From the NCBI GenBank assembly GCA_037479045.1, contig JBBFLL010000008.1:1944-65943 (forward strand): 64,000 bases of DNA, read 5' to 3'. Positions 1 to 64,000 of the stretch are shown in pieces. Origin of the DNA: Brevinematales bacterium (GTDB lineage: Bacteria; Spirochaetota; Brevinematia; Brevinematales; JAOACQ01). Both the position numbers and the translations under genes were made by a program. Every line of letters begins with the position of its first letter. Positions within the stretch are counted from its first letter, which is position 1. Under the pieces are notes generated by a model. The model was not told where the DNA came from. It saw nothing but the letters and a program-made list of their open reading frames with translations, and did no database searches.

Positions 1-1
1 A

Positions 2-1231
2 GATTTTATTGGTGAAGCAAAAGCTAAAGATTTTCAGGATGCGAGAAGAGAAGTTTATGTTGATGTTGTAAGGAATGCTTTAAAATTCGCCATTGGAGAT
101 AGAGAATATAATGTAAACAAGGAATCCATAGAAAAGGATTTTTTGTATTATGAAAATGTAAGAAAATATATAATTGGTGAGACTGAAAAAGCTCCAAAAG
201 GAAAAGAAAAAAAGTGGCTTAAGAACAATCGTGATAAAGATGGCTTTCTTGTCTTAAGACTTCAAGCATATGTTAAATTAGATATGCTACTTAGGGATTA
301 TGAATTTGTAAAGGTGAAATCTCCTGTTGTTAGTAGTTCATCAGTAAATTCTATATCTATTGTTGTAAGTTCTCAGCAATCATTACCCACTACTCAAAAT
401 ATTGAAGTGATAAGAGTTGATACCACAAGGTCTTCAAGTTCTATAGCAAATCAACCAGTAGAGGATTTGTCGGGGGTTGATATTTCATCTATAACTGCAC
501 TAGTTTTCTATAACCCAAAAGCTCCTTCTATAGTTAAAAATCCAGAGGAAGAAATGTATGCAAAATGGGCAGTAGAGAATCTTAATAAAGAACTATCAGG
601 TATAGGAGTTCAAACGTTTGATCTTGAAACTATGGAAAAACTTTCTCAGGAGAGAGAGATTCTTCATCAGGCAGAGGTTGGTAATGTTGGTATTGGACTT
701 CTTCTTGCTGAGAGAGTATTTGCAGAGCTTTATGCTGAAGTTTCTCCAACTGTAACATATCAGGGGACAAGGGCACATGTTATACTTAATGTTAAGGTTT
801 TTGTTAGAACTACTGGGGCTTTGATAGCTAATATTGAGAAAGGGGGGCAGGAGTATGATTCTCCTTCTCTTGCTGCTTCAATCAAGGTAAGTATGAGAGA
901 AGCCAGTAGAAAAGTGAGAGAGGAACTTATAATTGCTTTAAAAAGATATGTAAGTAGAGGTAGATATTATTTTGTAAGGCTTGTTGGAGTTGATTCATAC
1001 AGACAGGCTAATACTTTTGTGACAGAACTTCAGAAGATAAATGGAATTGTTTCTGTTAAACTTAAGTCTGGTTCAAAAACTGATAGAGTTTATGATTATA
1101 ATGTGCAATATAAAGGTAACCCAAATGAATTAATTGATGTTTTACTTAATTCAATGTCACAAAAAGCAGGTTTTGAATCTTTTGATCTTACACAGGTGAG
1201 GGGAAATGAGCTTATTTTTAGTCTCGATTGA
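2..1231 (+). CDS. hypothetical protein, 5' end outside the window
   Basis: The reading frame of the listed ORF (143..1231) has no stop back to nt 2, so the gene enters from upstream. It has a Ser-rich linker followed by an alpha/beta domain. No family recognised. Confidence 0.5.
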   Translation, partial: DFIGEAKAKDFQDARREVYVDVVRNALKFAIGDREYNVNKESIEKDFLYYENVRKYIIGETEKAPKGKEKKWLKNNRDKDGFLVLRLQAYVKLDMLLRDYEFVKVKSPVVSSSSVNSISIVVSSQQSLPTTQNIEVIRVDTTRSSSSIANQPVEDLSGVDISSITALVFYNPKAPSIVKNPEEEMYAKWAVENLNKELSGIGVQTFDLETMEKLSQEREILHQAEVGNVGIGLLLAERVFAELYAEVSPTVTYQGTRAHVILNVKVFVRTTGALIANIEKGGQEYDSPSLAASIKVSMREASRKVREELIIALKRYVSRGRYYFVRLVGVDSYRQANTFVTELQKINGIVSVKLKSGSKTDRVYDYNVQYKGNPNELIDVLLNSMSQKAGFESFDLTQVRGNELIFSLD

Positions 1232-1257
1232 AATCTCTTAAATAAGGAGGATAGATT

Positions 1258-1920
1258 ATGAAAAGAGTTTTTAAAATTTTAGTTTCTCTGTTAATTATGG
1301 GGTTGGTATTTTCTTGTGGTAATAAAAAACCACAGCCAGTAGCTGTTCCTGAACCAAGTAGTGGAACGAGTGAGGCTCCACTTATAAAGATTCACGTTAT
1401 ACAGAAGAGCACAAACCCAACACCATACTGGGTTAATAAGAAGTGGGAAATTGGAAAAGACGAACTCGGTAGAAAAGTTATTTTTATGACTGTTGAAGGT
1501 CAGAGAAATACTAAGGAAAAGGCTGAGATCGAAGCAGAATCAAAGAAGATTGCAAGACTTTCAGAACTTATTAAGCAGGTTGCTACAAGAGAATTTGCTG
1601 TTGCAAAACAGGGAATGCTTAATGATGAAACTGAGCTTGATACATACTTTGAAGAAACAATAGCTGCTGTCTCAAAGAATGTGAATATCAGTGGTGCTAT
1701 GAATGTTGAAGATTACTGGGAATATATTCAAGAGACTCAGGGTGAATCTTCAAAAACTTACTGGAGATATGTAAAGAGATATGCTATGGATTATGAAACT
1801 TATCAGAAGGCAGTAAAACAAGCATGGGAACCAGTTGCAAAGAAAGTTCCACCAGAGCTTAAGAATAAGGCACAGAGTGTTCTTGAGAATTTAAGCAAAT
1901 CTCAGGATTTAAGCGAATAA
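1258..1920 (+). CDS. putative lipoprotein
   Basis: RBS AAGGAGG lies 6 nt upstream. Signal peptide with lipobox LVFSC-G. Followed by an intrinsic terminator. Confidence 0.6.
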   Translation: MKRVFKILVSLLIMGLVFSCGNKKPQPVAVPEPSSGTSEAPLIKIHVIQKSTNPTPYWVNKKWEIGKDELGRKVIFMTVEGQRNTKEKAEIEAESKKIARLSELIKQVATREFAVAKQGMLNDETELDTYFEETIAAVSKNVNISGAMNVEDYWEYIQETQGESSKTYWRYVKRYAMDYETYQKAVKQAWEPVAKKVPPELKNKAQSVLENLSKSQDLSE

Positions 1921-1935
1921 TTTTTAGATTCTATA

Positions 1936-1967
1936 CCCCACGATTATTATCGTGGGGCTTTTTTTTT
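1936..1967 (+). terminator. rho-independent terminator
   Basis: CCCCACG-ATTATTAT-CGTGGGG hairpin followed by a T-run. It sits between convergent genes. Confidence 0.6.
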
Positions 1968-2553
1968 ATTTATAAATTACAAAATAATTTTGCTCATTGG
2001 AATGAGTGAGATTTTCTATATAGATGTTTAAAAATTTAATTTCAGTTATTCCAAAATTAAATTCCAAGTCCTGTCTTAACCTCTCTGAAATTCTTTCTGA
2101 GAATTTAACAAAATCTGTTTTTTCAGAAAGCTCAATGTATATGTGTAAACCAACGAAATTTTTCTTAAAAATATCTACTTTAACATTTACATTTTCAATG
2201 CCATTAAAGGTAAGTATTGTATTTTCAGTAAAAGTTTTGATTGAATCCTCACTGAAAAATAGATTTATTTTTTCTGATTTACCTATAACATAAGATGTTG
2301 AATTTTTTGAAAAAATTTCAAATGCAATGATGAGAATGGGTAAAGACACAAATAAAGAAGCGATAATACCGGAAAATTCAAAAAAGTTTATTTTCATTTT
2401 TGTGATAAAAAATTCACTCCAGTTAATTCCAGGATAGTAAGAAAGAAAAACTATATAAAAAATTATTCCGGTTATAATTGAGATTGCGATAAATGTCCAG
2501 AATAGATAATTTTTTAATTTTGTAATGTATTTCTTTTTAAGGTTCATAAACAC
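1966..2553 (-). CDS. membrane protein, possible Asp23 membrane anchor (AmaP-like)
   Basis: N-terminal TM helices. Overlaps the stop of the upstream Asp23-family gene. Function is assigned by position only. Confidence 0.4.
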   Translation of the reverse strand: MFMNLKKKYITKLKNYLFWTFIAISIITGIIFYIVFLSYYPGINWSEFFITKMKINFFEFSGIIASLFVSLPILIIAFEIFSKNSTSYVIGKSEKINLFFSEDSIKTFTENTILTFNGIENVNVKVDIFKKNFVGLHIYIELSEKTDFVKFSERISERLRQDLEFNFGITEIKFLNIYIENLTHSNEQNYFVIYK

Positions 2554-2842
2554 CCTGTAAATTTATGAAAATATCCTTAACCTTCAGGTTGAGTTTTTTT
2601 TCAATTTGAGTTTTTATATCTTTTGAAACTATCTCACAAACGGCAATAGCATTTTTTGAAAAAATTGCTTTCAAATAAATGCTGATAGAAACCCCATTAT
2701 TGGTGTAACGAACAACAATGGGGTCTAACTTTAAGAAACCAAATAATTTTTCCCTATCAGCTATTCTTGCTTCCTCAGATTTTGCGAGAGCGAGTGAAAC
2801 TATATCCTCTACAACCTTTTTGTCTATCTTATAAAATTTCAT
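2537..2842 (-). CDS. Asp23/Gls24 family (alkaline shock) protein
   Basis: About 100 aa with a typical Asp23 pattern ([12 protein letters not shown]..., GVSISIYL). ATGA overlap with accC, matching the accB-accC-asp23 synteny known from Firmicutes. Confidence 0.75.
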
Positions 2843-4179
2843 TTTTCAATACTGAAATTTTCAAGAAATTTTGTAGAATAATTGCCTTTTATTATATCAG
2901 GGTGCTCAAGTAGTTTTTCAAAAAACGGGATAGTTGTTTTAACTCCAACAATCTTATATTCTTGCAAAGCTCTTTTCATTCTTGCGATTGCCTCATCTCT
3001 ATTTCTACCCCATGCAATAAGTTTTGCAATAAGTGAGTCATAGTACTTTGGTACTTCATAACCAGCGTAAACATGGGAATCAATTCTTATTCCCGGTCCA
3101 CCTGGTGTTCTATATTCTTCAATCTTTCCTGGTGTTGGCATAAAGTTCTTAAATGGATCTTCAGCATTTATTCTACATTCTATGGCATGTCCATTAAATT
3201 TAACATCTTCTTGCTTGAAAGAAAGTCTTTCTCCCATAGCAACAAGTATTTGTTCCTTTACTATATCAACAGATGTTATCATTTCTGTAACTGGATGTTC
3301 AACCTGGATTCTTGTGTTTACTTCCATAAAGTAGAACTTACCATTCTCAAATAGGAATTCCATAGTTCCTGCACCAACATATCCTACTTTGCTTACTCCT
3401 TTTCTTACTGCTTCACCCATAGCTTCTCTTATTTCTGGAGTTAAAGCCGGGCTTGGTGCTTCTTCTAATAATTTTTGATGTCTTCTTTGAATTGAACAAT
3501 CTCTTTCTCCAAGATGGACAACGTTACCATATTCATCTGCTAAAAATTGTATTTCAATATGTCTTGGATTTTCGAGATATTTTTCTACATAGACGTCTGG
3601 ATTTCCAAAAGCTGCTTTTGCTTCTCCCTGAGCAATAGGAATGATGTTTTTTAATTCATCTTCTGACCAGGCTACTCTCATTCCCTTTCCACCACCACCA
3701 GCTACAGCTTTAACGATAACCGGATAGCCAACTTCTTTTGCAAATTCTATTGCTTCCTCTACTTTTTCAATAACATCCGTACCGGGAGTAACAGGAACAC
3801 CCACAGATCTCATTGTTTTTCTTGCCTTGTCCTTATTACCTAATAACTCAATTACTTCTGCTGATGGACCAATGAATGTTATTTTGTGATCCTTACATAT
3901 GCTTGAAAATTTTGGGTTTTCGGCAAGAAAACCATATCCAGGATGGATAGCATCTGCTCCAGCTATTTCTGCTGCACTTATTATCGCAAAAATGTTGAGG
4001 TAGCTGTCTTTTGAGAGAGCAGGTCCTATGCATATATCCTGATCAGATATTTTGGTATGTAAACATTCTTCATCTGCTTCAGAGTGTATAGATATAGTTT
4101 TTATACCAAGTTCCTTTGCGGCTCTTATAACTCTCACTGCTATTTCGCCTCTATTGGCTATTAAAATTTTTCTAAACAT
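2839..4179 (-). CDS. accC: biotin carboxylase (acetyl-CoA carboxylase subunit)
   Basis: [15 protein letters not shown]-terminus, ATP-grasp glycine loop [22 protein letters not shown] motif, 446 aa. Confidence 0.95.
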
Positions 4180-4194
4180 TTTTCCTCCAGATTA

Positions 4195-4641
4195 TTACTT
4201 AGAGTTTGTTTCTATTCTCATTAATGGTTGACCATATTCAACAGCCAGCCCTTCTTCTACAAGTATTTCTTTTATTTTTCCACCTTTTTCTACCTTTACA
4301 TCCTGAAGAACACCGAGCACACTTACATGCCCAATTATATCTCCTTCTTTTACAACATCTCTTAGCTTTACATAATTTTCACCCGTTTTTGGATTGATTC
4401 TTGTAAAATAACCGATCCATTTTGATTTTACTTCGTAGATTGATGGCTCTGTCTGCTTTGGAGTTTGATTTTGTTCGCTAACATTTACAGGTTGAATTTG
4501 AGGAGTTGCTATCTTAACTTCGGGAGCTTTTTTTGCAATTTTCATTCTTATAGCGGTGTTATCATTTCTTAATTCAACTTCACTTATGTTTTCACTGTCA
4601 AAGATTTTATAAATCTTTTTTATTTCTTCTATGCTTACCAT
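4195..4641 (-). CDS. accB: biotin carboxyl carrier protein homolog lacking the canonical MKM biotinylation motif
   Basis: Biotinyl/lipoyl hybrid-barrel C-terminus (GDIIGHV...KIKEILVEEGLAVEYGQPLMRIE) immediately upstream of accC. The position of E-A-M-K-M reads S-V-L-G-V. Confidence 0.8.
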   Translation of the reverse strand: MVSIEEIKKIYKIFDSENISEVELRNDNTAIRMKIAKKAPEVKIATPQIQPVNVSEQNQTPKQTEPSIYEVKSKWIGYFTRINPKTGENYVKLRDVVKEGDIIGHVSVLGVLQDVKVEKGGKIKEILVEEGLAVEYGQPLMRIETNSK

Positions 4642-4650
4642 TTTAGCCTC

Positions 4651-5211
4651 CTATTTTACTCTTTCTATATATCTATCGTCTCTGGTATCGACTTTTATTT
4701 TTTCACCTACTCCAACAAATAAAGGGACCTGAACAACAGCCCCTGTTTCAAGTTTAGCAGGTTTTGAACCACCACTTACTGTATCTCCTCTTACACCCGG
4801 GTCAGTTTCAACAACTTCAAGTTCAACAAACATTGGAGGTGAAATGAGAATTATCTCACCTTCATATACAGAAGCTTCACAGATCATTTCATTTTTAAGA
4901 TATTTTAATCCTTCTCCAGCAAGTTCTTTTGAGACATGAAATTGTTCAAAAGTTTCCATATCCATAAACACAAGGTTATCTCCCTCTTCATAAAGAAGTT
5001 GCATTTCCCTTGTTTCTACCATTACGTCTTCAAGTGGTTCTCCAGCTTTAAAAGTTCTTTCTACTACAGTGTCTTTTTTTATATTTCTTAATTTTGTTCT
5101 GACAACTGCTCCACCTTTTCCAGGTTTGTGGTGTTGATAAAAGAGTACTGCATAAAGTTCTCCATCTAATTTTAAGATCATACCTTTTTTAAGATCATTT
5201 GAAGTTGTCAT
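4651..5211 (-). CDS. efp: elongation factor P
   Basis: 186 aa, HHKPGKGGAVVRTKLRN loop, three-domain EF-P pattern. Confidence 0.95.
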   Translation of the reverse strand: MTTSNDLKKGMILKLDGELYAVLFYQHHKPGKGGAVVRTKLRNIKKDTVVERTFKAGEPLEDVMVETREMQLLYEEGDNLVFMDMETFEQFHVSKELAGEGLKYLKNEMICEASVYEGEIILISPPMFVELEVVETDPGVRGDTVSGGSKPAKLETGAVVQVPLFVGVGEKIKVDTRDDRYIERVK

Positions 5212-5234
5212 TATTATCCTCCATTTATAAATTT

Positions 5235-6314
5235 CTATAAATCATAATCTGAATTTGTTAAAACTTCGCATCCATTTTTTCTTACAACAACCATATCTTC
5301 AAGTCTTATACCACATATTTCTGGTATATAAATTCCCGGTTCTATTGTAAAAACCATTCCTTCTTCAAGGATAGTTTCAGACCTTGAAGATATAGATGGA
5401 CTTTCATGTATTTCAAGTCCTACACCATGTCCTGTTGAGTGCCAGAAATTTTGTGCATAACCAGCCTTTTCTATGACATTGTAGGCTGCCTGATGTACTT
5501 CTTTAGCCATAACACCCGGCCGAACAATTTTTTCTGCTTCTTTTAATGCCTTAAGAACAATTCCATGCAATTTTAAAATTTCTGACCCAATTATTTTACC
5601 AAAATAAAAACATCTTGTAAAGTCTGAGCAATATCCATTTTTTTTAATACCGTAATCAAACATTATTACTTCTTCTGATTTTATTTTTTTTTCACTTGCT
5701 CTGCCATGAGGAAGGACTGTTCTATCTCCAGAAGCCACTATTGTATCAAAAGACATTTTTTCTGCTCCGTTTTTTCTAAGAAAGTATTCAAGTTCTGAAG
5801 CAAGTTCTATTTCTGTTTTGTCTTCTTCTATTTTTGGCAAGATAATATTATATGAAAGTTCTGTGAGAATTAAGTTTTGTCTTATGATTTCTATTTCAAG
5901 TTCATCTTTTTTCTCACGCATTTTTTTTACTAAATTTGAGTCTTTTGTTTCTATCATATTTTCAAGTAGAATTAAGGATAGATTTTCTCCAAATTCAAAT
6001 TTCATATCTTTTTTTGAAATAAAAAGTCTTTCAATCTTATCTTTTTTCAGATTGTTTAAGATTACTTCTATTGTTTTTCTACCAGAAACATCGTAAACAT
6101 TGAGTTCTATCTTTTTTTCTCTTTTTATCTGTTCGATAAATCTGAGATCGGTAAAAAAGGCGATTTCATTTTGCTTTATTATTAAATATGAATCTTCTCC
6201 TGTAAATCCAGTGAAATAATGTACTTCTTCTGGTAAAGTTATAAGAAAGGCTTCTTTTTCCTGTATATTTGAAATTAATTTTTCTATTCTTTGCAGAAAA
6301 AAGTTTTTTTGCAT
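5235..6314 (-). CDS. Xaa-Pro aminopeptidase / M24B peptidase
   Basis: HSTGHGVGLEIHE and the C-terminal EPGIY...RLED metal-ligand pattern. Lies upstream of efp as in Firmicutes (papA-efp). Confidence 0.85.
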   Translation of the reverse strand: MQKNFFLQRIEKLISNIQEKEAFLITLPEEVHYFTGFTGEDSYLIIKQNEIAFFTDLRFIEQIKREKKIELNVYDVSGRKTIEVILNNLKKDKIERLFISKKDMKFEFGENLSLILLENMIETKDSNLVKKMREKKDELEIEIIRQNLILTELSYNIILPKIEEDKTEIELASELEYFLRKNGAEKMSFDTIVASGDRTVLPHGRASEKKIKSEEVIMFDYGIKKNGYCSDFTRCFYFGKIIGSEILKLHGIVLKALKEAEKIVRPGVMAKEVHQAAYNVIEKAGYAQNFWHSTGHGVGLEIHESPSISSRSETILEEGMVFTIEPGIYIPEICGIRLEDMVVVRKNGCEVLTNSDYDL

Positions 6315-6315
6315 C

Positions 6316-7773
6316 TTATTGTCCTTTGCTCAAATTTGTAATCTCATTTTCAAGATATTCAATTTCTTTGTCTATTTCTTTTATTGCTTTGTTTATATCG
6401 TTTAAGGAATAATCTTTTCCATTGAATACAGAATAGTATATTTCAATCCAGTTTTCATAGAAATGATCAACTTCTTTTATTAATTCATCGAGTTTTTTAA
6501 GTTTTTGTCTATTTGATGGTGGTTGTAAATTTTCTCTTGCTTTGCTTTCCAGAAATATGTCCATTTTTGATACAACTTTTTCCTGTTTTGGTTGGGTAGA
6601 AGGTTTTTGTTGTTTGATAAAGTTTGCAAAGAATCCTTCTTCACTTTCGATTGTATTTGTTTCATTTTTTTGTAAGATAGTAGCTTTAACTTTTATATAA
6701 AAATTTCCACCTGCTGAATCTGTTGATATAAACCAGTTTGCCTGAAAAATTCCTTCTGGTTGTATTTTTTTTGTTTCTATTATTCTTTCTCCTTCTGTGA
6801 GGTAAAAACCCTCTGGCAGGGTTATCTCAAGAGAAAGTTTCTCTATCTCATTCTGGCTTTTGTTTATTAACATTGCAGTTATGGGTACAGGTAGCTCTTT
6901 TGGTTCTTTGGGAATGTTGAGAGAAAGGATAATGTCTTCTTCAGTAATGACGTTTCCGCCCATAACTCCATAAATTGTTGCACCTTCAAGGGTATCGTTT
7001 TTGTATAAATCTTTTGGGTCATAAAATATTCCTACAGCTCCATCAAATTGTGTTGTCCCTCTTCTTCTGAAGTCATAAGAATTATTCGGTGAAAGTCTCC
7101 ATAAATCTGAGAGTCTGTCCCAGGTGGCAAAGACAACTCTATCAGGTTTTATTGCCCCATAGTTATTTACAATTCCTTGAACCTTTATAGTTGGATTATC
7201 TATTGAATCGTATGTGCTCCAGCTAATAGGAATGTCATCTCCAGAGATTTGTAATTCGTTTGAAAAAATTCCTTTTCTTGTAATGTTAAAAAAACTTGCC
7301 TCTTTATTGTCAAGGAGAATGTCGAAAATATATGCAAGACCAGCTTTTATTTTCCCACCTCTATTGACTATTGTTGTATTTATTAGCATATTGTCTTCAA
7401 ATCCTGTAGAGGGATTTTTTATTATTTTTATTTCTTGAAGAATAGAGAGATTTTTATATTGCCAGGCAGATATTATTTTGTTTTCACTTATGTATGGCTT
7501 TTTAAGCCAGCTTCCCTTTGGATGTCCATAAATAACTGTTTCTCCATCTATATAAATAGCAGTGAGGCTTGTGGGGGGCATTTTACTGTAGAGAAGATTT
7601 TTGTTGTTGTCAACAGAAGAAAGAGGGTCGCCTTCTATTGTTTGAAGTGTAAATCTTCCACTTTCTTTATCTACTGTTATTGCAATATAATTATTTGATA
7701 GAGTTACTCTTTCAGCAAATAAATAACAATTCAAAAGAAGTAAAAAAATAAATAATCTATTTTTCATTGTCAC
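6316..7773 (-). CDS. secreted hypothetical protein with C-terminal coiled coil
   Basis: Signal peptide (LFIFLLLLNCYLFA), beta-rich body, heptad-like Lys/Glu-rich tail. No family recognised. Confidence 0.5.
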   Translation of the reverse strand: MTMKNRLFIFLLLLNCYLFAERVTLSNNYIAITVDKESGRFTLQTIEGDPLSSVDNNKNLLYSKMPPTSLTAIYIDGETVIYGHPKGSWLKKPYISENKIISAWQYKNLSILQEIKIIKNPSTGFEDNMLINTTIVNRGGKIKAGLAYIFDILLDNKEASFFNITRKGIFSNELQISGDDIPISWSTYDSIDNPTIKVQGIVNNYGAIKPDRVVFATWDRLSDLWRLSPNNSYDFRRRGTTQFDGAVGIFYDPKDLYKNDTLEGATIYGVMGGNVITEEDIILSLNIPKEPKELPVPITAMLINKSQNEIEKLSLEITLPEGFYLTEGERIIETKKIQPEGIFQANWFISTDSAGGNFYIKVKATILQKNETNTIESEEGFFANFIKQQKPSTQPKQEKVVSKMDIFLESKARENLQPPSNRQKLKKLDELIKEVDHFYENWIEIYYSVFNGKDYSLNDINKAIKEIDKEIEYLENEITNLSKGQ

Positions 7774-8536
7774 CCTCTTTTGTTATTGCAGATTCGTTGA
7801 GTAATTCGAGTTTAATTTCAAGTAATCTTTGTTTTATTTCGAGTAATCTTGAAATTTTATTAAGCAATTCTTTTTCTTTTTCAAGTTTTTGCTTTCTTTC
7901 CTGCTGTTTTTGGATGTCAATGTTGGTTTTTGTCGTTATTTGTGTTATATTTGTTTCATTTTTACTTATTTCGGAAAATGTTTTTAAAATTTCTCTTACT
8001 TCATAAGCAAAAGATGAGGAGGGATATTCAGAGAGAATTCTCTGGTATGACTGAATAGCCTTTTCTCTTTCTCCCTTTTTTTGGTAAGCTCTTCCGAGCC
8101 AGTAATATGAGGCACTGAGAAGATTTGCATCATAAGAAGAATATTTAATAGTAAATTCTTCCAGAACACCAATACCTTCATCAAGTCTTTCAGATATTAC
8201 GAGAGTTCTACCAAGTTTGTAAAGAGTATTTGGATAAATTTCCTCATCAAAAAATTTTTCAAGAACTATTCTGTAATTCAGAATAGATTTCTTAAAATCT
8301 TCTTTGAGAAAGTAAATTTCTCCAAGAAAATAGTGTGATTTGGCAATATATTCTCTATAAACTTTTATATTTCTGTTAGGATTTCTTGTGATTTTTATAA
8401 AATTTGATTCAGCCTTTGATATATTCCCATTCGCAAATTCTGAAAGGGCTTCTTTATATAAAGAGCGAACGTTGCCAATATCCTGAGAAAATAAATAAGA
8501 AGAAAAAATAAAAAATATTAAAAAAAACCTATTCAT
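7757..8536 (-). CDS. secreted TPR-repeat protein
   Basis: The start was moved to MNRFFLIFF (ATG at 8536, preceded by AAGGA). Signal peptide, several TPR-like repeats (YYWLGRAY, YFLGEIYF), coiled-coil tail. Confidence 0.6.
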   Translation of the reverse strand: MNRFFLIFFIFSSYLFSQDIGNVRSLYKEALSEFANGNISKAESNFIKITRNPNRNIKVYREYIAKSHYFLGEIYFLKEDFKKSILNYRIVLEKFFDEEIYPNTLYKLGRTLVISERLDEGIGVLEEFTIKYSSYDANLLSASYYWLGRAYQKKGEREKAIQSYQRILSEYPSSSFAYEVREILKTFSEISKNETNITQITTKTNIDIQKQQERKQKLEKEKELLNKISRLLEIKQRLLEIKLELLNESAITKEGDNEK

Positions 8537-8622
8537 ATAATCCTTATTCATTAATAATTCAAAAATTAACAAATTATAATTGTATTAATGCATTAAGTCA
8601 AGAAAATAAGAGGGAGATTTTT

Positions 8623-8651
8623 TTGACAAAAACTCTTTTTTTTGTTAAAAT
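8623..8651 (+). promoter_or_regulatory. sigma70-type promoter for tRNA-Lys (and probably dus)
   Basis: TTGACA (8623-8628), 17-nt spacer, TAAAAT (8646-8651), about 17 nt before the tRNA 5' end. Confidence 0.55.
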
Positions 8652-8667
8652 ATATAAGTATAAGGTT

Positions 8668-8740
8668 GAGCCGCTAGCTCAGTCGGTAGAGCATCACACT
8701 TTTAATGTGAGGGCCCTGGGTTCGATCCCCAGGCGGCTCA
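8668..8740 (+). tRNA. tRNA-Lys (anticodon TTT)
   Basis: Hand-folded cloverleaf: acceptor GAGCCGC/GCGGCTC, D arm GCTC-AGTCGGTA-GAGC, anticodon arm TCACA-CTTTTAA-TGTGA, T arm CTGGG-TTCGATC-CCCAG. 73 nt, CCA not encoded. Confidence 0.9.
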
Positions 8741-8762
8741 TATACCTTTCTTGAGGGTTTTG

Positions 8763-9725
8763 ATGTCAATTTTTCATCCCCTTTATATTTCCTCATTAAG
8801 TTTCAATAATAATGTATGGCTTGCTCCTATGGCTGGTTTTACAAACCCACCTTTTAGAAGAATGTGTCTTGATTTTGGTGCTGGAGCATCTTTTTCTGAA
8901 ATGGTAAGCGTTGAAGGAATAATAAGAAACAATAAAAGAACCTTAACTTATATCGAATGTGTGAGTGATAATGATATAATACAGATTTTTGGTGGTGATT
9001 ATAACTCTTTCTACAAAGCATCAAAAATTCTATCAGAAAGGTTTAACATAAAGGTTATTGATATAAATTTTGGTTGCCCAGTAAGAAAGGTTGTAAGAGG
9101 TGGAGCTGGTTCTTTTTTACTCAAATATCCAGATAGAATGGCAGATATAGTTAAGGCTGTTAAAGATGGTGGAATAGAAATGGTATTTGGAAAGATAAGA
9201 GCTGGCTTTGATTCTGAAGAGCTTGAGAAGATTATCCCATCTATAGATAAGGCTGGAATAGACCTTATAACTCTTCATGCACGACTTGCCATTCAGTTTT
9301 ATAGTGGTGTGGCAAATAGAAATTACATCATTAAGGCAAGGAGCCTTACAGATAAGATTTTGATAGCAAATGGCGATATAAAAACACCAGAGGATGTTGA
9401 AAATATGCTAACTGAAACCAAAGCAGATGGAGTTATGATTGGTAGAATGGCGATAGAAAAACCATTTATATTTAAAATGGTAAAGGATTATTTTGCTCTT
9501 GGTAGTTATGAAAATATAGAAAATATAGACTTGAGAGATCTTGTAGTTAATTTTGTTAATAGTTATTGTAGCTATTACAAAAATGATAATATAGTGGGGA
9601 TAAGAGGAATTTTGCTTGGAATGATCAAGAGATTCCCTTTTGCAAGAGAATTAAGAGACAAAGTGGCAAAAGTGAAAACATCGAAAGAGTTTTTCACTGT
9701 TATGAGGGAGGTTTGTTATGATTGA
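8763..9725 (+). CDS. tRNA-dihydrouridine synthase
   Basis: LAPMAGFTNPPFRRM, INFGCP and a TIM-barrel Dus pattern. ATG at 8763 is preferred over the listed TTG at 8751. Confidence 0.85.
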   Translation: MSIFHPLYISSLSFNNNVWLAPMAGFTNPPFRRMCLDFGAGASFSEMVSVEGIIRNNKRTLTYIECVSDNDIIQIFGGDYNSFYKASKILSERFNIKVIDINFGCPVRKVVRGGAGSFLLKYPDRMADIVKAVKDGGIEMVFGKIRAGFDSEELEKIIPSIDKAGIDLITLHARLAIQFYSGVANRNYIIKARSLTDKILIANGDIKTPEDVENMLTETKADGVMIGRMAIEKPFIFKMVKDYFALGSYENIENIDLRDLVVNFVNSYCSYYKNDNIVGIRGILLGMIKRFPFARELRDKVAKVKTSKEFFTVMREVCYD

Positions 9726-11091
9726 TATGACAGAAGGGGCTATTGGAAGAAAGATTTTCAGATTTACTATTCCACTTTTTATGGGGAATGTTTTTCAACA
9801 GCTTTATAATATGGTAGATAGTATAATTGTAGGGCAGTTTGTTGGTAAAGAAGCTATTGCTGCTGTTGGTATGAGCTTTCCTGTTATGTTTCTTGTGATA
9901 GCTCTTATGATGGGAGCAACTATGGGGCTCGGTGTTTTAATATCGCAATTTTTTGGTGCTAAAAATTTTATGTCTTTACAACGAACTATAGCTACAGGTT
10001 TTATATTTGCTTCTATTTTTTCTTTTTTTATTATGGCTTTTGGATTGCTTTTTGCGGATTCAATACTCATATTTTTAGCTACACCTGCAGATGTTTTTAA
10101 TAGAGCTTCTTCATATATGAGAATTATTTTTTTGGGTATGCCACTTTTGTTTGGATATAACTTTCTTGCGGCTGTTTTAAATGGGCTTGGAGATTCCAAA
10201 ACGCCACTTATATTTCTTATCATTGCCACCTGTATAAATATTGTTCTGGATTTGTTGTTTGTTATAGTTTTTAAATGGGATGTTATGGGGGCTGCAGTTG
10301 CAACTGTTATTGCTCAGGGAATTTCTTTTCTATTTGGTTTAATATTTTTACTTAAGAACAACAAAATTTTCTCATTTAATAAGGAAAGTTTTGTTTTTGA
10401 TTTTGAGATTTTTGTTAAAAGTATAAAGATAGGTATTCCTTCTGGAATTCAACAGCTTATTGTTGCTTTTGGAATAATGGTGCTTGTTAAGATAGTAAAC
10501 TATTTTGGTACAAATGTTCTTGCTGCCTATACAGCGGCTACAAGGATAGAGTCCTTTGCGATGATGCCGATTATGAATTTCAGTATGGCAATTTCTACTT
10601 TTGTAGCACAGAATCTTGGTGCTGGAAAGATAGATAGAATAAATAAAGGTGTAAAAAGCACTTTGATTATGGTTTTATCTATTTCACTTATAACTACGAT
10701 TTTGATAATGATTTTTGCTCCTTTTGTCATTTCACTTTTTAATAGAGATGCTCTTGTCATAGAGATTGGTACAGAATATTTAAGGATTGTTCCTATCTTT
10801 TATTTTGTTTTTGCTATTATGTTTGTGTTTAATGGGGTTTTAAGAGGAGCTGGTGATACGGTTGTGCCTATGTTTTCTTCTCTTATTTCACAACTTTTGT
10901 TAAGAATTCCAGCCGCATATTTCTTATCAAAAATATGGGGGCATAGGGGGATATGGTTTGGAATTCCAGCTGCTTGGTTCTTTGGGATGGGTTTTTCTTT
11001 TGTTTATTATAAGATTGGTAAGTGGAAAACAAAAAGGCTTGTAAAACCATCTTTAGAAGAAGAAGCCTTTATAGAAGTAGAAAAATTGTAA
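9718..11091 (+). CDS. MATE family efflux transporter
   Basis: 12-TM protein, 457 aa, N-terminal PLFMGNVFQQLYNMVDSIIVG motif typical of MATE. Overlaps the dus stop by 8 nt. Confidence 0.85.
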   Translation: MIDMTEGAIGRKIFRFTIPLFMGNVFQQLYNMVDSIIVGQFVGKEAIAAVGMSFPVMFLVIALMMGATMGLGVLISQFFGAKNFMSLQRTIATGFIFASIFSFFIMAFGLLFADSILIFLATPADVFNRASSYMRIIFLGMPLLFGYNFLAAVLNGLGDSKTPLIFLIIATCINIVLDLLFVIVFKWDVMGAAVATVIAQGISFLFGLIFLLKNNKIFSFNKESFVFDFEIFVKSIKIGIPSGIQQLIVAFGIMVLVKIVNYFGTNVLAAYTAATRIESFAMMPIMNFSMAISTFVAQNLGAGKIDRINKGVKSTLIMVLSISLITTILIMIFAPFVISLFNRDALVIEIGTEYLRIVPIFYFVFAIMFVFNGVLRGAGDTVVPMFSSLISQLLLRIPAAYFLSKIWGHRGIWFGIPAAWFFGMGFSFVYYKIGKWKTKRLVKPSLEEEAFIEVEKL

Positions 11092-11174
11092 TTTTTTAAA
11101 AATTTAATTTTTTATATTGACATTTCTCAAAATTTTGTTTAGTATAATAATATCCTTATTGCAAGGAGGCTTTT

Positions 11175-11498
11175 ATGAGATTTTTTAGTTTTTTAGCCAT
11201 TCTTTTTATTTTGAGTTCTAATTTGTATTCTCTTGAGTTTAAGGATCTTGGATTTCCTTTCAAGAGAATGGTTTATGATGCATTAAAAATTACAGGTGAT
11301 GAAGTTAAAAATGTAACAGTTAAAAAAGATACAGCAAAAATTCTTGAGTTTACCTATCAGGGTAAATCTTACAGGGCAGAAGTTTTTGTATACGGGGCTA
11401 TTTACCTTGAAAGGGAAGGACAGAATCCTCTACTCTTGAGCTTTGACATAAGGGAATACAGATTTGGTTCAAGGTTTATTGCTTTAAGGGAGTGGTGA
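11175..11498 (+). CDS. small secreted hypothetical protein
   Basis: RBS AAGGAGG, signal peptide. The 3' end overlaps the convergent xseA. Confidence 0.4.
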   Translation: MRFFSFLAILFILSSNLYSLEFKDLGFPFKRMVYDALKITGDEVKNVTVKKDTAKILEFTYQGKSYRAEVFVYGAIYLEREGQNPLLLSFDIREYRFGSRFIALREW

Positions 11499-12696
11499 TA
11501 ATTTCGCCATCCTGAAGTGTGGTTTTAAGTTGCTTTATTTTGTTTCTATCTTTGATTGATTTGAGTAATACCCAGTTTTGTTCTTCTTCGTTAAAATAAT
11601 GAGTTATTGAGTATCCACGAGAAAGTATAGTATTTGGATTGAGCATTTTTAATTTTTCAGTTTGTAATGAAAGCAAGTGTCTGATTTTTGTAATATTTTC
11701 TTGCATTTTATTCTCAAGTCTTATAGAAAGATTGTCAAGGAAAAGACTTTTTTGTTCGATGTCGTCTTTCAGCTTGTTGTATAAATATTGTGTTCCATAA
11801 TGGGAAATAGTTTTCTTAATATTCTGGATATAATTTTCAATAAATGTGGTCAATCTGTTATAGATATTTTTGAGTTTTATTTTTATTTCTTCTCTATCTC
11901 TTACAACTATTTCTGCTGCTGCTGATGGAGTGGGGGCTCTTAAGTCTGCAACGTAATCTGCAATTGTATAGTCTATTTCGTGTCCTACAGCAGAAACAAT
12001 CGGTATCTCTGAATTAAAAATTGCTCTTGCTACAATTTCCTCATTAAAGCTCCATAAATCCTCTATAGAACCACCACCTCTTCCCACAATCAAGACGTCT
12101 ATTTTGTTTTTAAATTTTTTGTTTGCAATTTCAATGGCTTTGGCTATTTCATATTGGGCATTTTCTCCCTGAACAGCTACAGGGAATATTATGACGTGGA
12201 CGTTTGGGGCTCTTCTATATGTAATATTCAGAATATCTCTTATAGCGGCGCCAGTTGGAGATGTAATGACACCTATAACTTCAGGATATTCTGGAATTTT
12301 TCTTTTTCTGCTTTTATCGAATAGACCTTCTGCTTCAAGTTTTCTTTTTAATTCTTCAAATTTTTGTTTTAATATACCTTCCCCAAGCAAATCAATTTGT
12401 TCTACAAAGAGGGTGATGTATCCTTCTTTTTTGTAATAACTTATCCTTCCGAAGACTATGATTTCAAGACCTTCTTTGAGAAGTTTATCATTTTTCTTTG
12501 CTGGAGAATTATTCATCAAAACAGCTGAAATCTTTGCATTTGCGTCTTTAATGTTGAAATAAATATTGCCATTTTGATGAAACTTAAGGTTTGAAACTTC
12601 ACCTTTAACCCATAAAGCTGGAATTTCAGTGATAAGTGAATGAATAGCCTCTGCTACCTGTGAAACAGAAAAAATCTCTTTTTCTAAAACAGGCAT
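11476..12696 (-). CDS. xseA: exodeoxyribonuclease VII large subunit
   Basis: N-terminal OB fold (WVKGEVSN), GRGGGSIEDLWSFNEE motif, C-terminal coiled coil. Confidence 0.9.
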   Translation of the reverse strand: MPVLEKEIFSVSQVAEAIHSLITEIPALWVKGEVSNLKFHQNGNIYFNIKDANAKISAVLMNNSPAKKNDKLLKEGLEIIVFGRISYYKKEGYITLFVEQIDLLGEGILKQKFEELKRKLEAEGLFDKSRKRKIPEYPEVIGVITSPTGAAIRDILNITYRRAPNVHVIIFPVAVQGENAQYEIAKAIEIANKKFKNKIDVLIVGRGGGSIEDLWSFNEEIVARAIFNSEIPIVSAVGHEIDYTIADYVADLRAPTPSAAAEIVVRDREEIKIKLKNIYNRLTTFIENYIQNIKKTISHYGTQYLYNKLKDDIEQKSLFLDNLSIRLENKMQENITKIRHLLSLQTEKLKMLNPNTILSRGYSITHYFNEEEQNWVLLKSIKDRNKIKQLKTTLQDGEIITTPLKQ

Positions 12697-12896
12697 TATT
12701 TGATGTTGTATCTCTTCTTAAATCTGTCAACCATACCACCTCTTTCGACAGTTTTCTTCTGTCCTGTGTAGAATGGATGACATTTTGAACAGATTTCAAC
12801 ATGTATTTCTGGAACTGTTGTTCTTATGACAAATTCATTACCGCAGGTGCATGTTACTTTTGTATCATATAAAGCTGGGTGAATACCTTCTTTCAT
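12696..12896 (-). CDS. rpmE: 50S ribosomal protein L31 (zinc-binding type)
   Basis: MKEGIHP start, CTCG...CSKCHPFYTG cysteine pairs, 66 aa. Confidence 0.95.
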   Translation of the reverse strand: MKEGIHPALYDTKVTCTCGNEFVIRTTVPEIHVEICSKCHPFYTGQKKTVERGGMVDRFKKRYNIK

Positions 12897-12930
12897 ACTT
12901 CACAAACCTCTTGCAATATTTTATTTTCAT

Positions 12931-12959
12931 ATTATATTTTAAAATAAAAAATTAGTCAA
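12931..12959 (-). promoter_or_regulatory. sigma70-type promoter for rpmE
   Basis: The minus strand reads TTGACT, 17 nt, TATAAT, about 35 nt upstream of the rpmE ATG. Confidence 0.5.
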
Positions 12960-12962
12960 GTT

Positions 12963-13976
12963 TTATCTAAGTTCGACTTCTCCATTGCCTTCTGTTATTT
13001 CACCAATAAGGTAAGACTTGTAGCTATTTTCATTGAAAAATTTCATTAATTCAAACTGTTTTTCTTTTGAAACTATTAATGTCATACCTATTCCCATATT
13101 GAATACTTTGTAAGCCTCTTTTTCATCAACTTCACCTTTTTCGATAATAAAATCCATCTCTGGTTTCTTTTTCCAGCTATTTTTGTGGATAACTGCTTTC
13201 ATATTGTCGGGCAGAACTCTTGAAAGATTTCCTTCTATTCCTCCGCCCGTGATGTGGGCAATGCCGTGAATGTGCTTTCTATATTTTTTTAATGCCTTAA
13301 TTATGATTGGAGAGTATATTTCTGTGGGAGTTAACAATATATCGCCCAGAATTCCAAACCCGTAGTTCTCTTTGTATGAAAGTCCTTTTTCTTTTACTAT
13401 CTTTCTTATGAGTGAATAACCATTGGAATGAAAACCAGATGAGGCAAGACCTATTACTATATCGCCTTTTTTCACTTCGGTTTTCTTTATAATATCTTTT
13501 TTTTCAACAACACCAACTGAAAAACCAGCTAGGTCAAATCCATCTTCTGGATATACATCTGGTTGTTCGGCTGTTTCTCCACCTATGAGGGCACATTCTG
13601 CAAATTTGCATGCTTTTGAAATACCTTCTATAACCTTTAAATACATTTCTTCCTTGAGTTTTCCTATGGCTATATAATCAAGAAAAAATAGAGGTTTTGC
13701 TCCCTGACAGACGATATCATCAACACACATAGCAACAAGATCAAATCCAAGCCCGCCGAATTTTTTCATTTCTTCTGCGATGAGTATCTTTGTCCCAACT
13801 CCATCTGTTGAAGAAACAATTACAGGATTTTTGTATTTTTTGAGTTCAAATAATGCTCCAAATCCTCCAATTCCCTCTAAAACTCCGTCTATATATGTTT
13901 CTTTAGCCATTCTTGAAATATCTTTTACAAGGTTGTCGGCTTTTTCTATATCTACTCCTGCCTTTTTGTAGTCCAT
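12963..13976 (-). CDS. purM: phosphoribosylformylglycinamidine cyclo-ligase (AIR synthetase)
   Basis: MDYKKAGVDIEKAD N-terminus, GIGGFGALF, STDGVGTK, 337 aa. Confidence 0.95.
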   Translation of the reverse strand: MDYKKAGVDIEKADNLVKDISRMAKETYIDGVLEGIGGFGALFELKKYKNPVIVSSTDGVGTKILIAEEMKKFGGLGFDLVAMCVDDIVCQGAKPLFFLDYIAIGKLKEEMYLKVIEGISKACKFAECALIGGETAEQPDVYPEDGFDLAGFSVGVVEKKDIIKKTEVKKGDIVIGLASSGFHSNGYSLIRKIVKEKGLSYKENYGFGILGDILLTPTEIYSPIIIKALKKYRKHIHGIAHITGGGIEGNLSRVLPDNMKAVIHKNSWKKKPEMDFIIEKGEVDEKEAYKVFNMGIGMTLIVSKEKQFELMKFFNENSYKSYLIGEITEGNGEVELR

Positions 13977-13987
13977 AAAACCTCCTA

Positions 13988-16651
13988 TTAATTCCCTGAG
14001 ATTCTTTGTTTAGCCATATCTTCATCAAGATGGCAGTTTTTATATTTTTTGCCACTACCGCACCAGCATGGATCATTTCGTCCGAGTTTTTCTCTTCTGA
14101 TTACCTGTGAGCTTGATTTTTGAGGCATTTGTTGACTCATAGCACCGAATTGTCCGAATTCCTGATGCATTTCGTTGATTTTTCTGGTCGGTAAAACTTC
14201 TTCTTCTTTTGGCAATAGCTCTGCTTTTACCTCAAGTCTTGAAGCAAGGGATAATGCCTCAAGCATAAACTGATTTTTCATATTGTTGAACATTTCAAAG
14301 GATTCAAGTTTATATTCAACTATTGGATTTTTTCCTGCATAACTTCTGAGATATATACCTTCCTGTAATGAGTCTATATTTCTCAAATGTTCTTTCCATC
14401 TTGTATCAAGTGTAGTAAGTAAAACAAACTTTAAAGCCTCTCCTTTTATTTCTTCTGGTATATTAAGCCTGTCCCAAGTTACAGCTTTTATATCTTTACA
14501 AAGCATTTCAAATGCTGTTTCAAAATTTTTGCCTCTGTAGTCTGATTTTAAATCAGCAAAAAATGTAAACTTAAACCATTTTTCAATTTTGTCCATATCC
14601 CAGCTTGAAACATTCTGATAGTTATCAAATGTTGTTGAAAGAAAGTTTAAAGCTACATTTTTGATAATTTCATCTATAAGATTATAATTGTTGTGAATGT
14701 CAAGAATTCTATCTCTTATACTGTAAATATAACTTCTCTGTTCATTCATTACATTGTCGTATTCAAGAAGATTCTTTCTTATTTCAAAGTTTCTCTGTTC
14801 TACTCTTTTCTGGGCTCTTTCTATGGCTTTTGATATCATTGCACTCTGAATTTCTTCATCTTCACTGAAGCCAAGAGATTGCATAAGTTTCATTCTGTTG
14901 TCCATACCAAAAAGCCTCATAAGATCGTCCTGTAATGAAACATAGAATTGTGATGAACCTGGATCTCCCTGTCTACCTGAACGACCTCTGAGCTGATTGT
15001 CTATTCTTCGAGCTTCGTGTCTTTCACTACCTATGACGTGCAAACCACCAACTTCTTTTACTCCCTCTCCAAGTTTGATGTCTGTTCCTCTACCAGCCAT
15101 ATTTGTTGCAATTGTTACAGCTCCGAGTTGTCCTGCCTGAGCTATTATTTCTGCTTCTTTTTCATGATACTTTGCGTTTAAGACGTTATGCCTTATTCTC
15201 TTCTGGTTTAATAACTTGGAAAGAATTTCTGATTTTTCAACCGAAATTGTTCCAACAAGAATTGGTTGACCTTTTTTGTGTCTTTCTTCTATGTCTCTTA
15301 TTATTGCTTTGAATTTGGCATTTTCGTTTATGTAGATTTTGTCTGGATAATCTATTCTCTGAACTGGAACGTTTGTAGGAATTACAACAACATCAAGTTT
15401 GTAAATTGCATAAAATTCTGTAGCTTCAGTCTCTGCTGTTCCAGTCATACCAGCAAGTTTTTCATACATTCTGAAATAATTCTGAAAAGTTATCGTTGCG
15501 AGTGTTTGAAATTCCTGCTTTATGTTTACCCTTTCTTTTGCTTCTATAGCCTGATGAAGTCCATCTGACCATCTTCTTCCTGGCATTTTTCGTCCAGTGA
15601 ATTCGTCTACTATAACAACCTCACCATTTTCTACTACATAGTCAACGTCTCTATGGAAAAGATGGTGGGCTCTTATTGCCTGAATGACGTGGTGAACAAT
15701 TCTACTATTTTTAGGAGAAAACAGATCTTTTATACCAAGTAATTCTTCTACTCTTTCTATACCCTGTTCTGTAAGAACGGCAGATTTATCTTTTTCATCA
15801 ATAGCATAATCCCCTGTTCCTTCTATTGGTTCGTTTTTTTCATTTACTTCTGCTCTTGAAAGTCTTGGAATTATTTTATCTATCTTATAGTAAAGGTCTG
15901 TTGCTTCTTCTGATGGACCTGAGATTATGAGAGGGGTTCTTGCCTCATCAATAAGAATAGAGTCAACTTCATCAACTATAGCAAAATAGTGTTTTCTCTG
16001 CACCTTTTGATCCATAGAAAACACCATATTATCTCTTAAGTAATCAAAGCCAAACTCATTATTTGTTCCGTAGGTTATATCACAGTTGTATGCTTCTTTT
16101 CTTGAACATTCTACAAGCCTTGTTGAGTATTTTGATATATCGTCCCATTCTACTCTATAAGATTTTTCGTGGTTTATTACTCCAACAGATAACCCAAGAA
16201 ATTTATAGATAGGTCCCATCCATGTTGCGTCTCTTCGTGCTAAATAGTCGTTTACAGTGACAAGATGACAGCCTTTTCCAGTGAGAGCATTGAGATAGAG
16301 GGCAAGCGTAGCTACAAGAGTTTTACCTTCACCTGTTTTCATTTCTGCAATCATTCCTTTGTGAAGCACATATCCACCTATAAGCTGAACATCAAAATGC
16401 CTCATGCCGAGAGTTCTTTTTGAAACCTCACGAACAGTAGCAAAACTTTCTACAAGAAGGTCATCGAGGGTTTCGCCCTTCGCAAGTCTTTCTTTAAATT
16501 CAAGAGTTTTTCTTGAAAGTTCATCGTTATTTAAGCTGCTTATAGTTGGTTCTATTTGATTTATTTTTTCAACATAAGGTTTGATTTTCTTTAAATCTCT
16601 TTGCTGTTTTGTACCTATGAAGAGAGAAACAATTTTGTCAAAAAGAGGCAT
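13988..16651 (-). CDS. secA: preprotein translocase ATPase SecA
   Basis: MKTGEGKT Walker [31 protein letters not shown]-terminal zinc finger [13 protein letters not shown]. Confidence 0.97.
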
Positions 16652-16877
16652 TTTAATCTCCTGTTAAAAATTTTACCTATTAAAGAATAACAGAGGCTTT
16701 TTAAAAAGTCAATTTTGTAATTCTAAATATTGCTTTTGGGAAAAGAAGATCTTATTAAGAATAAAGCAGTTATTAACTTGAAAATTTTGGATAAATATTT
16801 TTAAACCATAAATTTGAAACTTTTTCCTTTTTTTAAGACTTATTATATAATAATGCAAAAATTTTTAAGGATCAATA

Positions 16878-18191
16878 ATGCTAAAAAAATACATTTTGCT
16901 TATTTTTATACCTATTTTTACTTATTCTTTTGAGCTTGATTTTGAAAAGGCATTAAATATTTCTCTTTCTAACAACAATGAGTTAAAAATTCTTGAAAAA
17001 GAGCTGACGGTAGCAAAACTTAAGGTAAGTGGAAATTTTGCGAATCTATATCTACCTTCTATAAGTGCGGGTGGTAATTTTACGTATCAATTTTTTACAA
17101 ATGGTGAAAATACAACTACCTATGTTCAGGGAGATAGAACTATTGAGATTACAAACCAATTTCCTGATAACTATACGCTTTCAATTGGAGTTGATAAACA
17201 ACTTTTTGCTGGGTTTAAAAATGTTAACAATTATCAACTGGCAATATTAGATTTTGAACTCAAGCAAAAAGAGTATAGAGACAAACAAAAAGAGATATGG
17301 CAGAATTTGTTTGAGTCCTATTTTAAATTAATTCTTATTAACTCAAAATTAGAAACCTTAAAATTTAATTTGCAATTTTCATCAAATCAATTAAGACAGA
17401 GTGAAGAAAAATTTAAACTCAATCTTATAACACTTTTTGAGCTTAATCAGACAAACATAAACCTTAAGAATGAATATCTTAATTACCTTCAATATTTGAA
17501 TGAATATAAAAAAGAAGAACAAAATTTAATGAAGATTATGGGTGTAAATACAAATTTAACTCCTCTCGATACAATAGATAGTGTTTCAAAATATATTTCT
17601 AATGATGTGCCTGAAAAAGAAGAAGCAAAAAAGATTGTTTTATCAAATAATTTACAATGTGTAACATATGATTATAATCTCAAGAAAGAAGAGATAAATA
17701 AAAATACTCTTGAATGGTCAAGGTTGCCAGCAGTTTATGCTTCTTTTGATTATCGATGGAGATATGAAAGAGATAATATAGCAATAAACAAAAGAAGCTG
17801 GCAAAGAAACTGGCAGGTTGGATTGTCATTTTCTTTGCCTATAGATTCAATTTTGCCTGATTCTTCAACTGATATATCTATAAAGCAATCAAAAGAAAAT
17901 ATTGAAAAAATAAAATTGCAAAAGAAAAGCTATGAATCTGATCTATTTAACACAATAGAAAATTATTATTCAGATTTAAACTATTATTCTCAGGCTGTCA
18001 AAATATCAGAAGAAAGACTTAAATTAGCAACTGAAAACTTAAACTATGCTAAAAAACTCAAGGAATTGAAAAGAATAAATGATCTTGAATATGCCCAATA
18101 TGAATTATCATACTTGAATACACGAGATGATTATTATTCGATTTTGTATAACTATTATCTGTCACTTGCAAAAATTTTAAGAAATTTATAA
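16878..18191 (+). CDS. TolC-like outer membrane efflux protein
   Basis: Signal peptide and two long coiled-coil/beta repeat halves. First gene of an MFP + ABC efflux cluster. Confidence 0.75.
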   Translation: MLKKYILLIFIPIFTYSFELDFEKALNISLSNNNELKILEKELTVAKLKVSGNFANLYLPSISAGGNFTYQFFTNGENTTTYVQGDRTIEITNQFPDNYTLSIGVDKQLFAGFKNVNNYQLAILDFELKQKEYRDKQKEIWQNLFESYFKLILINSKLETLKFNLQFSSNQLRQSEEKFKLNLITLFELNQTNINLKNEYLNYLQYLNEYKKEEQNLMKIMGVNTNLTPLDTIDSVSKYISNDVPEKEEAKKIVLSNNLQCVTYDYNLKKEEINKNTLEWSRLPAVYASFDYRWRYERDNIAINKRSWQRNWQVGLSFSLPIDSILPDSSTDISIKQSKENIEKIKLQKKSYESDLFNTIENYYSDLNYYSQAVKISEERLKLATENLNYAKKLKELKRINDLEYAQYELSYLNTRDDYYSILYNYYLSLAKILRNL

Positions 18192-18207
18192 TTCTTCTGG
18201 AGGAAAA

Positions 18208-19401
18208 ATGAAGAAAAAAAACATTTTATTTATAATACTCTTAATAGTCTTAGTGGGGTTGGTTTTTTTCTATTTTAATTTCTTCAGAAAAAAGGAATAT
18301 AATTTTCAGACGGTAAAAATAGAAAGAGGGGAAATAACGAAAACAATTTCTACAACAGGCACTTTAAAGTATATTAAATCAGTAATTGTATATCCCAACA
18401 TAGCTGGAATAGTAGATAAAGTATATGTAGATTTTAACAGTCGTGTTCGCAAAGGGCAACTACTTGCAACGTTAAACAATGCAAGCTATAAAATTGCCTT
18501 AAAAAAGGCAGAACAGAATATTATCCAATCTTCAAATTCAATGATTAACTATGCAAAGGAATACAAAGATATATTGAAACTTTATGAAGCAGGATTTAAA
18601 TCAGAAAATGAACTCTCTACAGCAAGATATAATTATGAAAATGCTGAAGCAAGTTATAAAACAGCTCTTCTTGAGTATGAAAATGCAAAGTTAAACTATG
18701 AATATTCTTTTATAACTTGTCCGATAGACGGAATTATTGTAAATAAGGCTATTGATAGTGGAACAAATGTTACAACAACCACTCCACTATTTATAGTGGC
18801 TTCAGGATTAAATGAGCTTGAAATTGAAGCCCTTGTTGACGAGACTGAGATTGGCAATGTTAAGGTGGGACTACCAGTAAGTTTCAGTGTGGGAGCTTTT
18901 CCTAATAAAACTTTCGGCGGCAAGGTTCGACAGATAAGGCTTAATCCTCAAACTATCCAGAATATTGTAAACTATACTGTAGTTATAAAGGTTGATGAAA
19001 AGGAAAAGAACCTATTAGCAGGTATGACAGCATCTATAGATATAGTAATAGAAAGTAAGGAGAATGTTCTTAAAGTTCCGTCTACAGCCTTAAGATTTCA
19101 ACCTTCAAAAGATATGTTACCACAGAAGAAGCCAGATCATATTCCTTCAAAAGAAGGCAGAAAGGAAAGAAAATCAATTGATAAAGATGTAAGAGTTTTA
19201 TGGGTATATGATAAAAATACGAAAGAGATAAAACCTCTTGCTGTTAAGACTGGACTTTCTGACGGTAAAAATGTAGAAATTATACCTGTAAAAGATGAAA
19301 ACATTGAAGGTCTTGAAGTTATAATAGCTTCAATTACAAAAGACAAAAAGCAAACTACTACAAATCCTATGATGTTTGGTCCGCAACCACCAAGGAGGTA
19401 A
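18208..19401 (+). CDS. efflux membrane fusion protein (HlyD/MacA family)
   Basis: N-terminal TM, lipoyl-like half motifs (GQLLATL / ITCPIDGII), alpha-hairpin, beta-barrel domain. Confidence 0.85.
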   Translation: MKKKNILFIILLIVLVGLVFFYFNFFRKKEYNFQTVKIERGEITKTISTTGTLKYIKSVIVYPNIAGIVDKVYVDFNSRVRKGQLLATLNNASYKIALKKAEQNIIQSSNSMINYAKEYKDILKLYEAGFKSENELSTARYNYENAEASYKTALLEYENAKLNYEYSFITCPIDGIIVNKAIDSGTNVTTTTPLFIVASGLNELEIEALVDETEIGNVKVGLPVSFSVGAFPNKTFGGKVRQIRLNPQTIQNIVNYTVVIKVDEKEKNLLAGMTASIDIVIESKENVLKVPSTALRFQPSKDMLPQKKPDHIPSKEGRKERKSIDKDVRVLWVYDKNTKEIKPLAVKTGLSDGKNVEIIPVKDENIEGLEVIIASITKDKKQTTTNPMMFGPQPPRR

Positions 19402-19404
19402 AGT

Positions 19405-20106
19405 TTGAAAGATCTTGTTATAAAGCTTAATAATATAAAAAAGATATACAATGCAGAGAATGAAGAAGCCAGAGTATATGCTTTGAAGGGGATAAATCTC
19501 GAAGTAAAAAAGGGGGAGTTTATAGCAATAATGGGAGCATCAGGGTCTGGTAAAAGCACACTTATGAATATACTTGGTTTTCTTGATACTCCAACAGAAG
19601 GTGAATATTACCTTGAAGGTGAAAAAGTAAATACATTTTCAAAAGATGAGCTTGCAGAGATAAGAAATAAAAAACTTGGTTTTGTATTTCAGTCTTTCAA
19701 TTTACTTTCGAGAACAACAGCTTTTGATAATGTAAAGTTGCCATTACTTTATAGCAGACCAAGACCAAAAGATAGTGAAATTTCAAGAAGAGTTTTAAAT
19801 GCACTTGAGATGGTTGGTTTAAAAGAGAGAAAAAACCATTTACCAAGTCAGCTTTCTGGAGGAGAACAACAAAGGGTGGCTATAGCAAGGGCTCTTGTAA
19901 ACAACCCATCAATAATTCTTGCAGATGAACCTACAGGCAATCTTGATAGCAAAAGAAGTAAAGAAATAATGGATATATTTACTGAATTGAATAAATACGG
20001 GATAACAATAATACTTGTAACACATGAACATGATATTGCAGAATATGCAAAAAGGGTTATTGAGATGAGGGACGGAAGTATATTGAAAGACACTGGAGGG
20101 AAGTAA
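19405..20106 (+). CDS. ABC transporter ATP-binding protein (MacB/LolD type)
   Basis: Walker [10 protein letters not shown], signature [14 protein letters not shown], Walker [15 protein letters not shown] start 6 nt after GGAGG. Confidence 0.9.
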
Positions 20107-21320
20107 TGATTTTTTATGCTTTACTTGATGCATATAGATCAATCTTAAAGAATAAAACAAGAAGTTTTTTAACAATGCTTGGGATTATAATTGGTATTAC
20201 ATCTGTGGTTGTAATGCTATCTATAGGGCTTGGTGTTCAGAAACAGGTCGAAAGTCAGATAGGAAGTATGGGTGTTAATTTAATAACGATTTTTCCCGGG
20301 ACATTCAGACAGGGTAGTGCAAGGATGGGAGGAGGGAGTATCTCAAGATTATCAATAGCTGATGTTGAAAAGATAAGAAGGGAAGCAACTTTAGTAAATG
20401 CTATCTCTCCACTTTATAGAATTAATACGCAGATTATTGGTTCGGCGGGAAACTGGTATACTACTGTTTACGGAGTGTCGGAAGACTATTTTAAAATAAG
20501 AGGGTGGGAGTTTTCTCACGGAGAAGGTTTCAGTGAAAGTGCTGTGAGAACAAAGGCAAGAGTTTGTGTGCTTGGTTTAACAGTTGCAACAAATATTTTT
20601 GGTAGTGCTGATGTAGTAGGAGAGGAAGTAAGAATTTCTGGGAATAGGTATACAATTCTTGGTGTTCTTGCCTCAAAAGGGGCAAGTGGTGGTATGGGAG
20701 ATCAGGACGATCAGGTTTTAGTACCATATACAACTTTTGAAACAAGAATATCAAGATGGAGATACATTAATCAGATTCTTGTGAGTGCAGTTTCAAAGGA
20801 TGTAATGTATGCCGCTCAAGAAGAGATAAGAAATATTTTAAGAGAATCTCATAAACTTGCTGCAAATGCTGAAGATGATTTTACTATTGGTAATCAGACG
20901 GATTTGCTTGAGGCATTTAATCAGACTACAATGTTACTTACCATTTTTCTTGCTTCTATTGCGGGTATTTCTCTTGTTGTTGGTGGAGTTGGAATAATGA
21001 ATATAATGCTTGTTTCAGTTACAGAAAGAACGAGAGAAATAGGTATAAGGATAGCTATAGGAGCAAGAGAGAGAGATATACTTTTGCAGTTTCTTCTGGA
21101 ATCTATAGTTTTGTGTTTTACTGGTGGAATAATTGGTATAGCTTTAGGTGTCGGAATAAGTTTTGTACTTGAAAGGTTTTTTAATATGACGGTTGTTTTT
21201 TCTATTCCTGTTTTTCTTCTTGCCTTTATTTTTTCTATAAGTGTAGGGGTGTTTTTTGGCTTTTACCCCGCCAGAAAAGCAGCCATGTTAAATCCTATAG
21301 AAGCACTGAGATATGAATAA
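20106..21320 (+). CDS. ABC transporter permease (MacB/FtsX type)
   Basis: N-terminal TM, large periplasmic MacB domain, C-terminal FtsX 3-TM bundle. ATGA overlap with the ATPase gene. Confidence 0.9.
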
Positions 21321-21367
21321 ATTACAATATTATTTTTTAAAGACTATAATTGTTGAAGGAGAAAAAA

Positions 21368-21541
21368 ATGAAAGACAATAATAATCTCTCCGGGGCTATT
21401 TATTTTCTTACTATTATTGGGGCTGCAGTATATTTTATTAAAACCGCAGTTTCTTTTTGGGGTGGAGTCCTTGGTATTCTTAAAGCTATGGTATGGCCTG
21501 CTATTGTAATATATAAAGTTCTTGAGCTTCTTAAACTTTAA
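21368..21541 (+). CDS. small membrane protein (two TM helices)
   Basis: RBS GAAGGAG precedes the ATG at 21368. Hydrophobic 57-aa product. Weak support. Confidence 0.35.
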   Translation: MKDNNNLSGAIYFLTIIGAAVYFIKTAVSFWGGVLGILKAMVWPAIVIYKVLELLKL

Positions 21542-22361
21542 TCTTAAAATTAATTTTTGCTATTTTTTTTAAATCTTTTTCTGGAATGGTATTTTTGAGT
21601 TCTTTATACCTTATTGTGGCTATTTCTCCTGTCCCTTTTGGGAGGTTTATATTTTGATTTTTAAACCATTCTATAAAATGAAATCTTGCGACGATGGAAG
21701 CGATAGCTACAGAACTGAATCTTTCGCCTTTATGATACATTTCAAAGGGTTTGTCTATACCTTCTTTGAGATATTTTATGTCTTCTACTGAAATAGAATA
21801 TTTATCAAGAATTATTTTTTCATAATCATTTTTATCAAAAGAAAGAATGAGTTTTTTGTATTCTTCTGTCATTATTTTGTTAATATTTTTGTGTTTTTCG
21901 TATAAATCATTATATTCCTCTGGTTCAATTATTCTTACTTTATAGATAATATTGTTTTTGATTTTATTAAAAAAAAGATTTATTTTTTCATCGGAAAGAT
22001 TCTTTGAATCGTCTATTTCATAATCGTTAATTTTGTCTGAATTTTTTATTATTGCTCCTGCAAGTACTAACGGTCCGAAGATATCACCTTTTCCTGATTC
22101 ATCAAGGCCTAAAATTTTTGGTTTCATTGATGGGGCGGATATAAGTTCTCTCAATTTATCAAAATATTTGTTTATAAGTGAAGAATCGCCCTGAAAAAGT
22201 AGAGTCTGATTTTCGTATAAGATTATTGTTATTCCATCTTTGCTTGCTCTGAAAAATGCATATTGATGATCTTTAAAATTAAATCCCTCTTTTGCAAGAA
22301 AATTTTTTATAATTTCATTTTCTATTGTTTCAACTTTTATCTTTCTTGTTTCATTTTGCAT
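21531..22361 (-). CDS. rnhC: ribonuclease HIII
   Basis: Type 2 RNase H catalytic block LGLDESGKGDIFGPLVLAG preceded by an N-terminal extension of about 80 aa. SVAIASIVAR motif. Confidence 0.75.
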   Translation of the reverse strand: MQNETRKIKVETIENEIIKNFLAKEGFNFKDHQYAFFRASKDGITIILYENQTLLFQGDSSLINKYFDKLRELISAPSMKPKILGLDESGKGDIFGPLVLAGAIIKNSDKINDYEIDDSKNLSDEKINLFFNKIKNNIIYKVRIIEPEEYNDLYEKHKNINKIMTEEYKKLILSFDKNDYEKIILDKYSISVEDIKYLKEGIDKPFEMYHKGERFSSVAIASIVARFHFIEWFKNQNINLPKGTGEIATIRYKELKNTIPEKDLKKIAKINFKIKV

Positions 22362-22366
22362 TTTTT

Positions 22367-23503
22367 TTATACCGCTTGTTTCAGAATCTGGATAAGATCT
22401 TCTTTTTCAAGTTTTACGGGACTATTTTTGCAGGAAGTTTCTAATGCAATTTTTTCATAATCTTTTTCTGGAATTCCAAAATCTTTTAAATCTGGAAGTA
22501 TTATAAGATTTTTTAATTCATATAAATATGTTATTAAGTCTTTGTTTTCGTAAGAAAGTAGTTCGGTAATTTTTTTGTATTTTGAAAAATATATTGAATT
22601 TTTTTCGAGTTTTGAGATTGTTTTTTCAAGTGTTGGTAAAAGTAGTTTTGCACATACTATGCCATGGGGGATTTCATAATAACCACCAAGTACAGAAGCA
22701 AAGCCATGAACAGCTCCAAGTCCTGCATTTGTAAGCGTTATACCTGAAATATAAGCGGCAAAAGAAATATTATAGTAATCTTCTTTTGATGAATTTCCAC
22801 TAATAATTTTTATAAAAGACTTGCCAAATAGATTCAAGGCTTTTTCGCACAGGGCATCGGTGTAAATGTTCGAAGCAGTTGATAGATATGATTCTACAAG
22901 TTGAGTAAGGGCATCCATTCCAGAAGAATAACTTATCAAAAGTGGACAATTCATTATAAGTAGTGGATCAACAATAGCAATATCTGGCATAAAATTGTCA
23001 TGTCTTAATGATTTCTTAAATCCATTTGCTCCAATTTTAGAAATAACTGCGTTTTTTGTGGCTTCTGCTCCAGTTCCAGCCGTAGTAGGGATAGCAATGA
23101 AAGGGACTTTATAACCAGGGTGCTTTTTGTTTCCTACTCCTTCAAGATAGTTTAAAATACTTTCTCTTAATGGAAGCATTGCTGATATAGCTTTTCCAAG
23201 GTCTATAGGACTTCCTCCTCCTATAGAAACAATGACATTTATGTTTTCCTTTGAAAATTCCTCAACTACCATATCGACGTTATCAACAGAAGGTTCTCCT
23301 GTATTGATATATTCAGAAATTTTAATTTTTTCTTTTTTTAATTCATTATGTAGTTTTTGATAAAAATCTGTATTTACAAAAGAGTTTGTTGTTATCAAAA
23401 GAATGTTTGTTCCAAAGTCTCTTAATAAAAAAGGAAGTTTGAAGAGACTTCCTTCACCAAAATAAAGTTTTGGATTAGTTTGAAAAGAAAAATTTACTTC
23501 CAT
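22367..23503 (-). CDS. iron-containing alcohol dehydrogenase
   Basis: Fe-ADH pattern (GGGSPIDLGKA, PFIAIPTTAGTGAE, HG..CA). Start trimmed to MEVNFSF; the listed upstream 28 aa overlap the preceding gene. Confidence 0.85.
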   Translation of the reverse strand: MEVNFSFQTNPKLYFGEGSLFKLPFLLRDFGTNILLITTNSFVNTDFYQKLHNELKKEKIKISEYINTGEPSVDNVDMVVEEFSKENINVIVSIGGGSPIDLGKAISAMLPLRESILNYLEGVGNKKHPGYKVPFIAIPTTAGTGAEATKNAVISKIGANGFKKSLRHDNFMPDIAIVDPLLIMNCPLLISYSSGMDALTQLVESYLSTASNIYTDALCEKALNLFGKSFIKIISGNSSKEDYYNISFAAYISGITLTNAGLGAVHGFASVLGGYYEIPHGIVCAKLLLPTLEKTISKLEKNSIYFSKYKKITELLSYENKDLITYLYELKNLIILPDLKDFGIPEKDYEKIALETSCKNSPVKLEKEDLIQILKQAV

Positions 23504-23805
23504 TGTGATATATCCTCTGGAGCTATTACTGTATGTGCTATTCCCTCTCTTGGTCTTGCCATAAAATTTTCTACCGTTTCTTTCCATTTTTTGTAGTGGG
23601 AAGTTTCTTTATGTGCCTTTGCAGCCTCTTCTGACTCATAAGCCTCATAGAGTGTGAATTTGAGAGGGTCATTTTTATCCTGCAAAAAGTCGAAGCGAAG
23701 GTTTCCTTTCTCAAGTATAGAATTTTTGTGATTTTCTATTGTTGCTTTGATGAATTCTTCTCTATATTCTGGTTTAACCCATACATTTACAATTGTTACT
23801 ATCAT
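23494..23805 (-). CDS. ABM-domain (antibiotic biosynthesis monooxygenase-like) protein
   Basis: 103-aa ferredoxin-like ABM pattern: VWVKPEYREEF..., FTLYEAYESEEAAKAHKETSHY. Confidence 0.75.
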   Translation of the reverse strand: MIVTIVNVWVKPEYREEFIKATIENHKNSILEKGNLRFDFLQDKNDPLKFTLYEAYESEEAAKAHKETSHYKKWKETVENFMARPREGIAHTVIAPEDISQWK

Positions 23806-23814
23806 AAGGGCCTC

Positions 23815-24189
23815 TTAAATTGCTTCTTTGTGAAATTCGTTGTAGAATTGCCAGCATAATTCAAGTTTTTCTTTGAAGATATTAAAACATGCTGGTGGAG
23901 AACCCTGTTCTGTATAAAAATTTTTTATTCTGTCAAGGAGCGAATTTTTGTATTCTTCTGGAGTTTTGTAGTTTGAAAGTTCTATTTTTTCAATTTCCTT
24001 AACCGTTTCATGAATATGGTAAGATTCTCTTTCTATTAATGCAAGATTTTCTTTTCTTAAAATTGTAAATGTTTCTTTCGGATTTTCTGCCAGGTCTTTA
24101 TATTCTTTCACTTTTTCTTTTAAATACTTATCTAATAATCTCATTCCAAATAAGACAATTCCGTGAAAAATTTTAACTTCATTTTGCAT
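23815..24189 (-). CDS. hypothetical protein
   Basis: 124-aa helical ORF in the same-strand gene string. No family recognised. Confidence 0.4.
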   Translation of the reverse strand: MQNEVKIFHGIVLFGMRLLDKYLKEKVKEYKDLAENPKETFTILRKENLALIERESYHIHETVKEIEKIELSNYKTPEEYKNSLLDRIKNFYTEQGSPPACFNIFKEKLELCWQFYNEFHKEAI

Positions 24190-24235
24190 TTTTCCCTCCT
24201 TCTCTCAAGAGAATAAATTATACCATACCTTAATC

Positions 24236-25390
24236 TTAGTTGCAATGAGTTGATAAAATTTTTATTACTTCATCAAAGGAGAGGCCTTTTTCCTTGCAGA
24301 TTTTTTTTATATCTTCGTATTCAAATTTTTGTTTTATTAGTTTGCCTTTGTAATATCCTTTTTTTACCCTTATTTTTCCAAGCGGTGTGTCCACTTGTTC
24401 TATTTTACGTTCGAGCATTTTTTTTAAAACGTTTGTTTTTCTTAAGCCAAATGTAGTGGTTTCTTCAAAGAATATTTCTTCAATTTTTAATTCATTTTCT
24501 TTTTTGCATAAGACAGAAAGTAAAAAGGCGGGTCTACTTTTTTTCATAATAATTGGAGTAAAAAATACGTCGAGAGCTCCATTTTCAAAGAGTTTATCCA
24601 TTATATATTCCATTTTTTCTGGTGTTGTGTCATCAATGTTAACTTCTATAAGGCTTTCTTCTTCAGAGAGTTCTCCGTCAAGCTCACCAATAAAAACTCT
24701 CAAAACATTTGGGATTTCAGCTTCTCTTTCACCAGCTCCATATCCTATTTTGTTGATTTTCAACTTTTCTGGGAATTTGAATTCATCAACGAAGGTTTTT
24801 ATTATAGCTGCTCCAGTTGGAGTTGTAGCTTCTCCGCTTACTTTTTGAGTTAATGGAATATCTTTTAAAATTTCGGCTGTTGCAGGGGCTGGAACTGGGA
24901 AGATTCCATGTTCTATTTTTATTGTTCCACTTCCGACTTCTATATTTGAAGAAAAAATCTTATCAACTTTGAGTCTTTCAATAAGAAAAACTCCACCAAC
25001 TACATCAATTATTGTATCGACTGCTCCTATTTCATGAAAGTGAACTCTTTCAATAGGAATATCGTGAACCTTTGCTTCTGCCGTTGCTATTGTATTAAGA
25101 ATTTTAAGACTCTTTTTTTTAACAAAATCAGATAGATTTGAACTTTGAATCAAATTTTCTATATCATGTAAGTGTCTGTAATCTTTTGGCTTATTTTTTT
25201 CTATGACTATCAGTTTTTTTGAATTTATGCCTTTTTTATTAACGTTTTTGAATTCTATTTCTACTTCACCAGAAAATATATTGTGAATAAGCTCTTTTAT
25301 TTCTTCATCACTGCCGTATAAATCAACTAAAGCCGAAAGATGCATATCTCCACTGATACCTGCAAAACAATCATAATATAAGACTTTCAT
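24236..25390 (-). CDS. larC: LarC family nickel-insertion protein (UPF0272)
   Basis: N-terminal YYDCFAGISGDMHLSALVDL and HFHEIGAVDTIIDVVG motifs. Confidence 0.85.
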   Translation of the reverse strand: MKVLYYDCFAGISGDMHLSALVDLYGSDEEIKELIHNIFSGEVEIEFKNVNKKGINSKKLIVIEKNKPKDYRHLHDIENLIQSSNLSDFVKKKSLKILNTIATAEAKVHDIPIERVHFHEIGAVDTIIDVVGGVFLIERLKVDKIFSSNIEVGSGTIKIEHGIFPVPAPATAEILKDIPLTQKVSGEATTPTGAAIIKTFVDEFKFPEKLKINKIGYGAGEREAEIPNVLRVFIGELDGELSEEESLIEVNIDDTTPEKMEYIMDKLFENGALDVFFTPIIMKKSRPAFLLSVLCKKENELKIEEIFFEETTTFGLRKTNVLKKMLERKIEQVDTPLGKIRVKKGYYKGKLIKQKFEYEDIKKICKEKGLSFDEVIKILSTHCN

Positions 25391-25392
25391 AT

Positions 25393-26547
25393 TTATAATC
25401 TGCTTAAAAAATCTTTATATCCAAATTTTTTCCATAGTTTTAACTTGCCAGTTTCTGAATTCATAATATAAATAGATGGCAAATTTATCCCATTGAATGT
25501 ATTTGTTTTTACCATTGAATATATAGCCATATCGGTGAAAATTAATCTATCACCAACTTCAAGAGGTTTGTCAAAAGAATAATCTCCAATAATATCTCCT
25601 GCAAGACAGGATACTCCACCAAATCTATAGGTATATTTTTTTTCATTTGGCATTCCACTTCCTATTACAAAAGGTCTATAAGGCATTTCAAGAACGTCTG
25701 GCATATGAGCTGCTGCTGAAGTGTCAAGAATGGCTATATTAATTTTATTTTTTATAATATCAAGGACAGTTGAAACTAAATATCCGGCATTAAGAGCGAC
25801 AGCTTCTCCCGGCTCAAGATAGACTTCTACCTTCCATTTTTTCTTGAACTCATTGATTGTTTCGCAAAGTAAGTTAATATCATATCCTTCCCTTGTGATG
25901 TGGTGTCCGCCACCAAAGTTTATATACTCCATTTTTGGAATGAATTCGCCAAATTTTTCTTCAAATGTCTTCACTGTTCTATAAAGTGGTAATGCATCCT
26001 GCTGACAAAGAGTGTGAAAATGTAGATAAGAAATACCATCAAGTTCATAAGGATTGAATTCTTCTCTTACAATACCAAGCCTTGAATATGGAGCACAGGG
26101 ATCATAAATCTCAACTGTTCCCTCTGAATGCTCTGGATTGACCCTTAAGCCGTATTTTATATTCCTTTTTGCATATTTGGTAAGAGGTTTTAATCTCTTC
26201 CACAGAGAGAAAGAATTAAAATCTATATGATCTGCATATTTTATAAGATTTAAAAAATCCTCTTCACTGTAAGCAGCACCATAGACGTGTACTTCTTTGC
26301 CGAATTTTTCTCTGCCAAGTCTTGCTTCATTTACAGAACTTGCACATACACCATCGAGTTCTTTATTAATTATTGGAAAAACGGCATAATTTGAAAAAGC
26401 CTTAAGAGCAAGTAATATCTTACAACCTGTTCTTTCTTTAACTTTCTTCAGAATAGAAAGATTGTATTTAAGTTTTGCCTCGTCAATCAAAAAACATGGA
26501 GTTTTGAGCTTTTCAATATCTATATTTAAAATGTCGTTTCGTGCCAT
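25393..26547 (-). CDS. nspC: carboxynorspermidine/carboxyspermidine decarboxylase
   Basis: PLP fold-III decarboxylase pattern (TPCFLIDE, ALKAFSN, NFGGGH, C-terminal beta domain). Adjacent to the dehydrogenase partner. Confidence 0.85.
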   Translation of the reverse strand: MARNDILNIDIEKLKTPCFLIDEAKLKYNLSILKKVKERTGCKILLALKAFSNYAVFPIINKELDGVCASSVNEARLGREKFGKEVHVYGAAYSEEDFLNLIKYADHIDFNSFSLWKRLKPLTKYAKRNIKYGLRVNPEHSEGTVEIYDPCAPYSRLGIVREEFNPYELDGISYLHFHTLCQQDALPLYRTVKTFEEKFGEFIPKMEYINFGGGHHITREGYDINLLCETINEFKKKWKVEVYLEPGEAVALNAGYLVSTVLDIIKNKINIAILDTSAAAHMPDVLEMPYRPFVIGSGMPNEKKYTYRFGGVSCLAGDIIGDYSFDKPLEVGDRLIFTDMAIYSMVKTNTFNGINLPSIYIMNSETGKLKLWKKFGYKDFLSRL

Positions 26548-27716
26548 GGTAATCCATAAATATTCAATTTTTCCATAAATGGATCTGGGTCAAATTGTTC
26601 CATATTGAATACACCAGCCCCTTTCCATACCCCTGTGACTATAAGCAATGCTCCAATCATAGCTGGTACTCCAGTAGTATATGGAACTGCATGGACGCCA
26701 GTTTCAAGATAGTTCTCATGGTGATCACAAACATTATAGATGAATTTTTTAAGAGGCTTGCCATCTTTATCAAGTCCCTCTATTTGAACACCAATACATG
26801 TTTTACCAGTATAGTTTTCTCCAAGAGAAGCAGGGTCGGGTAAAAGATGTTTCAAAAATTCCACTGGAACAATTTTCATTCCTTTGTAGTCTATTGGTTC
26901 TGTAGAGTGAAGTCCTAAATTTACTATTACTCGCAAATGATTAAGATAATTTTCAGAAAATGTCATCCAGAATCTTATTCTTTCTATTTCTGGAAAATGT
27001 TTGACTAAAGATTCAAGTTCTTCATGATAAAGGACATAACTTTCTCTATCTCCTACCTCTGGATAAAAAATTGGCTTATGGATTGATAGAGGTTCTATTT
27101 CAACCCACTTGCCGTTTTCATAATATCTGCCTTTCTGTGTTATTTCCCTGATATTTATCTCAGGATTAAAATTTGTGGCAAAAGCCTTTCCATGATTTCC
27201 AGCATTACAGTCAACTATATCAACATATTTCATCTTAGAGAAATAGTGCTTTTTCATATAAGCAATAAAGACATTTGTAACACCGGGGTCAAAACCACTT
27301 CCAAGTAATGCCATAATTCCAGCTTCTTTAAATCTGTCATGATATGCCCATTGCCATTTGTATTCAAACTTTGCAACCTCTCTTGGTTCATAGTTTGCTG
27401 TATCAAGGTAGTGAACTCCTGTTTCAAGACAGGCATCCATTATTGGAAGGTCTTGGTATGGTAAAGCAACGTTTATAACTATGTCTGGTTTAAACTCTTT
27501 TATAAGAGCAACCATTTCTTTAACATTATCAGCATCTACTTTGGCAGTTTGTATATCTCTATTGTATTTTTCTTTTATTCTTTTAGCAATTTTATCACAC
27601 TTTTCTTTTGTTCTGCTTGCAAGCATTATGTCCGTAAAAACCTCTTTAACCTGTGCACATTTATGAGCAACAACTTGCCCAACTCCACCAGCCCCTACTA
27701 TTAAAACTCTTGCCAT
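26526..27716 (-). CDS. carboxynorspermidine synthase (saccharopine dehydrogenase family)
   Basis: Rossmann N-terminus RVLIVGAGGVGQ, 396 aa, conserved pairing with nspC. Confidence 0.85.
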   Translation of the reverse strand: MARVLIVGAGGVGQVVAHKCAQVKEVFTDIMLASRTKEKCDKIAKRIKEKYNRDIQTAKVDADNVKEMVALIKEFKPDIVINVALPYQDLPIMDACLETGVHYLDTANYEPREVAKFEYKWQWAYHDRFKEAGIMALLGSGFDPGVTNVFIAYMKKHYFSKMKYVDIVDCNAGNHGKAFATNFNPEINIREITQKGRYYENGKWVEIEPLSIHKPIFYPEVGDRESYVLYHEELESLVKHFPEIERIRFWMTFSENYLNHLRVIVNLGLHSTEPIDYKGMKIVPVEFLKHLLPDPASLGENYTGKTCIGVQIEGLDKDGKPLKKFIYNVCDHHENYLETGVHAVPYTTGVPAMIGALLIVTGVWKGAGVFNMEQFDPDPFMEKLNIYGLPWHETTF

Positions 27717-27750
27717 TTTTACCCTCCCTATCTTTTATAAAAATAAAGAC

Positions 27751-29670
27751 TTATCTTTCATAATAAGTATAGCCAGCAAGACCTTCTTCAAAAGCCTTAA
27801 GAATCTTAACTCTTTCTTCAACAGAAATCTTTCCTTTTTGCACTGCCTTTTCTGCATACTCTCTTAGTCTTGCTTTCATAAGTTTTATATCATATTCTAC
27901 ATAACTTAAAACATCTGCGACAGAATCACCCTGAAGTTCATCTACAAAATAATATTCTCCATCTTCATCTACCCTTATTGTGACAACATTTGTATCTCCA
28001 AGAAGATTGTGAAGATCTCCCAAAGTTTCCTGATATGCACCAACAAGAAATACACCTATGTAGTATTCTTCGTCTTTAACAAGCTCATGAAGAGGAAGAG
28101 TATATTTTACCTCATGCTGATCTATAAATCTATCAATTTTTCCATCACAATCACAGGTTATATCAGCAATGATAGCTTTTCTTGTAGGTTCCTCTCCAAG
28201 CCTGTGAATGGGCATTATTGGGAACAAATGATCAATTGCCCATGTATCAGGCAAGGACTGAAAAACACTGAAATTTCCATAGTAAATATCTGATAAGGCG
28301 ACTTCAATACCTTCAAATTCACTTGGTTTATTTTTCATATTCTTTATGTTTCTTGAAATATTATATACTATTTGCCAGAATATATTATCAGCAAGAGCCC
28401 TTTCTCTTAAACTTACCTCTCCATGTTTGAAAAGCTCTCTTATCTGATCTCTATAATAAATAGCATCATTGATGCTTTCCTGCATATTTTTGAGATTGAG
28501 TTTTTGTAAAGTTTCATAAAGATTTTTTGTCATTTCATGAGCATTTTCAGGAACATTCTCTGGAAGCTCAGTAATTTCAAACTTACTTACATCAAGTATG
28601 TTGAAAAGCAAAATGGAGTAATAAGCTACTATAGCCCTTCCTGATTCTGTAATAATTGTAGGATGAGGTACTGAATTTTCATCGAGTGCGGACATTACAC
28701 TTTCTATAATATCTGAACAATATTCATCAAGGGTATAGTTTCTGCTTGTAAAATAGTTTGTTTGTGAGCCATCATAATCAACTGCGAGACCACCACCAAG
28801 ATCAAGGTAGCCCATTTGTGCCCCTTCAGCCACAAGACCAGAATATACTCTTGAAGCCTCAAGGACAGCAGATCTTATGTCCCTTATGTTAGGTACCTGC
28901 GAACCGATATGGTAATGAAGAAGTTTCAAGCAATCAAGCATCTTTTTTTGTTTCAGTTTATCAACAAGATTAACCAACTCTGAGTAATTAAGCCCAAAAA
29001 TACTTCTATCTCCACCTGACTCTGTCCAATGACCACTTGCTTTTGTAGAAAGTTTTATTCTTACACCAATGTTTGGTTTTACACCAAGTGCTTTTGATCT
29101 TTCTATTATGAGATCAAGTTCGCCCGGCATCTCAACAACTATAAAGCAATTATATCCCATCTTTGTAGCATATAAAGCTATATCGATAAACTCTTCATCT
29201 TTGTAGCCATTGCAAACAAGACAGGCTTCTGGGTCTTTGAGAAATGAAATAGCGGCAATTAGTTCAGCTTTACTTCCTGCTTCAAGTCCATGATGATATT
29301 TTTCTCCAAAACTTGTTATTTCTTGAACTACATGTCTTTGTTGGTTTACCTTTATTGGATAAACACCTCTATATGTTCCTTTATAGTTAAAATTTTTGAT
29401 AGCCTTCTGAAAACTCTCATGAAGTATTTTTATTTGAGAATCAAGAATGTTACTTATTCTTAAGAGAACTGGCATTCCAAGTCCTCTTGCTTTAATTCCT
29501 TTAACGACATCCATAAGGCTTATAGGCTTGGCTTTGTTTTCTGGTGTAAATACGACCTCTCCCTTTGTTGAAATGTCAAAATATCCTGCCCCCCAGCTTT
29601 TTATGCCATAAAGTTCAGCAGATTTGTCAATAGTCCATCTTTCAAGGGACTCTTGTTTACCATTGTTCAT
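27751..29670 (-). CDS. speA: biosynthetic arginine decarboxylase
   Basis: YPIKVNQQ PLP-lysine block, GGGLAVDYDG, about 640 aa. Start set to MNNGKQ (GAGGGA RBS) because the listed upstream Met lies inside the promoter. Confidence 0.9.
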   Translation of the reverse strand: MNNGKQESLERWTIDKSAELYGIKSWGAGYFDISTKGEVVFTPENKAKPISLMDVVKGIKARGLGMPVLLRISNILDSQIKILHESFQKAIKNFNYKGTYRGVYPIKVNQQRHVVQEITSFGEKYHHGLEAGSKAELIAAISFLKDPEACLVCNGYKDEEFIDIALYATKMGYNCFIVVEMPGELDLIIERSKALGVKPNIGVRIKLSTKASGHWTESGGDRSIFGLNYSELVNLVDKLKQKKMLDCLKLLHYHIGSQVPNIRDIRSAVLEASRVYSGLVAEGAQMGYLDLGGGLAVDYDGSQTNYFTSRNYTLDEYCSDIIESVMSALDENSVPHPTIITESGRAIVAYYSILLFNILDVSKFEITELPENVPENAHEMTKNLYETLQKLNLKNMQESINDAIYYRDQIRELFKHGEVSLRERALADNIFWQIVYNISRNIKNMKNKPSEFEGIEVALSDIYYGNFSVFQSLPDTWAIDHLFPIMPIHRLGEEPTRKAIIADITCDCDGKIDRFIDQHEVKYTLPLHELVKDEEYYIGVFLVGAYQETLGDLHNLLGDTNVVTIRVDEDGEYYFVDELQGDSVADVLSYVEYDIKLMKARLREYAEKAVQKGKISVEERVKILKAFEEGLAGYTYYER

Positions 29671-29704
29671 CTTTTTCCCTCTACCAAAGAAAAATATACA
29701 TTTT

Positions 29705-29733
29705 ATTTTAAGACAATAATCTAAATTTCTCAA
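29705..29733 (-). promoter_or_regulatory. sigma70-type promoter for the speA operon
   Basis: The minus strand reads TTGAGA, 17 nt, TAAAAT, about 35 nt upstream of the corrected speA ATG. Confidence 0.5.
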
Positions 29734-29801
29734 TAAAAAATGGTAAAAAAGTTGGAAGGGGGGAATTTCAAACTTTTGACTTTATAACTTTATAACTGCT
29801 A

Positions 29802-31758
29802 CTCATAATCCCTTATTCAGGTCATTCCTTTCTTACAATAAGTAACTATCCGTACAACTACTTTAGCAACATAAGTCGTAATCCCTTATTCAGGTCATTC
29901 CTTTCTTACAATATATATCTTAATGCTGTTTTTTTACAAGAGATAGGTCGTAATCCCTTATTCAGGTCATTCCTTTCTTACTAGAATAAATTATCATCGC
30001 TGTTGTATTCGCTTATATAAAGTCGTAATCCCTTATTCAGGTCATTCCTTTCTTACATTCTGAAAAAAGAGTTATTAATTTAAATAATACTAATAGTCGT
30101 AATCCCTTATTCAGGTCATTCCTTTCTTACAATTAGACCAGAAGACATTTTAATTTTACCAAGAGGGTCGTAATCCCTTATTCAGGTCATTCCTTTCTTA
30201 CAAGGATACTATAAGAATGCTATTACCAGAAAAATATAATTAGTCGTAATCCCTTATTCAGGTCATTCCTTTCTTACAAAAAATAACTAAGGAGAGAACA
30301 TATTGGCGGTTTTTATTGTCGTAATCCCTTATTCAGGTCATTCCTTTCTTACATTATAACAGAAATAATAATTATAACAGAAATAATTACAACGTCGTAA
30401 TCCCTTATTCAGGTCATTCCTTTCTTACAAAAGTTACAAGATGCAAGAAGAGAGCTTTCAGAAAGGCGTCGTAATCCCTTATTCAGGTCATTCCTTTCTT
30501 ACTTTTGTGGACGAATATGGAAAATATTTAAGTAGAAACCAAGTCGTAATCCCTTATTCAGGTCATTCCTTTCTTACTCTTCCTTGACGGTGAAGTATTT
30601 TTATCGAAAGATGTGTCGTAATCCCTTATTCAGGTCATTCCTTTCTTACAAAAACACGCAGGGAGTTTTACTCCCTGCTTTTTTATGTCGTAATCCCTTA
30701 TTCAGGTCATTCCTTTCTTACCGGCGACACCTTCTCATTTACGATGCGAGAGGCGAAAGTCGTAATCCCTTATTCAGGTCATTCCTTTCTTACAAATATT
30801 ATATCAAATATGATTGGTGTTAAATTAGAAATGAGTCGTAATCCCTTATTCAGGTCATTCCTTTCTTACGGGGAGATATTCTTATCAAAATACCCCGTTA
30901 GGGGGTATTGTCGTAATCCCTTATTCAGGTCATTCCTTTCTTACTTCAGCTTCTCGATGAGGGAAGCGAAAGCAGTGACATGCTTGTCGTAATCCCTTAT
31001 TCAGGTCATTCCTTTCTTACGGAAAAGTATGTTGGATCAATTTGACCACAAAAAGAGTTGTGTCGTAATCCCTTATTCAGGTCATTCCTTTCTTACAAAA
31101 AGTGAAATAGTTATTATAAGATATGCTTGTGGACAGTCGTAATCCCTTATTCAGGTCATTCCTTTCTTACAAGAACACAACAGCATAATTATAACAGAAA
31201 TAATAATGTCGTAATCCCTTATTCAGGTCATTCCTTTCTTACTAGATACAAAGTTTCATTTTACTAAAATAAAATTTACTATGTCGTAATCCCTTATTCA
31301 GGTCATTCCTTTCTTACTAAAATTATCAAGGGTGGATATGAAAGTCTTATAAGGGTCGTAATCCCTTATTCAGGTCATTCCTTTCTTACTATCGCGCAGC
31401 AGACACTATATATCGAAGCGCTGAACAGTCGTAATCCCTTATTCAGGTCATTCCTTTCTTACCGACCATAGCGGCTGGCTCTATGTAAAAGAGCCTCACA
31501 AGCAGTCGTAATCCCTTATTCAGGTCATTCCTTTCTTACGGGATGAGCGCAATGGGATATTGCCCGTTGCAAAATTATGTCGTAATCCCTTATTCAGGTC
31601 ATTCCTTTCTTACAAATTTCTTTTGGTAAGAAGTTATGGAGCGAAAAAAGTCGTAATCCCTTATTCAGGTCATTCCTTTCTTACGGAGGAAAATATGGAA
31701 ACAAATTTAAAAGAAATGGCAAAGTCGTAATCCCTTATTCAGGTCATTCCTTTCTTAC
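29802..31758 (-). CRISPR. CRISPR array, 27 repeats of 35 nt and 26 spacers of 36-42 nt
   Basis: Plus-strand repeat is GTCGTAATCCCTTATTCAGGTCATTCCTTTCTTAC. 26 copies are identical. The copy at 29802-29836 has 2 mismatches (CTCAT...), marking the trailer end. The leader and cas2 lie at the 31.76 kb end, so transcription is inferred on the minus strand (repeat GTAAGAAAGGAATGACCTGAATAAGGGATTACGAC). Confidence 0.97.
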
Positions 31759-31973
31759 TGCGGATTGCTTAACACATTAATAAATAAGAGAAAAGTCAAA
31801 CTTTTTCGCCAACCTGAAGATAAATCTGGTCAAGTCAATTTTATATCCTAACGAGTTTTTGCTTTTTATATTCCTTCCTGTTGTAGAAAAAGCAATTAAA
31901 AATTTACGCAAATTCCAACGATAAAACAATAGCCTCATTGATTTCAGAAGGTTGGCGAAAAAGTTTTTCATTT
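31759..31973 (-). promoter_or_regulatory. CRISPR leader
   Basis: 215-nt AT-rich non-coding stretch between the cas2 stop and the first perfect repeat. The degenerate repeat is at the opposite end of the array. No promoter hexamers were confidently placed. Confidence 0.6.
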
Positions 31974-32258
31974 TCATAAAATATTATAACTCTCATTCTC
32001 CAGAATTTCAAGTTTTCCAGGTCCGTATTTAGTTTGTTTTTGCCAGTCTTCTGTACAAACTTCAAAATATACAACAAAGTCTTCTTCTTCATTTATTATT
32101 CTTCCTATTTTATGATACAACTCATTTATGGTGGAAGGCTTTGCAATCATTTCAAAAACAGATTTCTGAACTCTTATTCCATAATTTTCCATAACCTTTG
32201 CTACTTTTTGTAGTCTTTTTTCATCTCTTATATCATAAATTACAAGCCAGTTTTTCAT
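31974..32258 (-). CDS. cas2: CRISPR-associated endoribonuclease Cas2 (copy 2, array-proximal)
   Basis: 94 aa, beta1 with Asp (LVIYDIRDEKRL), YGIRVQKSVFE ferredoxin-fold pattern. Confidence 0.85.
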   Translation of the reverse strand: MKNWLVIYDIRDEKRLQKVAKVMENYGIRVQKSVFEMIAKPSTINELYHKIGRIINEEEDFVVYFEVCTEDWQKQTKYGPGKLEILENESYNIL

Positions 32259-32530
32259 AATATTTCAAATGCCTCCAATCTTATAAGTTCCCCCTTGCCC
32301 TGCTTTATCGCCTTTCTGGTGCAGGATTCACATAGTGGATAGATGAAAAGATAATCCTCCTTTAAATTTAAAATCTCCAGAAGATCTTTCACAATTTTAT
32401 CAAGAATCTTTTTGTCAGTTTCAAGTTGAAAAAATGATTTTTGAACTCTCAAGCCATATCTTTCAAGAGTAGTAGCAACTTTCCTGAGTCTTTTTTCATC
32501 AGAAATATCATAACATATCATATAAATCAT
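32255..32530 (-). CDS. cas2: CRISPR-associated endoribonuclease Cas2 (copy 1)
   Basis: 91 aa, MICYDISDEKRL, YGLRVQKSFFQ. 4-nt overlap with the second cas2. Confidence 0.85.
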   Translation of the reverse strand: MIYMICYDISDEKRLRKVATTLERYGLRVQKSFFQLETDKKILDKIVKDLLEILNLKEDYLFIYPLCESCTRKAIKQGKGELIRLEAFEIL

Positions 32531-32533
32531 ATT

Positions 32534-33598
32534 CTACCTCACTATCATCGGATTATATTCTATTTTCTCACTATTTACAACTCTATGGAAATGATTAACC
32601 TGTTCTCTTATAACTCTTTTGTAGGTAATGGTTTGCCCAAGAGGTTGATAGAAAATTTCTGTATCGAGCTTTTTTTCAAAATGTGTAATAGCTTTTTTTA
32701 TTCCTTCTTTTGTAAGTAAAACTCCTTTTTTTTCTTCAATCGCAACATTTTCACTTTCTTCCTCAAGGGGATATTCCTCGTCTTTCTTAGAAAAAATCTT
32801 TTCTTCAAAATCTTCTGGATTCAATATTCCAAGATTAAACAATGCCACTGTCGTAGTATCCACTATAGGTGTCCTGAACTCTTCCATAAGGTCAAAGGCA
32901 AGAGTCTTTTTCCCATAGTCAACCGAATGAAAGAAACCAGCAAAAGGGTCAAGTCCTTCAACTTCAATGGCAGACTCAACTCTGTAAAATAATAAAGTAT
33001 AAAGAAAACTCAATACAGCATTAACATTGTCTTCTGGTGGATTTTTACTTCTGCCATTGAAGATTGCCCAATCCTGATTTATAGCATATCTGAAAACCGA
33101 AAAGTAATATTTCGCCGCCATTCCTTCATAACCTCTAACTTGTTCAATACTTTCAGCCCTATCTATAGAATCTGAAATCTGCTTGGTTTTTTGAATAGCC
33201 TCAAATATTTGGGAATTGTTTTCTTTTTTTCTGTTTATCCTTTGCATAAAGTTAAGCTGGTTTCTTATTTTACCACTGACTATAGACTTTGCAAATTTCA
33301 GTTTGAATTCATCATTTTCGAGTAATCTGTATTGTTTTAGCCTGAGATAAACATTTTTGCTATCGCCAAAAGATAGCCTTCCGTTAAATCTGCCGTTTCT
33401 GTTCAAAAAAACAGTATCGATTTTGTATTTCATTATAAGTGAGAGTGCCTGCCCTGTAATTTCTACACCACCTAAGAAAACAAGCTGTTCTGTTTTGAAT
33501 GGAAATATGGTAGTCCTGCATTCTGGAGAATGAAGAACAAGAGTTTCACCTTCTTTACATAATTTTCCACCACTACTTACTATGTAGATTATGGACAT
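32534..33598 (-). CDS. cas1: CRISPR-associated endonuclease Cas1
   Basis: GFFHSVDYGKKTLAFDLMEEFR catalytic His/Asp-Glu block and NAVLSFLYTLL. Start set to MSIIYIV (ATG 33598 preceded by AGGGGGA); the listed upstream 31 aa are rejected. Confidence 0.9.
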   Translation of the reverse strand: MSIIYIVSSGGKLCKEGETLVLHSPECRTTIFPFKTEQLVFLGGVEITGQALSLIMKYKIDTVFLNRNGRFNGRLSFGDSKNVYLRLKQYRLLENDEFKLKFAKSIVSGKIRNQLNFMQRINRKKENNSQIFEAIQKTKQISDSIDRAESIEQVRGYEGMAAKYYFSVFRYAINQDWAIFNGRSKNPPEDNVNAVLSFLYTLLFYRVESAIEVEGLDPFAGFFHSVDYGKKTLAFDLMEEFRTPIVDTTTVALFNLGILNPEDFEEKIFSKKDEEYPLEEESENVAIEEKKGVLLTKEGIKKAITHFEKKLDTEIFYQPLGQTITYKRVIREQVNHFHRVVNSEKIEYNPMIVR

Positions 33599-33680
33599 AA
33601 TTATCCCCCTTTGTGCCACTGAAATATTCACCTTAGTTCTATGACCGGAGAAAAAGATTAAAAACTTATTGAATATTGTC

Positions 33681-34982
33681 TTATTTATCATTTAAAACAA
33701 CTTTATAAACTTCATTAAAGGAATTTTCTAATTCTTTTTTTAACTTCTCGATTTTTATTGGTTGGATAAATCCACAGTGATTTATATCATTTCTAATGTT
33801 TCTTAATCTGTTAAAGATATTAAAAAGCTCTTTTATGTCGTTATTTTCCTTCATCTTTTTCAAGATTTCCAAAATATCATTGTCACCTTTATATTCTTTT
33901 TCATTTATGTTTGGATTCATTACAAAATAAATGGCTGCACTTAACTCTTCTCTTATCTTTTTATTGTTAATTTTATCTTTGTATTTAGTTTTTTCAATCA
34001 AATAAGTAATAAGCATTTCTTGTAATATCGTAATTCCCTGTTGTATCAGATTGTGTTCGATACACCATTTTACTGCTCTAAAACCATTTAAAATATCATC
34101 ACTGTTGAATTCTGTAATTTTTTCTTCTATTTTTTCAAGTAAAGGTATTAAAGCATAACTTAAGTTGAGGTCGGCTCTTTTAATTTCATTTAATAACTTC
34201 TTCGCCTTATTAAAATTTTCTCCCTTTATAATTTGTAGTCCTCTACAGTATAGAATTTCATTTGTTCCAATATCTATCCAGTCTATAAGATGTTTAATTT
34301 TTTTGTAATTATCATCAATTTTTCCACAAAAAGTTTTTTGAAGGGGTATGATGTGTTGATTTACAATTTCTTTTATTTTTCTTGTTGAACCAGAACTTAC
34401 AAATTCTCTTGCTCCTATGCCCCACTCCATTATATCATAATATGGAGTTAAATCAAAAATAGGTGCATTTCTGTCTTTTATATCCCTTTGTCTTACTAAT
34501 GAAATGGGTCCAAGTGTTTCAAATGCTCCATAATATATTCCTTTTATTTTTATATTTTTTAGGAAACGGGCGTAATTTAATAAAGTGATACCAAGCAGTG
34601 GGAGAAGCCTGAAACCATGGGTAATATCAAAAAATACTTCATCACCATCTTTGAATAGGTTAAATACTTTGCTAAAAATTTGCCAAATTTCGTTTTCATT
34701 TGAACCTACTGGAATATCTTTTACAGGTTCAACAATATCATTTTTCTTCAATTCGGATATTTTTTCTTCTAACTTTGGCCAATTCCTATCTTCTGCTTCT
34801 TTAGTGAGAAGAATATAAATTTTGTCGTTGTTGTCTTTTTTAAATTCTTTACAAAAGATTTTTAGCATTGCTTCCTGAACGAATTTAACATTTTCCACTT
34901 TTTGATTTCCAAAATAATAGTTACATTCAACGTAATCATTTGTACCAAGAAAACTTAAAAATACTTTCCTATTATTATTCAT
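33681..34982 (-). CDS. csx1: Csx1-family CARF-HEPN protein (DxTHG motif type)
   Basis: N-terminal Rossmann-like strand VFLSFLGT, DxTHG motif FFDITHGFR, C-terminal HEPN R-x4-H (RNIRNDINH). 433 aa. Confidence 0.8.
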   Translation of the reverse strand: MNNNRKVFLSFLGTNDYVECNYYFGNQKVENVKFVQEAMLKIFCKEFKKDNNDKIYILLTKEAEDRNWPKLEEKISELKKNDIVEPVKDIPVGSNENEIWQIFSKVFNLFKDGDEVFFDITHGFRLLPLLGITLLNYARFLKNIKIKGIYYGAFETLGPISLVRQRDIKDRNAPIFDLTPYYDIMEWGIGAREFVSSGSTRKIKEIVNQHIIPLQKTFCGKIDDNYKKIKHLIDWIDIGTNEILYCRGLQIIKGENFNKAKKLLNEIKRADLNLSYALIPLLEKIEEKITEFNSDDILNGFRAVKWCIEHNLIQQGITILQEMLITYLIEKTKYKDKINNKKIREELSAAIYFVMNPNINEKEYKGDNDILEILKKMKENNDIKELFNIFNRLRNIRNDINHCGFIQPIKIEKLKKELENSFNEVYKVVLNDK

Positions 34983-35589
34983 AAAGAAATTTTACCTCCT
35001 CTTTAAACAAATTTTTTGGATTATCCAATATATATTTCCTTATTTCTTTCAATTCCTCTCCATTTCTTATGATGTGATCATAAAACCGGGATTGCCACTG
35101 GAAATAACATAAATTCGATCTTCTGATTTCATATGTACAACGTCCTTTAAACCACCTCACAATTTTTGATAATGAATTTTTTGTTAACATCGGATTGTGA
35201 ATTCCTGTAATTCCGCCATTTTTATATCCATTTTCGGTATTTTCGATGGTAGGAACGCGATTAATCGCGTTCCTACCATCGAAAATATCATCGACACCGT
35301 TCACAACGACATTATCATTTTCTAAAATAATAATTATACCATGAATATGGTCTGGCATTATAACATAATAATCCAATTTGACATTTTCAAAATGAGATGG
35401 AATTTCGTTCCAGGTTACATCGACAATTTTTCCTATTTCTGACAAAATTACCTCACCATTAATTACCTTTGACAGAATATTCATCCTTTCTTTTACACAT
35501 ATCGTTACAAAATATGCCCCCGGCGAAGAATAATCCCATCCTTTAAGCCTTATAGATTCATTACGATATTTATTCATAAACAATGACAC
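34975..35589 (-). CDS. IS200-like Y1 HUH transposase family protein (RAYT-like)
   Basis: SIRLKGWDYSSPGAYFVTIC N-terminus, HUH motif MPDHIHGIIII, catalytic Tyr helix WQSRFYDHIIRN. GTG start with RBS GGGAG over the upstream stop. 8-nt overlap with the csx1 ATG. Confidence 0.8.
   Translation of the reverse strand: MSLFMNKYRNESIRLKGWDYSSPGAYFVTICVKERMNILSKVINGEVILSEIGKIVDVTWNEIPSHFENVKLDYYVIMPDHIHGIIIILENDNVVVNGVDDIFDGRNAINRVPTIENTENGYKNGGITGIHNPMLTKNSLSKIVRWFKGRCTYEIRRSNLCYFQWQSRFYDHIIRNGEELKEIRKYILDNPKNLFKEEVKFLYE
35238..35287. repeat. 50-nt perfect palindrome inside the HUH gene
   Basis: TATTTTCGATGGTAGGAACGCGATT|AATCGCGTTCCTACCATCGAAAATA. All 25 positions pair, checked base by base. Confidence 0.9.
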
Positions 35590-35592
35590 AAT

Positions 35593-35988
35593 CTACTCCC
35601 AGTATCTATATTTTCTGAATCCCATATGTTTGAAAACAATTCGCTTTTCCACACTTCCATCTGGGTTTCTCACTTCTTCTGCCTTTCTTTCACTTGTGGC
35701 ATAAATCGGGACAAAACCATTCTTTAAGCAAAAATCCACAATTGTAAATGTCGCTCCAAATTCTCCCTGTACAAGTATAAAATCCCCTTTCTCTGCATTA
35801 CTTTCAAGCCAATTTATGATTTCTTCTGTAAATAGTCTGTGTCTATTCTCATCTGGCGGCATCTGTGACCATATATTTTTTTGCCTTATAGGTGGCTCAA
35901 TGATTTCTGTGACTTTGAGTTTCTCTTTTGCCTCAATTATTTGCTCTTCTGTGAGTGTGTGGTTGAGTAAGACTAATAGTTTGGGCAT
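35593..35988 (-). CDS. small type III-associated protein, Csx20-like (tentative)
   Basis: Start set to MPKLLVLLNH (ATG 35988 after GAGGA). The LNHxLTxEQ...GDFILVQGEFGA...PIYATSERK...FKHxGFRKY pattern resembles what I recall of the Csx20 family. Not verified by search. Confidence 0.45.
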   Translation of the reverse strand: MPKLLVLLNHTLTEEQIIEAKEKLKVTEIIEPPIRQKNIWSQMPPDENRHRLFTEEIINWLESNAEKGDFILVQGEFGATFTIVDFCLKNGFVPIYATSERKAEEVRNPDGSVEKRIVFKHMGFRKYRYWE

Positions 35989-36020
35989 AGTTATCCTCAA
36001 TTTTGAAATCATAAAAAATT

Positions 36021-37277
36021 CTATCCTATTCCAAGGATATTTTTTATTTTTTTTACTTTTTCTTTCTGTTTATTACTTACAGATTTTTCATCCCATTTTT
36101 TACACAATTTAAAATACTCCATTAATGCATTAGCTATTTTCTTTTTGTCTTCAATACTTTCTATCTTATCAAGTTTATTGTATATTTCAAAAACCTTTTG
36201 CTCATCCTGTGGGGACGAATTTAGCTTTGATAAGTTATAAATATCTCTTTCTATCTCACTCATTGATTCGAGTTTTCTTTTTTCTTCTTCCTCTTTTTGT
36301 CTTTGGATTTTTTCTTTTTCAATTCTTTCTCTTTCTTTTAATAATTTTTTATATTCTTCTTCTAAATTTTTATCTTCTTCATATTTTACTTCATTAAATA
36401 ATCCATAGCCTAAAGAAGTTTTTGCTCCTATTCCTTCTTCTGTAAGGGCTTTTACCAATGTGTCTTTAACTTTTAAAGTCAAATCACACTCTTTCTTTTC
36501 TATTCTCTCTTTTTTCTCATTTCGATATATTTTATTCTTTCTAACGATAGTCCGAAAAACAAAAGTTGTTCCGGGTTTTACTGTTAAAAACTTTATAGGA
36601 TTTGGTTCAAGATAATCGGCTGGAGGCTTATCGTTTTCGTAATAATCTTTATAATGTGGATTTATTATATCAATATGAAGTTCTGGAACACTTAACGGAT
36701 AAGCATCAAGGAATATTACTCCGCCCATTTCTTTTTGAGTGCCAAAGTAATATGCAATTTCCTCGATTTTATCATCCTCAATATAAAAATTTCCTTTTTT
36801 ATCTTTCTTAATCATACTTTTGTCATTTTTAATCTTGCCAGAATTTAATAAATTCAACATAGTTGCAAACCTCACTACTCCCTTTATGCTTGAAGCGGGG
36901 ATGTAAGGTATCCCAAGATTATAGTCAAAAACCATACTTATCTCATGGGGATGTGGTTGTCCAATGCCTGTAATAAGGGGAGATTTTGTCTTTGCCTGGA
37001 TTACAATAACTTCATATTGATCAGATGGAAATGATTTATAAAATTCTATTTGGGAAAGGTGTTTTTGTTTTAGCAAACCAGGTAAAGAAACTCTTAAACT
37101 AGCAAATTTATCTTTATAATAATTAACTGCATTATTGCTATTTCCTTGGTTATCTGAAGCCTTGTAATTAATATCATTTACTGGTACAAATTTATTATAC
37201 CATAATCCAAAGTTTCCATTAAAATTATTGTTTATTATATCTTTTATATCAATTCCAATAGGATATAAAACCGACAT
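36021..37277 (-). CDS. cmr6: type III-B RAMP protein Cmr6 with C-terminal extension
   Basis: RAMP motifs SSIKGVVRF and glycine-rich loop GAKTSLGYGLF, followed by a further 124 aa that are Lys/Glu-rich. Confidence 0.85.
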   Translation of the reverse strand: MSVLYPIGIDIKDIINNNFNGNFGLWYNKFVPVNDINYKASDNQGNSNNAVNYYKDKFASLRVSLPGLLKQKHLSQIEFYKSFPSDQYEVIVIQAKTKSPLITGIGQPHPHEISMVFDYNLGIPYIPASSIKGVVRFATMLNLLNSGKIKNDKSMIKKDKKGNFYIEDDKIEEIAYYFGTQKEMGGVIFLDAYPLSVPELHIDIINPHYKDYYENDKPPADYLEPNPIKFLTVKPGTTFVFRTIVRKNKIYRNEKKERIEKKECDLTLKVKDTLVKALTEEGIGAKTSLGYGLFNEVKYEEDKNLEEEYKKLLKERERIEKEKIQRQKEEEEKRKLESMSEIERDIYNLSKLNSSPQDEQKVFEIYNKLDKIESIEDKKKIANALMEYFKLCKKWDEKSVSNKQKEKVKKIKNILGIG

Positions 37278-37805
37278 CTAGTTTTCCTCCTTATTCTTAC
37301 TTTCTTCATCACTCAAAAAAGCCTCGGCGTATCTTTTGAACCACTCAAGTAATGCCAATGTTTCTTTTTGAATTGATAAGAAATCTTTTTGATTTAAGTT
37401 ACAAAAAATTTTTTCTACAAAACTTTTTATCATAATATTAAATTTTTTTCTATCATTCTTTTCTTCGGGTGTATTCTCAATTGATACAAGTAAATTATAT
37501 GGATTGTCAGATTGTTGAAACCATTCGGTTATTATTTTTAATAAAAAACCTTCCTTTTTCTTTTCGAAATCAATATGTTGTTTCTTTGAATTTTCATCAA
37601 ATTTGCTGGCTTTTGCAAGCCAGAAAGCAAGTGCCTGACCAAGACCATTCTGAAGTATCATAGAGGGTGCTCCAGATGCAAAGGATTTGAAATTTTTGTT
37701 GTCAAGGCTTTTATAATTTGACAAAATTTCTTCTACTTTTCTTAATGCAAAAGCTGCTCTTTTCTGGGCTAAAGTTCTGATTTCTTTATTCTGACACTCT
37801 GACAT
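37278..37805 (-). CDS. cmr5: type III-B small subunit Cmr5
   Basis: Helical 175-aa protein with SMILQNGLGQALAFWLAK motif. Positioned between cmr4 and cmr6. Confidence 0.7.
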   Translation of the reverse strand: MSECQNKEIRTLAQKRAAFALRKVEEILSNYKSLDNKNFKSFASGAPSMILQNGLGQALAFWLAKASKFDENSKKQHIDFEKKKEGFLLKIITEWFQQSDNPYNLLVSIENTPEEKNDRKKFNIMIKSFVEKIFCNLNQKDFLSIQKETLALLEWFKRYAEAFLSDEESKNKEEN

Positions 37806-37822
37806 AGTTTCCTCCTTTAAGA

Positions 37823-38770
37823 TTAAGGATTTTGATTATTTGATGGAGACAGCCATTTTATTCTGCATATACCTCTGCCAAGAGTTTCATCTCCACCTAT
37901 TTGTATAAAATTTTGTATGTTCTTCTCCACAATATTTTTTACCATTTCAGCTTGCAAGTTATTATTAAATGCTGAAGCACTATAGTAAACCACACTATAG
38001 AGTAAAGTATCTGAAGGTAAAAGTTCCTGGTACCTCAAGCTACCATCCTGCGTCGTTCCTTTTAAACTATCAATTTTAATCTGAGTTTGAACTTCAGTAC
38101 AATATGAGACACAGTAGTAAAAAATGTCATCAGAAACTAAAAGTAACCTTTCAATATTTTCAAATATGTCAGAAATTTGCTTAACCTCTGATTTAATTTC
38201 TGAGATTTCTTTAACTTCTACAACAACATCTTCAAGTATTATTTTTTGATTGTTGGTAATACCTCCTTTTAATGATATAGCTTCTTCGTCATTTATTTTT
38301 TTATATGATAGTTTGTTGTTTATATTAATTCCGCAAAATTCAAGGTCTCTTGAAAGTCTATCCAGAACAGCAGGGCAGGTAACGTGGACAAAAGGCGCAA
38401 TATTTGACCTCATAGGAAAGGCAAGAATTTTTGCATCAGAGACTGAGATTGCTCCTGGTGAATTTATCCTTTCTGAATTTATTTCTACCTCTTTTTCAGG
38501 TTCATCATCGTTATCATAATCAGTTCCAAATATAAAGTTTATTAAAGCCTTATCTTTTTTTTCCAAATTATCTCTTTTTTCATTTCCAGCAAATCTTCTG
38601 AAATGTTGTCTTAAGGCTCCTTTTACAGAAGAAGCCTGAATATGTGGCCAGTTTGTACACCTTTCTCTTTGAATAGGTAAATCAACCACTGATGTTGAAC
38701 TACCTGCTCCAGCATGAATGGGTGAAATGGCATAAAATGTAATTATTGATGTAAACTCTTTTTTTAACAT
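37823..38770 (-). CDS. cmr4: type III-B RAMP backbone subunit Cmr4
   Basis: PIHAGAGSSTSVVDLPIQRE (catalytic Asp region), ASSVKGALR, GGDETLGRG. Start set to MLKKEF after GGAGGA. Confidence 0.9.
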   Translation of the reverse strand: MLKKEFTSIITFYAISPIHAGAGSSTSVVDLPIQRERCTNWPHIQASSVKGALRQHFRRFAGNEKRDNLEKKDKALINFIFGTDYDNDDEPEKEVEINSERINSPGAISVSDAKILAFPMRSNIAPFVHVTCPAVLDRLSRDLEFCGININNKLSYKKINDEEAISLKGGITNNQKIILEDVVVEVKEISEIKSEVKQISDIFENIERLLLVSDDIFYYCVSYCTEVQTQIKIDSLKGTTQDGSLRYQELLPSDTLLYSVVYYSASAFNNNLQAEMVKNIVEKNIQNFIQIGGDETLGRGICRIKWLSPSNNQNP

Positions 38771-38781
38771 ATATTCCTCCA

Positions 38782-39753
38782 TTAACTTATTTTTACTGGA
38801 ATGCTGTTTGGCACTTTTTCTTTAAAGACACTGCCGGGTGGATAGTGCGCTTTAAGTGGTTTATGGAAGCCTTTTGCAAGGTCCCAGCCGCCGATGTAAA
38901 CCACTTTGTCAGTTACTATAAGATTTTCTTTATTTTCTTCACAAGGTATATAAGATAAGCTCATATAGAAAGAAGAATTATCTGATGATAGAGGGATATT
39001 ATTTATCTTTTCATACAGCCCAAATCTCTGTTCAGCACCGACTTTCATAATACCTTTATCGCCAAGACTAATATCCTTAGTTATGCCAAAAACTAAGGAA
39101 ACACATTCTTTAAGTCTGAAGTGTGCATAAGAATAAAGCTGGCTTTCTCTTACTGTTCTGTTATCGTATAATGCTATACCGATCCTTGGTTCTTTGCAGT
39201 AAAAATATGATGGTTTATAGATTTTAATATCATCTTTGATTTCGTCTTTATTGTTTATGGTAATAAAATCAGATAGTTTTATCCAATTTCCTCCGATAGA
39301 CTCGACAAAACCTTTTGCTTTTTGTGGCCATATCTTGATAAGTGCAGAAGAAGCGATAGGTAGATTGTTATCGATTAAAGTTCCTTTTAAGAATTTATTT
39401 TTAGGTATATTTATGACATCTTCTTCTTCAAAATTGTCCATAAACCAGGTATATGGGACTGGAATATAAATTTCATTATTCTTTTCAAATATAGGTCCAA
39501 TAATTTCAAAAGGTGGATTTTCAGATGGTTTCCCAATATCTTCATAGAAACTTTTGTCCAGTTTTCCATCTATATAGTCTTTGATAGTTTTTTCTTCAGG
39601 TAGTTTTTTTAGTAAATATGCAGTTCTTATAGCACCTATGATGGTTTGAGGTGGGGGTGGAAAAATGGATAAAAGAGAGGTTTTATCCTCCTCTGCACCT
39701 CTGATAAGTATTGTATCTACAGGTTTATACCTATACCAACAAATTTCGCTCAT
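38782..39753 (-). CDS. cmr3: type III-B protein Cmr3
   Basis: PPPPQTIIGAIRTA motif, IGGW near the C-terminus, position between cas10 and cmr4. Confidence 0.8.
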   Translation of the reverse strand: MSEICWYRYKPVDTILIRGAEEDKTSLLSIFPPPPQTIIGAIRTAYLLKKLPEEKTIKDYIDGKLDKSFYEDIGKPSENPPFEIIGPIFEKNNEIYIPVPYTWFMDNFEEEDVINIPKNKFLKGTLIDNNLPIASSALIKIWPQKAKGFVESIGGNWIKLSDFITINNKDEIKDDIKIYKPSYFYCKEPRIGIALYDNRTVRESQLYSYAHFRLKECVSLVFGITKDISLGDKGIMKVGAEQRFGLYEKINNIPLSSDNSSFYMSLSYIPCEENKENLIVTDKVVYIGGWDLAKGFHKPLKAHYPPGSVFKEKVPNSIPVKIS

Positions 39754-42568
39754 CTTTACCTCCTGCTATAAATGAAATGATTTTAAGTATGTCTGTGGAA
39801 AATATCCATTTATTTTTTTTGTCTTTTTTACATATAAGGCTTGCAATATTATCATATATTCCTTCATTGTCAACCTTACTATCATATACCTCCTCATTGC
39901 CAACCTTACTTGTTTTTGACTTTTTCAACAAACTTTTAATAAAATCTTTCAATTTTTCTTTGTAGTTTTTATCATCATTTTCAAGAATAGCTAGTACTCC
40001 CTCTTTATAGAAATCAAGATTGTAAATAAATGAGTTTGAAATTAAACCTTTTTGGGCTGTCAATTTTTCAATTGCGTCGATTACTTCATTGTCATTCCAT
40101 TTAAACCAGAATCTTCTATATTCTCCATTTCTTTTGTAAAGTTCAATGGCACAGGTATTTCTACCAGCTTCATCTTTTGCCACATCATCAAGAAGTTCAC
40201 GGGCTCTTCTTAACATAGCAGTCAAAGGCTCTTTGTAATGGCATATAAGTATAGAGGCTGAAATAGTAATATCCTCTGCACTTCCCATACCTATGGATAG
40301 CTTGCCGGGTTTAATTTCAAAATTGCTTTCTGTATTTAAGTATTTTACTTCATATCCATCATCAATTTTTGAAATAAGCCTGAAAGATCTTTTATAAGCC
40401 TCTGAAAGTTCTTTTGCGGCATTTATAGCCTCTGCTATTGGCAACACAGCACACACGTCATCACCACCTGCATAGATAAGTCTTCCTTCATACTTTTTTA
40501 TTATTTGTGGAACTTCATAGATTGCAAAATCAGCAAGTGCTTCAGAAATGGCAGAGTGAATAGCTGGTGTAATAAGCCTTGGCTTATCATATAGAATTTT
40601 CCAATTTTTTCTGTATTTCTCTTCAAAATTTTCTTGAATCATCCTATCTTTAATTTCTGGATGGATTACATCTTCCCAACTAGCTTCTATAGTTTCTCCC
40701 ATTATGAGCTTGCCCATCTTATCTCCATCCATCATAAGAATAGCATAGTATTTGTCTTGAATTTTTAAATCTGGTAAAGTTTCCCCATCCTCTGAATCAA
40801 ATAGAACTTGGGATTTTCTTTCTTTTTCTTCTTCATTAGTAATTTTTTTCCTCTCGAAATATTCATATAAAGCTATATAACTTGTTGAAGGAAAGTATTT
40901 TTTTGTAATTTCTTTGTTTTCATTAAGTTGGGTAAATGTTGAATAAAGTATATGTCTATCTTTTTCTTCTTTTTTTGATTCTGACCAAATCAATGCATCA
41001 GAAAGTAATCTTTTTGTAAGACATACTGAACAAAGTCTTTCGTTTTCTTTTAATTCTCCGCTTTCTTTTTTTTCGTCTGACTGAAAACCTAAGGTTTCTC
41101 TTAAAGTTTTCCAGAAATTATCCATATTTGTTTTATATTCATTTGCTGACTCATTTCCTGTGTATGGTTTATCTGTCAAAGCCTCAAGTTCTCCACAGAG
41201 AGTGCATTTCTTGCCTTGCTGTTCAGTTCGTATGTTTCTATAGGACATCTTTAATGCTGAAAGTGCCCCCTGTATGAGACCGTTTGAAAGAGGATAATAT
41301 TTGCCTACGTGGTTAGAGTCGCAATTGGGAGAGGAATATATTTTATGGAATATATCTACCTGCTCTTTTACTTTATTTATTAAGTTTTCTGAAAGTAAAT
41401 CTTTTGATTCGTCTAAATTTTGTGAAGTAACAAGGGGGGTCACAGCCCAATGAATATCCCAGTAATTTTCATTTTGTTCATCAAAAAGTGTTTTTATATT
41501 ATTCTGATCTTTGCTTGATTCTAACTTTTTTAACTTTTCTTTTATGTAGTCATAGACCATTAGTGTTATTTTTTTCCATTCAGTCTTTATATGAGTAGTG
41601 ATACCTTCTCCAATATCTTTACTATAATTCATTGGCACAAGGAACATAAATTTATTTGGGAATGTAGCTATATCAGTTTCTTTGTGAAGAGAAGGATAAT
41701 ACTTTTCTTCCATTTTCCAGTTTTTTCTTAAGTACTCAATCACAAGAGGCTGATCAACTATCGAAGGAAAGAGAATATGATCTGGACCGAGGTTTTCTAT
41801 AATCCATCTAATGCCTTCAAAAGTAAGCCAGGATAATAGTATCGATCCCGTCCAGAAGTCTCGTAATTTTCTTGCTTTTGTTATGAATGACTGGACAGGT
41901 GAGATGGAAAAAATCATTATACCTACATTGGTGATATTTTCTGTTATTTCAGGATTTGAATCTGGATTCATACACGAATAAATAGCTGAAGCAAGTGCAT
42001 TATGATGCCAAATAGAATGATCTGGTATTCTTGAATCTGCTGGTATTCTATGCCATAAAGCTCCAAGACCTGCCACATTGTCGTCACTAGCAAGTTTAAA
42101 TCTTAATGCAAGATGTGTGTAAAGAAAGCGGGCAATGGCAGATTTGTCTGAATTATTTGTAAAGTTATCTGAATATCTTATATTTTCAGAACTAATTCCG
42201 ATTACGTCCTTTATTAAATCTATAACTTCATTGTTATTGCCGCTACTTGGATTAATATTTGTTAAATTTAATTTTTCGCCACTTAATGGATGAGTTAAGA
42301 TAGGGCTACTTTTAAAATCAACAGCCCCATTTTGATTGGGATCTTTATTATAGGATGGGAAATCTCCCCTTTCAAAGCCAGAAGCTATTCTATCTGGTTT
42401 TTCTACTATGATATCGAAATTATCCGGTATCTGAAGTCCAAAGACCTCAAGAATTTTTTTAGCTCTTTCTTTATGACCTTGAATATCTAAAAGTTTGTCA
42501 GGTGGGTCGTGGAGATAGGCAAGAAGTTTGTTGTTCCAGTAGGTTTGATCTCGTTTTGTGAATGGCAT
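39731..42568 (-). CDS. cas10: Cas10/Cmr2, type III signature protein
   Basis: N-terminal HD region (AYLHDPPDK), Zn-ribbon cysteines (CTLCG...CSVC), cyclase palm with IYAGGDDV. Start set to MPFTKRDQ (ATG 42568 after GGAGGA). Confidence 0.92.
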   Translation of the reverse strand: MPFTKRDQTYWNNKLLAYLHDPPDKLLDIQGHKERAKKILEVFGLQIPDNFDIIVEKPDRIASGFERGDFPSYNKDPNQNGAVDFKSSPILTHPLSGEKLNLTNINPSSGNNNEVIDLIKDVIGISSENIRYSDNFTNNSDKSAIARFLYTHLALRFKLASDDNVAGLGALWHRIPADSRIPDHSIWHHNALASAIYSCMNPDSNPEITENITNVGIMIFSISPVQSFITKARKLRDFWTGSILLSWLTFEGIRWIIENLGPDHILFPSIVDQPLVIEYLRKNWKMEEKYYPSLHKETDIATFPNKFMFLVPMNYSKDIGEGITTHIKTEWKKITLMVYDYIKEKLKKLESSKDQNNIKTLFDEQNENYWDIHWAVTPLVTSQNLDESKDLLSENLINKVKEQVDIFHKIYSSPNCDSNHVGKYYPLSNGLIQGALSALKMSYRNIRTEQQGKKCTLCGELEALTDKPYTGNESANEYKTNMDNFWKTLRETLGFQSDEKKESGELKENERLCSVCLTKRLLSDALIWSESKKEEKDRHILYSTFTQLNENKEITKKYFPSTSYIALYEYFERKKITNEEEKERKSQVLFDSEDGETLPDLKIQDKYYAILMMDGDKMGKLIMGETIEASWEDVIHPEIKDRMIQENFEEKYRKNWKILYDKPRLITPAIHSAISEALADFAIYEVPQIIKKYEGRLIYAGGDDVCAVLPIAEAINAAKELSEAYKRSFRLISKIDDGYEVKYLNTESNFEIKPGKLSIGMGSAEDITISASILICHYKEPLTAMLRRARELLDDVAKDEAGRNTCAIELYKRNGEYRRFWFKWNDNEVIDAIEKLTAQKGLISNSFIYNLDFYKEGVLAILENDDKNYKEKLKDFIKSLLKKSKTSKVGNEEVYDSKVDNEGIYDNIASLICKKDKKNKWIFSTDILKIISFIAGGKDERNLLV

Positions 42569-42596
42569 TGTTATCCTCCATTGGATTTTTTGTTTT

Positions 42597-42648
42597 AATT
42601 TTCTGGTGGTAGCCACGTGATTAATCACGTGGCTACCACCAGAAAATT
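42597..42648. repeat. 52-nt perfect palindrome in the cmr1-cas10 intergenic spacer
   Basis: AATTTTCTGGTGGTAGCCACGTGATT|AATCACGTGGCTACCACCAGAAAATT. Same architecture as the palindrome at 35238-35287. Confidence 0.9.
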
Positions 42649-42653
42649 TATAA

Positions 42654-43648
42654 TTAGGGGCAAAGATAATTTATAAAATCTGCTGTTTTGTCATTACTTA
42701 AATTAATATCCGTCACATTCGGGTCGAAAGCAACATTTAGTTGAGTTATTATTGGAAAATATACCCCATTATACTTATAGCATGAAATATAAAGTGTCAT
42801 AACACTGTCTCGAAGAGTTGTAGCATACTTTCATTATCCTTATAGCATGAAATATAAAGTGGGGAAGCAAATCTTTTGGTTACTTGTTGTGGATTATTTT
42901 GCACACTTCTTCTACCGGCATATCCTGTGTAGTCACAGTTATAGTTGTGGGAAGCAGTACCTATTTCTTTTAATAGAGTATTATAATCATCAAATTTCTT
43001 TCCAACTTTAATAAATTTTACATAAGGAAAATTTAAAGTTAAATTATTATTAGTTAATTCAATTTGATCATTATTAACTTTAAATTTTTGTGGATTTATT
43101 TTGTCTAAATAATCAAAAACATTTGATATAATACCATTATTGATCCCAAAATTTTCATTATTTTTTTTGTTTATTACAAAAGAACCAAAGCCTCTTCTTG
43201 CTCTTCTACCAAGTCCTCCAACAATCGAGAAAAGTATAAATAGGTTTTCAAAAATATCTTTTGTGTTTTCATAACATGTCAATGAGATTTTGAAAATATT
43301 ATTGTCGGGTAAAAAACAGGGTAAGCTAAAATTTGGTTTTTCTTTGTGTGGAAGAGGTTTGTAATTATTATTTTTATTAAATTGTGGATTTTGTAAAATC
43401 TGTATTTTTAACTTGCTCTTTTTATCTGTTGAACCGAAAAGGTCTAATTCTGCTTCTTTAAGTTTTCCAATATCGCTATAATTTATTCCATACAAAGCCC
43501 TCCACCAGAATCTGAGTGCTCCCTTTATAGAAGCTGGTCTTAACTCACATTCACTTTGATTTGCTCCAGATAGGAACATAGGTGTTATGATTTCGCATTC
43601 AAACTCAAGCTTTTCCACGTTCTTGTATCTCTCAACATAAAATTCCAT
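42654..43648 (-). pseudogene. cmr1: type III-B RAMP protein Cmr1, interrupted by a 65-nt insertion (frameshift)
   Basis: ASIKGALRFWWRA motif. The listed ORF stops at 42797 inside the insert. The expected C-terminus (LYISCYKYNGVYFPIITQLNVAFDPNV...LCP*) continues in another frame down to 42654. Confidence 0.7.
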
Positions 43649-43666
43649 AAAGCCTCCTTCAAAAGT

Positions 43667-44569
43667 TTATTTTTCAATCAACATAACTTTTCCCAGCCCA
43701 AAAGCCACATTTTTGCCAACGTTGAAAACCTCTGCCCCTTTGAGTAAGGAAATATCAAAGGGTGTAAACTTTCCTTCAAGTATAAAAGAACCGACTACTC
43801 CACCGAGTTTTAATAAATCTTTCTGTCTTGCTGAATAGTGTTTTAAATCCTTCCAAAAGAGATTTTTCTCTTTTATGGAAATAGTTTTATTTTCTTTCCA
43901 CTCTGGAAAATTCCCTTCACCATAAAGAGAATTAAGTACAAAGAGTCTTCTATAGATTGACTCAAAAAAGTCATTTGCTTCAAAATCAGAGAGGTACTTT
44001 CCGTCTTTTTTGAAACGAAATGGGGTTTTGAGTTCTACTTTAATGCTTTTTTCTTCAAAAGTTTCTGTATCAGATAAGAGTTCAAATTTCTTAAATTCCT
44101 CTGGCATTTTTACGTTATCTTTGTCTTCAATGATAGATTTGCCATCTACGCTGACATCGTTAACTTCAAATTTGATTCTCTCTTTCTGGATCCCGTATTT
44201 TCCAGCCTTAACAAGTGCATAGTAGAAATAAGGAAAATAACTTATAGCTTTTCCAATTATGGTAACATATAAGTTTATTTTTTCAGTTTTAACATTTTCA
44301 TCTGCCTCGGAATAAAGCACGAAGGGGTGAGGGGATTTTTCATTTTTTGGTAGAACAGAATTATCTTTATCAATAATCGTTTCAAAAATCATTGCATAGG
44401 CACACTCTCGATTTATAGAGCAATCAATACATTTTCTTTTTTTGAAAAGGCAGACAGTATTGTGAAGTTGCATGCCAATGACACTGCGGAAAAGGAAGAG
44501 GGGATGAATCTTGAAAGATAGCTTAGTTTCAAAGTTTATGGCTATTGAAAATAATGAAAACGTTAGCAT
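43667..44569 (-). CDS. cas6: Cas6-family CRISPR endoribonuclease
   Basis: First gene of the Cmr operon. C-terminal glycine-rich loop GKNVAFGLGKV. Four-Cys cluster C-x6-C-x2-C-x5-C near the N-terminus. Confidence 0.75.
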   Translation of the reverse strand: MLTFSLFSIAINFETKLSFKIHPLFLFRSVIGMQLHNTVCLFKKRKCIDCSINRECAYAMIFETIIDKDNSVLPKNEKSPHPFVLYSEADENVKTEKINLYVTIIGKAISYFPYFYYALVKAGKYGIQKERIKFEVNDVSVDGKSIIEDKDNVKMPEEFKKFELLSDTETFEEKSIKVELKTPFRFKKDGKYLSDFEANDFFESIYRRLFVLNSLYGEGNFPEWKENKTISIKEKNLFWKDLKHYSARQKDLLKLGGVVGSFILEGKFTPFDISLLKGAEVFNVGKNVAFGLGKVMLIEK

Positions 44570-44792
44570 ATTTCTCTCTAATTATATTACAAAAATAAAA
44601 TATAAAATTTTGAAATTAATTATTAAAATTCTTATTAGAACATTTTTAATTTGTTTTTGGAGTTTAATAAGCAGAGAAAATATTTTAAAAGTTGGTTTTA
44701 ATTTACATAAGAATTTAAAAAAAATCAAATTTTTTGATTTTTTTTTATTTAAAAGGGGAAATAAATGGATAGCTGTAAATCAAGTCGCTAAC

Positions 44793-44821
44793 TTGACAGC
44801 CTTTTATTTTCACTTTAAAAT
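44793..44821 (+). promoter_or_regulatory. sigma70-type promoter for valS
   Basis: TTGACA (44793-44798), 17 nt, TAAAAT (44816-44821), about 33 nt before the valS ATG. Confidence 0.55.
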
Positions 44822-44853
44822 GTTTATTCTCTAAAAATAAACAGGGTATAAAA

Positions 44854-47493
44854 ATGAATATGGAATTAGGGTCTTACAATCATCTTGATTTTGAGGATGA
44901 GATATACAAATACTGGCTTGAAAGGGGTTATTTCAAAAGTAGTGTAAATAACTCAAAAAAGCCATACACAATAGTTATGCCTCCTCCCAATGTTACGGGA
45001 GTTTTACATATGGGGCATGTGCTTAACAATTCTATTCAGGATGTTTTGATAAGATACTATAGAATGAACGGTTATGAAGCATGCTGGATACCGGGGACAG
45101 ACCATGCATCTATTGCCACCGAAGCAAAAGTTACAAAGTATTTGCAGGATAAAGGCATAGATAAATTCAAAATTGGTAGAGAGAAGTTTCTTGAGTATGC
45201 ATGGGAGTGGAAGGAAAAATACGGTGGAATCATCATAAGTCAGCTTAAGAAGCTTGGGTGTAGTTGCGATTGGTCGAGAGAAAGATTTACAATGGATGAA
45301 GGTTATTATAAAGCTGTGATATATGCTTTTGTTGAGCTTTTTAAGAAAGGTTATATATATAGAGGGTATAGACTTGTTAACTGGTGTCCTGTTTCAAGAT
45401 CTGCTATTTCTGATGAAGAAGTTTATTATAAAGAAGTAGAAGGAAAGTTATACTATTTCCTTTACCCAATCAAAGGAACAAAAGAATTTCTTGAGATAGC
45501 TACAACAAGACCTGAGACAATGCTTGGAGATACAGCTGTAGCAGTAAATCCTAAGGATACAAGATATAAAAAGTATATTGGTAAAACTGTAGTCCTTCCA
45601 ATAGTTGAAAGAGAAATCCCAATAATTGCAGATGAGTATGTTGATATGGAGTTTGGAACTGGTGTGGTAAAGATAACACCAGCTCACGATCCAAATGACT
45701 ATGAAATAGGTTTAAAACACAATCTTGAATTTATAAACATTTTGAATCCAGATGCAACATTAAATAATAATGTTCCAGAAGATTTCAGAGGGCTTGATAG
45801 ATATGAAGCAAGAGAAGCTGTAGTTGAAAGAATGAAGGAGCTTAAATACCTTACAAAGATAGAAAATCATACTCATAAAGTTGGCTATAGTGAGAGAGGA
45901 CATGTCCCTATAGAGCCATATTTGTCTGAACAGTGGTTTTTAAAAATGGAAGAACTTGTCAAGCCAGCAATAGAGGTTGTTAAATCAGGTAAAATTCAAT
46001 TTTTCCCCGAAAGATGGACAAAAACTTATTTTCACTGGCTTGAAAATATTAAAGATTGGTGTATTTCAAGACAGCTCTGGTGGGGGCACAGAATTCCTGT
46101 TTATTATTGTGAAGACTGTGGATTTTATTATGCTTACACTGAAGCACCTTTGAAATGTGAAAAATGTGGAAGTAAGAAAATAAAGCAGGATCCTGATGTT
46201 CTCGATACTTGGGCATCTTCTTGGTTATGGCCTTTTGCTGTTCATAAGTGGCCTGAAATAGAAGAAAATCTTAAATACTATTATCCTACTGATACGCTTG
46301 TTACGGCTCCAGAAATAATATTTTTCTGGGTAGCCAGAATGATCATTGCAGGTATGGAATTTATTGGTGAGATACCTTTTAAGAAGGTATACTTTACGGG
46401 GACTGTTCGTGATGAAATAGGTAGAAAAATGTCAAAGTCTCTTGGAAATTCTCCTGATCCACTTGATGTAATAAAGGAATATGGTGCAGATGCTTTAAGA
46501 TTTACGATACTGAGACTTGCTCCACTGGGCAATGATATTTTCTATGACAATCAAAAGTGTGAAATAGGTAGAAATTTTGCCAATAAAGTCTGGAATGCTT
46601 CAAAATTCATTCTTCAAAATATAAAAAATATAAAATTAAAGGAAATAAAGGAAGTTAAACTTGATATTTTTGATAAATGGATCTTGTCAAAATATAGCAA
46701 ATCTCTTAAGAAATTAAGGGAAGAGATAGAATCTTTTTATTTTAATGATGCGGCTGTTACATTATATGATTTTATATGGAGTGAGTTTTGTGATTGGTAT
46801 ATTGAATCGAGTAAGATTGCTTTATATTCTGATAACAATCAGGATAAAGAAAACAAGGCTTCAGTTCTTTACTTTCTTCTTGTAAATATTTTAAAAATGC
46901 TACATCCTTATATGCCATTTATCACAGAAAGGATCTATAGAATTCTTCCAGTAAAGGAAACAGAAAGCATAATGGTAAGTAATTTTCCTACTTACGATGA
47001 GAATCTTGTATTTGAAAATGAAGAAAAAACTGTAGAATTTCTCAAAGAAGTTATATATATTATTAGAAATTTAAGAGGAGAAAACAAGGCTCCGCCAGCT
47101 ACAGAATTAAATGTAAATATAAAACTTTCTAATAATAGGGAAGAAGATTTAATAAAGAACGAAATTTATCTTAAAAAACTTGCAAAAGTAAAGAATTTCA
47201 CTATAATAGATGAAGCATATAAAAAAGCTCCGATGGAAGTTGTGGGGCTGGGGAATGGCTTTGAGGTATATTTAATACTTGAAGGCCTTGTTGATGTTGA
47301 AAAAGAAAAAGAAAGAATCACAAAAGAAATTGAAAGACTTACGAAGCAGATAGAGGGGGTCAGTCAAAAGTTGAAAAATCCGTCTTTTCTTGAAAAAGCC
47401 CCCAAAGATGTTATAGAAAGAGAAGAAAAGAAGCTTGAAAACTGGCAAACAGAACTTGACAAATTAAAACAAAATCTTTTAAATTTAAGGTAG
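44854..47493 (+). CDS. valS: valyl-tRNA synthetase
   Basis: Class I HIGH (HMGHVLN) and KMSKS motifs, CP1 editing domain, C-terminal coiled coil. 879 aa. Confidence 0.97.
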   Translation: MNMELGSYNHLDFEDEIYKYWLERGYFKSSVNNSKKPYTIVMPPPNVTGVLHMGHVLNNSIQDVLIRYYRMNGYEACWIPGTDHASIATEAKVTKYLQDKGIDKFKIGREKFLEYAWEWKEKYGGIIISQLKKLGCSCDWSRERFTMDEGYYKAVIYAFVELFKKGYIYRGYRLVNWCPVSRSAISDEEVYYKEVEGKLYYFLYPIKGTKEFLEIATTRPETMLGDTAVAVNPKDTRYKKYIGKTVVLPIVEREIPIIADEYVDMEFGTGVVKITPAHDPNDYEIGLKHNLEFINILNPDATLNNNVPEDFRGLDRYEAREAVVERMKELKYLTKIENHTHKVGYSERGHVPIEPYLSEQWFLKMEELVKPAIEVVKSGKIQFFPERWTKTYFHWLENIKDWCISRQLWWGHRIPVYYCEDCGFYYAYTEAPLKCEKCGSKKIKQDPDVLDTWASSWLWPFAVHKWPEIEENLKYYYPTDTLVTAPEIIFFWVARMIIAGMEFIGEIPFKKVYFTGTVRDEIGRKMSKSLGNSPDPLDVIKEYGADALRFTILRLAPLGNDIFYDNQKCEIGRNFANKVWNASKFILQNIKNIKLKEIKEVKLDIFDKWILSKYSKSLKKLREEIESFYFNDAAVTLYDFIWSEFCDWYIESSKIALYSDNNQDKENKASVLYFLLVNILKMLHPYMPFITERIYRILPVKETESIMVSNFPTYDENLVFENEEKTVEFLKEVIYIIRNLRGENKAPPATELNVNIKLSNNREEDLIKNEIYLKKLAKVKNFTIIDEAYKKAPMEVVGLGNGFEVYLILEGLVDVEKEKERITKEIERLTKQIEGVSQKLKNPSFLEKAPKDVIEREEKKLENWQTELDKLKQNLLNLR

Positions 47494-47499
47494 GTAAAG

Positions 47500-48024
47500 A
47501 TGATTCTTGGTGATAGAGAGATTTTTGAAGCAATAAAGAGAAAAGAGATTATTATTGAACCATTTGATGAAAAGAGGCTTAACTCAAACTCCTACAACCT
47601 GAGATTATACAACAAGATGTTTCTTGTAGAAGATGAAGTTTTAGATATGAAGAAACCTTCAAAGGTAAAAGAGATAATAATTCCAGAAGAAGGTTATAGA
47701 CTTGAACCAGGCAATCTATATCTTGGGAGAACCCTTGAGTATACGAAGACAGAATGTTATGTGCCATTACTTGAAGGTAGGTCAAGTATAGGAAGGCTGG
47801 GTATTTTTATACATGCCACGGCTGGTTTTGGTGATGTTGGCTTCAGTGGTTACTGGACGCTTGAAATTTCAGTAGTTAAGCCAGTGATAATATATCCTGA
47901 GATAGAAATTTGCCAGATATATTATCATGAAGTCAAAGGTTGTGAGAAAAAATACTGTGGGAAGTATCAAAATAACAATGAGATTCAGGTATCGGGGATA
48001 TACAAGGAGTTAACAAACTGTTAA
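47500..48024 (+). CDS. dcd: dCTP deaminase
   Basis: 174 aa, GRSSIGRLG and the dUTPase-like beta-barrel pattern. Confidence 0.9.
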   Translation: MILGDREIFEAIKRKEIIIEPFDEKRLNSNSYNLRLYNKMFLVEDEVLDMKKPSKVKEIIIPEEGYRLEPGNLYLGRTLEYTKTECYVPLLEGRSSIGRLGIFIHATAGFGDVGFSGYWTLEISVVKPVIIYPEIEICQIYYHEVKGCEKKYCGKYQNNNEIQVSGIYKELTNC

Positions 48025-48048
48025 TTTTATCAGGAAAAATTATATATT

Positions 48049-49197
48049 ATGGATGAAAAACAGGAATTTAAACCAATCGACGTGAAATTCCTCAAAGAGG
48101 GAATGATCCTCTCCGGAATTCTATATAGTGAAGATGGCAGGCTACTCTGGCCTGCAAGGAAACCGTTAACCTTTACTTTTATATTTAATCTCAAAACAAA
48201 CAAGACTAAATTTGTATATTATTCGCCACCAAAGTTTAAAGAAAGTTCAGCTACTGTTGAGAATATGTTTTCAACTGAAACTTTGAGTTTTGCTGTTGAA
48301 GCCATAGAAGAAATAAGCCATGAGATTAAATTTGGTAAACTAAGTTCAATGAACATAGCGAAACTTTCTATAGAAAGATTTTTCCATGAGATGGAGAGTT
48401 TTCCTGATAGATTTTTGAATCTTATGGTGCTTAAGCATTATGACCAGTATACTTATTATCATTCTATCAACGTAGGCATCCTTTCAATGTATCTTACCCG
48501 AAAATTGGGTTATAATCATCTCTATACTCAGGATATGGGGATGGCAGGATTTTTGCATGATATTGGGAAGATTAAAATTCCTTCAAAAATTGTAAATAAG
48601 GATGGACCTTTAACTCTTGAAGAATTTCAGATTATGAAGAAACATCCTGTTTATGCTTATGAGATAATCAAAAATGACCCTTCAATAAGTTCGTTTGTTA
48701 AAAAAGCTGTGCTCTTTCATCATGAAAGATGGAATGGAACGGGATATCCATTAAAACTTAAAGAAGAGGCTATAGGTAATTTTGCGTCTATTGTTGCTGT
48801 CGCAGATGTTTATGATGCACTTACCACTTCAAGACCTTACAAAAAGGCTTTATCACTTAATGATACGCTTATCTATATTTTAAGAAAATCTGATATATAC
48901 TTTAATCCTTATGTTGCTAATAGATTTGTAAATGAAATGGCAAGGATGAACAAGATAGCCTCATTCTATCCTGTTGGAGCTTATGTTTTACTGAATACTG
49001 GAGAGACAGGATATATTACAAAAAAGGATAGTGAATACACATTGAGACCAGAGATGTTAATTCTTAAGAATTTTCAGGGCAAACCATTGCGAACCCCTAT
49101 ACAGGTGGATCTCAAGAAAGACGCCAGTAGATATATCAAAAAACTTATAGAAGAACCATCAGAGATAGAATTTTTATCAAAATTGTTTAAGTTTTAA
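48049..49197 (+). CDS. HD-GYP domain protein (probable cyclic-di-GMP phosphodiesterase)
   Basis: HSINV...FLHDIGK and HHERWNGTGYP motifs. Confidence 0.85.
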   Translation: MDEKQEFKPIDVKFLKEGMILSGILYSEDGRLLWPARKPLTFTFIFNLKTNKTKFVYYSPPKFKESSATVENMFSTETLSFAVEAIEEISHEIKFGKLSSMNIAKLSIERFFHEMESFPDRFLNLMVLKHYDQYTYYHSINVGILSMYLTRKLGYNHLYTQDMGMAGFLHDIGKIKIPSKIVNKDGPLTLEEFQIMKKHPVYAYEIIKNDPSISSFVKKAVLFHHERWNGTGYPLKLKEEAIGNFASIVAVADVYDALTTSRPYKKALSLNDTLIYILRKSDIYFNPYVANRFVNEMARMNKIASFYPVGAYVLLNTGETGYITKKDSEYTLRPEMLILKNFQGKPLRTPIQVDLKKDASRYIKKLIEEPSEIEFLSKLFKF

Positions 49198-50119
49198 TAT
49201 TATTTTTTAAAAGAATGTGTATAAAAAATGGAGCACCAATAAGGGAACTTATCACTCCAATTGGTATAATTGTTCCAGCTGAGATATTTCTTGAGAAAAA
49301 TAAAGCCATTAAAATAATGATATTTCCGACCAGCAAAACTGATGGTATAGAATTTTCTTTATAATCTTTAAAAATCATTCTTGATATATGAGGAACAACA
49401 AGGCCTACAAAGCCTATCATACCTGTTATACTTACACTTATACCTGTAGAATAAGCAACACAGAGGAAACCTATTATTTTAAGTTTGTTTGTATCAATTC
49501 CAACCGAGAGAGACATTTCTTCTCCTGTTTGATAAATGAAAAGTTCCTTCTTAAAAATTATTGTATAAGAAAGTATAACAAAAAAACCACTAAGTAAGAT
49601 AATCATTTCACCAGTAGTAAGATAATCAAAATTTCCCATAAGCCATCTTATGGATGCATAAAAATCGTTCGGTAGTAGAAAACTCTGGAGCAAGATTATT
49701 AAAGAAGAGAAAAGTGCATTGAAAGAAACTCCGAGCAGAATTGCTTTAGTGATGGAGAAGGAACTTTTTCTATTACTCCATAAGAATATTATTATAATGA
49801 TAGCAAGACTTCCAGCAACAGAAAAAATGGTTCTGTATACAAAAATTGGTTTTAAAGACAAAAAAACAGTAATTACAGAGCCAAAACTTGCCGCCCCACT
49901 TACTCCAATTAAATAAGGCTCTGCAAGTGGATTTGATAGCAGAATTTGAAGTACCATTCCACTTAATGAGAGAATGGACGATACCATAATTGCCTGAAGG
50001 AGTATATTTAATCTTATAAATAAAATTTTTTCAGGTATATTAAAGAAGTAGCCATAAAAAACTACAAAGGTAGAACAAATAATCATTAAAAATATAAAAA
50101 AAATGAGTCTAACTTTCAT
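49187..50119 (-). CDS. FecCD/BtuC-family ABC permease
   Basis: 310 aa, about 9 TM helices, typical FecCD C-terminal IIPIGVISSLIGAPFF motif. No ATPase or binding-protein gene is adjacent. Confidence 0.8.
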   Translation of the reverse strand: MKVRLIFFIFLMIICSTFVVFYGYFFNIPEKILFIRLNILLQAIMVSSILSLSGMVLQILLSNPLAEPYLIGVSGAASFGSVITVFLSLKPIFVYRTIFSVAGSLAIIIIIFLWSNRKSSFSITKAILLGVSFNALFSSLIILLQSFLLPNDFYASIRWLMGNFDYLTTGEMIILLSGFFVILSYTIIFKKELFIYQTGEEMSLSVGIDTNKLKIIGFLCVAYSTGISVSITGMIGFVGLVVPHISRMIFKDYKENSIPSVLLVGNIIILMALFFSRNISAGTIIPIGVISSLIGAPFFIHILLKNNIKT

Positions 50120-50195
50120 TTAATCTATTAAATATATTGACATTTTAAAATTTCGTTTTATATTATAATATCTAATTATTTAAAATGGAAGAAAA

Positions 50196-50768
50196 ATGAG
50201 CAACTTTTTTTCAAATAAGAGATTCTTTATTATCTGTCTTGCCGGGGGTTTTCTTATTTCTTTTGTTTTAGGGCTTATCTCAAGAAGTGGTTTTTTGAAT
50301 ATTATTATTAAATCTATAGTTTCAGCTCTCGTTATTGGAGCTTTTGGATTTGGTTTTGATATGTTTTTGATTTCAACTCTTGGAGAAGAAGAGTACGGAA
50401 AACTTTTTAATAATATTAATACAACTGCTTCAGAAGAAAAAATTGAGAAAAAAATTGATATAAAAGAAGAAATTGAAGATGATGAGAAACTTGATTATTC
50501 AGATATTTTGAAACAACCGACAGTGGAAAATTATGTAGAAAAAGAGGGGCAGCCTGTAGAGGATAAAAAATACGACTTTTCATCTTTCATTGAAAAAGAA
50601 AAATCAGAACCAGTTGTAGAAGAGCCAAAAGAGGAACCAAAAACAAAATCTTCTTCATACAGCTATGATGGCGAAGTAAGTTTTCAGGTGAAAAATAAAA
50701 AAATAAATACTACTCCAGAAGTTGTTGCTAAGGCTATAAAAACAATACTGCAAAGAGATGGAGATTAA
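50196..50768 (+). CDS. hypothetical membrane protein with acidic tail
   Basis: Two N-terminal TM helices followed by a Glu/Lys-rich region. No family recognised. Confidence 0.4.
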   Translation: MSNFFSNKRFFIICLAGGFLISFVLGLISRSGFLNIIIKSIVSALVIGAFGFGFDMFLISTLGEEEYGKLFNNINTTASEEKIEKKIDIKEEIEDDEKLDYSDILKQPTVENYVEKEGQPVEDKKYDFSSFIEKEKSEPVVEEPKEEPKTKSSSYSYDGEVSFQVKNKKINTTPEVVAKAIKTILQRDGD

Positions 50769-50771
50769 TCT

Positions 50772-51878
50772 ATGGCTCTCGAAGCAGAGTTATTGGCAAA
50801 TAACTATCAGATACCGCAAGATTTTGCACAAAAACTTTTGAATTTTACGAAAAACAATATTGATGCTGCTATAAAAATACTTGAATCATCTGAAAAAAGT
50901 ATAGCTATAATAAAAGGTAAATTTATAACAAACAAAAAGGTTTTCAATGGAGCTTTTATTTTAGCATATAATTTTGAGCTTAGAGATGTGATATACATTT
51001 TTTTTGTAGTTTCAAACGATGCATCAATTTCAAGACTTTCAGTTGAAATAAGCTGGAAAGATTTTTATAGTGAATTACAAAATTATGCTAATGCTAATTC
51101 TGCAAATATGGAAATATCTCATGAGATAGAAAGAATTTTAACCACCCCTGAAAACAAAAAATATATTCACAATTTTTTTATAGACTATAACAACATAGAT
51201 GAAGTAAATATGAAAAGATTTATTACCAGTGAATTATCCAAATTGCTTATGGATACGGGAGTAGCAGTCAAAACACATATAGAACTTATAGATACTTTCA
51301 GATTTGAAAAATTTCTTTCCCTTAATCCACTTGGACAAAAACCGGCAAAAAAGGCATCGAAAGACATTTTTATTATCTTAAATCTCAAGGTTGAACCTGT
51401 GCTTGCTCCTATTGGTGGACTTGAAATTGGTAGTCTTGAGTTTGGTGATGAACTTCTTTTAAGAATTAAAGATGATAGAGAGATTGTGCAGTTTATCTTT
51501 TCGTTCATAGATCCAGCTTCTTTTCAAAGTGGGGCTGTATATGCTACAATAGTTTCAAAGGAGATGGATGAGACCACAGGGAATTTTGCTGTGCGTGTAG
51601 AGTTTGGACCTGGTATTTTTGGTAGTTTTGTTCTTGGGAATAAAGTAAGAGTGCAGGCGAAGAAAAAAGCGATTTCTCCTCCACCTAAACCAGAAAAACA
51701 ACCTCAAAAAGAAACAAAGAAGAATACGAAAAAGTATGAAGAAATAGATTATTCAAAATATTATCCTATAAATGATTATGACAAAGACGAGTTTTTTGAA
51801 AAAGGACCATTTCAGACATTTGTTGCTGTAACGTTTGTTTTACTTATTCTATTGATAATAGTTTTATTGTTTATTTAG
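50772..51878 (+). CDS. hypothetical protein with C-terminal membrane anchor
   Basis: 3-nt gap from the previous gene. Pro/Lys-rich linker and a single C-terminal TM helix. No family recognised. Confidence 0.4.
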
Positions 51879-52305
51879 GGCTTTCCTGAACAATAAATTT
51901 TTTTATAGTATCCATTATCTTGTCTCTTATAGCCCTTGTTTTTTCAAGTTTTTCTTCATCTGTTCCAGTAAAGCGGGAAGGATCTTCAAAGAACCAATGA
52001 AGTCTTGTGACTTTTCCGGGGAAAATAGGGCATCTTTCACCGGCTTCAGGATCACAAACGGTAATTACATAATCATAAGTTTTTCCTTGTTTAAAAAGTT
52101 CAAAGACACTTTTTGTTACGTTACCTGAAATATTATAACCTAATTCTTGCATTGCTTTTACAACGATTGGGTTTAAGTTTCCCGGCTCAAGTCCCGCACT
52201 TTCAGCCTGAAAATATTCTCCCCCAAGTTTATTTAAAAAGGCTTCAGCCATCTGGCTTCTTGCTGAATTGTGAACACAGACAAACAAAACTTTCTTTTTT
52301 TCCAT
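51871..52305 (-). CDS. arsC: arsenate reductase / low-molecular-weight phosphotyrosine phosphatase family
   Basis: CX5R P-loop [12 protein letters not shown] plus the downstream Cys pair in [11 protein letters not shown], typical of thioredoxin-coupled ArsC. Confidence 0.8.
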
Positions 52306-52352
52306 AAATAACTCCTTGAGTTTTAGTTTAAGAAATAATTGTTAAAATTGTG

Positions 52353-53111
52353 TTAAGATGAAATAAAAATTTTTTCAAAATTTTTATTTATATTCTTTTC
52401 AAACTCACTTTCTTCAATTTCGAGAAAATTTGAGACAAATTCATAAGTAAATTTTATGTTGAAAGGGTTATTTTTTTCTCCTCTTACTTTTTGAGGGGAT
52501 AGATATGGAGCATCTGTTTCAAGTAAAAGCCTACCTAAGGGAATTATCTTTAAAACTTGTCTTAAATCTTCTGCCTTGGGATATGTAATATTTCCTGCAA
52601 AAGAAAATATTGAATTAAGCTCAAGGAACTTTTCTGCCTCATTTAATCCGTAGCCAAAACAGTGAAGAATAAAAGGTTTATTGAATTTATATTCTTTTAA
52701 AATCCTGAAAGTATCTTCAAATGCTTTTCTCGAATGTATTAAAAGTGGCAAATTTTTTTCAATTGATAACTCTATTTGAAATCTGAACAATTTTTCCTGA
52801 ATTTTTATGTCTCCATAATCCCAGTGGAAATCAATCCCTGTTTCTCCAATTGCATATACATTAAGTTTGCCAAAATAGCTTAAAAATTTTTTTGCCTTTT
52901 TCTCATCAAAATTTTTTGCTTCTTCGGGATATAGACCAATAGCATTTTTTATAACATTTGATTTTATTGGATTATCTATTAATCTTTCAATTTCTTTTTC
53001 ATTAATAGCAATATTTATTAAATGACTGAAGTTATTTTCTATTTTGCTGATTATAGTTTCATCTATTTTTTGATAACAATGAAATAGATGACAGTGAGAA
53101 TCAACTAACAT
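52353..53111 (-). CDS. tatD: TatD family metal-dependent hydrolase
   Basis: LVDSHCHL N-terminus, IGETGIDFHW, LETDAPYL motifs. Confidence 0.85.
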   Translation of the reverse strand: MLVDSHCHLFHCYQKIDETIISKIENNFSHLINIAINEKEIERLIDNPIKSNVIKNAIGLYPEEAKNFDEKKAKKFLSYFGKLNVYAIGETGIDFHWDYGDIKIQEKLFRFQIELSIEKNLPLLIHSRKAFEDTFRILKEYKFNKPFILHCFGYGLNEAEKFLELNSIFSFAGNITYPKAEDLRQVLKIIPLGRLLLETDAPYLSPQKVRGEKNNPFNIKFTYEFVSNFLEIEESEFEKNINKNFEKIFISS

Positions 53112-54297
53112 AGACTTTTTCTTCCTTTTTTTCTGGCATCAAAAATATAGTTAATAATAAAACAAAAGCTATAATAGCTATCGGGAAAATCCAGAGAATG
53201 TTGTAATTTACTATATTATTTACAGAAGAAAAATCAATAACTTTCCCTGCAAATGTATTACCGATAAAACCTCCTACGCCGAAAATAAGCATAAAGAATA
53301 ACTGATGAAGAGCTGTCCTTGTTTTTGTTGTAGAATTTTCATCAAGATAGATAGAGATTGTAACGTATATAAAAGCATAAGTAAAGCCATGAATTACGAC
53401 TCCAAATATTGCAAGAGGATGAAAAGAACCAGCAAGATATCCACCAAATCTTAAAATTTCTGCAAATAGTCCAAGAATTAGCAATTTTTTATATCCAATT
53501 TTTGGCAAAAGTAAACCAAGTAGCATCATTGCAAAAATTTCAGTAAATTGTCCAAGACTCATTATAGGCATTATAATTTTCTCTGCTATACCTATAGACG
53601 ACAAAAATGGAGCTGTTGATAGAAAATAAAATCTATCAGCAATAAAAACAAGATATTGTATTATCAAAATAAGTAAAATTTCCTTTCTAAAAAGGATTTT
53701 TATTGCATCGATAGGGAAAACCTCTTTTATAGAAGCTGGTTTTTCCATTTTATAGTTTGGTAAGGTAAGAGCAAAAATAGATAAAATTATTGCACAAATT
53801 CCAGCAGCTATAAGAGAATCTCCTATTTTACCCTCATTTCCCGGAATAGAAAGGTAAACAAGACTGAAGAATGCCCCGATAAACATATAACCGGCTGTTC
53901 CCCATACCCTTATGTTTCCAAACTTATCTCGTTTGTCTGAAAGAGTATGAAATGCAATCGCATTTGTAAGCCCTATTACAGGTCCATTAAGAATTGCATA
54001 TAGTAGATAAAAGAACAGAATATTTGGGAAAGAAGTCTGAAATCTTAAAAATATGAGAATTATTCCCATAAAAAAGTTTGAGAAAGCGAGAATATATTTT
54101 GATCTGATATACTTATCTGCAATAAAACTTGAAATCAATGGTGAAATTAAAGAAGATACCGAAGCAACTGAAAAAATAAAACCTATTTCACTTCCTGTGA
54201 GATGTAAATGATCTTTCCAGAAAAGTGAAAAAATAGGAAGTGTAGCTCCAAAAACACAAAATTGTAAAAACATCATAATAGAGAGTCTTAATACCAT
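53101..54297 (-). CDS. MFS transporter
   Basis: 12 predicted TM helices, 398 aa. Substrate unknown. Confidence 0.75.
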   Translation of the reverse strand: MVLRLSIMMFLQFCVFGATLPIFSLFWKDHLHLTGSEIGFIFSVASVSSLISPLISSFIADKYIRSKYILAFSNFFMGIILIFLRFQTSFPNILFFYLLYAILNGPVIGLTNAIAFHTLSDKRDKFGNIRVWGTAGYMFIGAFFSLVYLSIPGNEGKIGDSLIAAGICAIILSIFALTLPNYKMEKPASIKEVFPIDAIKILFRKEILLILIIQYLVFIADRFYFLSTAPFLSSIGIAEKIIMPIMSLGQFTEIFAMMLLGLLLPKIGYKKLLILGLFAEILRFGGYLAGSFHPLAIFGVVIHGFTYAFIYVTISIYLDENSTTKTRTALHQLFFMLIFGVGGFIGNTFAGKVIDFSSVNNIVNYNILWIFPIAIIAFVLLLTIFLMPEKKEEKVYVS

Positions 54298-54324
54298 TAA
54301 AATCTCCTTTAAAAAATAAAAAAA

Positions 54325-55419
54325 TCAATCAACTTTTATGAGTTCATACTTTTGACTACCGAGGCCAATCTTTTCTGCATAGTCAAGTCCAATTTTCCAG
54401 TCTGTGTGAGGTTGAGCGAGTTTAAACTTGTCCTTTGAAGGTTCAAATTCTTTTCCTATACAGCTATGCATTATAGGAGGGGCATTGTTTACGAGATCAA
54501 CACAGGCTCTATCTAAAGCTACTGGATCAAAAGAAGCAAGTATTCCAATGTCTGGCACTATAGCAGTGTCATTATGACTCCAGCAATCACAATTTGGAGA
54601 AACATTCATTACGAAGTTAATGTGAAAAGATGGTTTTCCTTTTAATACGGCAAGGGCATACTCTGCAATTTTTTCTTGTGCTCCTTTTGAATCCCATTTG
54701 GGCTGTGCTGCATCATACATACATACAGCAACACATTGCCCACATCCAACACAAATATTATAATCTATAATAGCTTTTTTATCAATAACCTTTATAGCAT
54801 TGTGAGCACAATTAAGTTCACAGATTTTACATCCAACACAATTCTTAGTTACAATGTGGGGTTGGCTGTTTGAATGCATTTCAAGTTTTCCTCCAATAGA
54901 GCCAGACCCCATACCAATGTTTTTTATAGCACCTCCGAAGCCAGTAAGCTCATGCCCCTTAAAATGATTCATTGAAATTATAATATCTGCATCTGCAATT
55001 GCTGAGCCAATTTTTGCAGTTTTACAGTTTTTCTGGTTTATTTCAATTTCTCTATACTCAGTTCCTTTTAAACCATCGGCTATAATAACTGGGCAACCAA
55101 CAGTAAAAGGATTAAACCCATTTTCAAATGCACTTTCAATATGGTCTACGGCATTTGATCTTCTACCTTTATAAAGAGTGTTCGCATCAGTTAAAAAGAC
55201 TATAGCTCCAGCTTCTTTCAAGATTTTTACAATCCTTCCAGCATAATTAGGTCTTATATATGCAAGGTTTCCCGGTTCGCCGAAATGAATTTTTATAGCA
55301 GTATATTTTTTCTTAAAATCTATGGATAAAATACCTGCTTTTTTAACAAGGTTTTCAAGTTTGTCAAGTAAGTTTTTACCCGGCTTTGTTGATAAATCAG
55401 TGAAGAAAACCTTTGACAT
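54325..55419 (-). CDS. DUF362-type protein with a 2x[4Fe-4S] ferredoxin insert
   Basis: CVGCKICELNC and CVGCGQCVAVC cysteine clusters embedded in a DUF362-like scaffold. Confidence 0.7.
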   Translation of the reverse strand: MSKVFFTDLSTKPGKNLLDKLENLVKKAGILSIDFKKKYTAIKIHFGEPGNLAYIRPNYAGRIVKILKEAGAIVFLTDANTLYKGRRSNAVDHIESAFENGFNPFTVGCPVIIADGLKGTEYREIEINQKNCKTAKIGSAIADADIIISMNHFKGHELTGFGGAIKNIGMGSGSIGGKLEMHSNSQPHIVTKNCVGCKICELNCAHNAIKVIDKKAIIDYNICVGCGQCVAVCMYDAAQPKWDSKGAQEKIAEYALAVLKGKPSFHINFVMNVSPNCDCWSHNDTAIVPDIGILASFDPVALDRACVDLVNNAPPIMHSCIGKEFEPSKDKFKLAQPHTDWKIGLDYAEKIGLGSQKYELIKVD

Positions 55420-55428
55420 ATATACCTC

Positions 55429-56775
55429 CTATAAGACCTCTCTTTTCTTTATAACATCTCTATAGAATTCGCCAGAGAGTTTTATTGTTCTTTTCATATT
55501 GGAATAGTTAACTCTTACAATGCCGAACCTTTTGTCATAACCATGACTCCACTCAAAATTATCAAGTAAACTCCAGACAAAATAGCCTTTTAAGTTCACA
55601 CCATCACTTATAGCTCTTGAAGCCATTTCAAGATGTTGCCTTAAAAATTCCACTCTCTCTATATCAAGAATTTCACCATCTTTTGTTTCAATATCCTTTG
55701 CTGCCATTCCATTTTCAGTTATATAAACTGGAATATTGCCAAAATACTCTTTGAAAAATTTTAAACTGGCATAAAAAGCCTTAGGTGTAATAGGCCAGTC
55801 CATATAGGTTTTCGGATAGCCATCAGAATATTTAAGTTCTTCAAAACCATCTTCATTATCAGCTTTTCTTATAAGATGTCCAGAGTATATGTTTAATCCC
55901 ACATAATCAAGTGGACTTCCAATAATCTTCATTTCCTCTTCTGTATAATCTGGAGCATTTTCACCTACATATTTTAACCAATTTTCTGAATATTTTCCAG
56001 TCATAATAGGAAATAAAATTTGTTGATTGTATTTATAAAAGGCTTTTTTAGCTGCCTCAATATGTTCTTTTTCTTCATAAACAGGCCAAACCACATGAGG
56101 ATTATCAACTATACCAGCCTTAGCCTTAGTTCCACCGTTTTCTCTTATTGCTTTCACTCCATAACCGTGTCCGAGTAAAGCATTGTGAACAGTTTGATTT
56201 GTTGTTTTTTCATTTTCTATTTTACCGGGGGCATGTTTATCAAATTTATGGGCAAGTATAGTGAAGCAGACAATTTCATTCATAGTAGCCCAGTATTCTA
56301 CTTTATCCTTGAGATTACTTACAACATAAGCAACATAGTCAGAAAAAATTTTTGGAAGCTCTTTACTTCTCCAGCCTCCATATTTATCTTCAAGAGCCTG
56401 TGGTAAATCCCAGTGAAAAAGTGTAACGAAAGGTTTTATGTCGTATTTTAACAATTCATCTATAAGTCTATTGTAATAATCAAGTCCTTTGGGATTTGGT
56501 TTGCCTTCACCGAGAGGGAAAACTCTTGGCCACGCTATAGAGAATCGATAAGCATCCAACCCGAGCTCCTTCATTAATTTAACATCTTCCTTGTATAGAT
56601 GATATTGGTCGCAAGCCACATCACCATTATCATTATTCCAGACTCTTCCGGGAAGCCTGCTGAAAGTATCCCAAACAGAAAGACCTCTGCCGTCCTCATT
56701 TACAGCTCCTTCTACCTGATAAGAAGCTGTGGCAGCACCAAAAATAAAATCCTTAGGGAAAGTAAATTTTATCAT
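55429..56775 (-). CDS. bglA: GH1 beta-glucosidase
   Basis: FIFGAATASYQVEGA N-terminus, acid/base TMNEI, nucleophile YITENG, WSLLDNFEW. Start set to MIKFTF (ATG 56775 after GGAGGA). Confidence 0.92.
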   Translation of the reverse strand: MIKFTFPKDFIFGAATASYQVEGAVNEDGRGLSVWDTFSRLPGRVWNNDNGDVACDQYHLYKEDVKLMKELGLDAYRFSIAWPRVFPLGEGKPNPKGLDYYNRLIDELLKYDIKPFVTLFHWDLPQALEDKYGGWRSKELPKIFSDYVAYVVSNLKDKVEYWATMNEIVCFTILAHKFDKHAPGKIENEKTTNQTVHNALLGHGYGVKAIRENGGTKAKAGIVDNPHVVWPVYEEKEHIEAAKKAFYKYNQQILFPIMTGKYSENWLKYVGENAPDYTEEEMKIIGSPLDYVGLNIYSGHLIRKADNEDGFEELKYSDGYPKTYMDWPITPKAFYASLKFFKEYFGNIPVYITENGMAAKDIETKDGEILDIERVEFLRQHLEMASRAISDGVNLKGYFVWSLLDNFEWSHGYDKRFGIVRVNYSNMKRTIKLSGEFYRDVIKKREVL

Positions 56776-56786
56776 TAATTCCTCCA

Positions 56787-56806
56787 TTACGCACTATAGT
56801 GCGTAA
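56787..56806. promoter_or_regulatory. 20-nt perfect palindrome, candidate operator of the bglA operon
   Basis: TTACGCACTA|TAGTGCGTAA lies between the -10 box and the RBS of bglA. Confidence 0.5.
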
Positions 56807-56808
56807 AT

Positions 56809-56837
56809 ATTATAAAGAAAATTTTACTTTATGTCAA
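56809..56837 (-). promoter_or_regulatory. sigma70-type promoter for bglA
   Basis: The minus strand reads TTGACA, 17 nt, TATAAT (full consensus). Confidence 0.55.
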
Positions 56838-56898
56838 CAAAAAATTTTTTAAAGATTTCTCCTTTGGCTTTTTAAGTTAACAGCAAATGAATATTTGG

Positions 56899-56926
56899 TT
56901 GACAATATTATAAAAATCTTTAAAAT
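56899..56926 (+). promoter_or_regulatory. sigma70-type promoter for the GH5 gene
   Basis: TTGACA, 16 nt, TAAAAT. RBS AGAGG and the ATG at 56944 follow. Confidence 0.45.
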
Positions 56927-56943
56927 TATTCATAGAGGTTAAA

Positions 56944-58293
56944 ATGATTGATAAATGGGTTAAAATTGAAGGAACAAATTTTATATGTGAGAATAAGCCT
57001 TTTGTTATTAAAGGTTTTGGGATAGGAACTTTTTTGAATATTGAACATTTTATGTTAAAGATTCCGGGTATAGAACAAAATATAAGAAAATCCTTTGAAG
57101 AAGTTTTTGGAAAAGAAGTGGCAAAAGATTTCTGGAGAAATTTTGAAATATCCTTTTTTGATGAAAGTGATGCGAATTTTATGAGGCAAATTGGAGTTAA
57201 CACAATAAGATTACCCTTTAATTATCATCATTTGTATGATGATAGCGAGGATATTTTTATAGAAAGTGGGTTTAATTCAATAGACAGAGTTGTAGAAATA
57301 TGTGAAAGAAATGATATTTATGTCATTCTTGATTTGCATGCTGCTCCCGGTGGTCAGAATCCCGACTGGCATAGCGATAATCCAACAGGAGAAAGTTTAT
57401 TCTGGCATTATGGTATTTTTCAAAAGAAGATTATTGAATTATGGGAGTTAATTGCTAAAAGATATAGTGATAGGAAAGCTATTTTAGGCTATGACATACT
57501 GAACGAACCTGTTATAGAAGATAGAAATATCTCAGGCAATATTGTAAATAGCTTTTACAATAAGGTTATATCTGCAATAAGAAAATATGACAAAAATCAC
57601 ATCATTTTTCTTGAAGGGGATTTTTATGCAAGTGATACTTCAAAGTTTGAAGTTTTAGAAGATTCAAATGTTGCTTATTCTATACACTTTTATCCATTCT
57701 TTTATGTTGAGAAAAATCTTAAAAAATACAAAAAATTTTCAAAGTCTGAAAGAATTAATTTTTTAAGAGAATCTCTTAAAGGTAGGCTTGAAGATATAAA
57801 AAACAGGCTCGGTAGACCTGTTTGGTGTGGAGAAACTGGGGTGCCTTATAGAATCAAATACCTTGATTTACTTGAAAATTTGCTTGATGAGACATTGGAA
57901 GTCTTTAATATAGAAAATGTTTCATGGTCTATCTGGACATACAAAGATGCCAATTCAATGGGAATAATTTATCCAAAAAAAGATTCTATGTGGGTAAATT
58001 TGACGACAAAATTAACAAAAAACTGGAATTTTCTCAGTGAATTTGCTCATTCAGATGAAAATGCTTTAAATTATATAAAAAGATTATCACCTGAAATTAC
58101 ACCTAACGTAGAACTTATAAGAAAAGTGAAGTTCAGATTACTTTCTATGAGAGATTTGATCCTTATTGAAAAATTAAAAAAAGAATTGAAACAAATTCCC
58201 ACCGATAAAATAACTCAATTGCCCCTTTCTTTTAAAATTGAGAATTGTGAAGTATGGTATAATCTTCTTAAAATCATAAAGAAATGGCTATAA
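56944..58293 (+). CDS. GH5 family glycoside hydrolase (cellulase/beta-glycanase-like)
   Basis: RLPFNYHH, acid/base ILNEP, nucleophile region WCGETG. 449 aa, no signal peptide. Confidence 0.8.
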   Translation: MIDKWVKIEGTNFICENKPFVIKGFGIGTFLNIEHFMLKIPGIEQNIRKSFEEVFGKEVAKDFWRNFEISFFDESDANFMRQIGVNTIRLPFNYHHLYDDSEDIFIESGFNSIDRVVEICERNDIYVILDLHAAPGGQNPDWHSDNPTGESLFWHYGIFQKKIIELWELIAKRYSDRKAILGYDILNEPVIEDRNISGNIVNSFYNKVISAIRKYDKNHIIFLEGDFYASDTSKFEVLEDSNVAYSIHFYPFFYVEKNLKKYKKFSKSERINFLRESLKGRLEDIKNRLGRPVWCGETGVPYRIKYLDLLENLLDETLEVFNIENVSWSIWTYKDANSMGIIYPKKDSMWVNLTTKLTKNWNFLSEFAHSDENALNYIKRLSPEITPNVELIRKVKFRLLSMRDLILIEKLKKELKQIPTDKITQLPLSFKIENCEVWYNLLKIIKKWL

Positions 58294-58301
58294 AAATAAA
58301 A

Positions 58302-58327
58302 GGCAGAACTTTCGTTCTGCCTTTTTT
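58302..58327. terminator. bidirectional rho-independent terminator
   Basis: GGCAGAAC-TTTC-GTTCTGCC with T-runs on both strands, between the convergent GH5 and permease genes. Confidence 0.65.
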
Positions 58328-58333
58328 GTATAT

Positions 58334-59236
58334 TTAACCTTTCAAGGCTCCTTCTGTAACCTTATCAATAATCATCTTTGAGAAGAAAATAAACACTATA
58401 AGAAGCGGAAATACGGAAATAACATTACCCACCATTATAGCTCCGTAGTCAACAGACTGAAGTCCCTTAAGAGCTCCTAATGCCACTGGAATAGTGTAGC
58501 TTTCCATATCTCTTAATACAACAAGTGGTCCCATATAGCTATTCCAGCTACCGAGGAAGGTAATGATGGCGTAAGAACCAAGAATAGGTGAGATAAGTGG
58601 TAAAACTATTCTCCAGTATATTCCAAACTCACTTGCACCATCTACTCGAGCAGCATCAACAAGATCAAGAGGTACTGCTGAATTAATATACTGTCTCATT
58701 AAGAATATACCGAAAGCATTTGCCATACCTGGTATATAGAGAGCTCTTGCTTTGTTGATCCAGCCAAACCAGTTCATCATTACAAAATAAGGCACAATAC
58801 TTACGATACCAGGTATCATCATTGTAAATAACATGAAGTTGAACATAAACCTCTTTCCCTTGAACTCATAAATAGCAAATCCATAACCACCTAAAGAACA
58901 GAAGAACATAGATGTAAGGGTGGACATAAAGGCAATATATATACTATTCCAGACGTTTTTCCAGAAGGGAAGCTGAGCAAGCAAATTGTTATAGTTTTCA
59001 AGGAATCCCTGAATAAAATTAGGGCTTAACGTCATAGGAGGTGGATAGTTGAAAATCTCTGCTTTACCTTTTGTGGATAGAACAAGCATATACCAGAAAG
59101 GGAAAATAACAAGTATAGTCCATATAACAAGAGGTAAATATAAAAGAACCTTTTTTATAAAAACCTTCACAGGGCTATCACTTCTCTTTAATCTCTCTTC
59201 ACTAACTCTATCTTTAGCCATTGCTTTTACTGACAT
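58334..59236 (-). CDS. carbohydrate ABC transporter permease (CUT1, MalG-like)
   Basis: 6 TM helices, EAA loop DAARVDGASEFGIYWRIVLPL. Confidence 0.9.
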   Translation of the reverse strand: MSVKAMAKDRVSEERLKRSDSPVKVFIKKVLLYLPLVIWTILVIFPFWYMLVLSTKGKAEIFNYPPPMTLSPNFIQGFLENYNNLLAQLPFWKNVWNSIYIAFMSTLTSMFFCSLGGYGFAIYEFKGKRFMFNFMLFTMMIPGIVSIVPYFVMMNWFGWINKARALYIPGMANAFGIFLMRQYINSAVPLDLVDAARVDGASEFGIYWRIVLPLISPILGSYAIITFLGSWNSYMGPLVVLRDMESYTIPVALGALKGLQSVDYGAIMVGNVISVFPLLIVFIFFSKMIIDKVTEGALKG

Positions 59237-59248
59237 TTTAACCTCCTA

Positions 59249-60214
59249 TTAAACAGTTCTTTCGTCTCTGTCTTTAAAGAAAAACCTGTGTATGAAAGAC
59301 ATAACAAGTATTATAAGACAGAGAAGATATGAGGTTGCCGAAGCCATACCAAACTGCCCCCATTTGAATGCAAAAGCATAGGTATAAACAGCAGTTGTTA
59401 AAGCATAGTATAGGTTTCCTGGCATACCATCAACACCGATCATAACATTAGCTTCATCAAAAGATTGCATTCCACCAATGATAGTCATAGCAGTTGTAAA
59501 ATACATAACAGGAACAAGCAAAGGAATAGTTATCTTAAAGAATATCTGTCCCCAGCTTGCACCATCTATTCTTGCAGCTTCATAGAGATTTTCAGGTATA
59601 GCCTGTAGTCCAGCTAAGTAGAGTAGAGCATTCCAACCTGTCCATTTCCAGAAGGCTATTAACGAAAGAGAAACCCAGGTCATAGCTTCTTTTAACCATT
59701 CAACAGGCAGCTTTATTGGCAAAATGTTGGGTATAATGCCTATCGCTTCAAGATAGTGAAGACCATAGTTTAAAAATCCATATCTGACTCCATATAGAAC
59801 ACCAAAAAGAATAGTTATAGCTACAGGCGAAGTTATGTATGGAACAAAAAGAACTCCCTTAAAGAAATCTTTAAACTTCACAAGACCAAGATTAAGAATA
59901 TAAGCAAAAAATAGTCCTAAAATATGCTGAGGAGCCCCACCTATAACCATCATTATTATAGTATTACCAACAGATCTCCAGAACTTCCAGTCTTTAAAGA
60001 TCAATGTATAGTAATTCTGAAAACCAACCCATCTCATCTCCCTTATACCATTCCAATCATGCAAGCTCAACCAGAAAGAATAAAATATTGGGAAAGTTGA
60101 AAAAACGATGAACAGAATGAAAAATGGTGCTGTAAAAACATAAGGAGCTGCTTTTCTCTTAAATGCCAGCCATCCGCCCCCCGGATGTTTGACAACATTA
60201 GTTTTGGTAGCCAT
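59249..60214 (-). CDS. carbohydrate ABC transporter permease (CUT1, MalF-like)
   Basis: 6 TM helices, EAA loop EAARIDGASWGQIFFKITIPL. Confidence 0.9.
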   Translation of the reverse strand: MATKTNVVKHPGGGWLAFKRKAAPYVFTAPFFILFIVFSTFPIFYSFWLSLHDWNGIREMRWVGFQNYYTLIFKDWKFWRSVGNTIIMMVIGGAPQHILGLFFAYILNLGLVKFKDFFKGVLFVPYITSPVAITILFGVLYGVRYGFLNYGLHYLEAIGIIPNILPIKLPVEWLKEAMTWVSLSLIAFWKWTGWNALLYLAGLQAIPENLYEAARIDGASWGQIFFKITIPLLVPVMYFTTAMTIIGGMQSFDEANVMIGVDGMPGNLYYALTTAVYTYAFAFKWGQFGMASATSYLLCLIILVMSFIHRFFFKDRDERTV

Positions 60215-60337
60215 GACCTAACCTCCAACTTAACAAAAAATAGTTATAAAAACGGATTTTGAAAAGTTAACGTTAAATATTTTATCATATTTAATAAAAA
60301 AATTCTACTAAATTTTTATTTATTTCAAAAAAATAAT

Positions 60338-60380
60338 TAAAAAAATAAAGCTGTTTGTGGAAAAACCCACAAACAGCTTT
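60338..60380 (-). terminator. intra-operon hairpin terminator/attenuator after the binding-protein gene
   Basis: 14-bp stem AAAGCTGTTTGTGG / CCACAAACAGCTTT with a 6-nt loop, followed on the minus strand by ATTTTTTT. Confidence 0.55.
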
Positions 60381-60403
60381 TTAAATTAAATCTTAAACTG
60401 ATA

Positions 60404-61693
60404 TTATTCCATTTTGCTTTCAAGTTCTTTCTGAGCATCAGCTAAAGCTGTGTCAACATCTTTCTTTCCTTCAAGAACTTCAGAAAGAGCCTGTGAAAGA
60501 ATTGAGTTAGCTATAGAATCCTTCTCGTTTACATAAACTTCTGGAATTTCCATAGCAATCTGTCTCCAGAGAAGTCTTGCTTTCTGTCCACCAATGTAAT
60601 CAATTCCTTCTTCAAAAACCTTATCTTTCCATGCTGGAATATAAGCTGGGAACGCATCTGCTTTGTCATATGCAATAAGCTGTGCATTAACATCTGTGCA
60701 GAGGTATTTAATAACTTCCCAACCAGCAGCCTTGTTAACATCTGGAATCTTCTTTGGAATAGCAAGGAATGATCCACCCTGGCTCATCTTCATAGGACTC
60801 TTATCTCTCTTTGAAAGTTTAGGAAGTTCTGCTACTCTATATTTTCCTTTTGCATCTGGAGCAATCCAGTTCTTTAAGTGTCCACCAAGCCATGCACCTG
60901 ATGGTGTGTATGAGATTGTTCCTTCTTTTAAAGCAGCATACCATTCATTTGACCAGTCTCCAATCTTTGCATCATATCCTGCATCTCTGAACTTCTTTGC
61001 CCAGCTAACTGCAAGTTTGATTCTTGGAGCTGTTAAAGCTGGTTTTCCATTCTTGTCAAAGAATCTTTGTGGTGATGAGAAGAAGATCATATTGAAGATA
61101 TAGTTTGCACCACCAAGTAACCAGTGGTCAACTTTTCCATCGCCATCAGCGTCGAAGGTAAGGGTTTTACCAGCTTTGAAGAGATCTTCAATATCAACGA
61201 TTTTGTTGATATCAACTTTTCTCTTATCAAAGACGTCTTTTCTATACCATACGCAACCAGGAGCGATATCAACTGGCATAGCAAAGAGATTCTTTGGTCC
61301 TAAAGAAGCCTGTGCCCATTTGTAAGGAGTAAAATCTTTTTTGAATTGACCAGCATTGTAAGGTTCATCCATAAGATTTTCAAAACCACCACCAGCACCG
61401 AGCTGAGCAACATAACCGATTTCAACAACTGCGATATCTGGTAAACCTTTACCAGCAGCGAGTGCTGTAACAAGCATGTTGTGGTGATCACCATAACCGA
61501 GAGCCCTTACTTCAACTTTGATGTTAGGATACTTCTTGTAAAACTCTGGAAGAGCTGCATTATAAGCAGCATCAAGACTTGGGAAAACGGCAAGAATCAA
61601 GTTAACCTTTTCGCCGTTATAAGGTTTAACGGCAGAGAAACCAAAGCTCATAGCAAGAGCAATGGTAACTAACACTAACACTACTCTCTTCAT
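60404..61693 (-). CDS. extracellular solute-binding protein (carbohydrate, family 1)
   Basis: Signal peptide, 429 aa, first gene of the SBP-permease-permease unit. Confidence 0.9.
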   Translation of the reverse strand: MKRVVLVLVTIALAMSFGFSAVKPYNGEKVNLILAVFPSLDAAYNAALPEFYKKYPNIKVEVRALGYGDHHNMLVTALAAGKGLPDIAVVEIGYVAQLGAGGGFENLMDEPYNAGQFKKDFTPYKWAQASLGPKNLFAMPVDIAPGCVWYRKDVFDKRKVDINKIVDIEDLFKAGKTLTFDADGDGKVDHWLLGGANYIFNMIFFSSPQRFFDKNGKPALTAPRIKLAVSWAKKFRDAGYDAKIGDWSNEWYAALKEGTISYTPSGAWLGGHLKNWIAPDAKGKYRVAELPKLSKRDKSPMKMSQGGSFLAIPKKIPDVNKAAGWEVIKYLCTDVNAQLIAYDKADAFPAYIPAWKDKVFEEGIDYIGGQKARLLWRQIAMEIPEVYVNEKDSIANSILSQALSEVLEGKKDVDTALADAQKELESKME

Positions 61694-61806
61694 AACTCCT
61701 CTCCTTTTTATTTATTTAACGGACTTTTTTAATGAATGAAATTCTCTTACGAAGCTTTTACCCTTACCTCATAGGGATAAAAACCTCAAAACCCACCTCT
61801 CACTTA

Positions 61807-61835
61807 ATTTTAATACGAACAAACTTTTTTGTCAA
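61807..61835 (-). promoter_or_regulatory. sigma70-type promoter for the sugar ABC operon
   Basis: The minus strand reads TTGACA, 17 nt, TAAAAT. This leaves a 5' UTR of roughly 100 nt. Confidence 0.5.
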
Positions 61836-61939
61836 TAGATTTTTTTAAAAAATAAAAAAAATGTTTTAACCCAAAAATAAAAATTGACTTAACATTAATA
61901 CATTATTATATTATAATATATTCAATCAAGGAGTATTCA

Positions 61940-62116
61940 ATGATAATCATAAGAAGTGAATTATGCCCAAAGAATCATCCCTGTCCTGTTGTGAGGCTTT
62001 GCCCAGTGGAGGCAATAAAGCAGGATAGTTTTTATGAAGCACCTTACATTGATAAAGAAAAGTGTATAGATTGTGGTAAATGTGCAAGAGCTTGTAGAGT
62101 TTTTCAAAAAGTTTAA
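61940..62116 (+). CDS. small 4Fe-4S ferredoxin-like protein (58 aa, absent from the ORF track)
   Basis: RBS AAGGAG precedes the ATG. Translation is MIIIRSELCPKNHPCPVVRLCPVEAIKQDSFYEAPYIDKEKCIDCGKCARACRVFQKV, with CIDCGKCARAC plus CP motifs. Confidence 0.55.
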   Translation: MIIIRSELCPKNHPCPVVRLCPVEAIKQDSFYEAPYIDKEKCIDCGKCARACRVFQKV

Positions 62117-63649
62117 CTATTTTTTTTCTTTTTTTATTATTTGAAGTCTACATTTATCCATACAGTTTAAAATTTCTTTCATCATAGTGTGATACTTTGA
62201 CTGGAGTAATTTTGAACCAAAAAGTCTATCAAGGAAGATTTTAAACTTTGTGAATGTTCCATAAATTCTGATTTCATTATACTCTGTTTTTGAGGGGAAA
62301 TAGAGGCTTCTTATATCTTCCACTATGCTTTTTGCCTTTTCAATTTCTATTCCTTCACTATTTATTTTGTTATAATCTATAATGCTTTGGATTCTATCAT
62401 AGAGCCAGTAAACTCCTTTTATAACCATTTCATCATTGTTATTGAAGTCTATGAAGTCTTTTGGAGAGAATTTTCCTGTCAATGTATGTCTTAATGGGTC
62501 AATATTTCTTTTGTTTTGTGGTATGTCAAATTGATCAAAGCCCTGTTTTAAACTAAGGAGTTTTCCATTAACATCAAACTCTGGTTCAAGATCTTCCCTT
62601 AAGCTGGTATTAAAATTTTTAAGCAATTTTAAAAGTTCAATAAAGTTATCACTATCTACAAAGATTCTTTCTTTTTTTATTATTTCTTCTCTGTCTTTTT
62701 TGTTTATGTTTTTTGTTTCAAATGCTATATTTATTTCTTTATTTTCTTCTATTTCAGGAATGAAAAAGTCTAAAATTTTTTCAATTATATTCTTTTTATA
62801 TTTGTTCTGATCCGTAAATATAACCTTATCGCCAATGATTTCAATCTTATAATTTATTGATGAAATTAAAGGTTGTAAGATATCAATAACTATAGCTTTT
62901 AAAGCACTGCTTATAATGATTCTCAATTCTTCAATAATGTTTAAGATTGATTTTCCGTCTTCTGTGGCAAGTGTTGCAAAGCCTTTCTCTATCAATTCTT
63001 TTGAAAAATTTGACACAAAAATATTAAGACCACTTACAAATTCAAGAATATGTCCACTTCTCAAGAAAGGAAGTTTTTCTTTTTTTGATAGTTCATACAA
63101 CTCTGATATAAAATTAGATATATTGATTATCTTCTCAATATCTTCTTTGTAATTGGATAAAAAAATGATTTTTTCTGGAATTTTACCATCTGGAAGTAAT
63201 GAAGTTGAAATATAGTATTCAAGAATATTCTTTAAAATTTGAAAATTAAACTGAATTGGGACTATAGGCTTACCAAAAAAGTTATTAAAATAATTTCCAC
63301 TTTTGAGATCAGTAATTTTTAAAAAATATCCTATAAACAGGTTTTTTTCAAGACCACTTCCACCTATTGCCATAGAAAAATTTGCTGGATTAAAACTTTC
63401 TTTATTAAATAAGTCGGGATATTTTTGTGGATGTTTTTTATAGTCTTTTTCAAAAAAAATTCTTCTCAGTTTAAAAAATTTTTTATCCTTATATTTTGAA
63501 TGAAAGTAGAATTCTTTTTTTATTTTGTTTATCCAGTTCCATGCTTCTTCGCACAAAATTAAAGAATTATCAATATTGAAGTAATTATATTTTTCCTTCA
63601 GTAGTCTTTCAGAAAGCTGGATAAAAATAGGTAATTTTGATTCTTCCAT
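62117..63649 (-). CDS. hypothetical protein (510 aa)
   Basis: Long ORF with no signal peptide or TM helix. No motif recognised. Confidence 0.4.
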   Translation of the reverse strand: MEESKLPIFIQLSERLLKEKYNYFNIDNSLILCEEAWNWINKIKKEFYFHSKYKDKKFFKLRRIFFEKDYKKHPQKYPDLFNKESFNPANFSMAIGGSGLEKNLFIGYFLKITDLKSGNYFNNFFGKPIVPIQFNFQILKNILEYYISTSLLPDGKIPEKIIFLSNYKEDIEKIINISNFISELYELSKKEKLPFLRSGHILEFVSGLNIFVSNFSKELIEKGFATLATEDGKSILNIIEELRIIISSALKAIVIDILQPLISSINYKIEIIGDKVIFTDQNKYKKNIIEKILDFFIPEIEENKEINIAFETKNINKKDREEIIKKERIFVDSDNFIELLKLLKNFNTSLREDLEPEFDVNGKLLSLKQGFDQFDIPQNKRNIDPLRHTLTGKFSPKDFIDFNNNDEMVIKGVYWLYDRIQSIIDYNKINSEGIEIEKAKSIVEDIRSLYFPSKTEYNEIRIYGTFTKFKIFLDRLFGSKLLQSKYHTMMKEILNCMDKCRLQIIKKEKK

Positions 63650-63653
63650 AAAA

Positions 63654-64000
63654 CTATTTTATATATTCCTTTATCATTTTATATAATCTATCTTCTTCTT
63701 TAGCAAGAGAATCAGCTATTGCTCCAGCCCTGTCATATAAGGCTTTTCTCTCATATTTTTCTCTATAGTTTGTTATATTTGAAGAAATTTCTTTGAACTC
63801 ATTGGCAAGAACCTTCCAGTTTTCTATACATAAATCCAATTGTTTTATGATATTTTCTAATTTTTTGTCCTTTAATTTGCTATTCATAAAAACAAGATAA
63901 TCCTTAAATATTTCTCTATTTGCTGCTCCTTTGGTTTCAAGTTTTTCAATGTAATGATAAAAACTATAGAAGACACCCGGCAAAAATATTTCCATTTGAA
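63654..64000 (-). CDS. hypothetical protein, possibly continuing beyond the window
   Basis: Helical ORF. The frame stays open past the listed Met at 63995 to the window edge. 4-nt gap to the 510-aa gene. Confidence 0.35.
   Translation of the reverse strand, partial: QMEIFLPGVFYSFYHYIEKLETKGAANREIFKDYLVFMNSKLKDKKLENIIKQLDLCIENWKVLANEFKEISSNITNYREKYERKALYDRAGAIADSLAKEEDRLYKMIKEYIK

What the first reader, a model, noticed from the sequence alone, without database searches (positions are those of the whole stretch)
33681..35988. Three-gene accessory cassette (Csx20-like / Y1 HUH transposase-like / Csx1) wired into the Cmr operon
Between cmr6 and cas1 lie three same-strand genes with minimal spacing. 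The first is a 131-aa Csx20-like protein, the second an IS200-like HUH/Tyr protein, and the third a CARF-HEPN Csx1. Cas10 retains both the HD and GGDD motifs, so cyclic-oligoadenylate signalling to Csx1 is expected from established type III biology. The HUH protein is the unexpected member.
- Its RBS (GGGAG) overlies the stop codon of the upstream gene, with a 3-nt gap and a GTG start at 35589.
- Its last codons overlap the csx1 ATG by 8 nt (...CTTTATGAATAA).
- There is no tnpB partner and there are no flanking subterminal hairpins, so it does not interrupt any gene.
- The HUH (HIHGI) and catalytic Tyr (RFYDHIIRN) motifs are intact.

This looks like a fixed operon component and not a passing IS. 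It suggests an ssDNA nicking/joining activity recruited to a type III system, for example acting on transcription-bubble ssDNA, on spacer substrates, or on the palindromes described below.
Basis: partly seen in the sequence, partly recalled or inferred. Interest (0 to 1): 0.75.

Follow-up and report, generated by a model that had tools for sequence, protein, structure and literature searches.

The report
REP-associated transposase lodged in Cmr operon
The unexpected HUH gene between the Csx20 ring nuclease and the Csx1 effector belongs to a known family of domesticated REP-associated tyrosine transposases (TnpA-REP subclass 2.4) that carries its own palindrome inside the gene, and it is most likely a long-resident passenger in this type III-B CRISPR operon, not a new CRISPR component.

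Summary
On the minus strand, csx20 (35593-35988), a 204-aa HUH/Y1 gene (34975-35589) and a CARF-HEPN csx1 (33681-34982) are packed between cmr6 and cas1, with a 3-nt gap and an 8-nt overlap.

The HUH protein is not an IS200 transposase and shows no sign of being a type III accessory. It is a TnpA-REP/RAYT of subclass 2.4, whose published hallmark is an in-frame "double-foot" GTAG...CTAC REP palindrome inside the gene. That palindrome is here (35238-35287), and a sister copy lies between cmr1 and cas10 (42597-42648). The catalytic Tyr is Y186 (RKYILDNP), not the Tyr of RFYDHIIRN.

Family members sit mostly next to housekeeping genes. A minority are wedged into other defence operons (hsdS-HUH-hsdR, cas3-HUH-cas6).

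In near-identical Brevinematia assemblies the gene is retained, but the downstream effector is Card1 instead of Csx1, and the breakpoint lies 33 nt before the HUH stop. A more distant, decaying locus keeps only an 11-codon remnant.

Best reading: a co-transcribed, long-resident passenger. Interest is modest. The recurrent lodging at variable junctions of defence operons is the part worth following up.

The parts
35593..35988 (-). csx20, a 131-aa cA4 ring nuclease family member
   Evidence: NCBIfam CAS_Csx20 E 2e-46 and PADLOC Csx20. Csx20 was shown biochemically to degrade cA4 (PMC12409355).
34975..35589 (-). HUH/Y1 gene: TnpA-REP (RAYT) of subclass 2.4, 204 aa, GTG start
   Evidence: Pfam Y1_Tnp. 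Aligns to 4ER8 TnpA-REP with Y186 = Y115, W165/Q166/R175 = W94/Q95/R104 and N190 = N119. H81, H83, Y186 and N190 are invariant in 40 homologues. The AF2 model's best PDB match is 4ER8. Motifs DHIH / WQ / YILDNP, length, and the in-frame REP between HuH and Y all match Quentin et al. subclass 2.4.
35238..35287 (.). Perfect 50-nt 'double-foot' REP palindrome inside the HUH ORF (core GTAGGAACGCGATTAATCGCGTTCCTAC), encoding DIFDGRNAINRVPTIEN in a loop
   Evidence: RNA fold -39 kcal/mol, z -9.4. The encoded loop has pLDDT below 50. A palindrome occupies the same gene position in 59 of the 77 GTDB homologues that had a callable ORF (80 loci fetched) and in L004-L010. This is the known hallmark of subclass 2.4.
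33681..34982 (-). csx1, a CARF(DxTHG)-HEPN effector of the TM1812/TIGR02221 family, 433 aa
   Evidence: It carries its own AGGAGG RBS inside the last codons of the HUH ORF.
42597..42648 (.). Second perfect 52-nt double-foot REP (core GTAGCCACGTGATTAATCACGTGGCTAC) in the cmr1-cas10 spacer
   Evidence: RNA fold -42.9 kcal/mol, z -14.4. It is 100% conserved in L001-L003. In L003 it begins 5 nt after the cmr1 stop.
33650..35007 (-). Replaced segment relative to sister assemblies: Csx1 cassette here, Card1 cassette in L001-L003. The left breakpoint is 33 nt before the HUH stop and the right breakpoint is in the cas1 5' leader.
   Evidence: blastn and MAFFT comparison; Pfam of the L001-L003 genes.
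35740..35953 (-). Diverged patch inside csx20: 38 mismatches, about 18%, against 100% identity on both sides

Best explanation
The middle gene is a REP-associated tyrosine transposase (TnpA-REP / RAYT) of subclass 2.4. It is a domesticated-type, low-copy HUH/Y1 ssDNA endonuclease whose cognate substrates are GTAG-footed REP hairpins.

As in most members of this subclass, one "double-foot" REP sits in frame inside the gene, in a disordered loop between the HUH and Tyr motifs. A second REP of the same family sits in the cmr1-cas10 spacer.

The gene has no visible promoter or terminator of its own and is packed head to tail with its neighbours, so it is most likely transcribed with the Cmr-csx20-effector operon (inferred). 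It has been resident at the junction between the ring nuclease and the cA4 effector for a long time in this Brevinematia lineage.

It is most likely a passenger and is not required for type III-B interference, cOA signalling or adaptation (inferred). Those functions are explained by Cas10 to cA4 to Csx1 or Card1, with Csx20 resetting the signal.

Any activity of the protein would be binding and nicking or joining of the GTAG REP hairpins when they are single-stranded (inferred from E. coli TnpA-REP). A side effect of the two roughly -40 kcal/mol hairpins on operon mRNA stability is possible but untested.
For: Family assignment:
- Alignment to 4ER8 covers the catalytic Tyr, the metal ligand N and the GTAG-recognition residues W/Q/R.
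- The best fold match is 4ER8.
- Motifs, length and the in-frame double-foot REP between HuH and Y match the published description of subclass 2.4.
- The palindrome is a DNA-level family trait. It is found in 59 of the 77 GTDB homologues that had a callable ORF (80 loci fetched). Its stem varies with compensatory changes. It is read in two different frames, 27 versus 21. Copies of the same REP flank the gene in 15 loci.

Not CRISPR-dedicated:
- Neighbours in 80 GTDB loci span 99 and 117 Pfam families, mostly housekeeping.
- Among the closest homologues, P0002 and P0010 sit among housekeeping genes and P0003 and P0007 sit in type I R-M operons.
- There is no PADLOC hit.
- Csx20 and Csx1 form a known functional pair that is fused elsewhere.

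Residency:
- The gene is identical in L001-L003 and in short metagenome contigs, and its 3' half is present upstream of csx1 in L101.
- No second copy is on record in those assemblies.
- A remnant, MKKYRKKSIRL, lies directly after csx20 in L092.
- The last 10-11 codons of the HUH ORF are simply the RBS region of whichever effector follows.
Against: - The gene has kept every catalytic and GTAG-recognition residue.
- It is 100% identical over 582 nt while parts of both neighbours were exchanged.
- It persisted through an effector swap.
- The only locus where it was lost is one in which card1 and cas1 are also frameshifted. No intact locus that lacks it was found among close relatives.
- Both REPs seen in 64 kb lie in the Cmr locus.
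- Relatives recur inside other defence operons: hsdS-HUH-hsdR in L005, L006, L026 and L036, a partial R-M context in L004, cas3-HUH-cas6 in L047, and SNF2-HUH-methylase in L089.
- Co-transcription and dispensability have not been tested.
Confidence: 0.6

Rival explanations
1. Cassette-exchange helper. The TnpA-REP and its REPs create or mark a recombination-prone junction in defence operons, through ssDNA nicking or strand transfer at or near REPs or simply as portable homology. This would promote exchange of neighbouring modules such as Csx1 for Card1 and the csx20 patch.
For: - The HUH block (35739-35008) is 100% identical yet is bordered on one side by an 18%-diverged csx20 patch and on the other by a non-homologous effector cassette, whose breakpoint lies inside the HUH 3' end.
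- Relatives sit at other notoriously variable junctions, hsdS|hsdR and cas3|cas6.
- A diversifying-recombination role has been proposed for TnpA-REP next to prochlorosin genes.
Against: - The breakpoints show no REP, GTAG or shared motif.
- Any effector swap must break near the gene borders anyway.
- Most family members are in invariant housekeeping contexts.
Confidence: 0.15
2. True type III accessory. The HUH nuclease was recruited to act on ssDNA generated during immunity (transcription bubble, R-loop, rolling-circle invaders or prespacers).
For: - Tight translational packing between csx20 and the effector.
- An intact active site.
- Retention across strains and through an effector swap.
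- An independent case between cas3 and cas6 in an Anaerolineae MAG.
Against: - The family is huge and overwhelmingly not CRISPR-linked.
- None of the closest homologue contexts examined (P0002, P0003, P0004, P0007, P0010) is a type III locus.
- It is absent from PADLOC.
- L091 has cmr6-csx20 without it.
- TnpA-REP enzymes are specific for their own GTAG hairpins, which does not fit generic ssDNA targeting.
Confidence: 0.1
3. Decaying relic. The gene is an inactive leftover whose ORF is kept open only because ribosomes must traverse it to reach csx1 or card1 (translational coupling).
For: - The native C-terminal tail has been overwritten by effector RBS sequence in both variants.
- The HUH motif starts with D instead of the subclass consensus N.
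- NCBIfam scores it below the RAYT cutoff.
- It was deleted without trace of selection in L092.
Against: - All residues invariant in the family are present.
- The model core has pLDDT above 90.
- Several close homologues also have DH[IVT]H.
- Each effector has its own RBS, so coupling is not obviously needed.
Confidence: 0.1

Closest known systems
TnpA-REP subclass 2.4 of Quentin et al. 2018 (= RAYT group 4 of Bertels et al. 2017)
   Same: - HuH, WQ and YIxxNP motifs, length of about 200 aa, and an enlarged HuH-to-Y distance.
- 'Double-foot' REPs with 5' GTAG and 3' CTAC.
- A REP inserted in frame inside the gene between HuH and Y, in a peripheral loop.
- Low copy number and a patchy distribution over many phyla.

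   Different: - It is located inside a type III-B CRISPR-Cas operon between a ring nuclease and a cOA effector. None of the papers I read describes this context.
- HuH is DHIH, not NH[IFV]H.
- The palindrome is longer (25-26-nt arms, no loop) than most.
- No REP immediately flanks the gene. The only other copy in 64 kb is 7.3 kb away in the same operon.
E. coli TnpA-REP (RayT/YafM, PDB 4ER8) and its REP/BIME substrates
   Same: - Same fold.
- The catalytic Tyr, HUH, the N metal ligand and the W/Q/R residues that read GTAG are all aligned.
- The hairpins have a GTAG foot.
   Different: - About 16% identity.
- E. coli REPs are imperfect hairpins with an unpaired 5' GTAG and flank the gene. Here the GTAG is paired with CTAC in a perfect palindrome, and one copy is intragenic.
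- H123 of E. coli is W or L in this family.
IS200/IS605 TnpA (IS608, ISDra2)
   Same: HUH/Y1 fold and single catalytic Tyr.
   Different: - No subterminal LE/RE hairpins flank the gene.
- No TnpB, and no multiple identical copies on record.
- The Y motif is YIxxNP, not Y[IV]ENQ.
- Structural matches are weaker than to 4ER8.
Csx20-Csx1 / Csx20-Card1 ring-nuclease plus cA4-effector modules of type III CRISPR-Cas
   Same: csx20 lies next to a cA4-type effector, with an active GGDD Cas10 upstream. Fused Csx1-Csx20 proteins exist.
   Different: A transposase-family gene is wedged between the two partners.

Membership tests
TnpA-REP subclass 2.4 / RAYT group 4 | HUH/Y1 core with subclass motifs NH[IFV]H, WQ, YIxNNP | tested here: met
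   The protein has PDHIHG (D for N, as in several close homologues), W165-Q166 and Y186-ILDNP. H81, H83, Y186 and N190 are invariant in the 40-sequence alignment. Motif table from PMC6006769.
TnpA-REP subclass 2.4 / RAYT group 4 | [quoted passage not shown] | tested here: met
   The 50-nt palindrome at 35238-35287 is in frame, between H83 and Y186. The loop has pLDDT below 50. The same feature is seen in 59 of the 77 homologues that had a callable ORF. Published as unique to subclass 2.4.
TnpA-REP subclass 2.4 / RAYT group 4 | Associated 'double-foot' REPs (5' GT[AG]G ... C[TC]AC 3') | tested here: met
   Both palindromes contain GTAG-N20-CTAC around a GATTAATC centre.
TnpA-REP subclass 2.4 / RAYT group 4 | REPs of the same family within about 1 kb of the gene and dispersed in the genome | tested here: inconclusive
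   There is no flanking copy within 1 kb. One further copy lies 7.3 kb upstream. Only 64 kb of this genome could be read, and the GTDB scan did not return this species.
TnpA-REP subclass 2.4 / RAYT group 4 | Low copy number (about 1-2 per genome) | tested here: inconclusive
   The exact protein is on one contig in each of three assemblies, and the next relative in the database is 59% identical and from another sample. The MAGs may be incomplete.
TnpA-REP (RAYT) in general | Fold and active-site geometry of E. coli TnpA-REP; GTAG-reading residues W94, Q95, R104 | tested here: met
   phmmer alignment to 4ER8. The top Foldseek hit is 4ER8, E 1e-6, rmsd 2.9. Residue roles.
TnpA-REP (RAYT) in general | NCBIfam equivalog NF047646 score at or above the cutoff | tested here: not met
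   58.3 bits against a cutoff of 80. The model scores the window protein below its cutoff; I did not determine why.
TnpA-REP (RAYT) in general | Sequence-specific binding and cleavage of its REP ssDNA | not testable with these tools
   Needs biochemistry.
IS200/IS605 insertion sequence | Subterminal imperfect hairpins at both ends of the element flanking tnpA | tested here: not met
   There are no inverted repeats or hairpins in the 3-nt and overlapping junctions. The only hairpin is inside the ORF.
IS200/IS605 insertion sequence | Multiple near-identical copies | tested here: not met
   There is no other copy in the window (and the ORF lists) or on record in three assemblies. This is limited by MAG completeness.
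Type III CRISPR-Cas accessory gene | Recurrent, phylogenetically broad co-localisation with type III loci | tested here: not met
   - None of the 80 GTDB loci or the 5 closest homologue contexts examined is a type III locus.
- One is a type I locus (cas3-HUH-cas6).
- There is no PADLOC model.
- L091 has cmr6-csx20 without it.
Type III CRISPR-Cas accessory gene | Conservation at the same site in related loci | tested here: met
   It is present in L001-L003 and in the short contigs L096-L100, and its 3' half is present in L101. An 11-codon remnant lies at the same site in L092. All of these are within one Brevinematia lineage.

The most novel reading that the evidence does not exclude
Subclass 2.4 TnpA-REP genes, with their double-foot REPs, are not random passengers. 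They preferentially occupy the variable junctions of defence operons: ring nuclease|effector here, hsdS|hsdR in at least four loci, and cas3|cas6 once. There they would act as an ssDNA nick-and-join device, or a portable recombination handle, that exchanges neighbouring defence modules such as Csx1 for Card1. That would be a dedicated cassette-shuffling mechanism for immune loci.
Probability: 0.1. Interest if true: 0.8.

Novelty: new member of a known kind. Interest (0 to 1): 0.35.

Why it matters
If it is only a passenger, the value is mainly in annotation:
- The "IS200-like transposase" inside this Cmr operon should be read as a RAYT of subclass 2.4.
- Its internal palindrome is a family hallmark, not a CRISPR-specific signal.
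- The perfect palindrome also breaks short-read assemblies exactly at its centre.

The locus has two further uses. It is a clean natural example of effector swapping (Csx1 for Card1) behind the same Cmr complex and Csx20 ring nuclease in strains that are otherwise about 99% identical. It also shows a RAYT persisting in one operon through that exchange.

The function of RAYTs is a long-standing open question. A RAYT with only two nearby, well-defined perfect REPs, expressed from a defined operon, would be a tractable system for biochemistry. The recurrence of relatives inside type I R-M and CRISPR operons is a testable lead for a link between RAYTs and turnover of defence loci.

Tried and rejected
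1. Ordinary IS200/IS605 copy. Rejected: no flanking hairpins, no TnpB, no second copy on record, Y motif YIxxNP, best fold match 4ER8.
2. Recent lineage-specific insertion absent from related loci. This was my first reading of L091 and L092. I softened it after finding the KYRxxSxRL remnant directly after csx20 in L092.
3. The intragenic palindrome as a new discovery. Rejected: it was published as the unique feature of subclass 2.4.
4. The palindrome as an assembly artefact. Rejected: it is in frame, present in four or more independent assemblies, and homologous to the palindromes of relatives. The artefact runs the other way, because contigs L096-L101 end or start at its centre.
5. Genome-wide copy number of the gene and the REPs.
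6. Donor of the Csx1 cassette. Not found: the next Csx1 homologue is 44% identical.
7. Rfam scan of 29000-46000: no family.
PADLOC on the neighbours was not run.
Full report
**1. The observation**

The window carries a complete type III-B locus on the minus strand. Gene order is cas6, cmr1 (42797-43648), cas10/cmr2 (39731 to about 42568, with GGDD), cmr3, cmr4, cmr5, cmr6 (36021-37277), csx20 (35593-35988), an HUH/Y1 gene (34975-35589), csx1 (33681-34982), cas1, two cas2 genes and a 27-repeat CRISPR array (29802-31790).

- The Csx20 assignment is strong: NCBIfam E 2e-46 and PADLOC E 4e-49.
- The Csx1 assignment is strong: TIGR02221 plus DxTHG, PADLOC CARF_HEPN E 5e-115, and an RNDINH HEPN motif.
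- The middle protein passes Pfam Y1_Tnp (25.8 bits, cutoff 23). It matches NCBIfam REP_Tyr_transpos below its cutoff (58 bits against 80).

These are GGGAG over the csx20 stop, a 3-nt gap, GTG at 35589, and an 8-nt overlap with the csx1 ATG. Homologues begin MSLF/MTLY-KxKYR, which supports the GTG start. No minus-strand terminator-like site lies within the cassette. The coordinates and anatomy are therefore confirmed.

**2. Corrections to the observation**

- *Catalytic Tyr.* phmmer aligns residues 164-192 with residues 93-121 of E. coli TnpA-REP (4ER8). This places Y186 (RKYILDNP) on Y115, which the structure paper identifies as the catalytic tyrosine, with N119 as a metal ligand. In a 40-sequence alignment H81, H83, Y186 and N190 are invariant, whereas the Tyr of RFYDHIIRN (Y170) is Y or H.
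- *Hairpins.* The flanks have none, but the ORF contains a perfect 50-nt palindrome (35238-35287). A related perfect 52-nt palindrome lies in the cmr1-cas10 spacer (42597-42648). They are the only palindromes with arms of 15 nt or more in the 64-kb window. Both share the architecture GTAG-N4-CG-N-GATTAATC-N-CG-N4-CTAC. As RNA they fold at -39 and -43 kcal/mol, with z-scores of -9.4 and -14.4.
- *cas1 start.* cas1 most likely starts at about 33597, behind a GGGGG RBS. csx1 and cas1 are then about 83 nt apart.

**3. What the HUH gene is**

The protein has more than 4300 word-sharing relatives, many named "REP element-mobilizing transposase RayT". They come from Cyanobacteria, Bacteroidota, Patescibacteria, Marinimicrobia and other phyla. 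Apart from the same-species copies, the best hit is 59% identical.

The AlphaFold model has a confident core (pLDDT above 90) and a disordered stretch at about residues 90-135. That stretch is the part encoded by and around the palindrome. The best PDB match is 4ER8 TnpA-REP (E 1e-6, rmsd 2.9), ahead of the IS608 and ISDra2 transposases.

The palindrome is a family trait at the DNA level.
- It occupies the same position in the genes of L004-L010.
- It occupies the same position in 59 of the 77 GTDB homologues that had a callable ORF, out of 80 loci fetched.
- The outer stem GTAGAGAC/GTCTCTAC is conserved, and the centre varies with fully compensatory changes.
- It is read in two of the three frames (27 versus 21 genes). 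The third frame would put TAG in frame. This gives different peptides, RDAINRVST or VETRFIAS.
- In 15 loci further copies of the same REP lie beside the gene.

All of this has been published. Quentin et al. 2018 define TnpA-REP subclass 2.4, which equals RAYT group 4 of Bertels et al. Its features are NH[IFV]H, WQ and YIxNNP motifs, a mean length of 194 aa and an enlarged HuH-to-Y distance. Its REPs are "double-foot", with 5' GT[AG]G and 3' C[TC]AC. [quoted passage not shown]

The window protein fits every testable criterion: DHIH, WQ, YILDNP, 204 aa, an H81-to-Y186 distance of 105 aa, and a double-foot REP in frame. I therefore file it as a member of that subclass. It is neither an IS200/IS605 element nor a new kind of protein.

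**4. Is it a type III component?**

*Family-wide context*
- The immediate neighbours of 80 GTDB homologues fall into 99 (upstream) and 117 (downstream) different Pfam families. Most are housekeeping, and no family occurs more than three times.
- Among the closest homologues, P0002 lies after a peptidase M23 gene and P0010 sits in a DAP-epimerase/aminotransferase gene string.
- P0004 lies beside ORF6N/HTH genes.
- The protein and two close homologues match nothing in PADLOC.
- The two flanking genes are an established functional pair. Csx20 is a biochemically confirmed cA4 ring nuclease and the commonest ring nuclease in type III loci. Csx1-Csx20 fusion proteins exist, seen as a PADLOC CARF_HEPN_CSX20 model and as the 553-574-aa proteins P0217 and P0223.

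The HUH gene is therefore an interloper between partners. It does not recur in type III loci outside this lineage.

*Local history*
- Three other assemblies (L001-L003) carry the same locus at 98.5-99% identity, with an identical HUH gene at the same site.
- Five short metagenome contigs also carry csx20 followed by the first roughly 330 nt of the gene.
- No second copy is on record in those assemblies.
- In L001-L003 the downstream effector is Card1 (CARF_Card1 plus Card1_endonuc, 369 aa), not Csx1.
- The non-homologous segment is window 35007-33650. Its left breakpoint is 33 nt before the HUH stop, and its right breakpoint is in the cas1 leader.
- Each effector brings its own RBS, so the last 10-11 codons of the HUH ORF are simply whatever that RBS region encodes.
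- The Csx1 variant is also present in a Logan contig from another run (L101) and in an NCBI Brevinematales MAG.
- cmr3 to cmr6 are 100% identical to L001, and positions 35739-35008 (the csx20 3' end plus HUH) are 100% identical. A 214-nt patch inside csx20 (35953-35740) carries 38 mismatches.

*More distant loci*
- L092 (Brevinematia, III-A effector genes) has a homologous csx20-card1-cas1-cas2-cas2 module: Csx20 63%, Card1 51-57%, Cas1 82%. card1 and cas1 are frameshifted there.
- L092 has no HUH gene. However, the 88-nt spacer directly after the csx20 stop begins with ATG AAA AAA TAC CGA AAA AAA TCA ATC CGA TTA, which reads MKKYRKKSIRL. This is the family's N-terminal motif KYRxxSxRL, and 8 of 11 residues match the window protein. 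I read it as a deletion remnant.
- L091 (Csx20 about 70%) has cmr6-csx20 followed by a degraded CARF-like ORF. It has neither the HUH gene nor a remnant.

The gene has therefore been resident at the ring-nuclease|effector junction for a long time in this lineage, and it was lost where the module decays. Long residence, low copy number and slow, vertical evolution are what Bertels et al. report for group 4 RAYTs. Persistence alone does not argue for a CRISPR function.

**5. A pattern worth noting**

A minority of relatives are wedged, on the same strand and with overlapping or near-abutting stop and start codons, into other defence operons:
- hsdM-hsdS-HUH-RhuM-hsdR next to Thoeris-like genes (L005, L006);
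- HUH, a 96-aa ORF, then hsdR (L004);
- hsdS-HUH-hsdR in two Bacteroidota MAGs (L026, L036);
- cas3-HUH-cas6 in an Anaerolineae MAG (L047);
- SNF2 helicase-HUH-DNA methylase (L089).

Three of 71 upstream neighbours being HsdS is far above what a random gene would give. The independent events are few, however: L026 and L036 look orthologous, as do P0003 and P0007. Equally tight embedding is seen after Mur ligase, Wzy, DNA ligase and before DprA or a TonB receptor. The conservative reading is a promoter-less gene that settles in co-directional gene strings. On that reading, defence operons are over-represented because they tolerate and exchange insertions. The adventurous reading is given as the novel case.

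**6. Mechanism, with shown and inferred steps**

*Shown*
- Family membership and an intact active site with intact GTAG-reading residues.
- Two cognate-type double-foot REPs in the operon.
- Tight packing without terminators.
- Retention across strains and across an effector swap.
- Lack of general CRISPR linkage.

*Inferred from E. coli TnpA-REP*
- The protein binds the REP hairpin plus GTAG on ssDNA and nicks or joins nearby through Y186.

*Inferred from anatomy*
- It is co-transcribed with the Cmr-csx20-effector operon.
- It is dispensable for immunity, which runs as Cas10 (GGDD) to cA4 to Csx1 or Card1, with Csx20 degrading cA4 (for Csx20; that Csx1 and Card1 respond to cA4 is from general knowledge of type III signalling).
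- The two very stable hairpins may affect mRNA decay or processing, as REPs do elsewhere (untested).

I put 0.6 on the passenger explanation, 0.15 on a role in module exchange, 0.1 on a true type III function and 0.1 on an inactive relic.

**7. Novelty and verdict**

The gene, its internal palindrome and the REP type are already described. What I did not find described in the papers I read is the location inside a type III-B operon between a ring nuclease and its effector, and the recurrence of relatives inside R-M and CRISPR operons. I rate it a new member of a known kind, with interest 0.35. The proposal of a recruited ssDNA nuclease is not supported by comparative evidence, but no experiment excludes it.

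Noticed in passing
window 33650-35007 vs L001-L003 10583-11735: Strains about 99% identical across the Cmr genes carry different cA4 effectors behind the same csx20-HUH pair: Csx1 (CARF-HEPN) here and in L101, Card1 (CARF-PD-DExK) in L001-L003. Each cassette brings its own RBS. The closest other Csx1 in the database is only 44% identical, so the donor is unknown.
   Followed up: yes
window 35740-35953 (inside csx20): A 214-nt patch with 38 mismatches (about 18%) relative to L001-L003 is flanked by 100% identical sequence on both sides. This looks like a gene-conversion or recombination tract in the N-terminal two-thirds of the ring nuclease, and it co-occurs with the different effector.
   Followed up: partly
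window 42797-42861 (3' end of cmr1): There is a 65-nt insertion relative to L003, and the window shows the same 65-nt gap relative to L001 and L002. Its first 30 nt duplicate the following sequence (direct repeat 42767-42796 / 42832-42861, 97%). It shifts the frame and truncates Cmr1 to 283 aa, against 309 aa in L003 and 321 aa in L001, and replaces the last 36 residues of the L003 protein. It may be a real disrupted allele or an assembly error.
   Followed up: partly
L096-L100 (contig ends) and L101 (contig start): Six independent short-read contigs end or begin within a few nt of the centre of the 50-nt intragenic palindrome; L101 starts CGATTAATCGCG.... Perfect palindromes longer than k break de Bruijn assemblies, so genes of this family will often be split in metagenome assemblies.
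   Followed up: yes
L092 10403-10490, 10490-11633, 11700-12753: A Brevinematia III-A locus carries a homologous csx20-card1-cas1-cas2-cas2 module in decay. card1 and cas1 are frameshifted. The spacer after csx20 starts with MKKYRKKSIRL, an apparent remnant of the HUH gene's first codons.
   Followed up: partly
L005 5210-12014, L006, L004 740-3992, L026 5720-10486, L036 488-5671: Relatives of the HUH gene (35-53% identity) sit between hsdS and hsdR of type I restriction-modification operons, some with 4-nt overlaps. In L005 and L006 they lie beside RhuM and Thoeris-like TIR/SIR2 genes.
   Followed up: partly
L047 821-4894: In an Anaerolineae MAG a relative lies between cas3 (HD plus helicase) and cas6 of a type I CRISPR-Cas locus, 48 nt after cas3 and 3 nt before cas6.
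   Followed up: partly
window 31974-32530: Two tandem cas2 genes (91 and 94 aa) overlap by 4 nt, and an 88-nt stretch of them is 72% identical at the DNA level (repeat family D4). The same pair is present in L001-L003 and L092.
   Followed up: no
window 29802-31790 vs L001 13629 to beyond 20508, and L101 3294-3676: CRISPR array length differs greatly between otherwise near-identical loci. There are 27 repeats here. In L001 the array runs for about 7 kb or more to the locus end. In L101 only about 380 nt separate cas2 from the arginine decarboxylase gene.
   Followed up: no
window 39847-39906 (3' end of cas10): A 30-nt tandem direct repeat (80% identical) encodes the duplicated peptide KVGNEEVYDS / KVDNEGIYDN near the Cas10 C-terminus.
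   Followed up: no
A1 alignment: P0050, P0108, P0120, P0023: Some homologues carry two to four tandem copies of the palindrome-derived peptide, for example RDAINLCRDGINLCRDAINRVST. The intragenic REP region therefore expands and contracts.
   Followed up: no

Follow-up and report, generated by a model that had tools for sequence, protein, structure and literature searches.

The window analysed here, a 64,000-nt stretch of DNA, comes from a MAG of Brevinematia (Spirochaetota) and carries a type III-B CRISPR-Cas operon, within which a RAYT gene (tnpA_REP) is located. The GTG start of this gene lies 3 nt past the csx20 stop, and its end overlaps the start of the downstream CARF-family gene by 8 nt. 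A perfect palindrome lies inside the RAYT reading frame, and the same operon holds a second, related one. The coordinates of all features are listed in Table 1.

Table 1. Features of the RAYT gene, its protein, and the two palindromes in the window (slash, centre of the palindrome; strand ".", no strand assigned).
Feature	Position	Strand	Remark or basis
tnpA_REP / RAYT gene, 204 aa, Y1 HUH, subclass 2.4-like	34975..35589	-	GTG start
HUH motif H81-I82-H83 within MPDHIHG	35341..35349	-	alignment
Variable low-confidence linker, residues 90-135, palindrome host	35185..35322	-	pLDDT and alignment
W165-Q166...D171-H172...R175 block	35065..35097	-	aligned to 4ER8
Catalytic Tyr motif Y186-I-L-D-N-P, class 2 signature Y-x3-NP	35017..35034	-	alignment
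Perfect 25+25 palindrome	35238..35287	.	residues 101-118 of the HUH protein
28-bp "double-foot" REP core GTAG-GAACGCGATT/AATCGCGTTC-CTAC	35249..35276	.	homologous to family consensus GTAGAGACGCGATTAATCGCGTCTCTAC
Second REP family member, extragenic, perfect 26+26 palindrome	42597..42648	.	spacer between RAMP gene and cas10
Double-foot core of the second copy, GTAGCCACGTGATTAATCACGTGGCTAC	42609..42636	.	copy comparison

Operon setting and HUH protein

Three other assemblies have the same gene order (Cas6-RAMP-Cmr2-Cmr3-RAMP-Cmr5-RAMP-Csx20-HUH-CARF effector-Cas1-Cas2-Cas2), with both palindromes identical. The downstream effector in these three assemblies is Card1, and the HUH genes are identical up to nt 582 and divergent after it, which points to an exchange of the effector cassette with the breakpoint at the 3' extremity of the RAYT gene, within its last 11 codons. 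Homologs of the cas genes of the window were found near other genes of the family in 0 of 86 other loci. The nearest homologs, P0003, P0004, P0010, and P0002, are in unrelated contexts, and a CRISPR association as a trait of the family was rejected on these grounds. The CRISPR-Cas setting seems to be an oddity of this lineage; since it is kept in at least five assemblies or contigs, it may merit further attention.

When a profile built from the protein and 40 homologs was searched against the PDB, a single sequence match was obtained, E. coli TnpA_REP (4ER8), at an identity of ~16%; the block WQ-x4-[E/D]H-x2-R...Y-x3-NP was aligned between the two. The HUH motif, W165-Q166, and Y186-ILD-N190-P191 align with 4ER8 and fall in invariant columns of the homolog alignment, giving the full class 2 motif set. 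The W165-Q166...D171-H172...R175 block aligns with W94, Q95, E100, H101, and R104, by which E. coli TnpA_REP contacts the GTAG foot (PMC6006769). Pfam Y1_Tnp matched at 25.8 bits, just above the cut-off of 23. NCBIfam REP_Tyr_transpos (NF047646) matched in two pieces at 58.3 bits, below the cut-off of 80, since the insert splits the match and the model was built on other subclasses.

The AlphaFold (AF2) model, made on the homolog alignment, has a core with pLDDT >90. Confidence drops below 50 in residues 95-114 and is low over all of residues 90-135 (block-mean pLDDT 36-66), where only two short strands are predicted (116-118 and 121-123). Foldseek with this model gave 4er8_A, the structure of E. 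coli TnpA_REP in complex with its REP, as the best match (E = 7e-7), followed by ISDra2 and IS608 TnpA, as for an IS200-like Y1 fold. The peptide encoded by the palindrome is modelled as a peripheral linker between the HUH strand (81-88) and the helix 140-157, located ahead of the W-Q / Tyr region, and the linker is probably disordered, judging from the predicted structure. The reading made from the sequence alone (hereafter, the sequence-only reading) had considered that the segment might be a surface loop, and the structure prediction does place it in a low-pLDDT, unstructured segment.

TnpA_Y1 subclass 2.4, which is Bertels' RAYT group 4, has the motifs NH[IFV]H, WQ, and YIxNNP and a median length of 194 aa, and occurs in Cyanobacteria, Bacteroidetes, and various other phyla (Quentin, Siguier, Chandler & Fichant 2018, BMC Genomics 19:475; PMC6006769). 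The corresponding motifs of the window protein (204 aa) are DHIH, WQ, and YILDNP, and those of its close homologs [ND]H[IVL]H and YIxNNP. The gene is probably a member of subclass 2.4 (RAYT group 4), with HuH and Y motifs slightly off the consensus.

The TnpA proteins of IS200/IS605 elements (IS608, ISDra2) share the HUH/Y1 fold and the logic of an ssDNA hairpin with the window protein, but differ by a Y-x3-Q motif, subterminal end hairpins, frequently a tnpB partner, and many copies. An IS200/IS605 insertion sequence was rejected for the window because of the Y-x3-NP motif, the lack of room for ends, and, within the window, the absence of an adjacent tnpB-like ORF and of a second HUH copy.

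The palindromes and their REP identity

The intragenic palindrome reads TATTTTCGATGGTAGGAACGCGATT/AATCGCGTTCCTACCATCGAAAATA, with 25-nt arms that are 100% complementary and have 0 nt between them, just as described in the sequence-only reading, whose placement between the HUH motif (H81-I-H83) and the Tyr motif (Y186-ILD-NP) also agrees with the coordinates. Within the minus-strand ORF, the encoded residues 101-118 are DIFDGRNAINRVPTIENT; the core translation GRNAINRVPT, contained in them, had been given correctly. A 25-bp stem had been considered unexpected by chance, and the statistics bear this out: in mononucleotide shuffles of the whole window (n=5), the longest perfect arms were only 9-12 nt, and the DNA hairpin of the 50-mer has an energy of -26.8 kcal/mol (z = -12), with 0 of 200 shuffles folding equally well. 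The 28-nt core folded as ssDNA gave -13.3 kcal/mol. The description of this core as GC-rich is mildly true (GC of 0.50 vs 0.31 in the gene; 0.40 in the 50-mer).

The 50-mer is identical in four other assemblies or contigs, and an assembly artefact is thereby excluded. In a 4.7%-diverged variant with window-type neighbours it is intact, with 0 of 29 substitutions falling inside it, a difference that is not significant (P ~0.09). No Rfam family matched either palindrome. A relation of the palindrome to the CRISPR repeat (GTCGTAATCCC...CTTAC) was rejected.

The second palindrome, 7.3 kb from the first and absent from the sequence-only reading, reads AATTTTCTGGTG-GTAG-CCACGTGATT/AATCACGTGG-CTAC-CACCAGAAAATT and has a hairpin energy of -28.7 kcal/mol. 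It ends 28 nt before the cas10 ATG and, in the sister assemblies, starts 6 nt past the RAMP stop, which is a typical intercistronic REP position. No HUH gene or pseudogene was found near it in the 64-kb window. As an intrinsic terminator it was rejected: only the + (antisense) strand scores, with a weak T tail, and the operon strand does not.

Both cores have the same layout, GTAG and a 10-nt stem followed by a 10-nt stem and CTAC. "Double foot" REPs have been defined by 5' GT[AG]G and 3' C[TC]AC (PMC6006769), and each core carries these feet around a paired stem. The arms of the intragenic palindrome run 11 nt past the foot. The two copies are alike at 41 of 50 positions; they differ at about 6 sites per arm, and each change in one arm has its counterpart in the other. 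Since the arm extension is shared, the copies would descend from one palindrome of ~50 bp, with about six mirrored differences per arm arising afterwards.

Metagenome contigs were scanned with the pattern GTAG-NN-ACG-N-GATTAATC-N-CGT-NN-CTAC. Among the matches listed, the 28-bp consensus occurred 130 times in at least 120 loci. In the first 80 of these loci, 80 of 89 copies were in loci whose retrieved sequence had no HUH gene, 6 were inside an HUH gene, and 2 were within 500 nt of one. Long open frames contained 49% of the 130 listed occurrences, compared to 79% of random positions, i.e., the copies are depleted there. The consensus is thus a dispersed repeat in metagenomes. In the sequence-only reading, a common genome-wide repeat unrelated to the gene had been named as grounds against a link between the two; these grounds do not hold, because the dispersed repeat family is tied to the HUH gene family. 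The 64-kb window has two diverged copies, one of which is extragenic.

The same hairpin is found beside the gene in ~20 homolog loci, often in arrays, and the flanking copies occur in both orientations regardless of gene direction. It is absent nearby in ~20 other loci and at the window gene, where no flanking REPs were found within 1 kb and no further copy within 7 kb.

Taken together, we regard the palindrome as a "double-foot" GTAG REP, with 5' GTAG and 3' CTAC, residing in frame in its own RAYT gene, with a probability of roughly 0.8. REPs, or repetitive palindromic elements, are ssDNA hairpins of the type bound and cut by REP-associated tyrosine transposases (TnpA_REP / RAYT), which are Y1 HUH enzymes. 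Of the two proposals made in the sequence-only reading, the gene's own recognition hairpin and a REP-like insertion in a permissive surface loop, both are compatible with the evidence.

Intragenic REPs are the rule in subclass 2.4, most genes of which also have flanking REPs (PMC6006769). An intragenic REP in its own RAYT gene is thus already published for this subclass, and the window is a clear new example. Common to both are a Y1 HUH protein of ~194-204 aa, W-Q and Y-x3-NP motifs, and an intragenic double-foot REP. The window gene differs in its missing flanking REPs within 1 kb, its type III-B operon, its Brevinematia host, DHIH in place of NH[IFV]H, YILDNP, and arms that extend 11 nt beyond the foot. 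E. coli TnpA_REP and its REPs (REPtron, 4ER8) provide the best sequence and structure match, the GTAG-contacting block, and the 5' GTAG foot. Unlike the intragenic REP of the window, however, the REPs of E. coli lie outside genes, flank the transposase gene, are imperfect (bulged), and have a single foot; only the REP strand, not the iREP, is a substrate. The papers on this system are Messing 2012, Ton-Hoang 2012, and Corneloup 2021 (PMC8266576). Di Nocera 2013 (PMC3733652) described GTAG REPs, as well as REPs that lie in frame within other, unrelated genes. Intragenic GTAG/CGTC REPs and Rickettsia palindromic elements likewise are small palindromic repeats tolerated in frame that add a short peptide (PMC3733652), but the elements of Di Nocera are scattered in diverse host genes, whereas in the window family the hairpin is in the gene of its own enzyme, at one recurrent location across phyla. 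In the library searched, we found no literature later than Quentin et al. 2018 on the intragenic copies.

The hairpin in homologous genes

The protein search yielded 4349 relatives, and 80 genomic loci were taken for DNA comparison (Cyanobacteria, Bacteroidota, Patescibacteria, Ignavibacteriota, Marinimicrobia, Chloroflexota, and others). A search for relatives on viral contigs found none. Perfect arms of at least 9 nt were present in 61 of 81 homologous genes vs 22 of 810 codon shuffles, and arms of at least 12 nt in 41 of 81 vs 0 of 810. With one mismatch allowed (at least 11 of 12 pairs), 56 of 81 genes had a hairpin vs 5 of 243 codon shuffles. Whether the segment is palindromic in homologs, a check proposed with the sequence-only reading, can thus be answered with a strong yes (56-61 of 81 genes). 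Nearly all of the hairpins (59 of 61) were located directly after the HUH motif, or in genes where the scan had missed that motif.

The modal hairpin is 14+14, with GTAG(A/G)GAC-NNNNNN as the first arm and NNNNNN-GTC(Y)CTAC as the second. In the perfect 14+14 hairpins (n=27), positions 1-4 are invariant GTAG/CTAC and positions 5-8 nearly invariant, while positions 9-14 each have 3-4 types of Watson-Crick pairs. The inner stems observed include GCGATT/AATCGC, GTTGCA/TGCAAC, AGGGCA/TGCCCT, GCAAAA/TTTTGC, and CTTCCA/TGGAAG. Of the possible frames for the foot, GTA-GAG (V-E...) is used by 19 genes and xGT-AGx (x-R-D...) by 16; the frame with the TAG stop is used in none. Genes with the same inner stem are divided between the two frames: in class ACGCGATT, one frame is shared by the window, L001, and L008, and the other by L010, L016, L018, and L025, and classes ACGTTGCA and ACGCGCCG are split likewise. 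The two reading frames of the hairpin give rise to the two "motifs" of the family, RRDAINRVST and VETRLIASLQ. As both stop-free frames are in use, conservation lies in the DNA rather than in the peptide. P0002, the nearest distinct homolog (59% identity), has the hairpin TGTAGAGACGCGATTAATCGCGTCTCTACA, and comparison of GGTAGGAACGCG... of the window with TGTAGAGACGCG... of P0002 reveals three mirrored substitution pairs, which alter G/C, N/D, and P/S.

The hairpin is conserved as DNA, not as protein. The reverse, i.e., conservation of the peptide (an RDAINRVST-like motif), with DNA symmetry as a by-product of codon choice, would agree with C/R-R-D-A-I-N-R-V-S-T being conserved in the closest homologs. 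However, other homologs read the same DNA in the second frame as VETRLIASLQ, inner stems are replaced wholesale with mirrored substitutions that alter amino acids, identical DNA occurs outside genes, and the region is predicted to be disordered. Frame switching and the mirrored inner-stem changes already refute this explanation, and we assign it practically no probability. The same peptide lacking DNA symmetry, the outcome that had been named as contrary to the sequence-only reading, was not seen; the peptide varies, and with it even the reading frame, but the symmetry persists.

At least 17 homologs have no hairpin at all, and several have decayed remnants. Peptides of the decayed kind in hairpin-free genes are GDAINRVCT (L005), VETRLIASLQ (L017), and SDAINRVTT (L059), and because several hairpin-free genes retain the REP-encoded peptide, they are taken to have held copies that decayed. 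An "empty site" comparison of linker length between hairpin-bearing and hairpin-free genes showed no significant difference in the subset that could be compared, the anchors having failed in most distant homologs.

Symmetry, origin, and possible functions

Pairing continues through the centre, leaving a loop of 0 nt, in 39 of 59 hairpins; we estimate the chance of a self-complementary centre at about 1/16 for a 4-nt loop. Such a centre is unnecessary for a stem alone. Arms often run on past the foot, from 18 up to 34 nt, with locus-specific sequences that are nevertheless perfectly mirrored. Mismatches in the imperfect copies comprised 4 G.T, 3 A.C, and 4 other, with no excess of G.T among a total of 11, which has little power. 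The self-complementary centres, the mirrored growth of the arms, the mirrored differences between copies, and the lack of a G.T excess argue for upkeep of the symmetry at the DNA level, and the symmetry of the arms, including the centre and the locus-specific extensions, appears to be actively maintained.

We infer the following course. The REP copy would have arisen near the gene through the enzyme's own REP-disseminating activity, and would persist because the loop accepts nearly any sequence that avoids the TAG frame. A process acting on DNA, rather than selection on codons, would then maintain the symmetry and let the arms grow outward in a locus-specific manner; hairpin-templated correction, template switching, and re-copying are candidates. 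Hairpin-templated correction and template switching, known for quasipalindromes, would be the obvious choices. As a side effect, gene and substrate would be inherited together.

With the palindrome perfect through its centre, both DNA strands would fold into an identical GTAG-footed hairpin, and either could serve as the substrate once single-stranded. Corneloup 2021 assayed RAYT groups 2 and 3 only (PMC8266576). In these groups, the folded ssDNA REP is bound via GTAG and the hairpin and is cleaved at an adjacent CT/CA; its reverse complement does not serve as a substrate, and some of the systems are sensitive to the bases of the loop (PMC8266576). Identical strands would matter if the enzyme, like those of groups 2 and 3, acts on the GTAG-bearing strand alone and reads the loop bases. 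Identity of the core protein (residues 90-135 removed) correlated with inner-stem distance at rho -0.21 (0 of 2000 permutations), being 0.57 for identical stems vs 0.47 for distant ones. This co-variation of protein and stem would fit enzyme-substrate co-evolution, and shared descent would give the same. Given the coverage of the Corneloup 2021 assays, the hairpin is a putative cognate substrate of the enzyme by analogy with groups 2 and 3 and by this co-variation.

The palindrome may have a regulatory role, either in the mRNA or for the enzyme. The sequence-only reading had pointed to a very stable stem in the RNA; the stem is plausible, being retained in the RNA minimum-energy fold, but finds no support as the primary constraint. 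Were the constraint primarily on RNA, the likeness to a REP would be superficial, and the element would act as a stem-loop of the mRNA, be it a stabiliser, a processing site, or an attenuator. The stem is indeed very stable as RNA, and REPs are described as RNA elements of operons in other bacteria (Di Nocera 2013, PMC3733652, among others). On the other hand, the self-complementary centre in 39 of 59 hairpins is superfluous for an RNA stem, the stems are purely Watson-Crick with no excess of G.U, the element occurs in both orientations and in the flanks irrespective of gene direction, and the GTAG/CTAC foot is the DNA-recognition signature of TnpA_REP (PMC6006769, PMC8266576). With no Rfam match and no U-tract on the operon strand either, we consider such a constraint highly improbable.

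The intragenic REP could also have a selected function in cis and not be a tolerated passenger. It might be a site of autoregulation, at which the enzyme binds or cuts the hairpin of the gene or mRNA that encodes it; a strong barrier to translation or RNA decay that holds RAYT low and sets the expression ratio of csx20, RAYT, and the CARF effector; or a "seed" copy by which the enzyme is always accompanied by its substrate. The hairpin is present in about 70% of homologs from many phyla, many palindromes are perfect, contrary to slow neutral decay, and ~20 loci, including the window, have the intragenic copy only, with no extragenic copy nearby. In addition, the RNA minimum-energy fold retains a 23-bp stem in a 150-nt context, and both copies of the window are in one operon, the second between the RAMP stop and the cas10 start. 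Against this, the homologs that are hairpin-free (at least 17) or hold decayed remnants (several) indicate that the hairpin is dispensable, mutational processes alone can preserve perfect symmetry, there is no pattern of G.U tolerance suggesting RNA, and the insert was modelled as peripheral with little impact by Quentin et al. (PMC6006769). A selected function in cis is therefore judged unlikely.

Beyond the literature, the analysis adds the second, 26+26 copy before cas10, the RAYT gene in a type III-B operon beside the breakpoint of a cassette swap, and a quantification of frame-independence, self-complementary centres, and mirrored arm growth; these additions are descriptive or inferred. 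In the published view, the insert is a neutral passenger, and the arrangement is little-known. From the raw sequence and nothing else, a feature was picked out that is both real and unusual: a gene for an enzyme whose putative DNA substrate is contained in frame within it. The comparative data sharpen the question through frame-independence, compensated change of the inner stem, flanking copies in ~20 genomes, self-complementary centres, and mirrored arm growth, and the locus is a compact test case, as the protein has 204 aa, the hairpin 28-50 nt, and a single operon holds both copies. A further reading, which we hold to be distinctly unlikely, is that the intragenic REP is an actively maintained, functional part of a minimal and self-contained RAYT-REP unit that was recruited, together with the pre-cas10 REP, into the Brevinematia type III-B operon. 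If true, the gene would carry its own substrate or seed, with both strands presenting identical hairpins, and the recruited RAYT-REP unit could tune the expression of cistrons or promote exchange of the CARF-effector cassette.

Palindromes of the operon

The second perfect palindrome in the window was located in the spacer upstream of cas10 and belonged to the same double-foot GTAG REP family as the one inside the RAYT (HUH) gene. The two were equal at 41/50 positions, the differences were all mirrored, and the second palindrome was unchanged in the three sister assemblies having the same operon gene order. Since the palindrome in the RAYT gene is perfect and in register, an identical 16-residue peptide, IFDGRNAINRVPTIEN, was encoded on both of its strands, and the tblastn search returned a 100% identical match to this peptide on the opposite strand.

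The CRISPR repeat had no relation to REP, and neither did the hairpin AAAGCTGTTTGTGG-AAAAAC-CCACAAACAGCTTT (14-bp stem), found just 3' of a minus-strand ORF and probably a terminator. The two cas2 genes after the array were in tandem and overlapped (94 and 91 aa), with cas1 next.

Features discussed in this part, with their positions in the window
Feature	Position	Strand	Remarks
CRISPR array, then cas2-cas2-cas1	29806-31750 and 31974-32530		array repeat GTCGTAATCCCTTATTCAGGTCATTCCTTTCTTAC
CARF effector	33681-34982		downstream of the RAYT gene
RAYT gene 3' end	34975-35007	minus	diverges from sister assemblies
Segment coding IFDGRNAINRVPTIEN	35239-35286	both	in the first palindrome
Second palindrome	42597-42648		26+26
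RAMP gene	42797-43648	minus	3' end altered compared with sister assemblies, ~42774-42861
Hairpin	60347-60380
ORF	60404-61693	minus

REP copies in homologs and metagenomes

In several homologs (e.g., L010, L018, L029, and L075; proteins P0050, P0113, and P0120), the variable linker contained more than one REP arm, or incomplete copies in tandem, as exemplified by CRDAINLCRDGINLCRDAINRVST and EEDAMNQIREEGVMNQIQEEDAMNRVST. These repeated units suggest that local amplification or slippage took place inside the coding region.

Among the metagenome matches listed (L087-L206), the exact 28-mer GTAGAGACGCGATTAATCGCGTCTCTAC was scattered over contigs with GC of 0.26 to 0.56 and, in the loci screened, was mostly distant from any HUH gene. 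In approximately 15% of the copies among these matches, the perfect arms were longer, reaching 18-34 nt, and the sequence of the extensions was locus-specific.

Gene ends differing from the sister assemblies

At the 3' end of the RAMP gene, the window had a 65-nt insertion in comparison with the sister assemblies; the insertion was flanked by the 23-nt direct repeat CACTTTATATTTCATGCTATAAG (coding strand). As a result of the insertion, 14 residues replaced the last ~38 of the sister-assembly protein, and the stop codon was shifted ~150 nt away from the second palindrome.

The RAYT genes of the sister assemblies (L211-L213) were identical to that of the window through nt 582 and then diverged abruptly. 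The CARF effector downstream was a 433-aa TM1812/DxTHG protein in the window and Card1 (369 aa) in the sister assemblies. Taken together, the divergence and the different effectors indicate that the effector cassette was exchanged, with a breakpoint in the RAYT gene, within its final ~11 codons.

Follow-up and report, generated by a model that had tools for sequence, protein, structure and literature searches.

The type III-B locus and its two palindromes

The window analysed here (the whole stretch of DNA, 64 kb long and with 32% G+C) comes from a MAG of a Brevinematia spirochaete, and it contains a CRISPR-Cas locus of type III-B in which all of the genes lie on the minus strand. The first gene of the locus is cas6 (43667-44569). 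It is followed by cmr1 (42797..43648 as an open reading frame in the window, 283 aa), cas10/cmr2 (39731..42568, with P0121 99% identical), cmr3, cmr4, cmr5 and cmr6, csx20 (35593-36012), a gene for a HUH/Y1 enzyme of apparent TnpA-REP (RAYT) type (34975..35589, 204 aa), an accessory gene (33681-34982), cas1 (32534-33691), two cas2 genes, which are called in the sister assemblies, and finally a CRISPR array at about 29806-30649. The HUH gene is tightly packed between csx20 and the accessory gene that precedes cas1, and it is the only HUH gene in the 64-kb window. Three NCBI assemblies hold the same HUH protein and the same locus, with both of the palindromes described below being identical there.

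The feature of interest lies at the junction between cmr1 and cas10. In the window, the cmr1 open reading frame stops at 42797, because an insertion of 65 nt at about 42797-42861 (relative to the sister assemblies L019 and L021) shifts the frame and shortens the gene. According to the sister assemblies the cmr1 stop codon is a TAA at 42654..42656, 5 nt upstream of the hairpin, and this codon is out of frame in the window. The start of cas10 and its Shine-Dalgarno sequence occupy 42566..42579 on the minus strand (ATG at 42568-42566, GGAGGA at 42579-42574), and from the end of the hairpin it is about 16 nt to the Shine-Dalgarno sequence and 28 nt to the ATG. An earlier reading, made from the sequence only, had placed the palindrome in an 85-nt gap between the two genes. 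This is right for the gene calls in three sister assemblies, but not for the window, where the cmr1 reading frame ends earlier.

The sequence AATTTTCTGGTGGTAGCCACGTGATTAATCACGTGGCTACCACCAGAAAATT at 42597-42648 is a perfect palindrome of 52 nt, as the sequence-only reading had proposed; comparison of the two 26-nt arms gives 100% complementarity with a spacer of 0. It has no strand of its own and consists of a 28-nt core, GTAGCCACGTGATTAATCACGTGGCTAC (42609-42636), bounded by the outer arms AATTTTCTGGTG and CACCAGAAAATT. The core begins with the foot GTAG (42609-42612) and ends with the foot CTAC (42633-42636), which is what is meant by a double-foot REP, and the same two feet are present in a sibling palindrome inside the HUH gene. 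The sibling, likewise without strand, is at 35238..35287, and is a perfect palindrome of 50 nt with 25-nt arms and the core GTAGGAACGCGATTAATCGCGTTCCTAC (35249-35276). In both cases the 28-nt core has the form GTAG-N20-CTAC. The usual length of a REP is about 20-40 nt, with which the conserved core of 28 nt may be compared, although the perfect palindrome here reaches 52 nt. The intergenic palindrome is identical in the sister assemblies L019-L021.

These two copies are the only long perfect palindromes in the window that are not AT-rich. The pattern TGGTAGNNACGNGATTAATCNCGTNNCTACCA matches exactly these two sites, even when three mismatches are allowed, and shuffled sequences are expected to give no match. 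The architecture said earlier to be common to the two palindromes is therefore borne out, the copies being the sole two matches to the pattern in 64 kb. The common form that had been written for them needs correction in one respect: the shared pattern is there, but TTTTC-nn-TGGTAG fits the 35238 copy only, and the 42597 copy has 3 nt (TGG) at that place. There is thus a 1-nt indel between the copies, mirrored in both arms. The outer arms are alike, having ATTTTC, then 2-3 nt, then TG in each case, a resemblance with a chance of about 1 in 100 by a rough estimate. Within the core, 3 of the 14 arm positions differ, and because of this the two palindromes are not recent copies of each other. It is true that every difference between them is mirrored in both arms, but this is automatic, because both copies are perfect palindromes.

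As a hairpin in single-stranded DNA the intergenic palindrome has a predicted energy of -29.3 kcal/mol (z -13), and as RNA its minimum free energy is -50.1 kcal/mol (z -8.8), with a stem of about 24 bp and a UUAA loop in the sense transcript. It was correctly noted at the outset that no T-run follows the hairpin. The tail on the sense (minus) strand is AAAACAAAAAAT, which lacks a U-run, and the hairpin is therefore not a terminator of the cas transcript; a sense-strand intrinsic terminator was rejected for this reason, only the antisense strand passing a lenient scan.

The HUH enzyme and its family of REPs

The HUH protein contains the motifs PDHIHG (HuH), WQSRF (WQ) and YILDNP (the catalytic tyrosine, in YxxxNP), and residues H77, H79, W161, Y182 and N186 are invariant across 34 homologues from many phyla. 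There are 2044 homologues, many of them named RayT. The protein passes the cut-off of the Pfam family Y1_Tnp (25.8 bits, cut-off 23), and its only NCBIfam match is REP_Tyr_transpos, with a score (58.4 bits) that is below the cut-off of 80. A profile search of the PDB found a single sequence match, 4ER8, which is E. coli TnpA-REP bound to REP. The AF2 model of the protein (pLDDT 82) likewise has 4ER8 as its best Foldseek match (E 9e-7), followed by the TnpA proteins of ISDra2 and IS608. Judged from the sequence together with the predicted structure, the HUH protein fits the TnpA-REP (TnpA-Y1) subclass 2.4, which corresponds to RAYT group 4.

Subclass 2.4 was defined, and equated with RAYT group 4, by Quentin, Siguier, Chandler and Fichant (2018; PMC6006769). 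Its members have a median length of 194 aa and the motifs NH[IFV]H, WQ and YIxNNP; they are numerous in Cyanobacteria and Bacteroidetes and occur here and there in other phyla (PMC6006769), and group 4 RAYTs are likewise reported from Cyanobacteria and other classes by Bertels et al. (2017; PMC5581495). The REPs of the subclass are described as 'long' or 'double foot', with 5' GT[AG]G and 3' C[TC]AC, and they are frequently found as in-frame insertions within the tnpA-REP gene (PMC6006769). The window shares with this class the HuH, WQ and YIxxNP motifs in a protein of about 200 aa, where a variable insertion separates the HuH strand from the following helix; the GTAG 5' and CTAC 3' feet; an in-frame REP inside the gene; and a patchy distribution over many phyla. 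There are also differences. The window protein has DHIH where the published motif is NH[IFV]H. No REPs are found within 1 kb of the HUH gene in the 64-kb window, where flanking copies are absent, unlike in a classical REPtron, and the nearest extragenic copy, the intergenic palindrome itself, is 7 kb off. The gene is packed in a type III-B cas operon, the extragenic copy lies in a cas intercistronic spacer, the arms are of 25-26 nt rather than the usual 14, and the host is a Brevinematia spirochaete, which is not mentioned in PMC6006769.

A further system for comparison is the E. coli REP/BIME system with its TnpA-REP (group 2; 4ER8; PMC3479197, PMC8266576), which has the same fold and catalytic motifs and has GTAG at the foot of the hairpin. 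GTAG is the REP tag that is recognised and cut by the E. coli RAYT (Di Nocera et al., 2013; PMC3733652). The substrate of the E. coli enzyme is single-stranded and folded, as that of the window enzyme would be by homology; the window HUH protein and 4ER8 share only about 17% sequence identity. The REPs of E. coli have imperfect stems with a bulge that activity requires, and a single GTAG foot, because of which their recognition is strand-specific, whereas the window palindrome is perfect and symmetric and reads identically on its two strands. Making the stem of an E. coli REP perfect abolished its cleavage (quoted in PMC3733652), and recognition rules may for that reason differ here; the published RAYT assays cover groups 2 and 3 only (PMC8266576).

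Two other kinds of element deserve comparison. REPINs, like the palindromes in the window, are long hairpin units made from inverted REP halves and are accompanied by a single-copy RAYT. A REPIN is however two REPs with a spacer, and the arms here have none, so that an identification as a REPIN was rejected. In the IS200/IS605 family (IS608, ISDra2) an HUH/Y1 enzyme acts, as proposed here, with hairpins on single strands, and a tetranucleotide 5' of the stem serves as guide. The window HUH gene differs in having no distinct left and right ends and no tnpB, and in not being a bordered mobile unit. That it is itself an IS200/IS605 insertion sequence was considered and rejected, since it overlaps or abuts csx20 and the accessory gene, has no flanking hairpins, and is present as one copy in the window.

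The in-gene palindrome is not peculiar to the window. The 35238 copy is translated as IFDGRNAINRVPTIEN within the HUH protein's variable loop, and in the AF2 model the residues that it encodes (about 96-111) fall in a low-confidence loop (91-111, pLDDT <50) directly after the HuH strand. A homologue from Torokbacteria carries the same core as this in-gene copy. Past the HuH motif the aligned proteins are hypervariable, with a consensus peptide RDAINRVST, which is GTAGAGACGCGATTAATCGCGTCTCTAC read in frame 1; other homologues have VETRFIAS in this loop, or two or three repeats. The RDAINRVST and VETRFIAS types of peptide are different-frame readings of closely related palindromes of the present class.

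A survey of 80 metagenomic loci encoding HUH homologues found a perfect GTAG..CTAC palindrome of 28-29 nt in the central loop of 48 of them, and decayed versions in further ones. It is read in frame 0 (VET...) in 34 genes and in frame 1 (GRD...) in 14, and the frame with the TAG stop is used in none. The inner stem and loop of the palindromes in these homologues fall into several classes, including ...GACGCGATTAATCGCGTC..., ...GACGTTGCATGCAACGTC..., ...GGGCGAAAAATTTTTCGCCC... and ...GGGTTCAAAATTTTGAACCC..., and extragenic GTAG palindromes in the flanks of a HUH gene share the class of the copy inside that gene. Over the 10 nt of arm after GTAG, in-gene and extragenic copies from the same locus have an identity of 0.81, as against 0.49 for copies from different loci (permutation p=5e-5). 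A covariation between the protein and the class of its REP (0.78 vs 0.47, p=2e-4, with REP-coded residues masked) was rejected as proof of co-evolution and left unused: it is confounded, because the REP is physically part of the gene. The in-gene palindrome appears from this survey as a DNA-level feature of the whole HUH family.

The core is also dispersed well beyond HUH genes. Matches to the core pattern come from many phyla and number at least 120 genome stretches, the hosts among the matches listed including Nostocales, Bacteroidota, Patescibacteria, Crenothrix, Spirochaetia, Myxococcota and Abditibacteria. The 126 listed copies include 12 that are in or within 150 nt of HUH open reading frames and 64 that look intergenic, and 79 of them have a core length of 28 nt. 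A search of a viral collection with the pattern GTAGNNACGNGATTAATCNCGTNNCTAC found it in 18 contigs, with no copy inside a HUH gene, and 12 of the 23 copies in viral contigs are outside any stop-free frame of at least 100 aa. The 64-kb window has two copies, and other genomes have several, such as Calothrix PCC 7103 with at least four among the matches listed. Elhai et al. reportedly described small dispersed repeats in Nostoc in 2008. Around many extragenic copies the perfect palindrome continues into outer arms that are locus-specific, with up to 32 nt per arm, and some copies are nested within another. By the length of their arms (25-26 nt) the two window palindromes belong to this extended kind, and their long arms are probably derived, because most members of the family have 14-nt arms.

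These comparisons bear on a further argument of the sequence-only reading, namely that it is the hairpin and not the primary sequence that is preserved, and that this is the signature of a REP-like element handled by a RAYT enzyme. The first half of the argument needs qualifying, in that the primary sequence is also strongly kept: among the matches listed, 117 of the 126 copies are exactly the canonical core GTAGAGACGCGATTAATCGCGTCTCTAC, which is unchanged across Cyanobacteria, Bacteroidota, CPR and other phyla. The REP/RAYT interpretation itself agrees both with the published class and with the comparative tests, but mirrored changes alone are no proof of selection, because templating of one arm by the other can keep a palindrome perfect. 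All told, we regard it as very likely that the intergenic palindrome is a double-foot REP of the GTAG type and a member of this family.

Origin of the intergenic copy and competing explanations

In two outgroup Cmr loci (L223 and L224, with Cas10 about 50% identical) the cmr1 stop codon overlaps the cas10 start codon (TAATG) and the HUH gene is absent. It follows that the 85-nt spacer and its palindrome were inserted in the Brevinematia lineage. The contig L222 comes from a second species; it has the same csx20-HUH arrangement, and its Cas10 is identical at 82% of amino acids, 84.6% of nucleotides and 73.7% of third codon positions. This contig starts inside the intergenic palindrome and ends inside the in-gene palindrome. 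In the intergenic palindrome, where the right arm is visible, 31 of 31 visible bases are identical to those in the window, whereas the 28 nt of spacer next to it differ by two substitutions and one indel. The probability of obtaining 31/31 by chance is about 0.006 from the gene-wide identity and 8e-5 from the third-position identity; when only the 26 independent arm positions are counted it is about 0.013 and 4e-4, respectively. The intergenic palindrome is kept unchanged in the second species. The in-gene copy has changed, being GTAG-GG-ACGCG in L222 and GTAG-GA-ACGCG in the window, and the window copy has an extra 12 nt, ATGATATTTTCG (peptide DDIF), in its left outer arm.

The explanation that we favour, and that taken as a whole we consider probable, is that the intergenic palindrome is a REP, that it was placed at the junction by TnpA-REP, that its symmetry is upheld by arm templating, and that it has an effect at the level of the mRNA. 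The parts of this explanation do not have equal weight: that the palindrome depends on the HUH enzyme of the same operon is more likely than not, and a selected role of the hairpin in cas expression is somewhat less likely than not. A REP of the same origin could now be a neutral passenger with no role for cas, persisting only because it does no harm or through homogenisation against other copies, and we give this reading appreciable weight, though we do not think it the likelier one. REPs are commonly viewed as selfish or neutral (PMC3116915, PMC3733652), most HUH homologues and REPs are in contexts that have nothing to do with CRISPR, and concerted evolution with other copies could mimic conservation. 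Against it is an arm that is identical at 31/31 visible bases when cas10 third positions are at 74% and the adjacent spacer has changed. Homogenisation in particular is not general, because the in-gene sibling changed between the same two species, window and L222 (GA to GG, and the 12-nt arm extension). The converse possibility is that the hairpin is dedicated to the cas operon and acts as RNA, either as a site for RNase III or by stabilising the mRNA, and that its likeness to the HUH palindrome is incidental; this is improbable. It would explain the exact position, 5 nt after the cmr1 stop codon and before the cas10 Shine-Dalgarno sequence, and also the very stable RNA stem and its conservation across two species; but the GTAG/CTAC feet and the centre ACG-N-GATTAATC-N-CGT are those of the family, common to hundreds of copies in unrelated genomes and to the HUH gene of the same operon. 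An Rfam search of the palindrome gave only sub-threshold matches to generic hairpins (miRNA precursors) and thus no matching family, and the two Cmr loci without a tnpA-REP gene (L223, L224) have no hairpin at the cmr1/cas10 junction. We note that an RNA hairpin does not truly exclude the favoured explanation, because it is compatible with exaptation of a REP.

The remaining readings are all very improbable. A terminator for antisense (plus-strand) transcription entering the cas operon would be consistent with the plus-strand tail after the stem, ATTTATAATT, which passes a lenient terminator scan, but this tail is T-poor for an intrinsic terminator, there is no plus-strand gene or strong promoter upstream within the cas genes, and the same REP family is found in contexts that have no such tail. 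Slightly less credible again is an operator in double-stranded DNA, at which a dimeric regulator would control an internal cas10 promoter: the perfect dyad symmetry, the ATTAAT centre and a weak promoter-like match upstream (minus strand, 42694-42666, 9/12) would suit it, but 52 bp far exceeds the length of an operator, no regulator gene was found in the locus, promoter-like matches are no commoner than in shuffled sequences (16 vs 12.1 +/- 3.7), and the same core lies within coding sequence and at many unrelated intergenic sites across phyla. Least likely of all is a remnant of a decayed second HUH gene of which only the internal palindrome is left. The sequence-only reading had pointed to the in-frame peptide GSHVINHVAT at 42597, which parallels GRNAINRVPT in the HUH gene, and had suggested a relic of, or a copy from, such a gene. 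Both translations are correct; but a peptide of this sort results from any copy of the palindrome read in that frame, extragenic copies that stand alone are usual in this REP family, and the whole gap is only 85 nt. Since nothing in the flanks of the 42597 palindrome resembles the HUH profile, and in the outgroup there is no gap, the relic was rejected, while a copy from the gene, or from the same family, stays plausible. We also considered whether the REPs bracket an exchangeable module from cas10 to csx20, and rejected this, as the differences between strains are spread unevenly over the entire locus, without a focus at the palindromes, and REP-free relatives keep the same gene order.

Proposed mechanism and the CRISPR setting

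For the favoured explanation, namely a REP placed by TnpA-REP, the following mechanism is proposed by analogy with E. coli TnpA-REP and the TnpA proteins of IS608 and ISDra2. TnpA-REP would recognise the GTAG foot and stem-loop once the palindrome is extruded in single-stranded DNA, for example on the lagging-strand template, and because the element is a perfect palindrome, both strands would present the same substrate. The enzyme would then cleave and rejoin the DNA through a 5'-phosphotyrosine intermediate, and such cleavage and rejoining may have set a REP copy between cmr1 and cas10. One arm templating the other, whether by template switching, by repair within the hairpin or by fresh copying, would keep the symmetry perfect, so that the differences and the 1-nt indel are mirrored too. 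This idea is suggested by the sampled copies, which are all perfect despite differences between the classes at several positions. In E. coli, template switching at quasi-palindromes is an established process.

Once present in the cas6-cmr1-cas10 transcript, the hairpin is predicted to uncouple the translation of cmr1 from that of cas10. It may also block 3' exonucleases or be cut by a double-strand RNase, as predicted from E. coli intercistronic REPs. In E. coli such REPs modulate operon expression: mRNA is stabilised at malE-malF, and REPs near stop codons lower translation. As in the window, the hairpin there lies a few nucleotides after a stop codon and has no U-run; in the window, by contrast, the stem is much longer (about 24 bp), and the effect is a predicted one.

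Two of the 80 random metagenomic loci (L179 and L208) have the HUH gene in a cas locus, where about 0.04 in 80 would be expected for a random gene by a rough estimate. L179 is a type I-C locus with the order cas3-cas5-cas8c-cas7-x-cas4-HUH-cas1-cas2, and the order in L208 is HUH-cas4-cas1. A CRISPR-specific clade of HUH proteins was looked for and rejected, as the three HUH genes next to cas genes lie far apart within the family (ranks 24-76 of 82), and the nearest homologues of the window protein adjoin a type I restriction gene or unrelated genes. The cas-adjacent HUH genes are accordingly read as the outcome of repeated landing in variable defence regions and not as a dedicated clade of Cas accessory proteins. 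A stronger reading, which we think unlikely, is that the TnpA-REP/REP pair has been taken over by CRISPR-Cas, such that the hairpin sets the ratio of Cmr1 to Cas10, or the HUH nuclease serves adaptation or the ancillary genes; it may, for example, process single-stranded DNA for Cas1-Cas2. This reading is prompted by the retention of both the HUH gene and the hairpin in two species, by the translational packing of the HUH gene into the operon, and by the presence of unrelated members of the HUH family next to cas4 and cas1 in L179 and L208.

In the literature, the word CRISPR is absent from PMC6006769, and the main text of a survey of CRISPR-linked genes has neither HUH nor IS200, and has 'transposase' once. 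Neither the palindrome string nor its peptides occur in the papers searched, and a search on COG1943 together with CRISPR found nothing relevant. The type of element is already published; what is new is that the host belongs to Brevinematia, that the element is embedded in a type III-B operon, that its intercistronic copy is conserved and that the arms are long.

One practical consequence is that perfect palindromes of this kind break assemblies, as in L222, which ends in both of them, and can thus truncate cas loci in metagenomes. The locus also offers a compact and conserved setting, with one gene for a subclass 2.4 enzyme and just two cognate hairpins within 7.4 kb. This makes it a test bed for how a HUH enzyme recognises a perfectly symmetric hairpin, for why the subclass 2.4 family keeps a REP inside its own gene, and for whether a REP can retune expression in a CRISPR effector operon.

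Strain differences across the cas locus

The window was compared between positions 32400 and 45600, in 400-nt bins, with the same locus in three sister assemblies from NCBI (L019-L021). Most of the bins are identical, and the differences fall in tight patches, at 44000-44400, 42800-43200, 41200-41600, 38800-39200, 35600-36000 and 33600-35200. These patchy differences inside the cas locus represent a mosaic of recombination tracts.

Next to the HUH gene, the near-identical strains differ by the swap of an accessory gene (window 33649-35008). The version in the window is a 433-aa DxTHG protein of the TIGR02221/TM1812 family, while that in L019-L021 is Card1, a protein of 369 aa with a CARF domain and a nuclease. 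The breakpoints of the swap lie 33 nt ahead of the stop codon of the HUH gene on the left side and at the cas1 start on the right.

The 3' part of cmr1 carries a 65-nt insertion in the window (42797-42861, minus strand), recognised by comparison with L019 and L021 and consisting of about 42 nt of new sequence framed by a 23-nt direct repeat, CACTTTATATTTCATGCTATAAG. The insertion causes a frameshift, and Cmr1 is therefore shortened to 283 aa, as against 309-321 aa in the versions that lack it. This shortening could be a genuine truncation or an assembly artefact.

We also note an AT-rich perfect inverted repeat in the divergent cas6/valS region (window 44717-44745, with 13-nt arms and a 3-nt loop), which lies near the best promoter-like match on the plus strand (44793-44821).

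Extended REP copies, flanks and assembly breaks

An extragenic copy of the 28-nt REP core often forms the middle of a much longer perfect palindrome, as in loci L027, L033, L069, L128, L138 and others, with outer arms that are locus-specific and at most 32 nt each. There are also nested cases, in which one REP copy lies within another (L075:2441-2468, L106:556-583 and L215:569-629). The long arms arose either by insertion of the core into the centres of existing hairpins, or by growth of the arms through inverted duplication of the flank.

Among the non-extended copies in loci L001-L221, AA is found immediately 3' of CTAC in about 44%, which is equivalent to TT 5' of GTAG on the opposite strand, and the commonest flank pair is CC...AA. 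This bias may reflect a preference for a target or cleavage site.

Perfect palindromes also break the assembly. The Logan contig from the second, related species (L222) starts inside the intergenic palindrome (L222:1-31) and ends inside the in-gene palindrome (L222:7170-7200), leaving the cas locus in pieces.

Related HUH genes in CRISPR and defence regions

In the Cmr locus of the REP-free relative, a gene on the opposite strand (L223:4618-6690) adjoins a Cas_APE2256 (Csm6/Csx1-like) gene and encodes a protein of 690 aa, which includes an adenosine-deaminase domain and matches Cas_NE0113 faintly.

Members of the HUH family directly adjoin the adaptation genes of other CRISPR types in two metagenomic loci, with the order cas4-HUH-cas1-cas2 in a type I-C locus (L179:6742-7380) and HUH-cas4-cas1 in the other (L208:2363-2935); neither is closely related to the window HUH gene. 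The closest homologue beyond the source lineage is 53% identical and has the canonical in-gene REP. Two genes downstream of it is a type I restriction HsdR gene (region L225:740-3992), and its setting is a further defence-region context.
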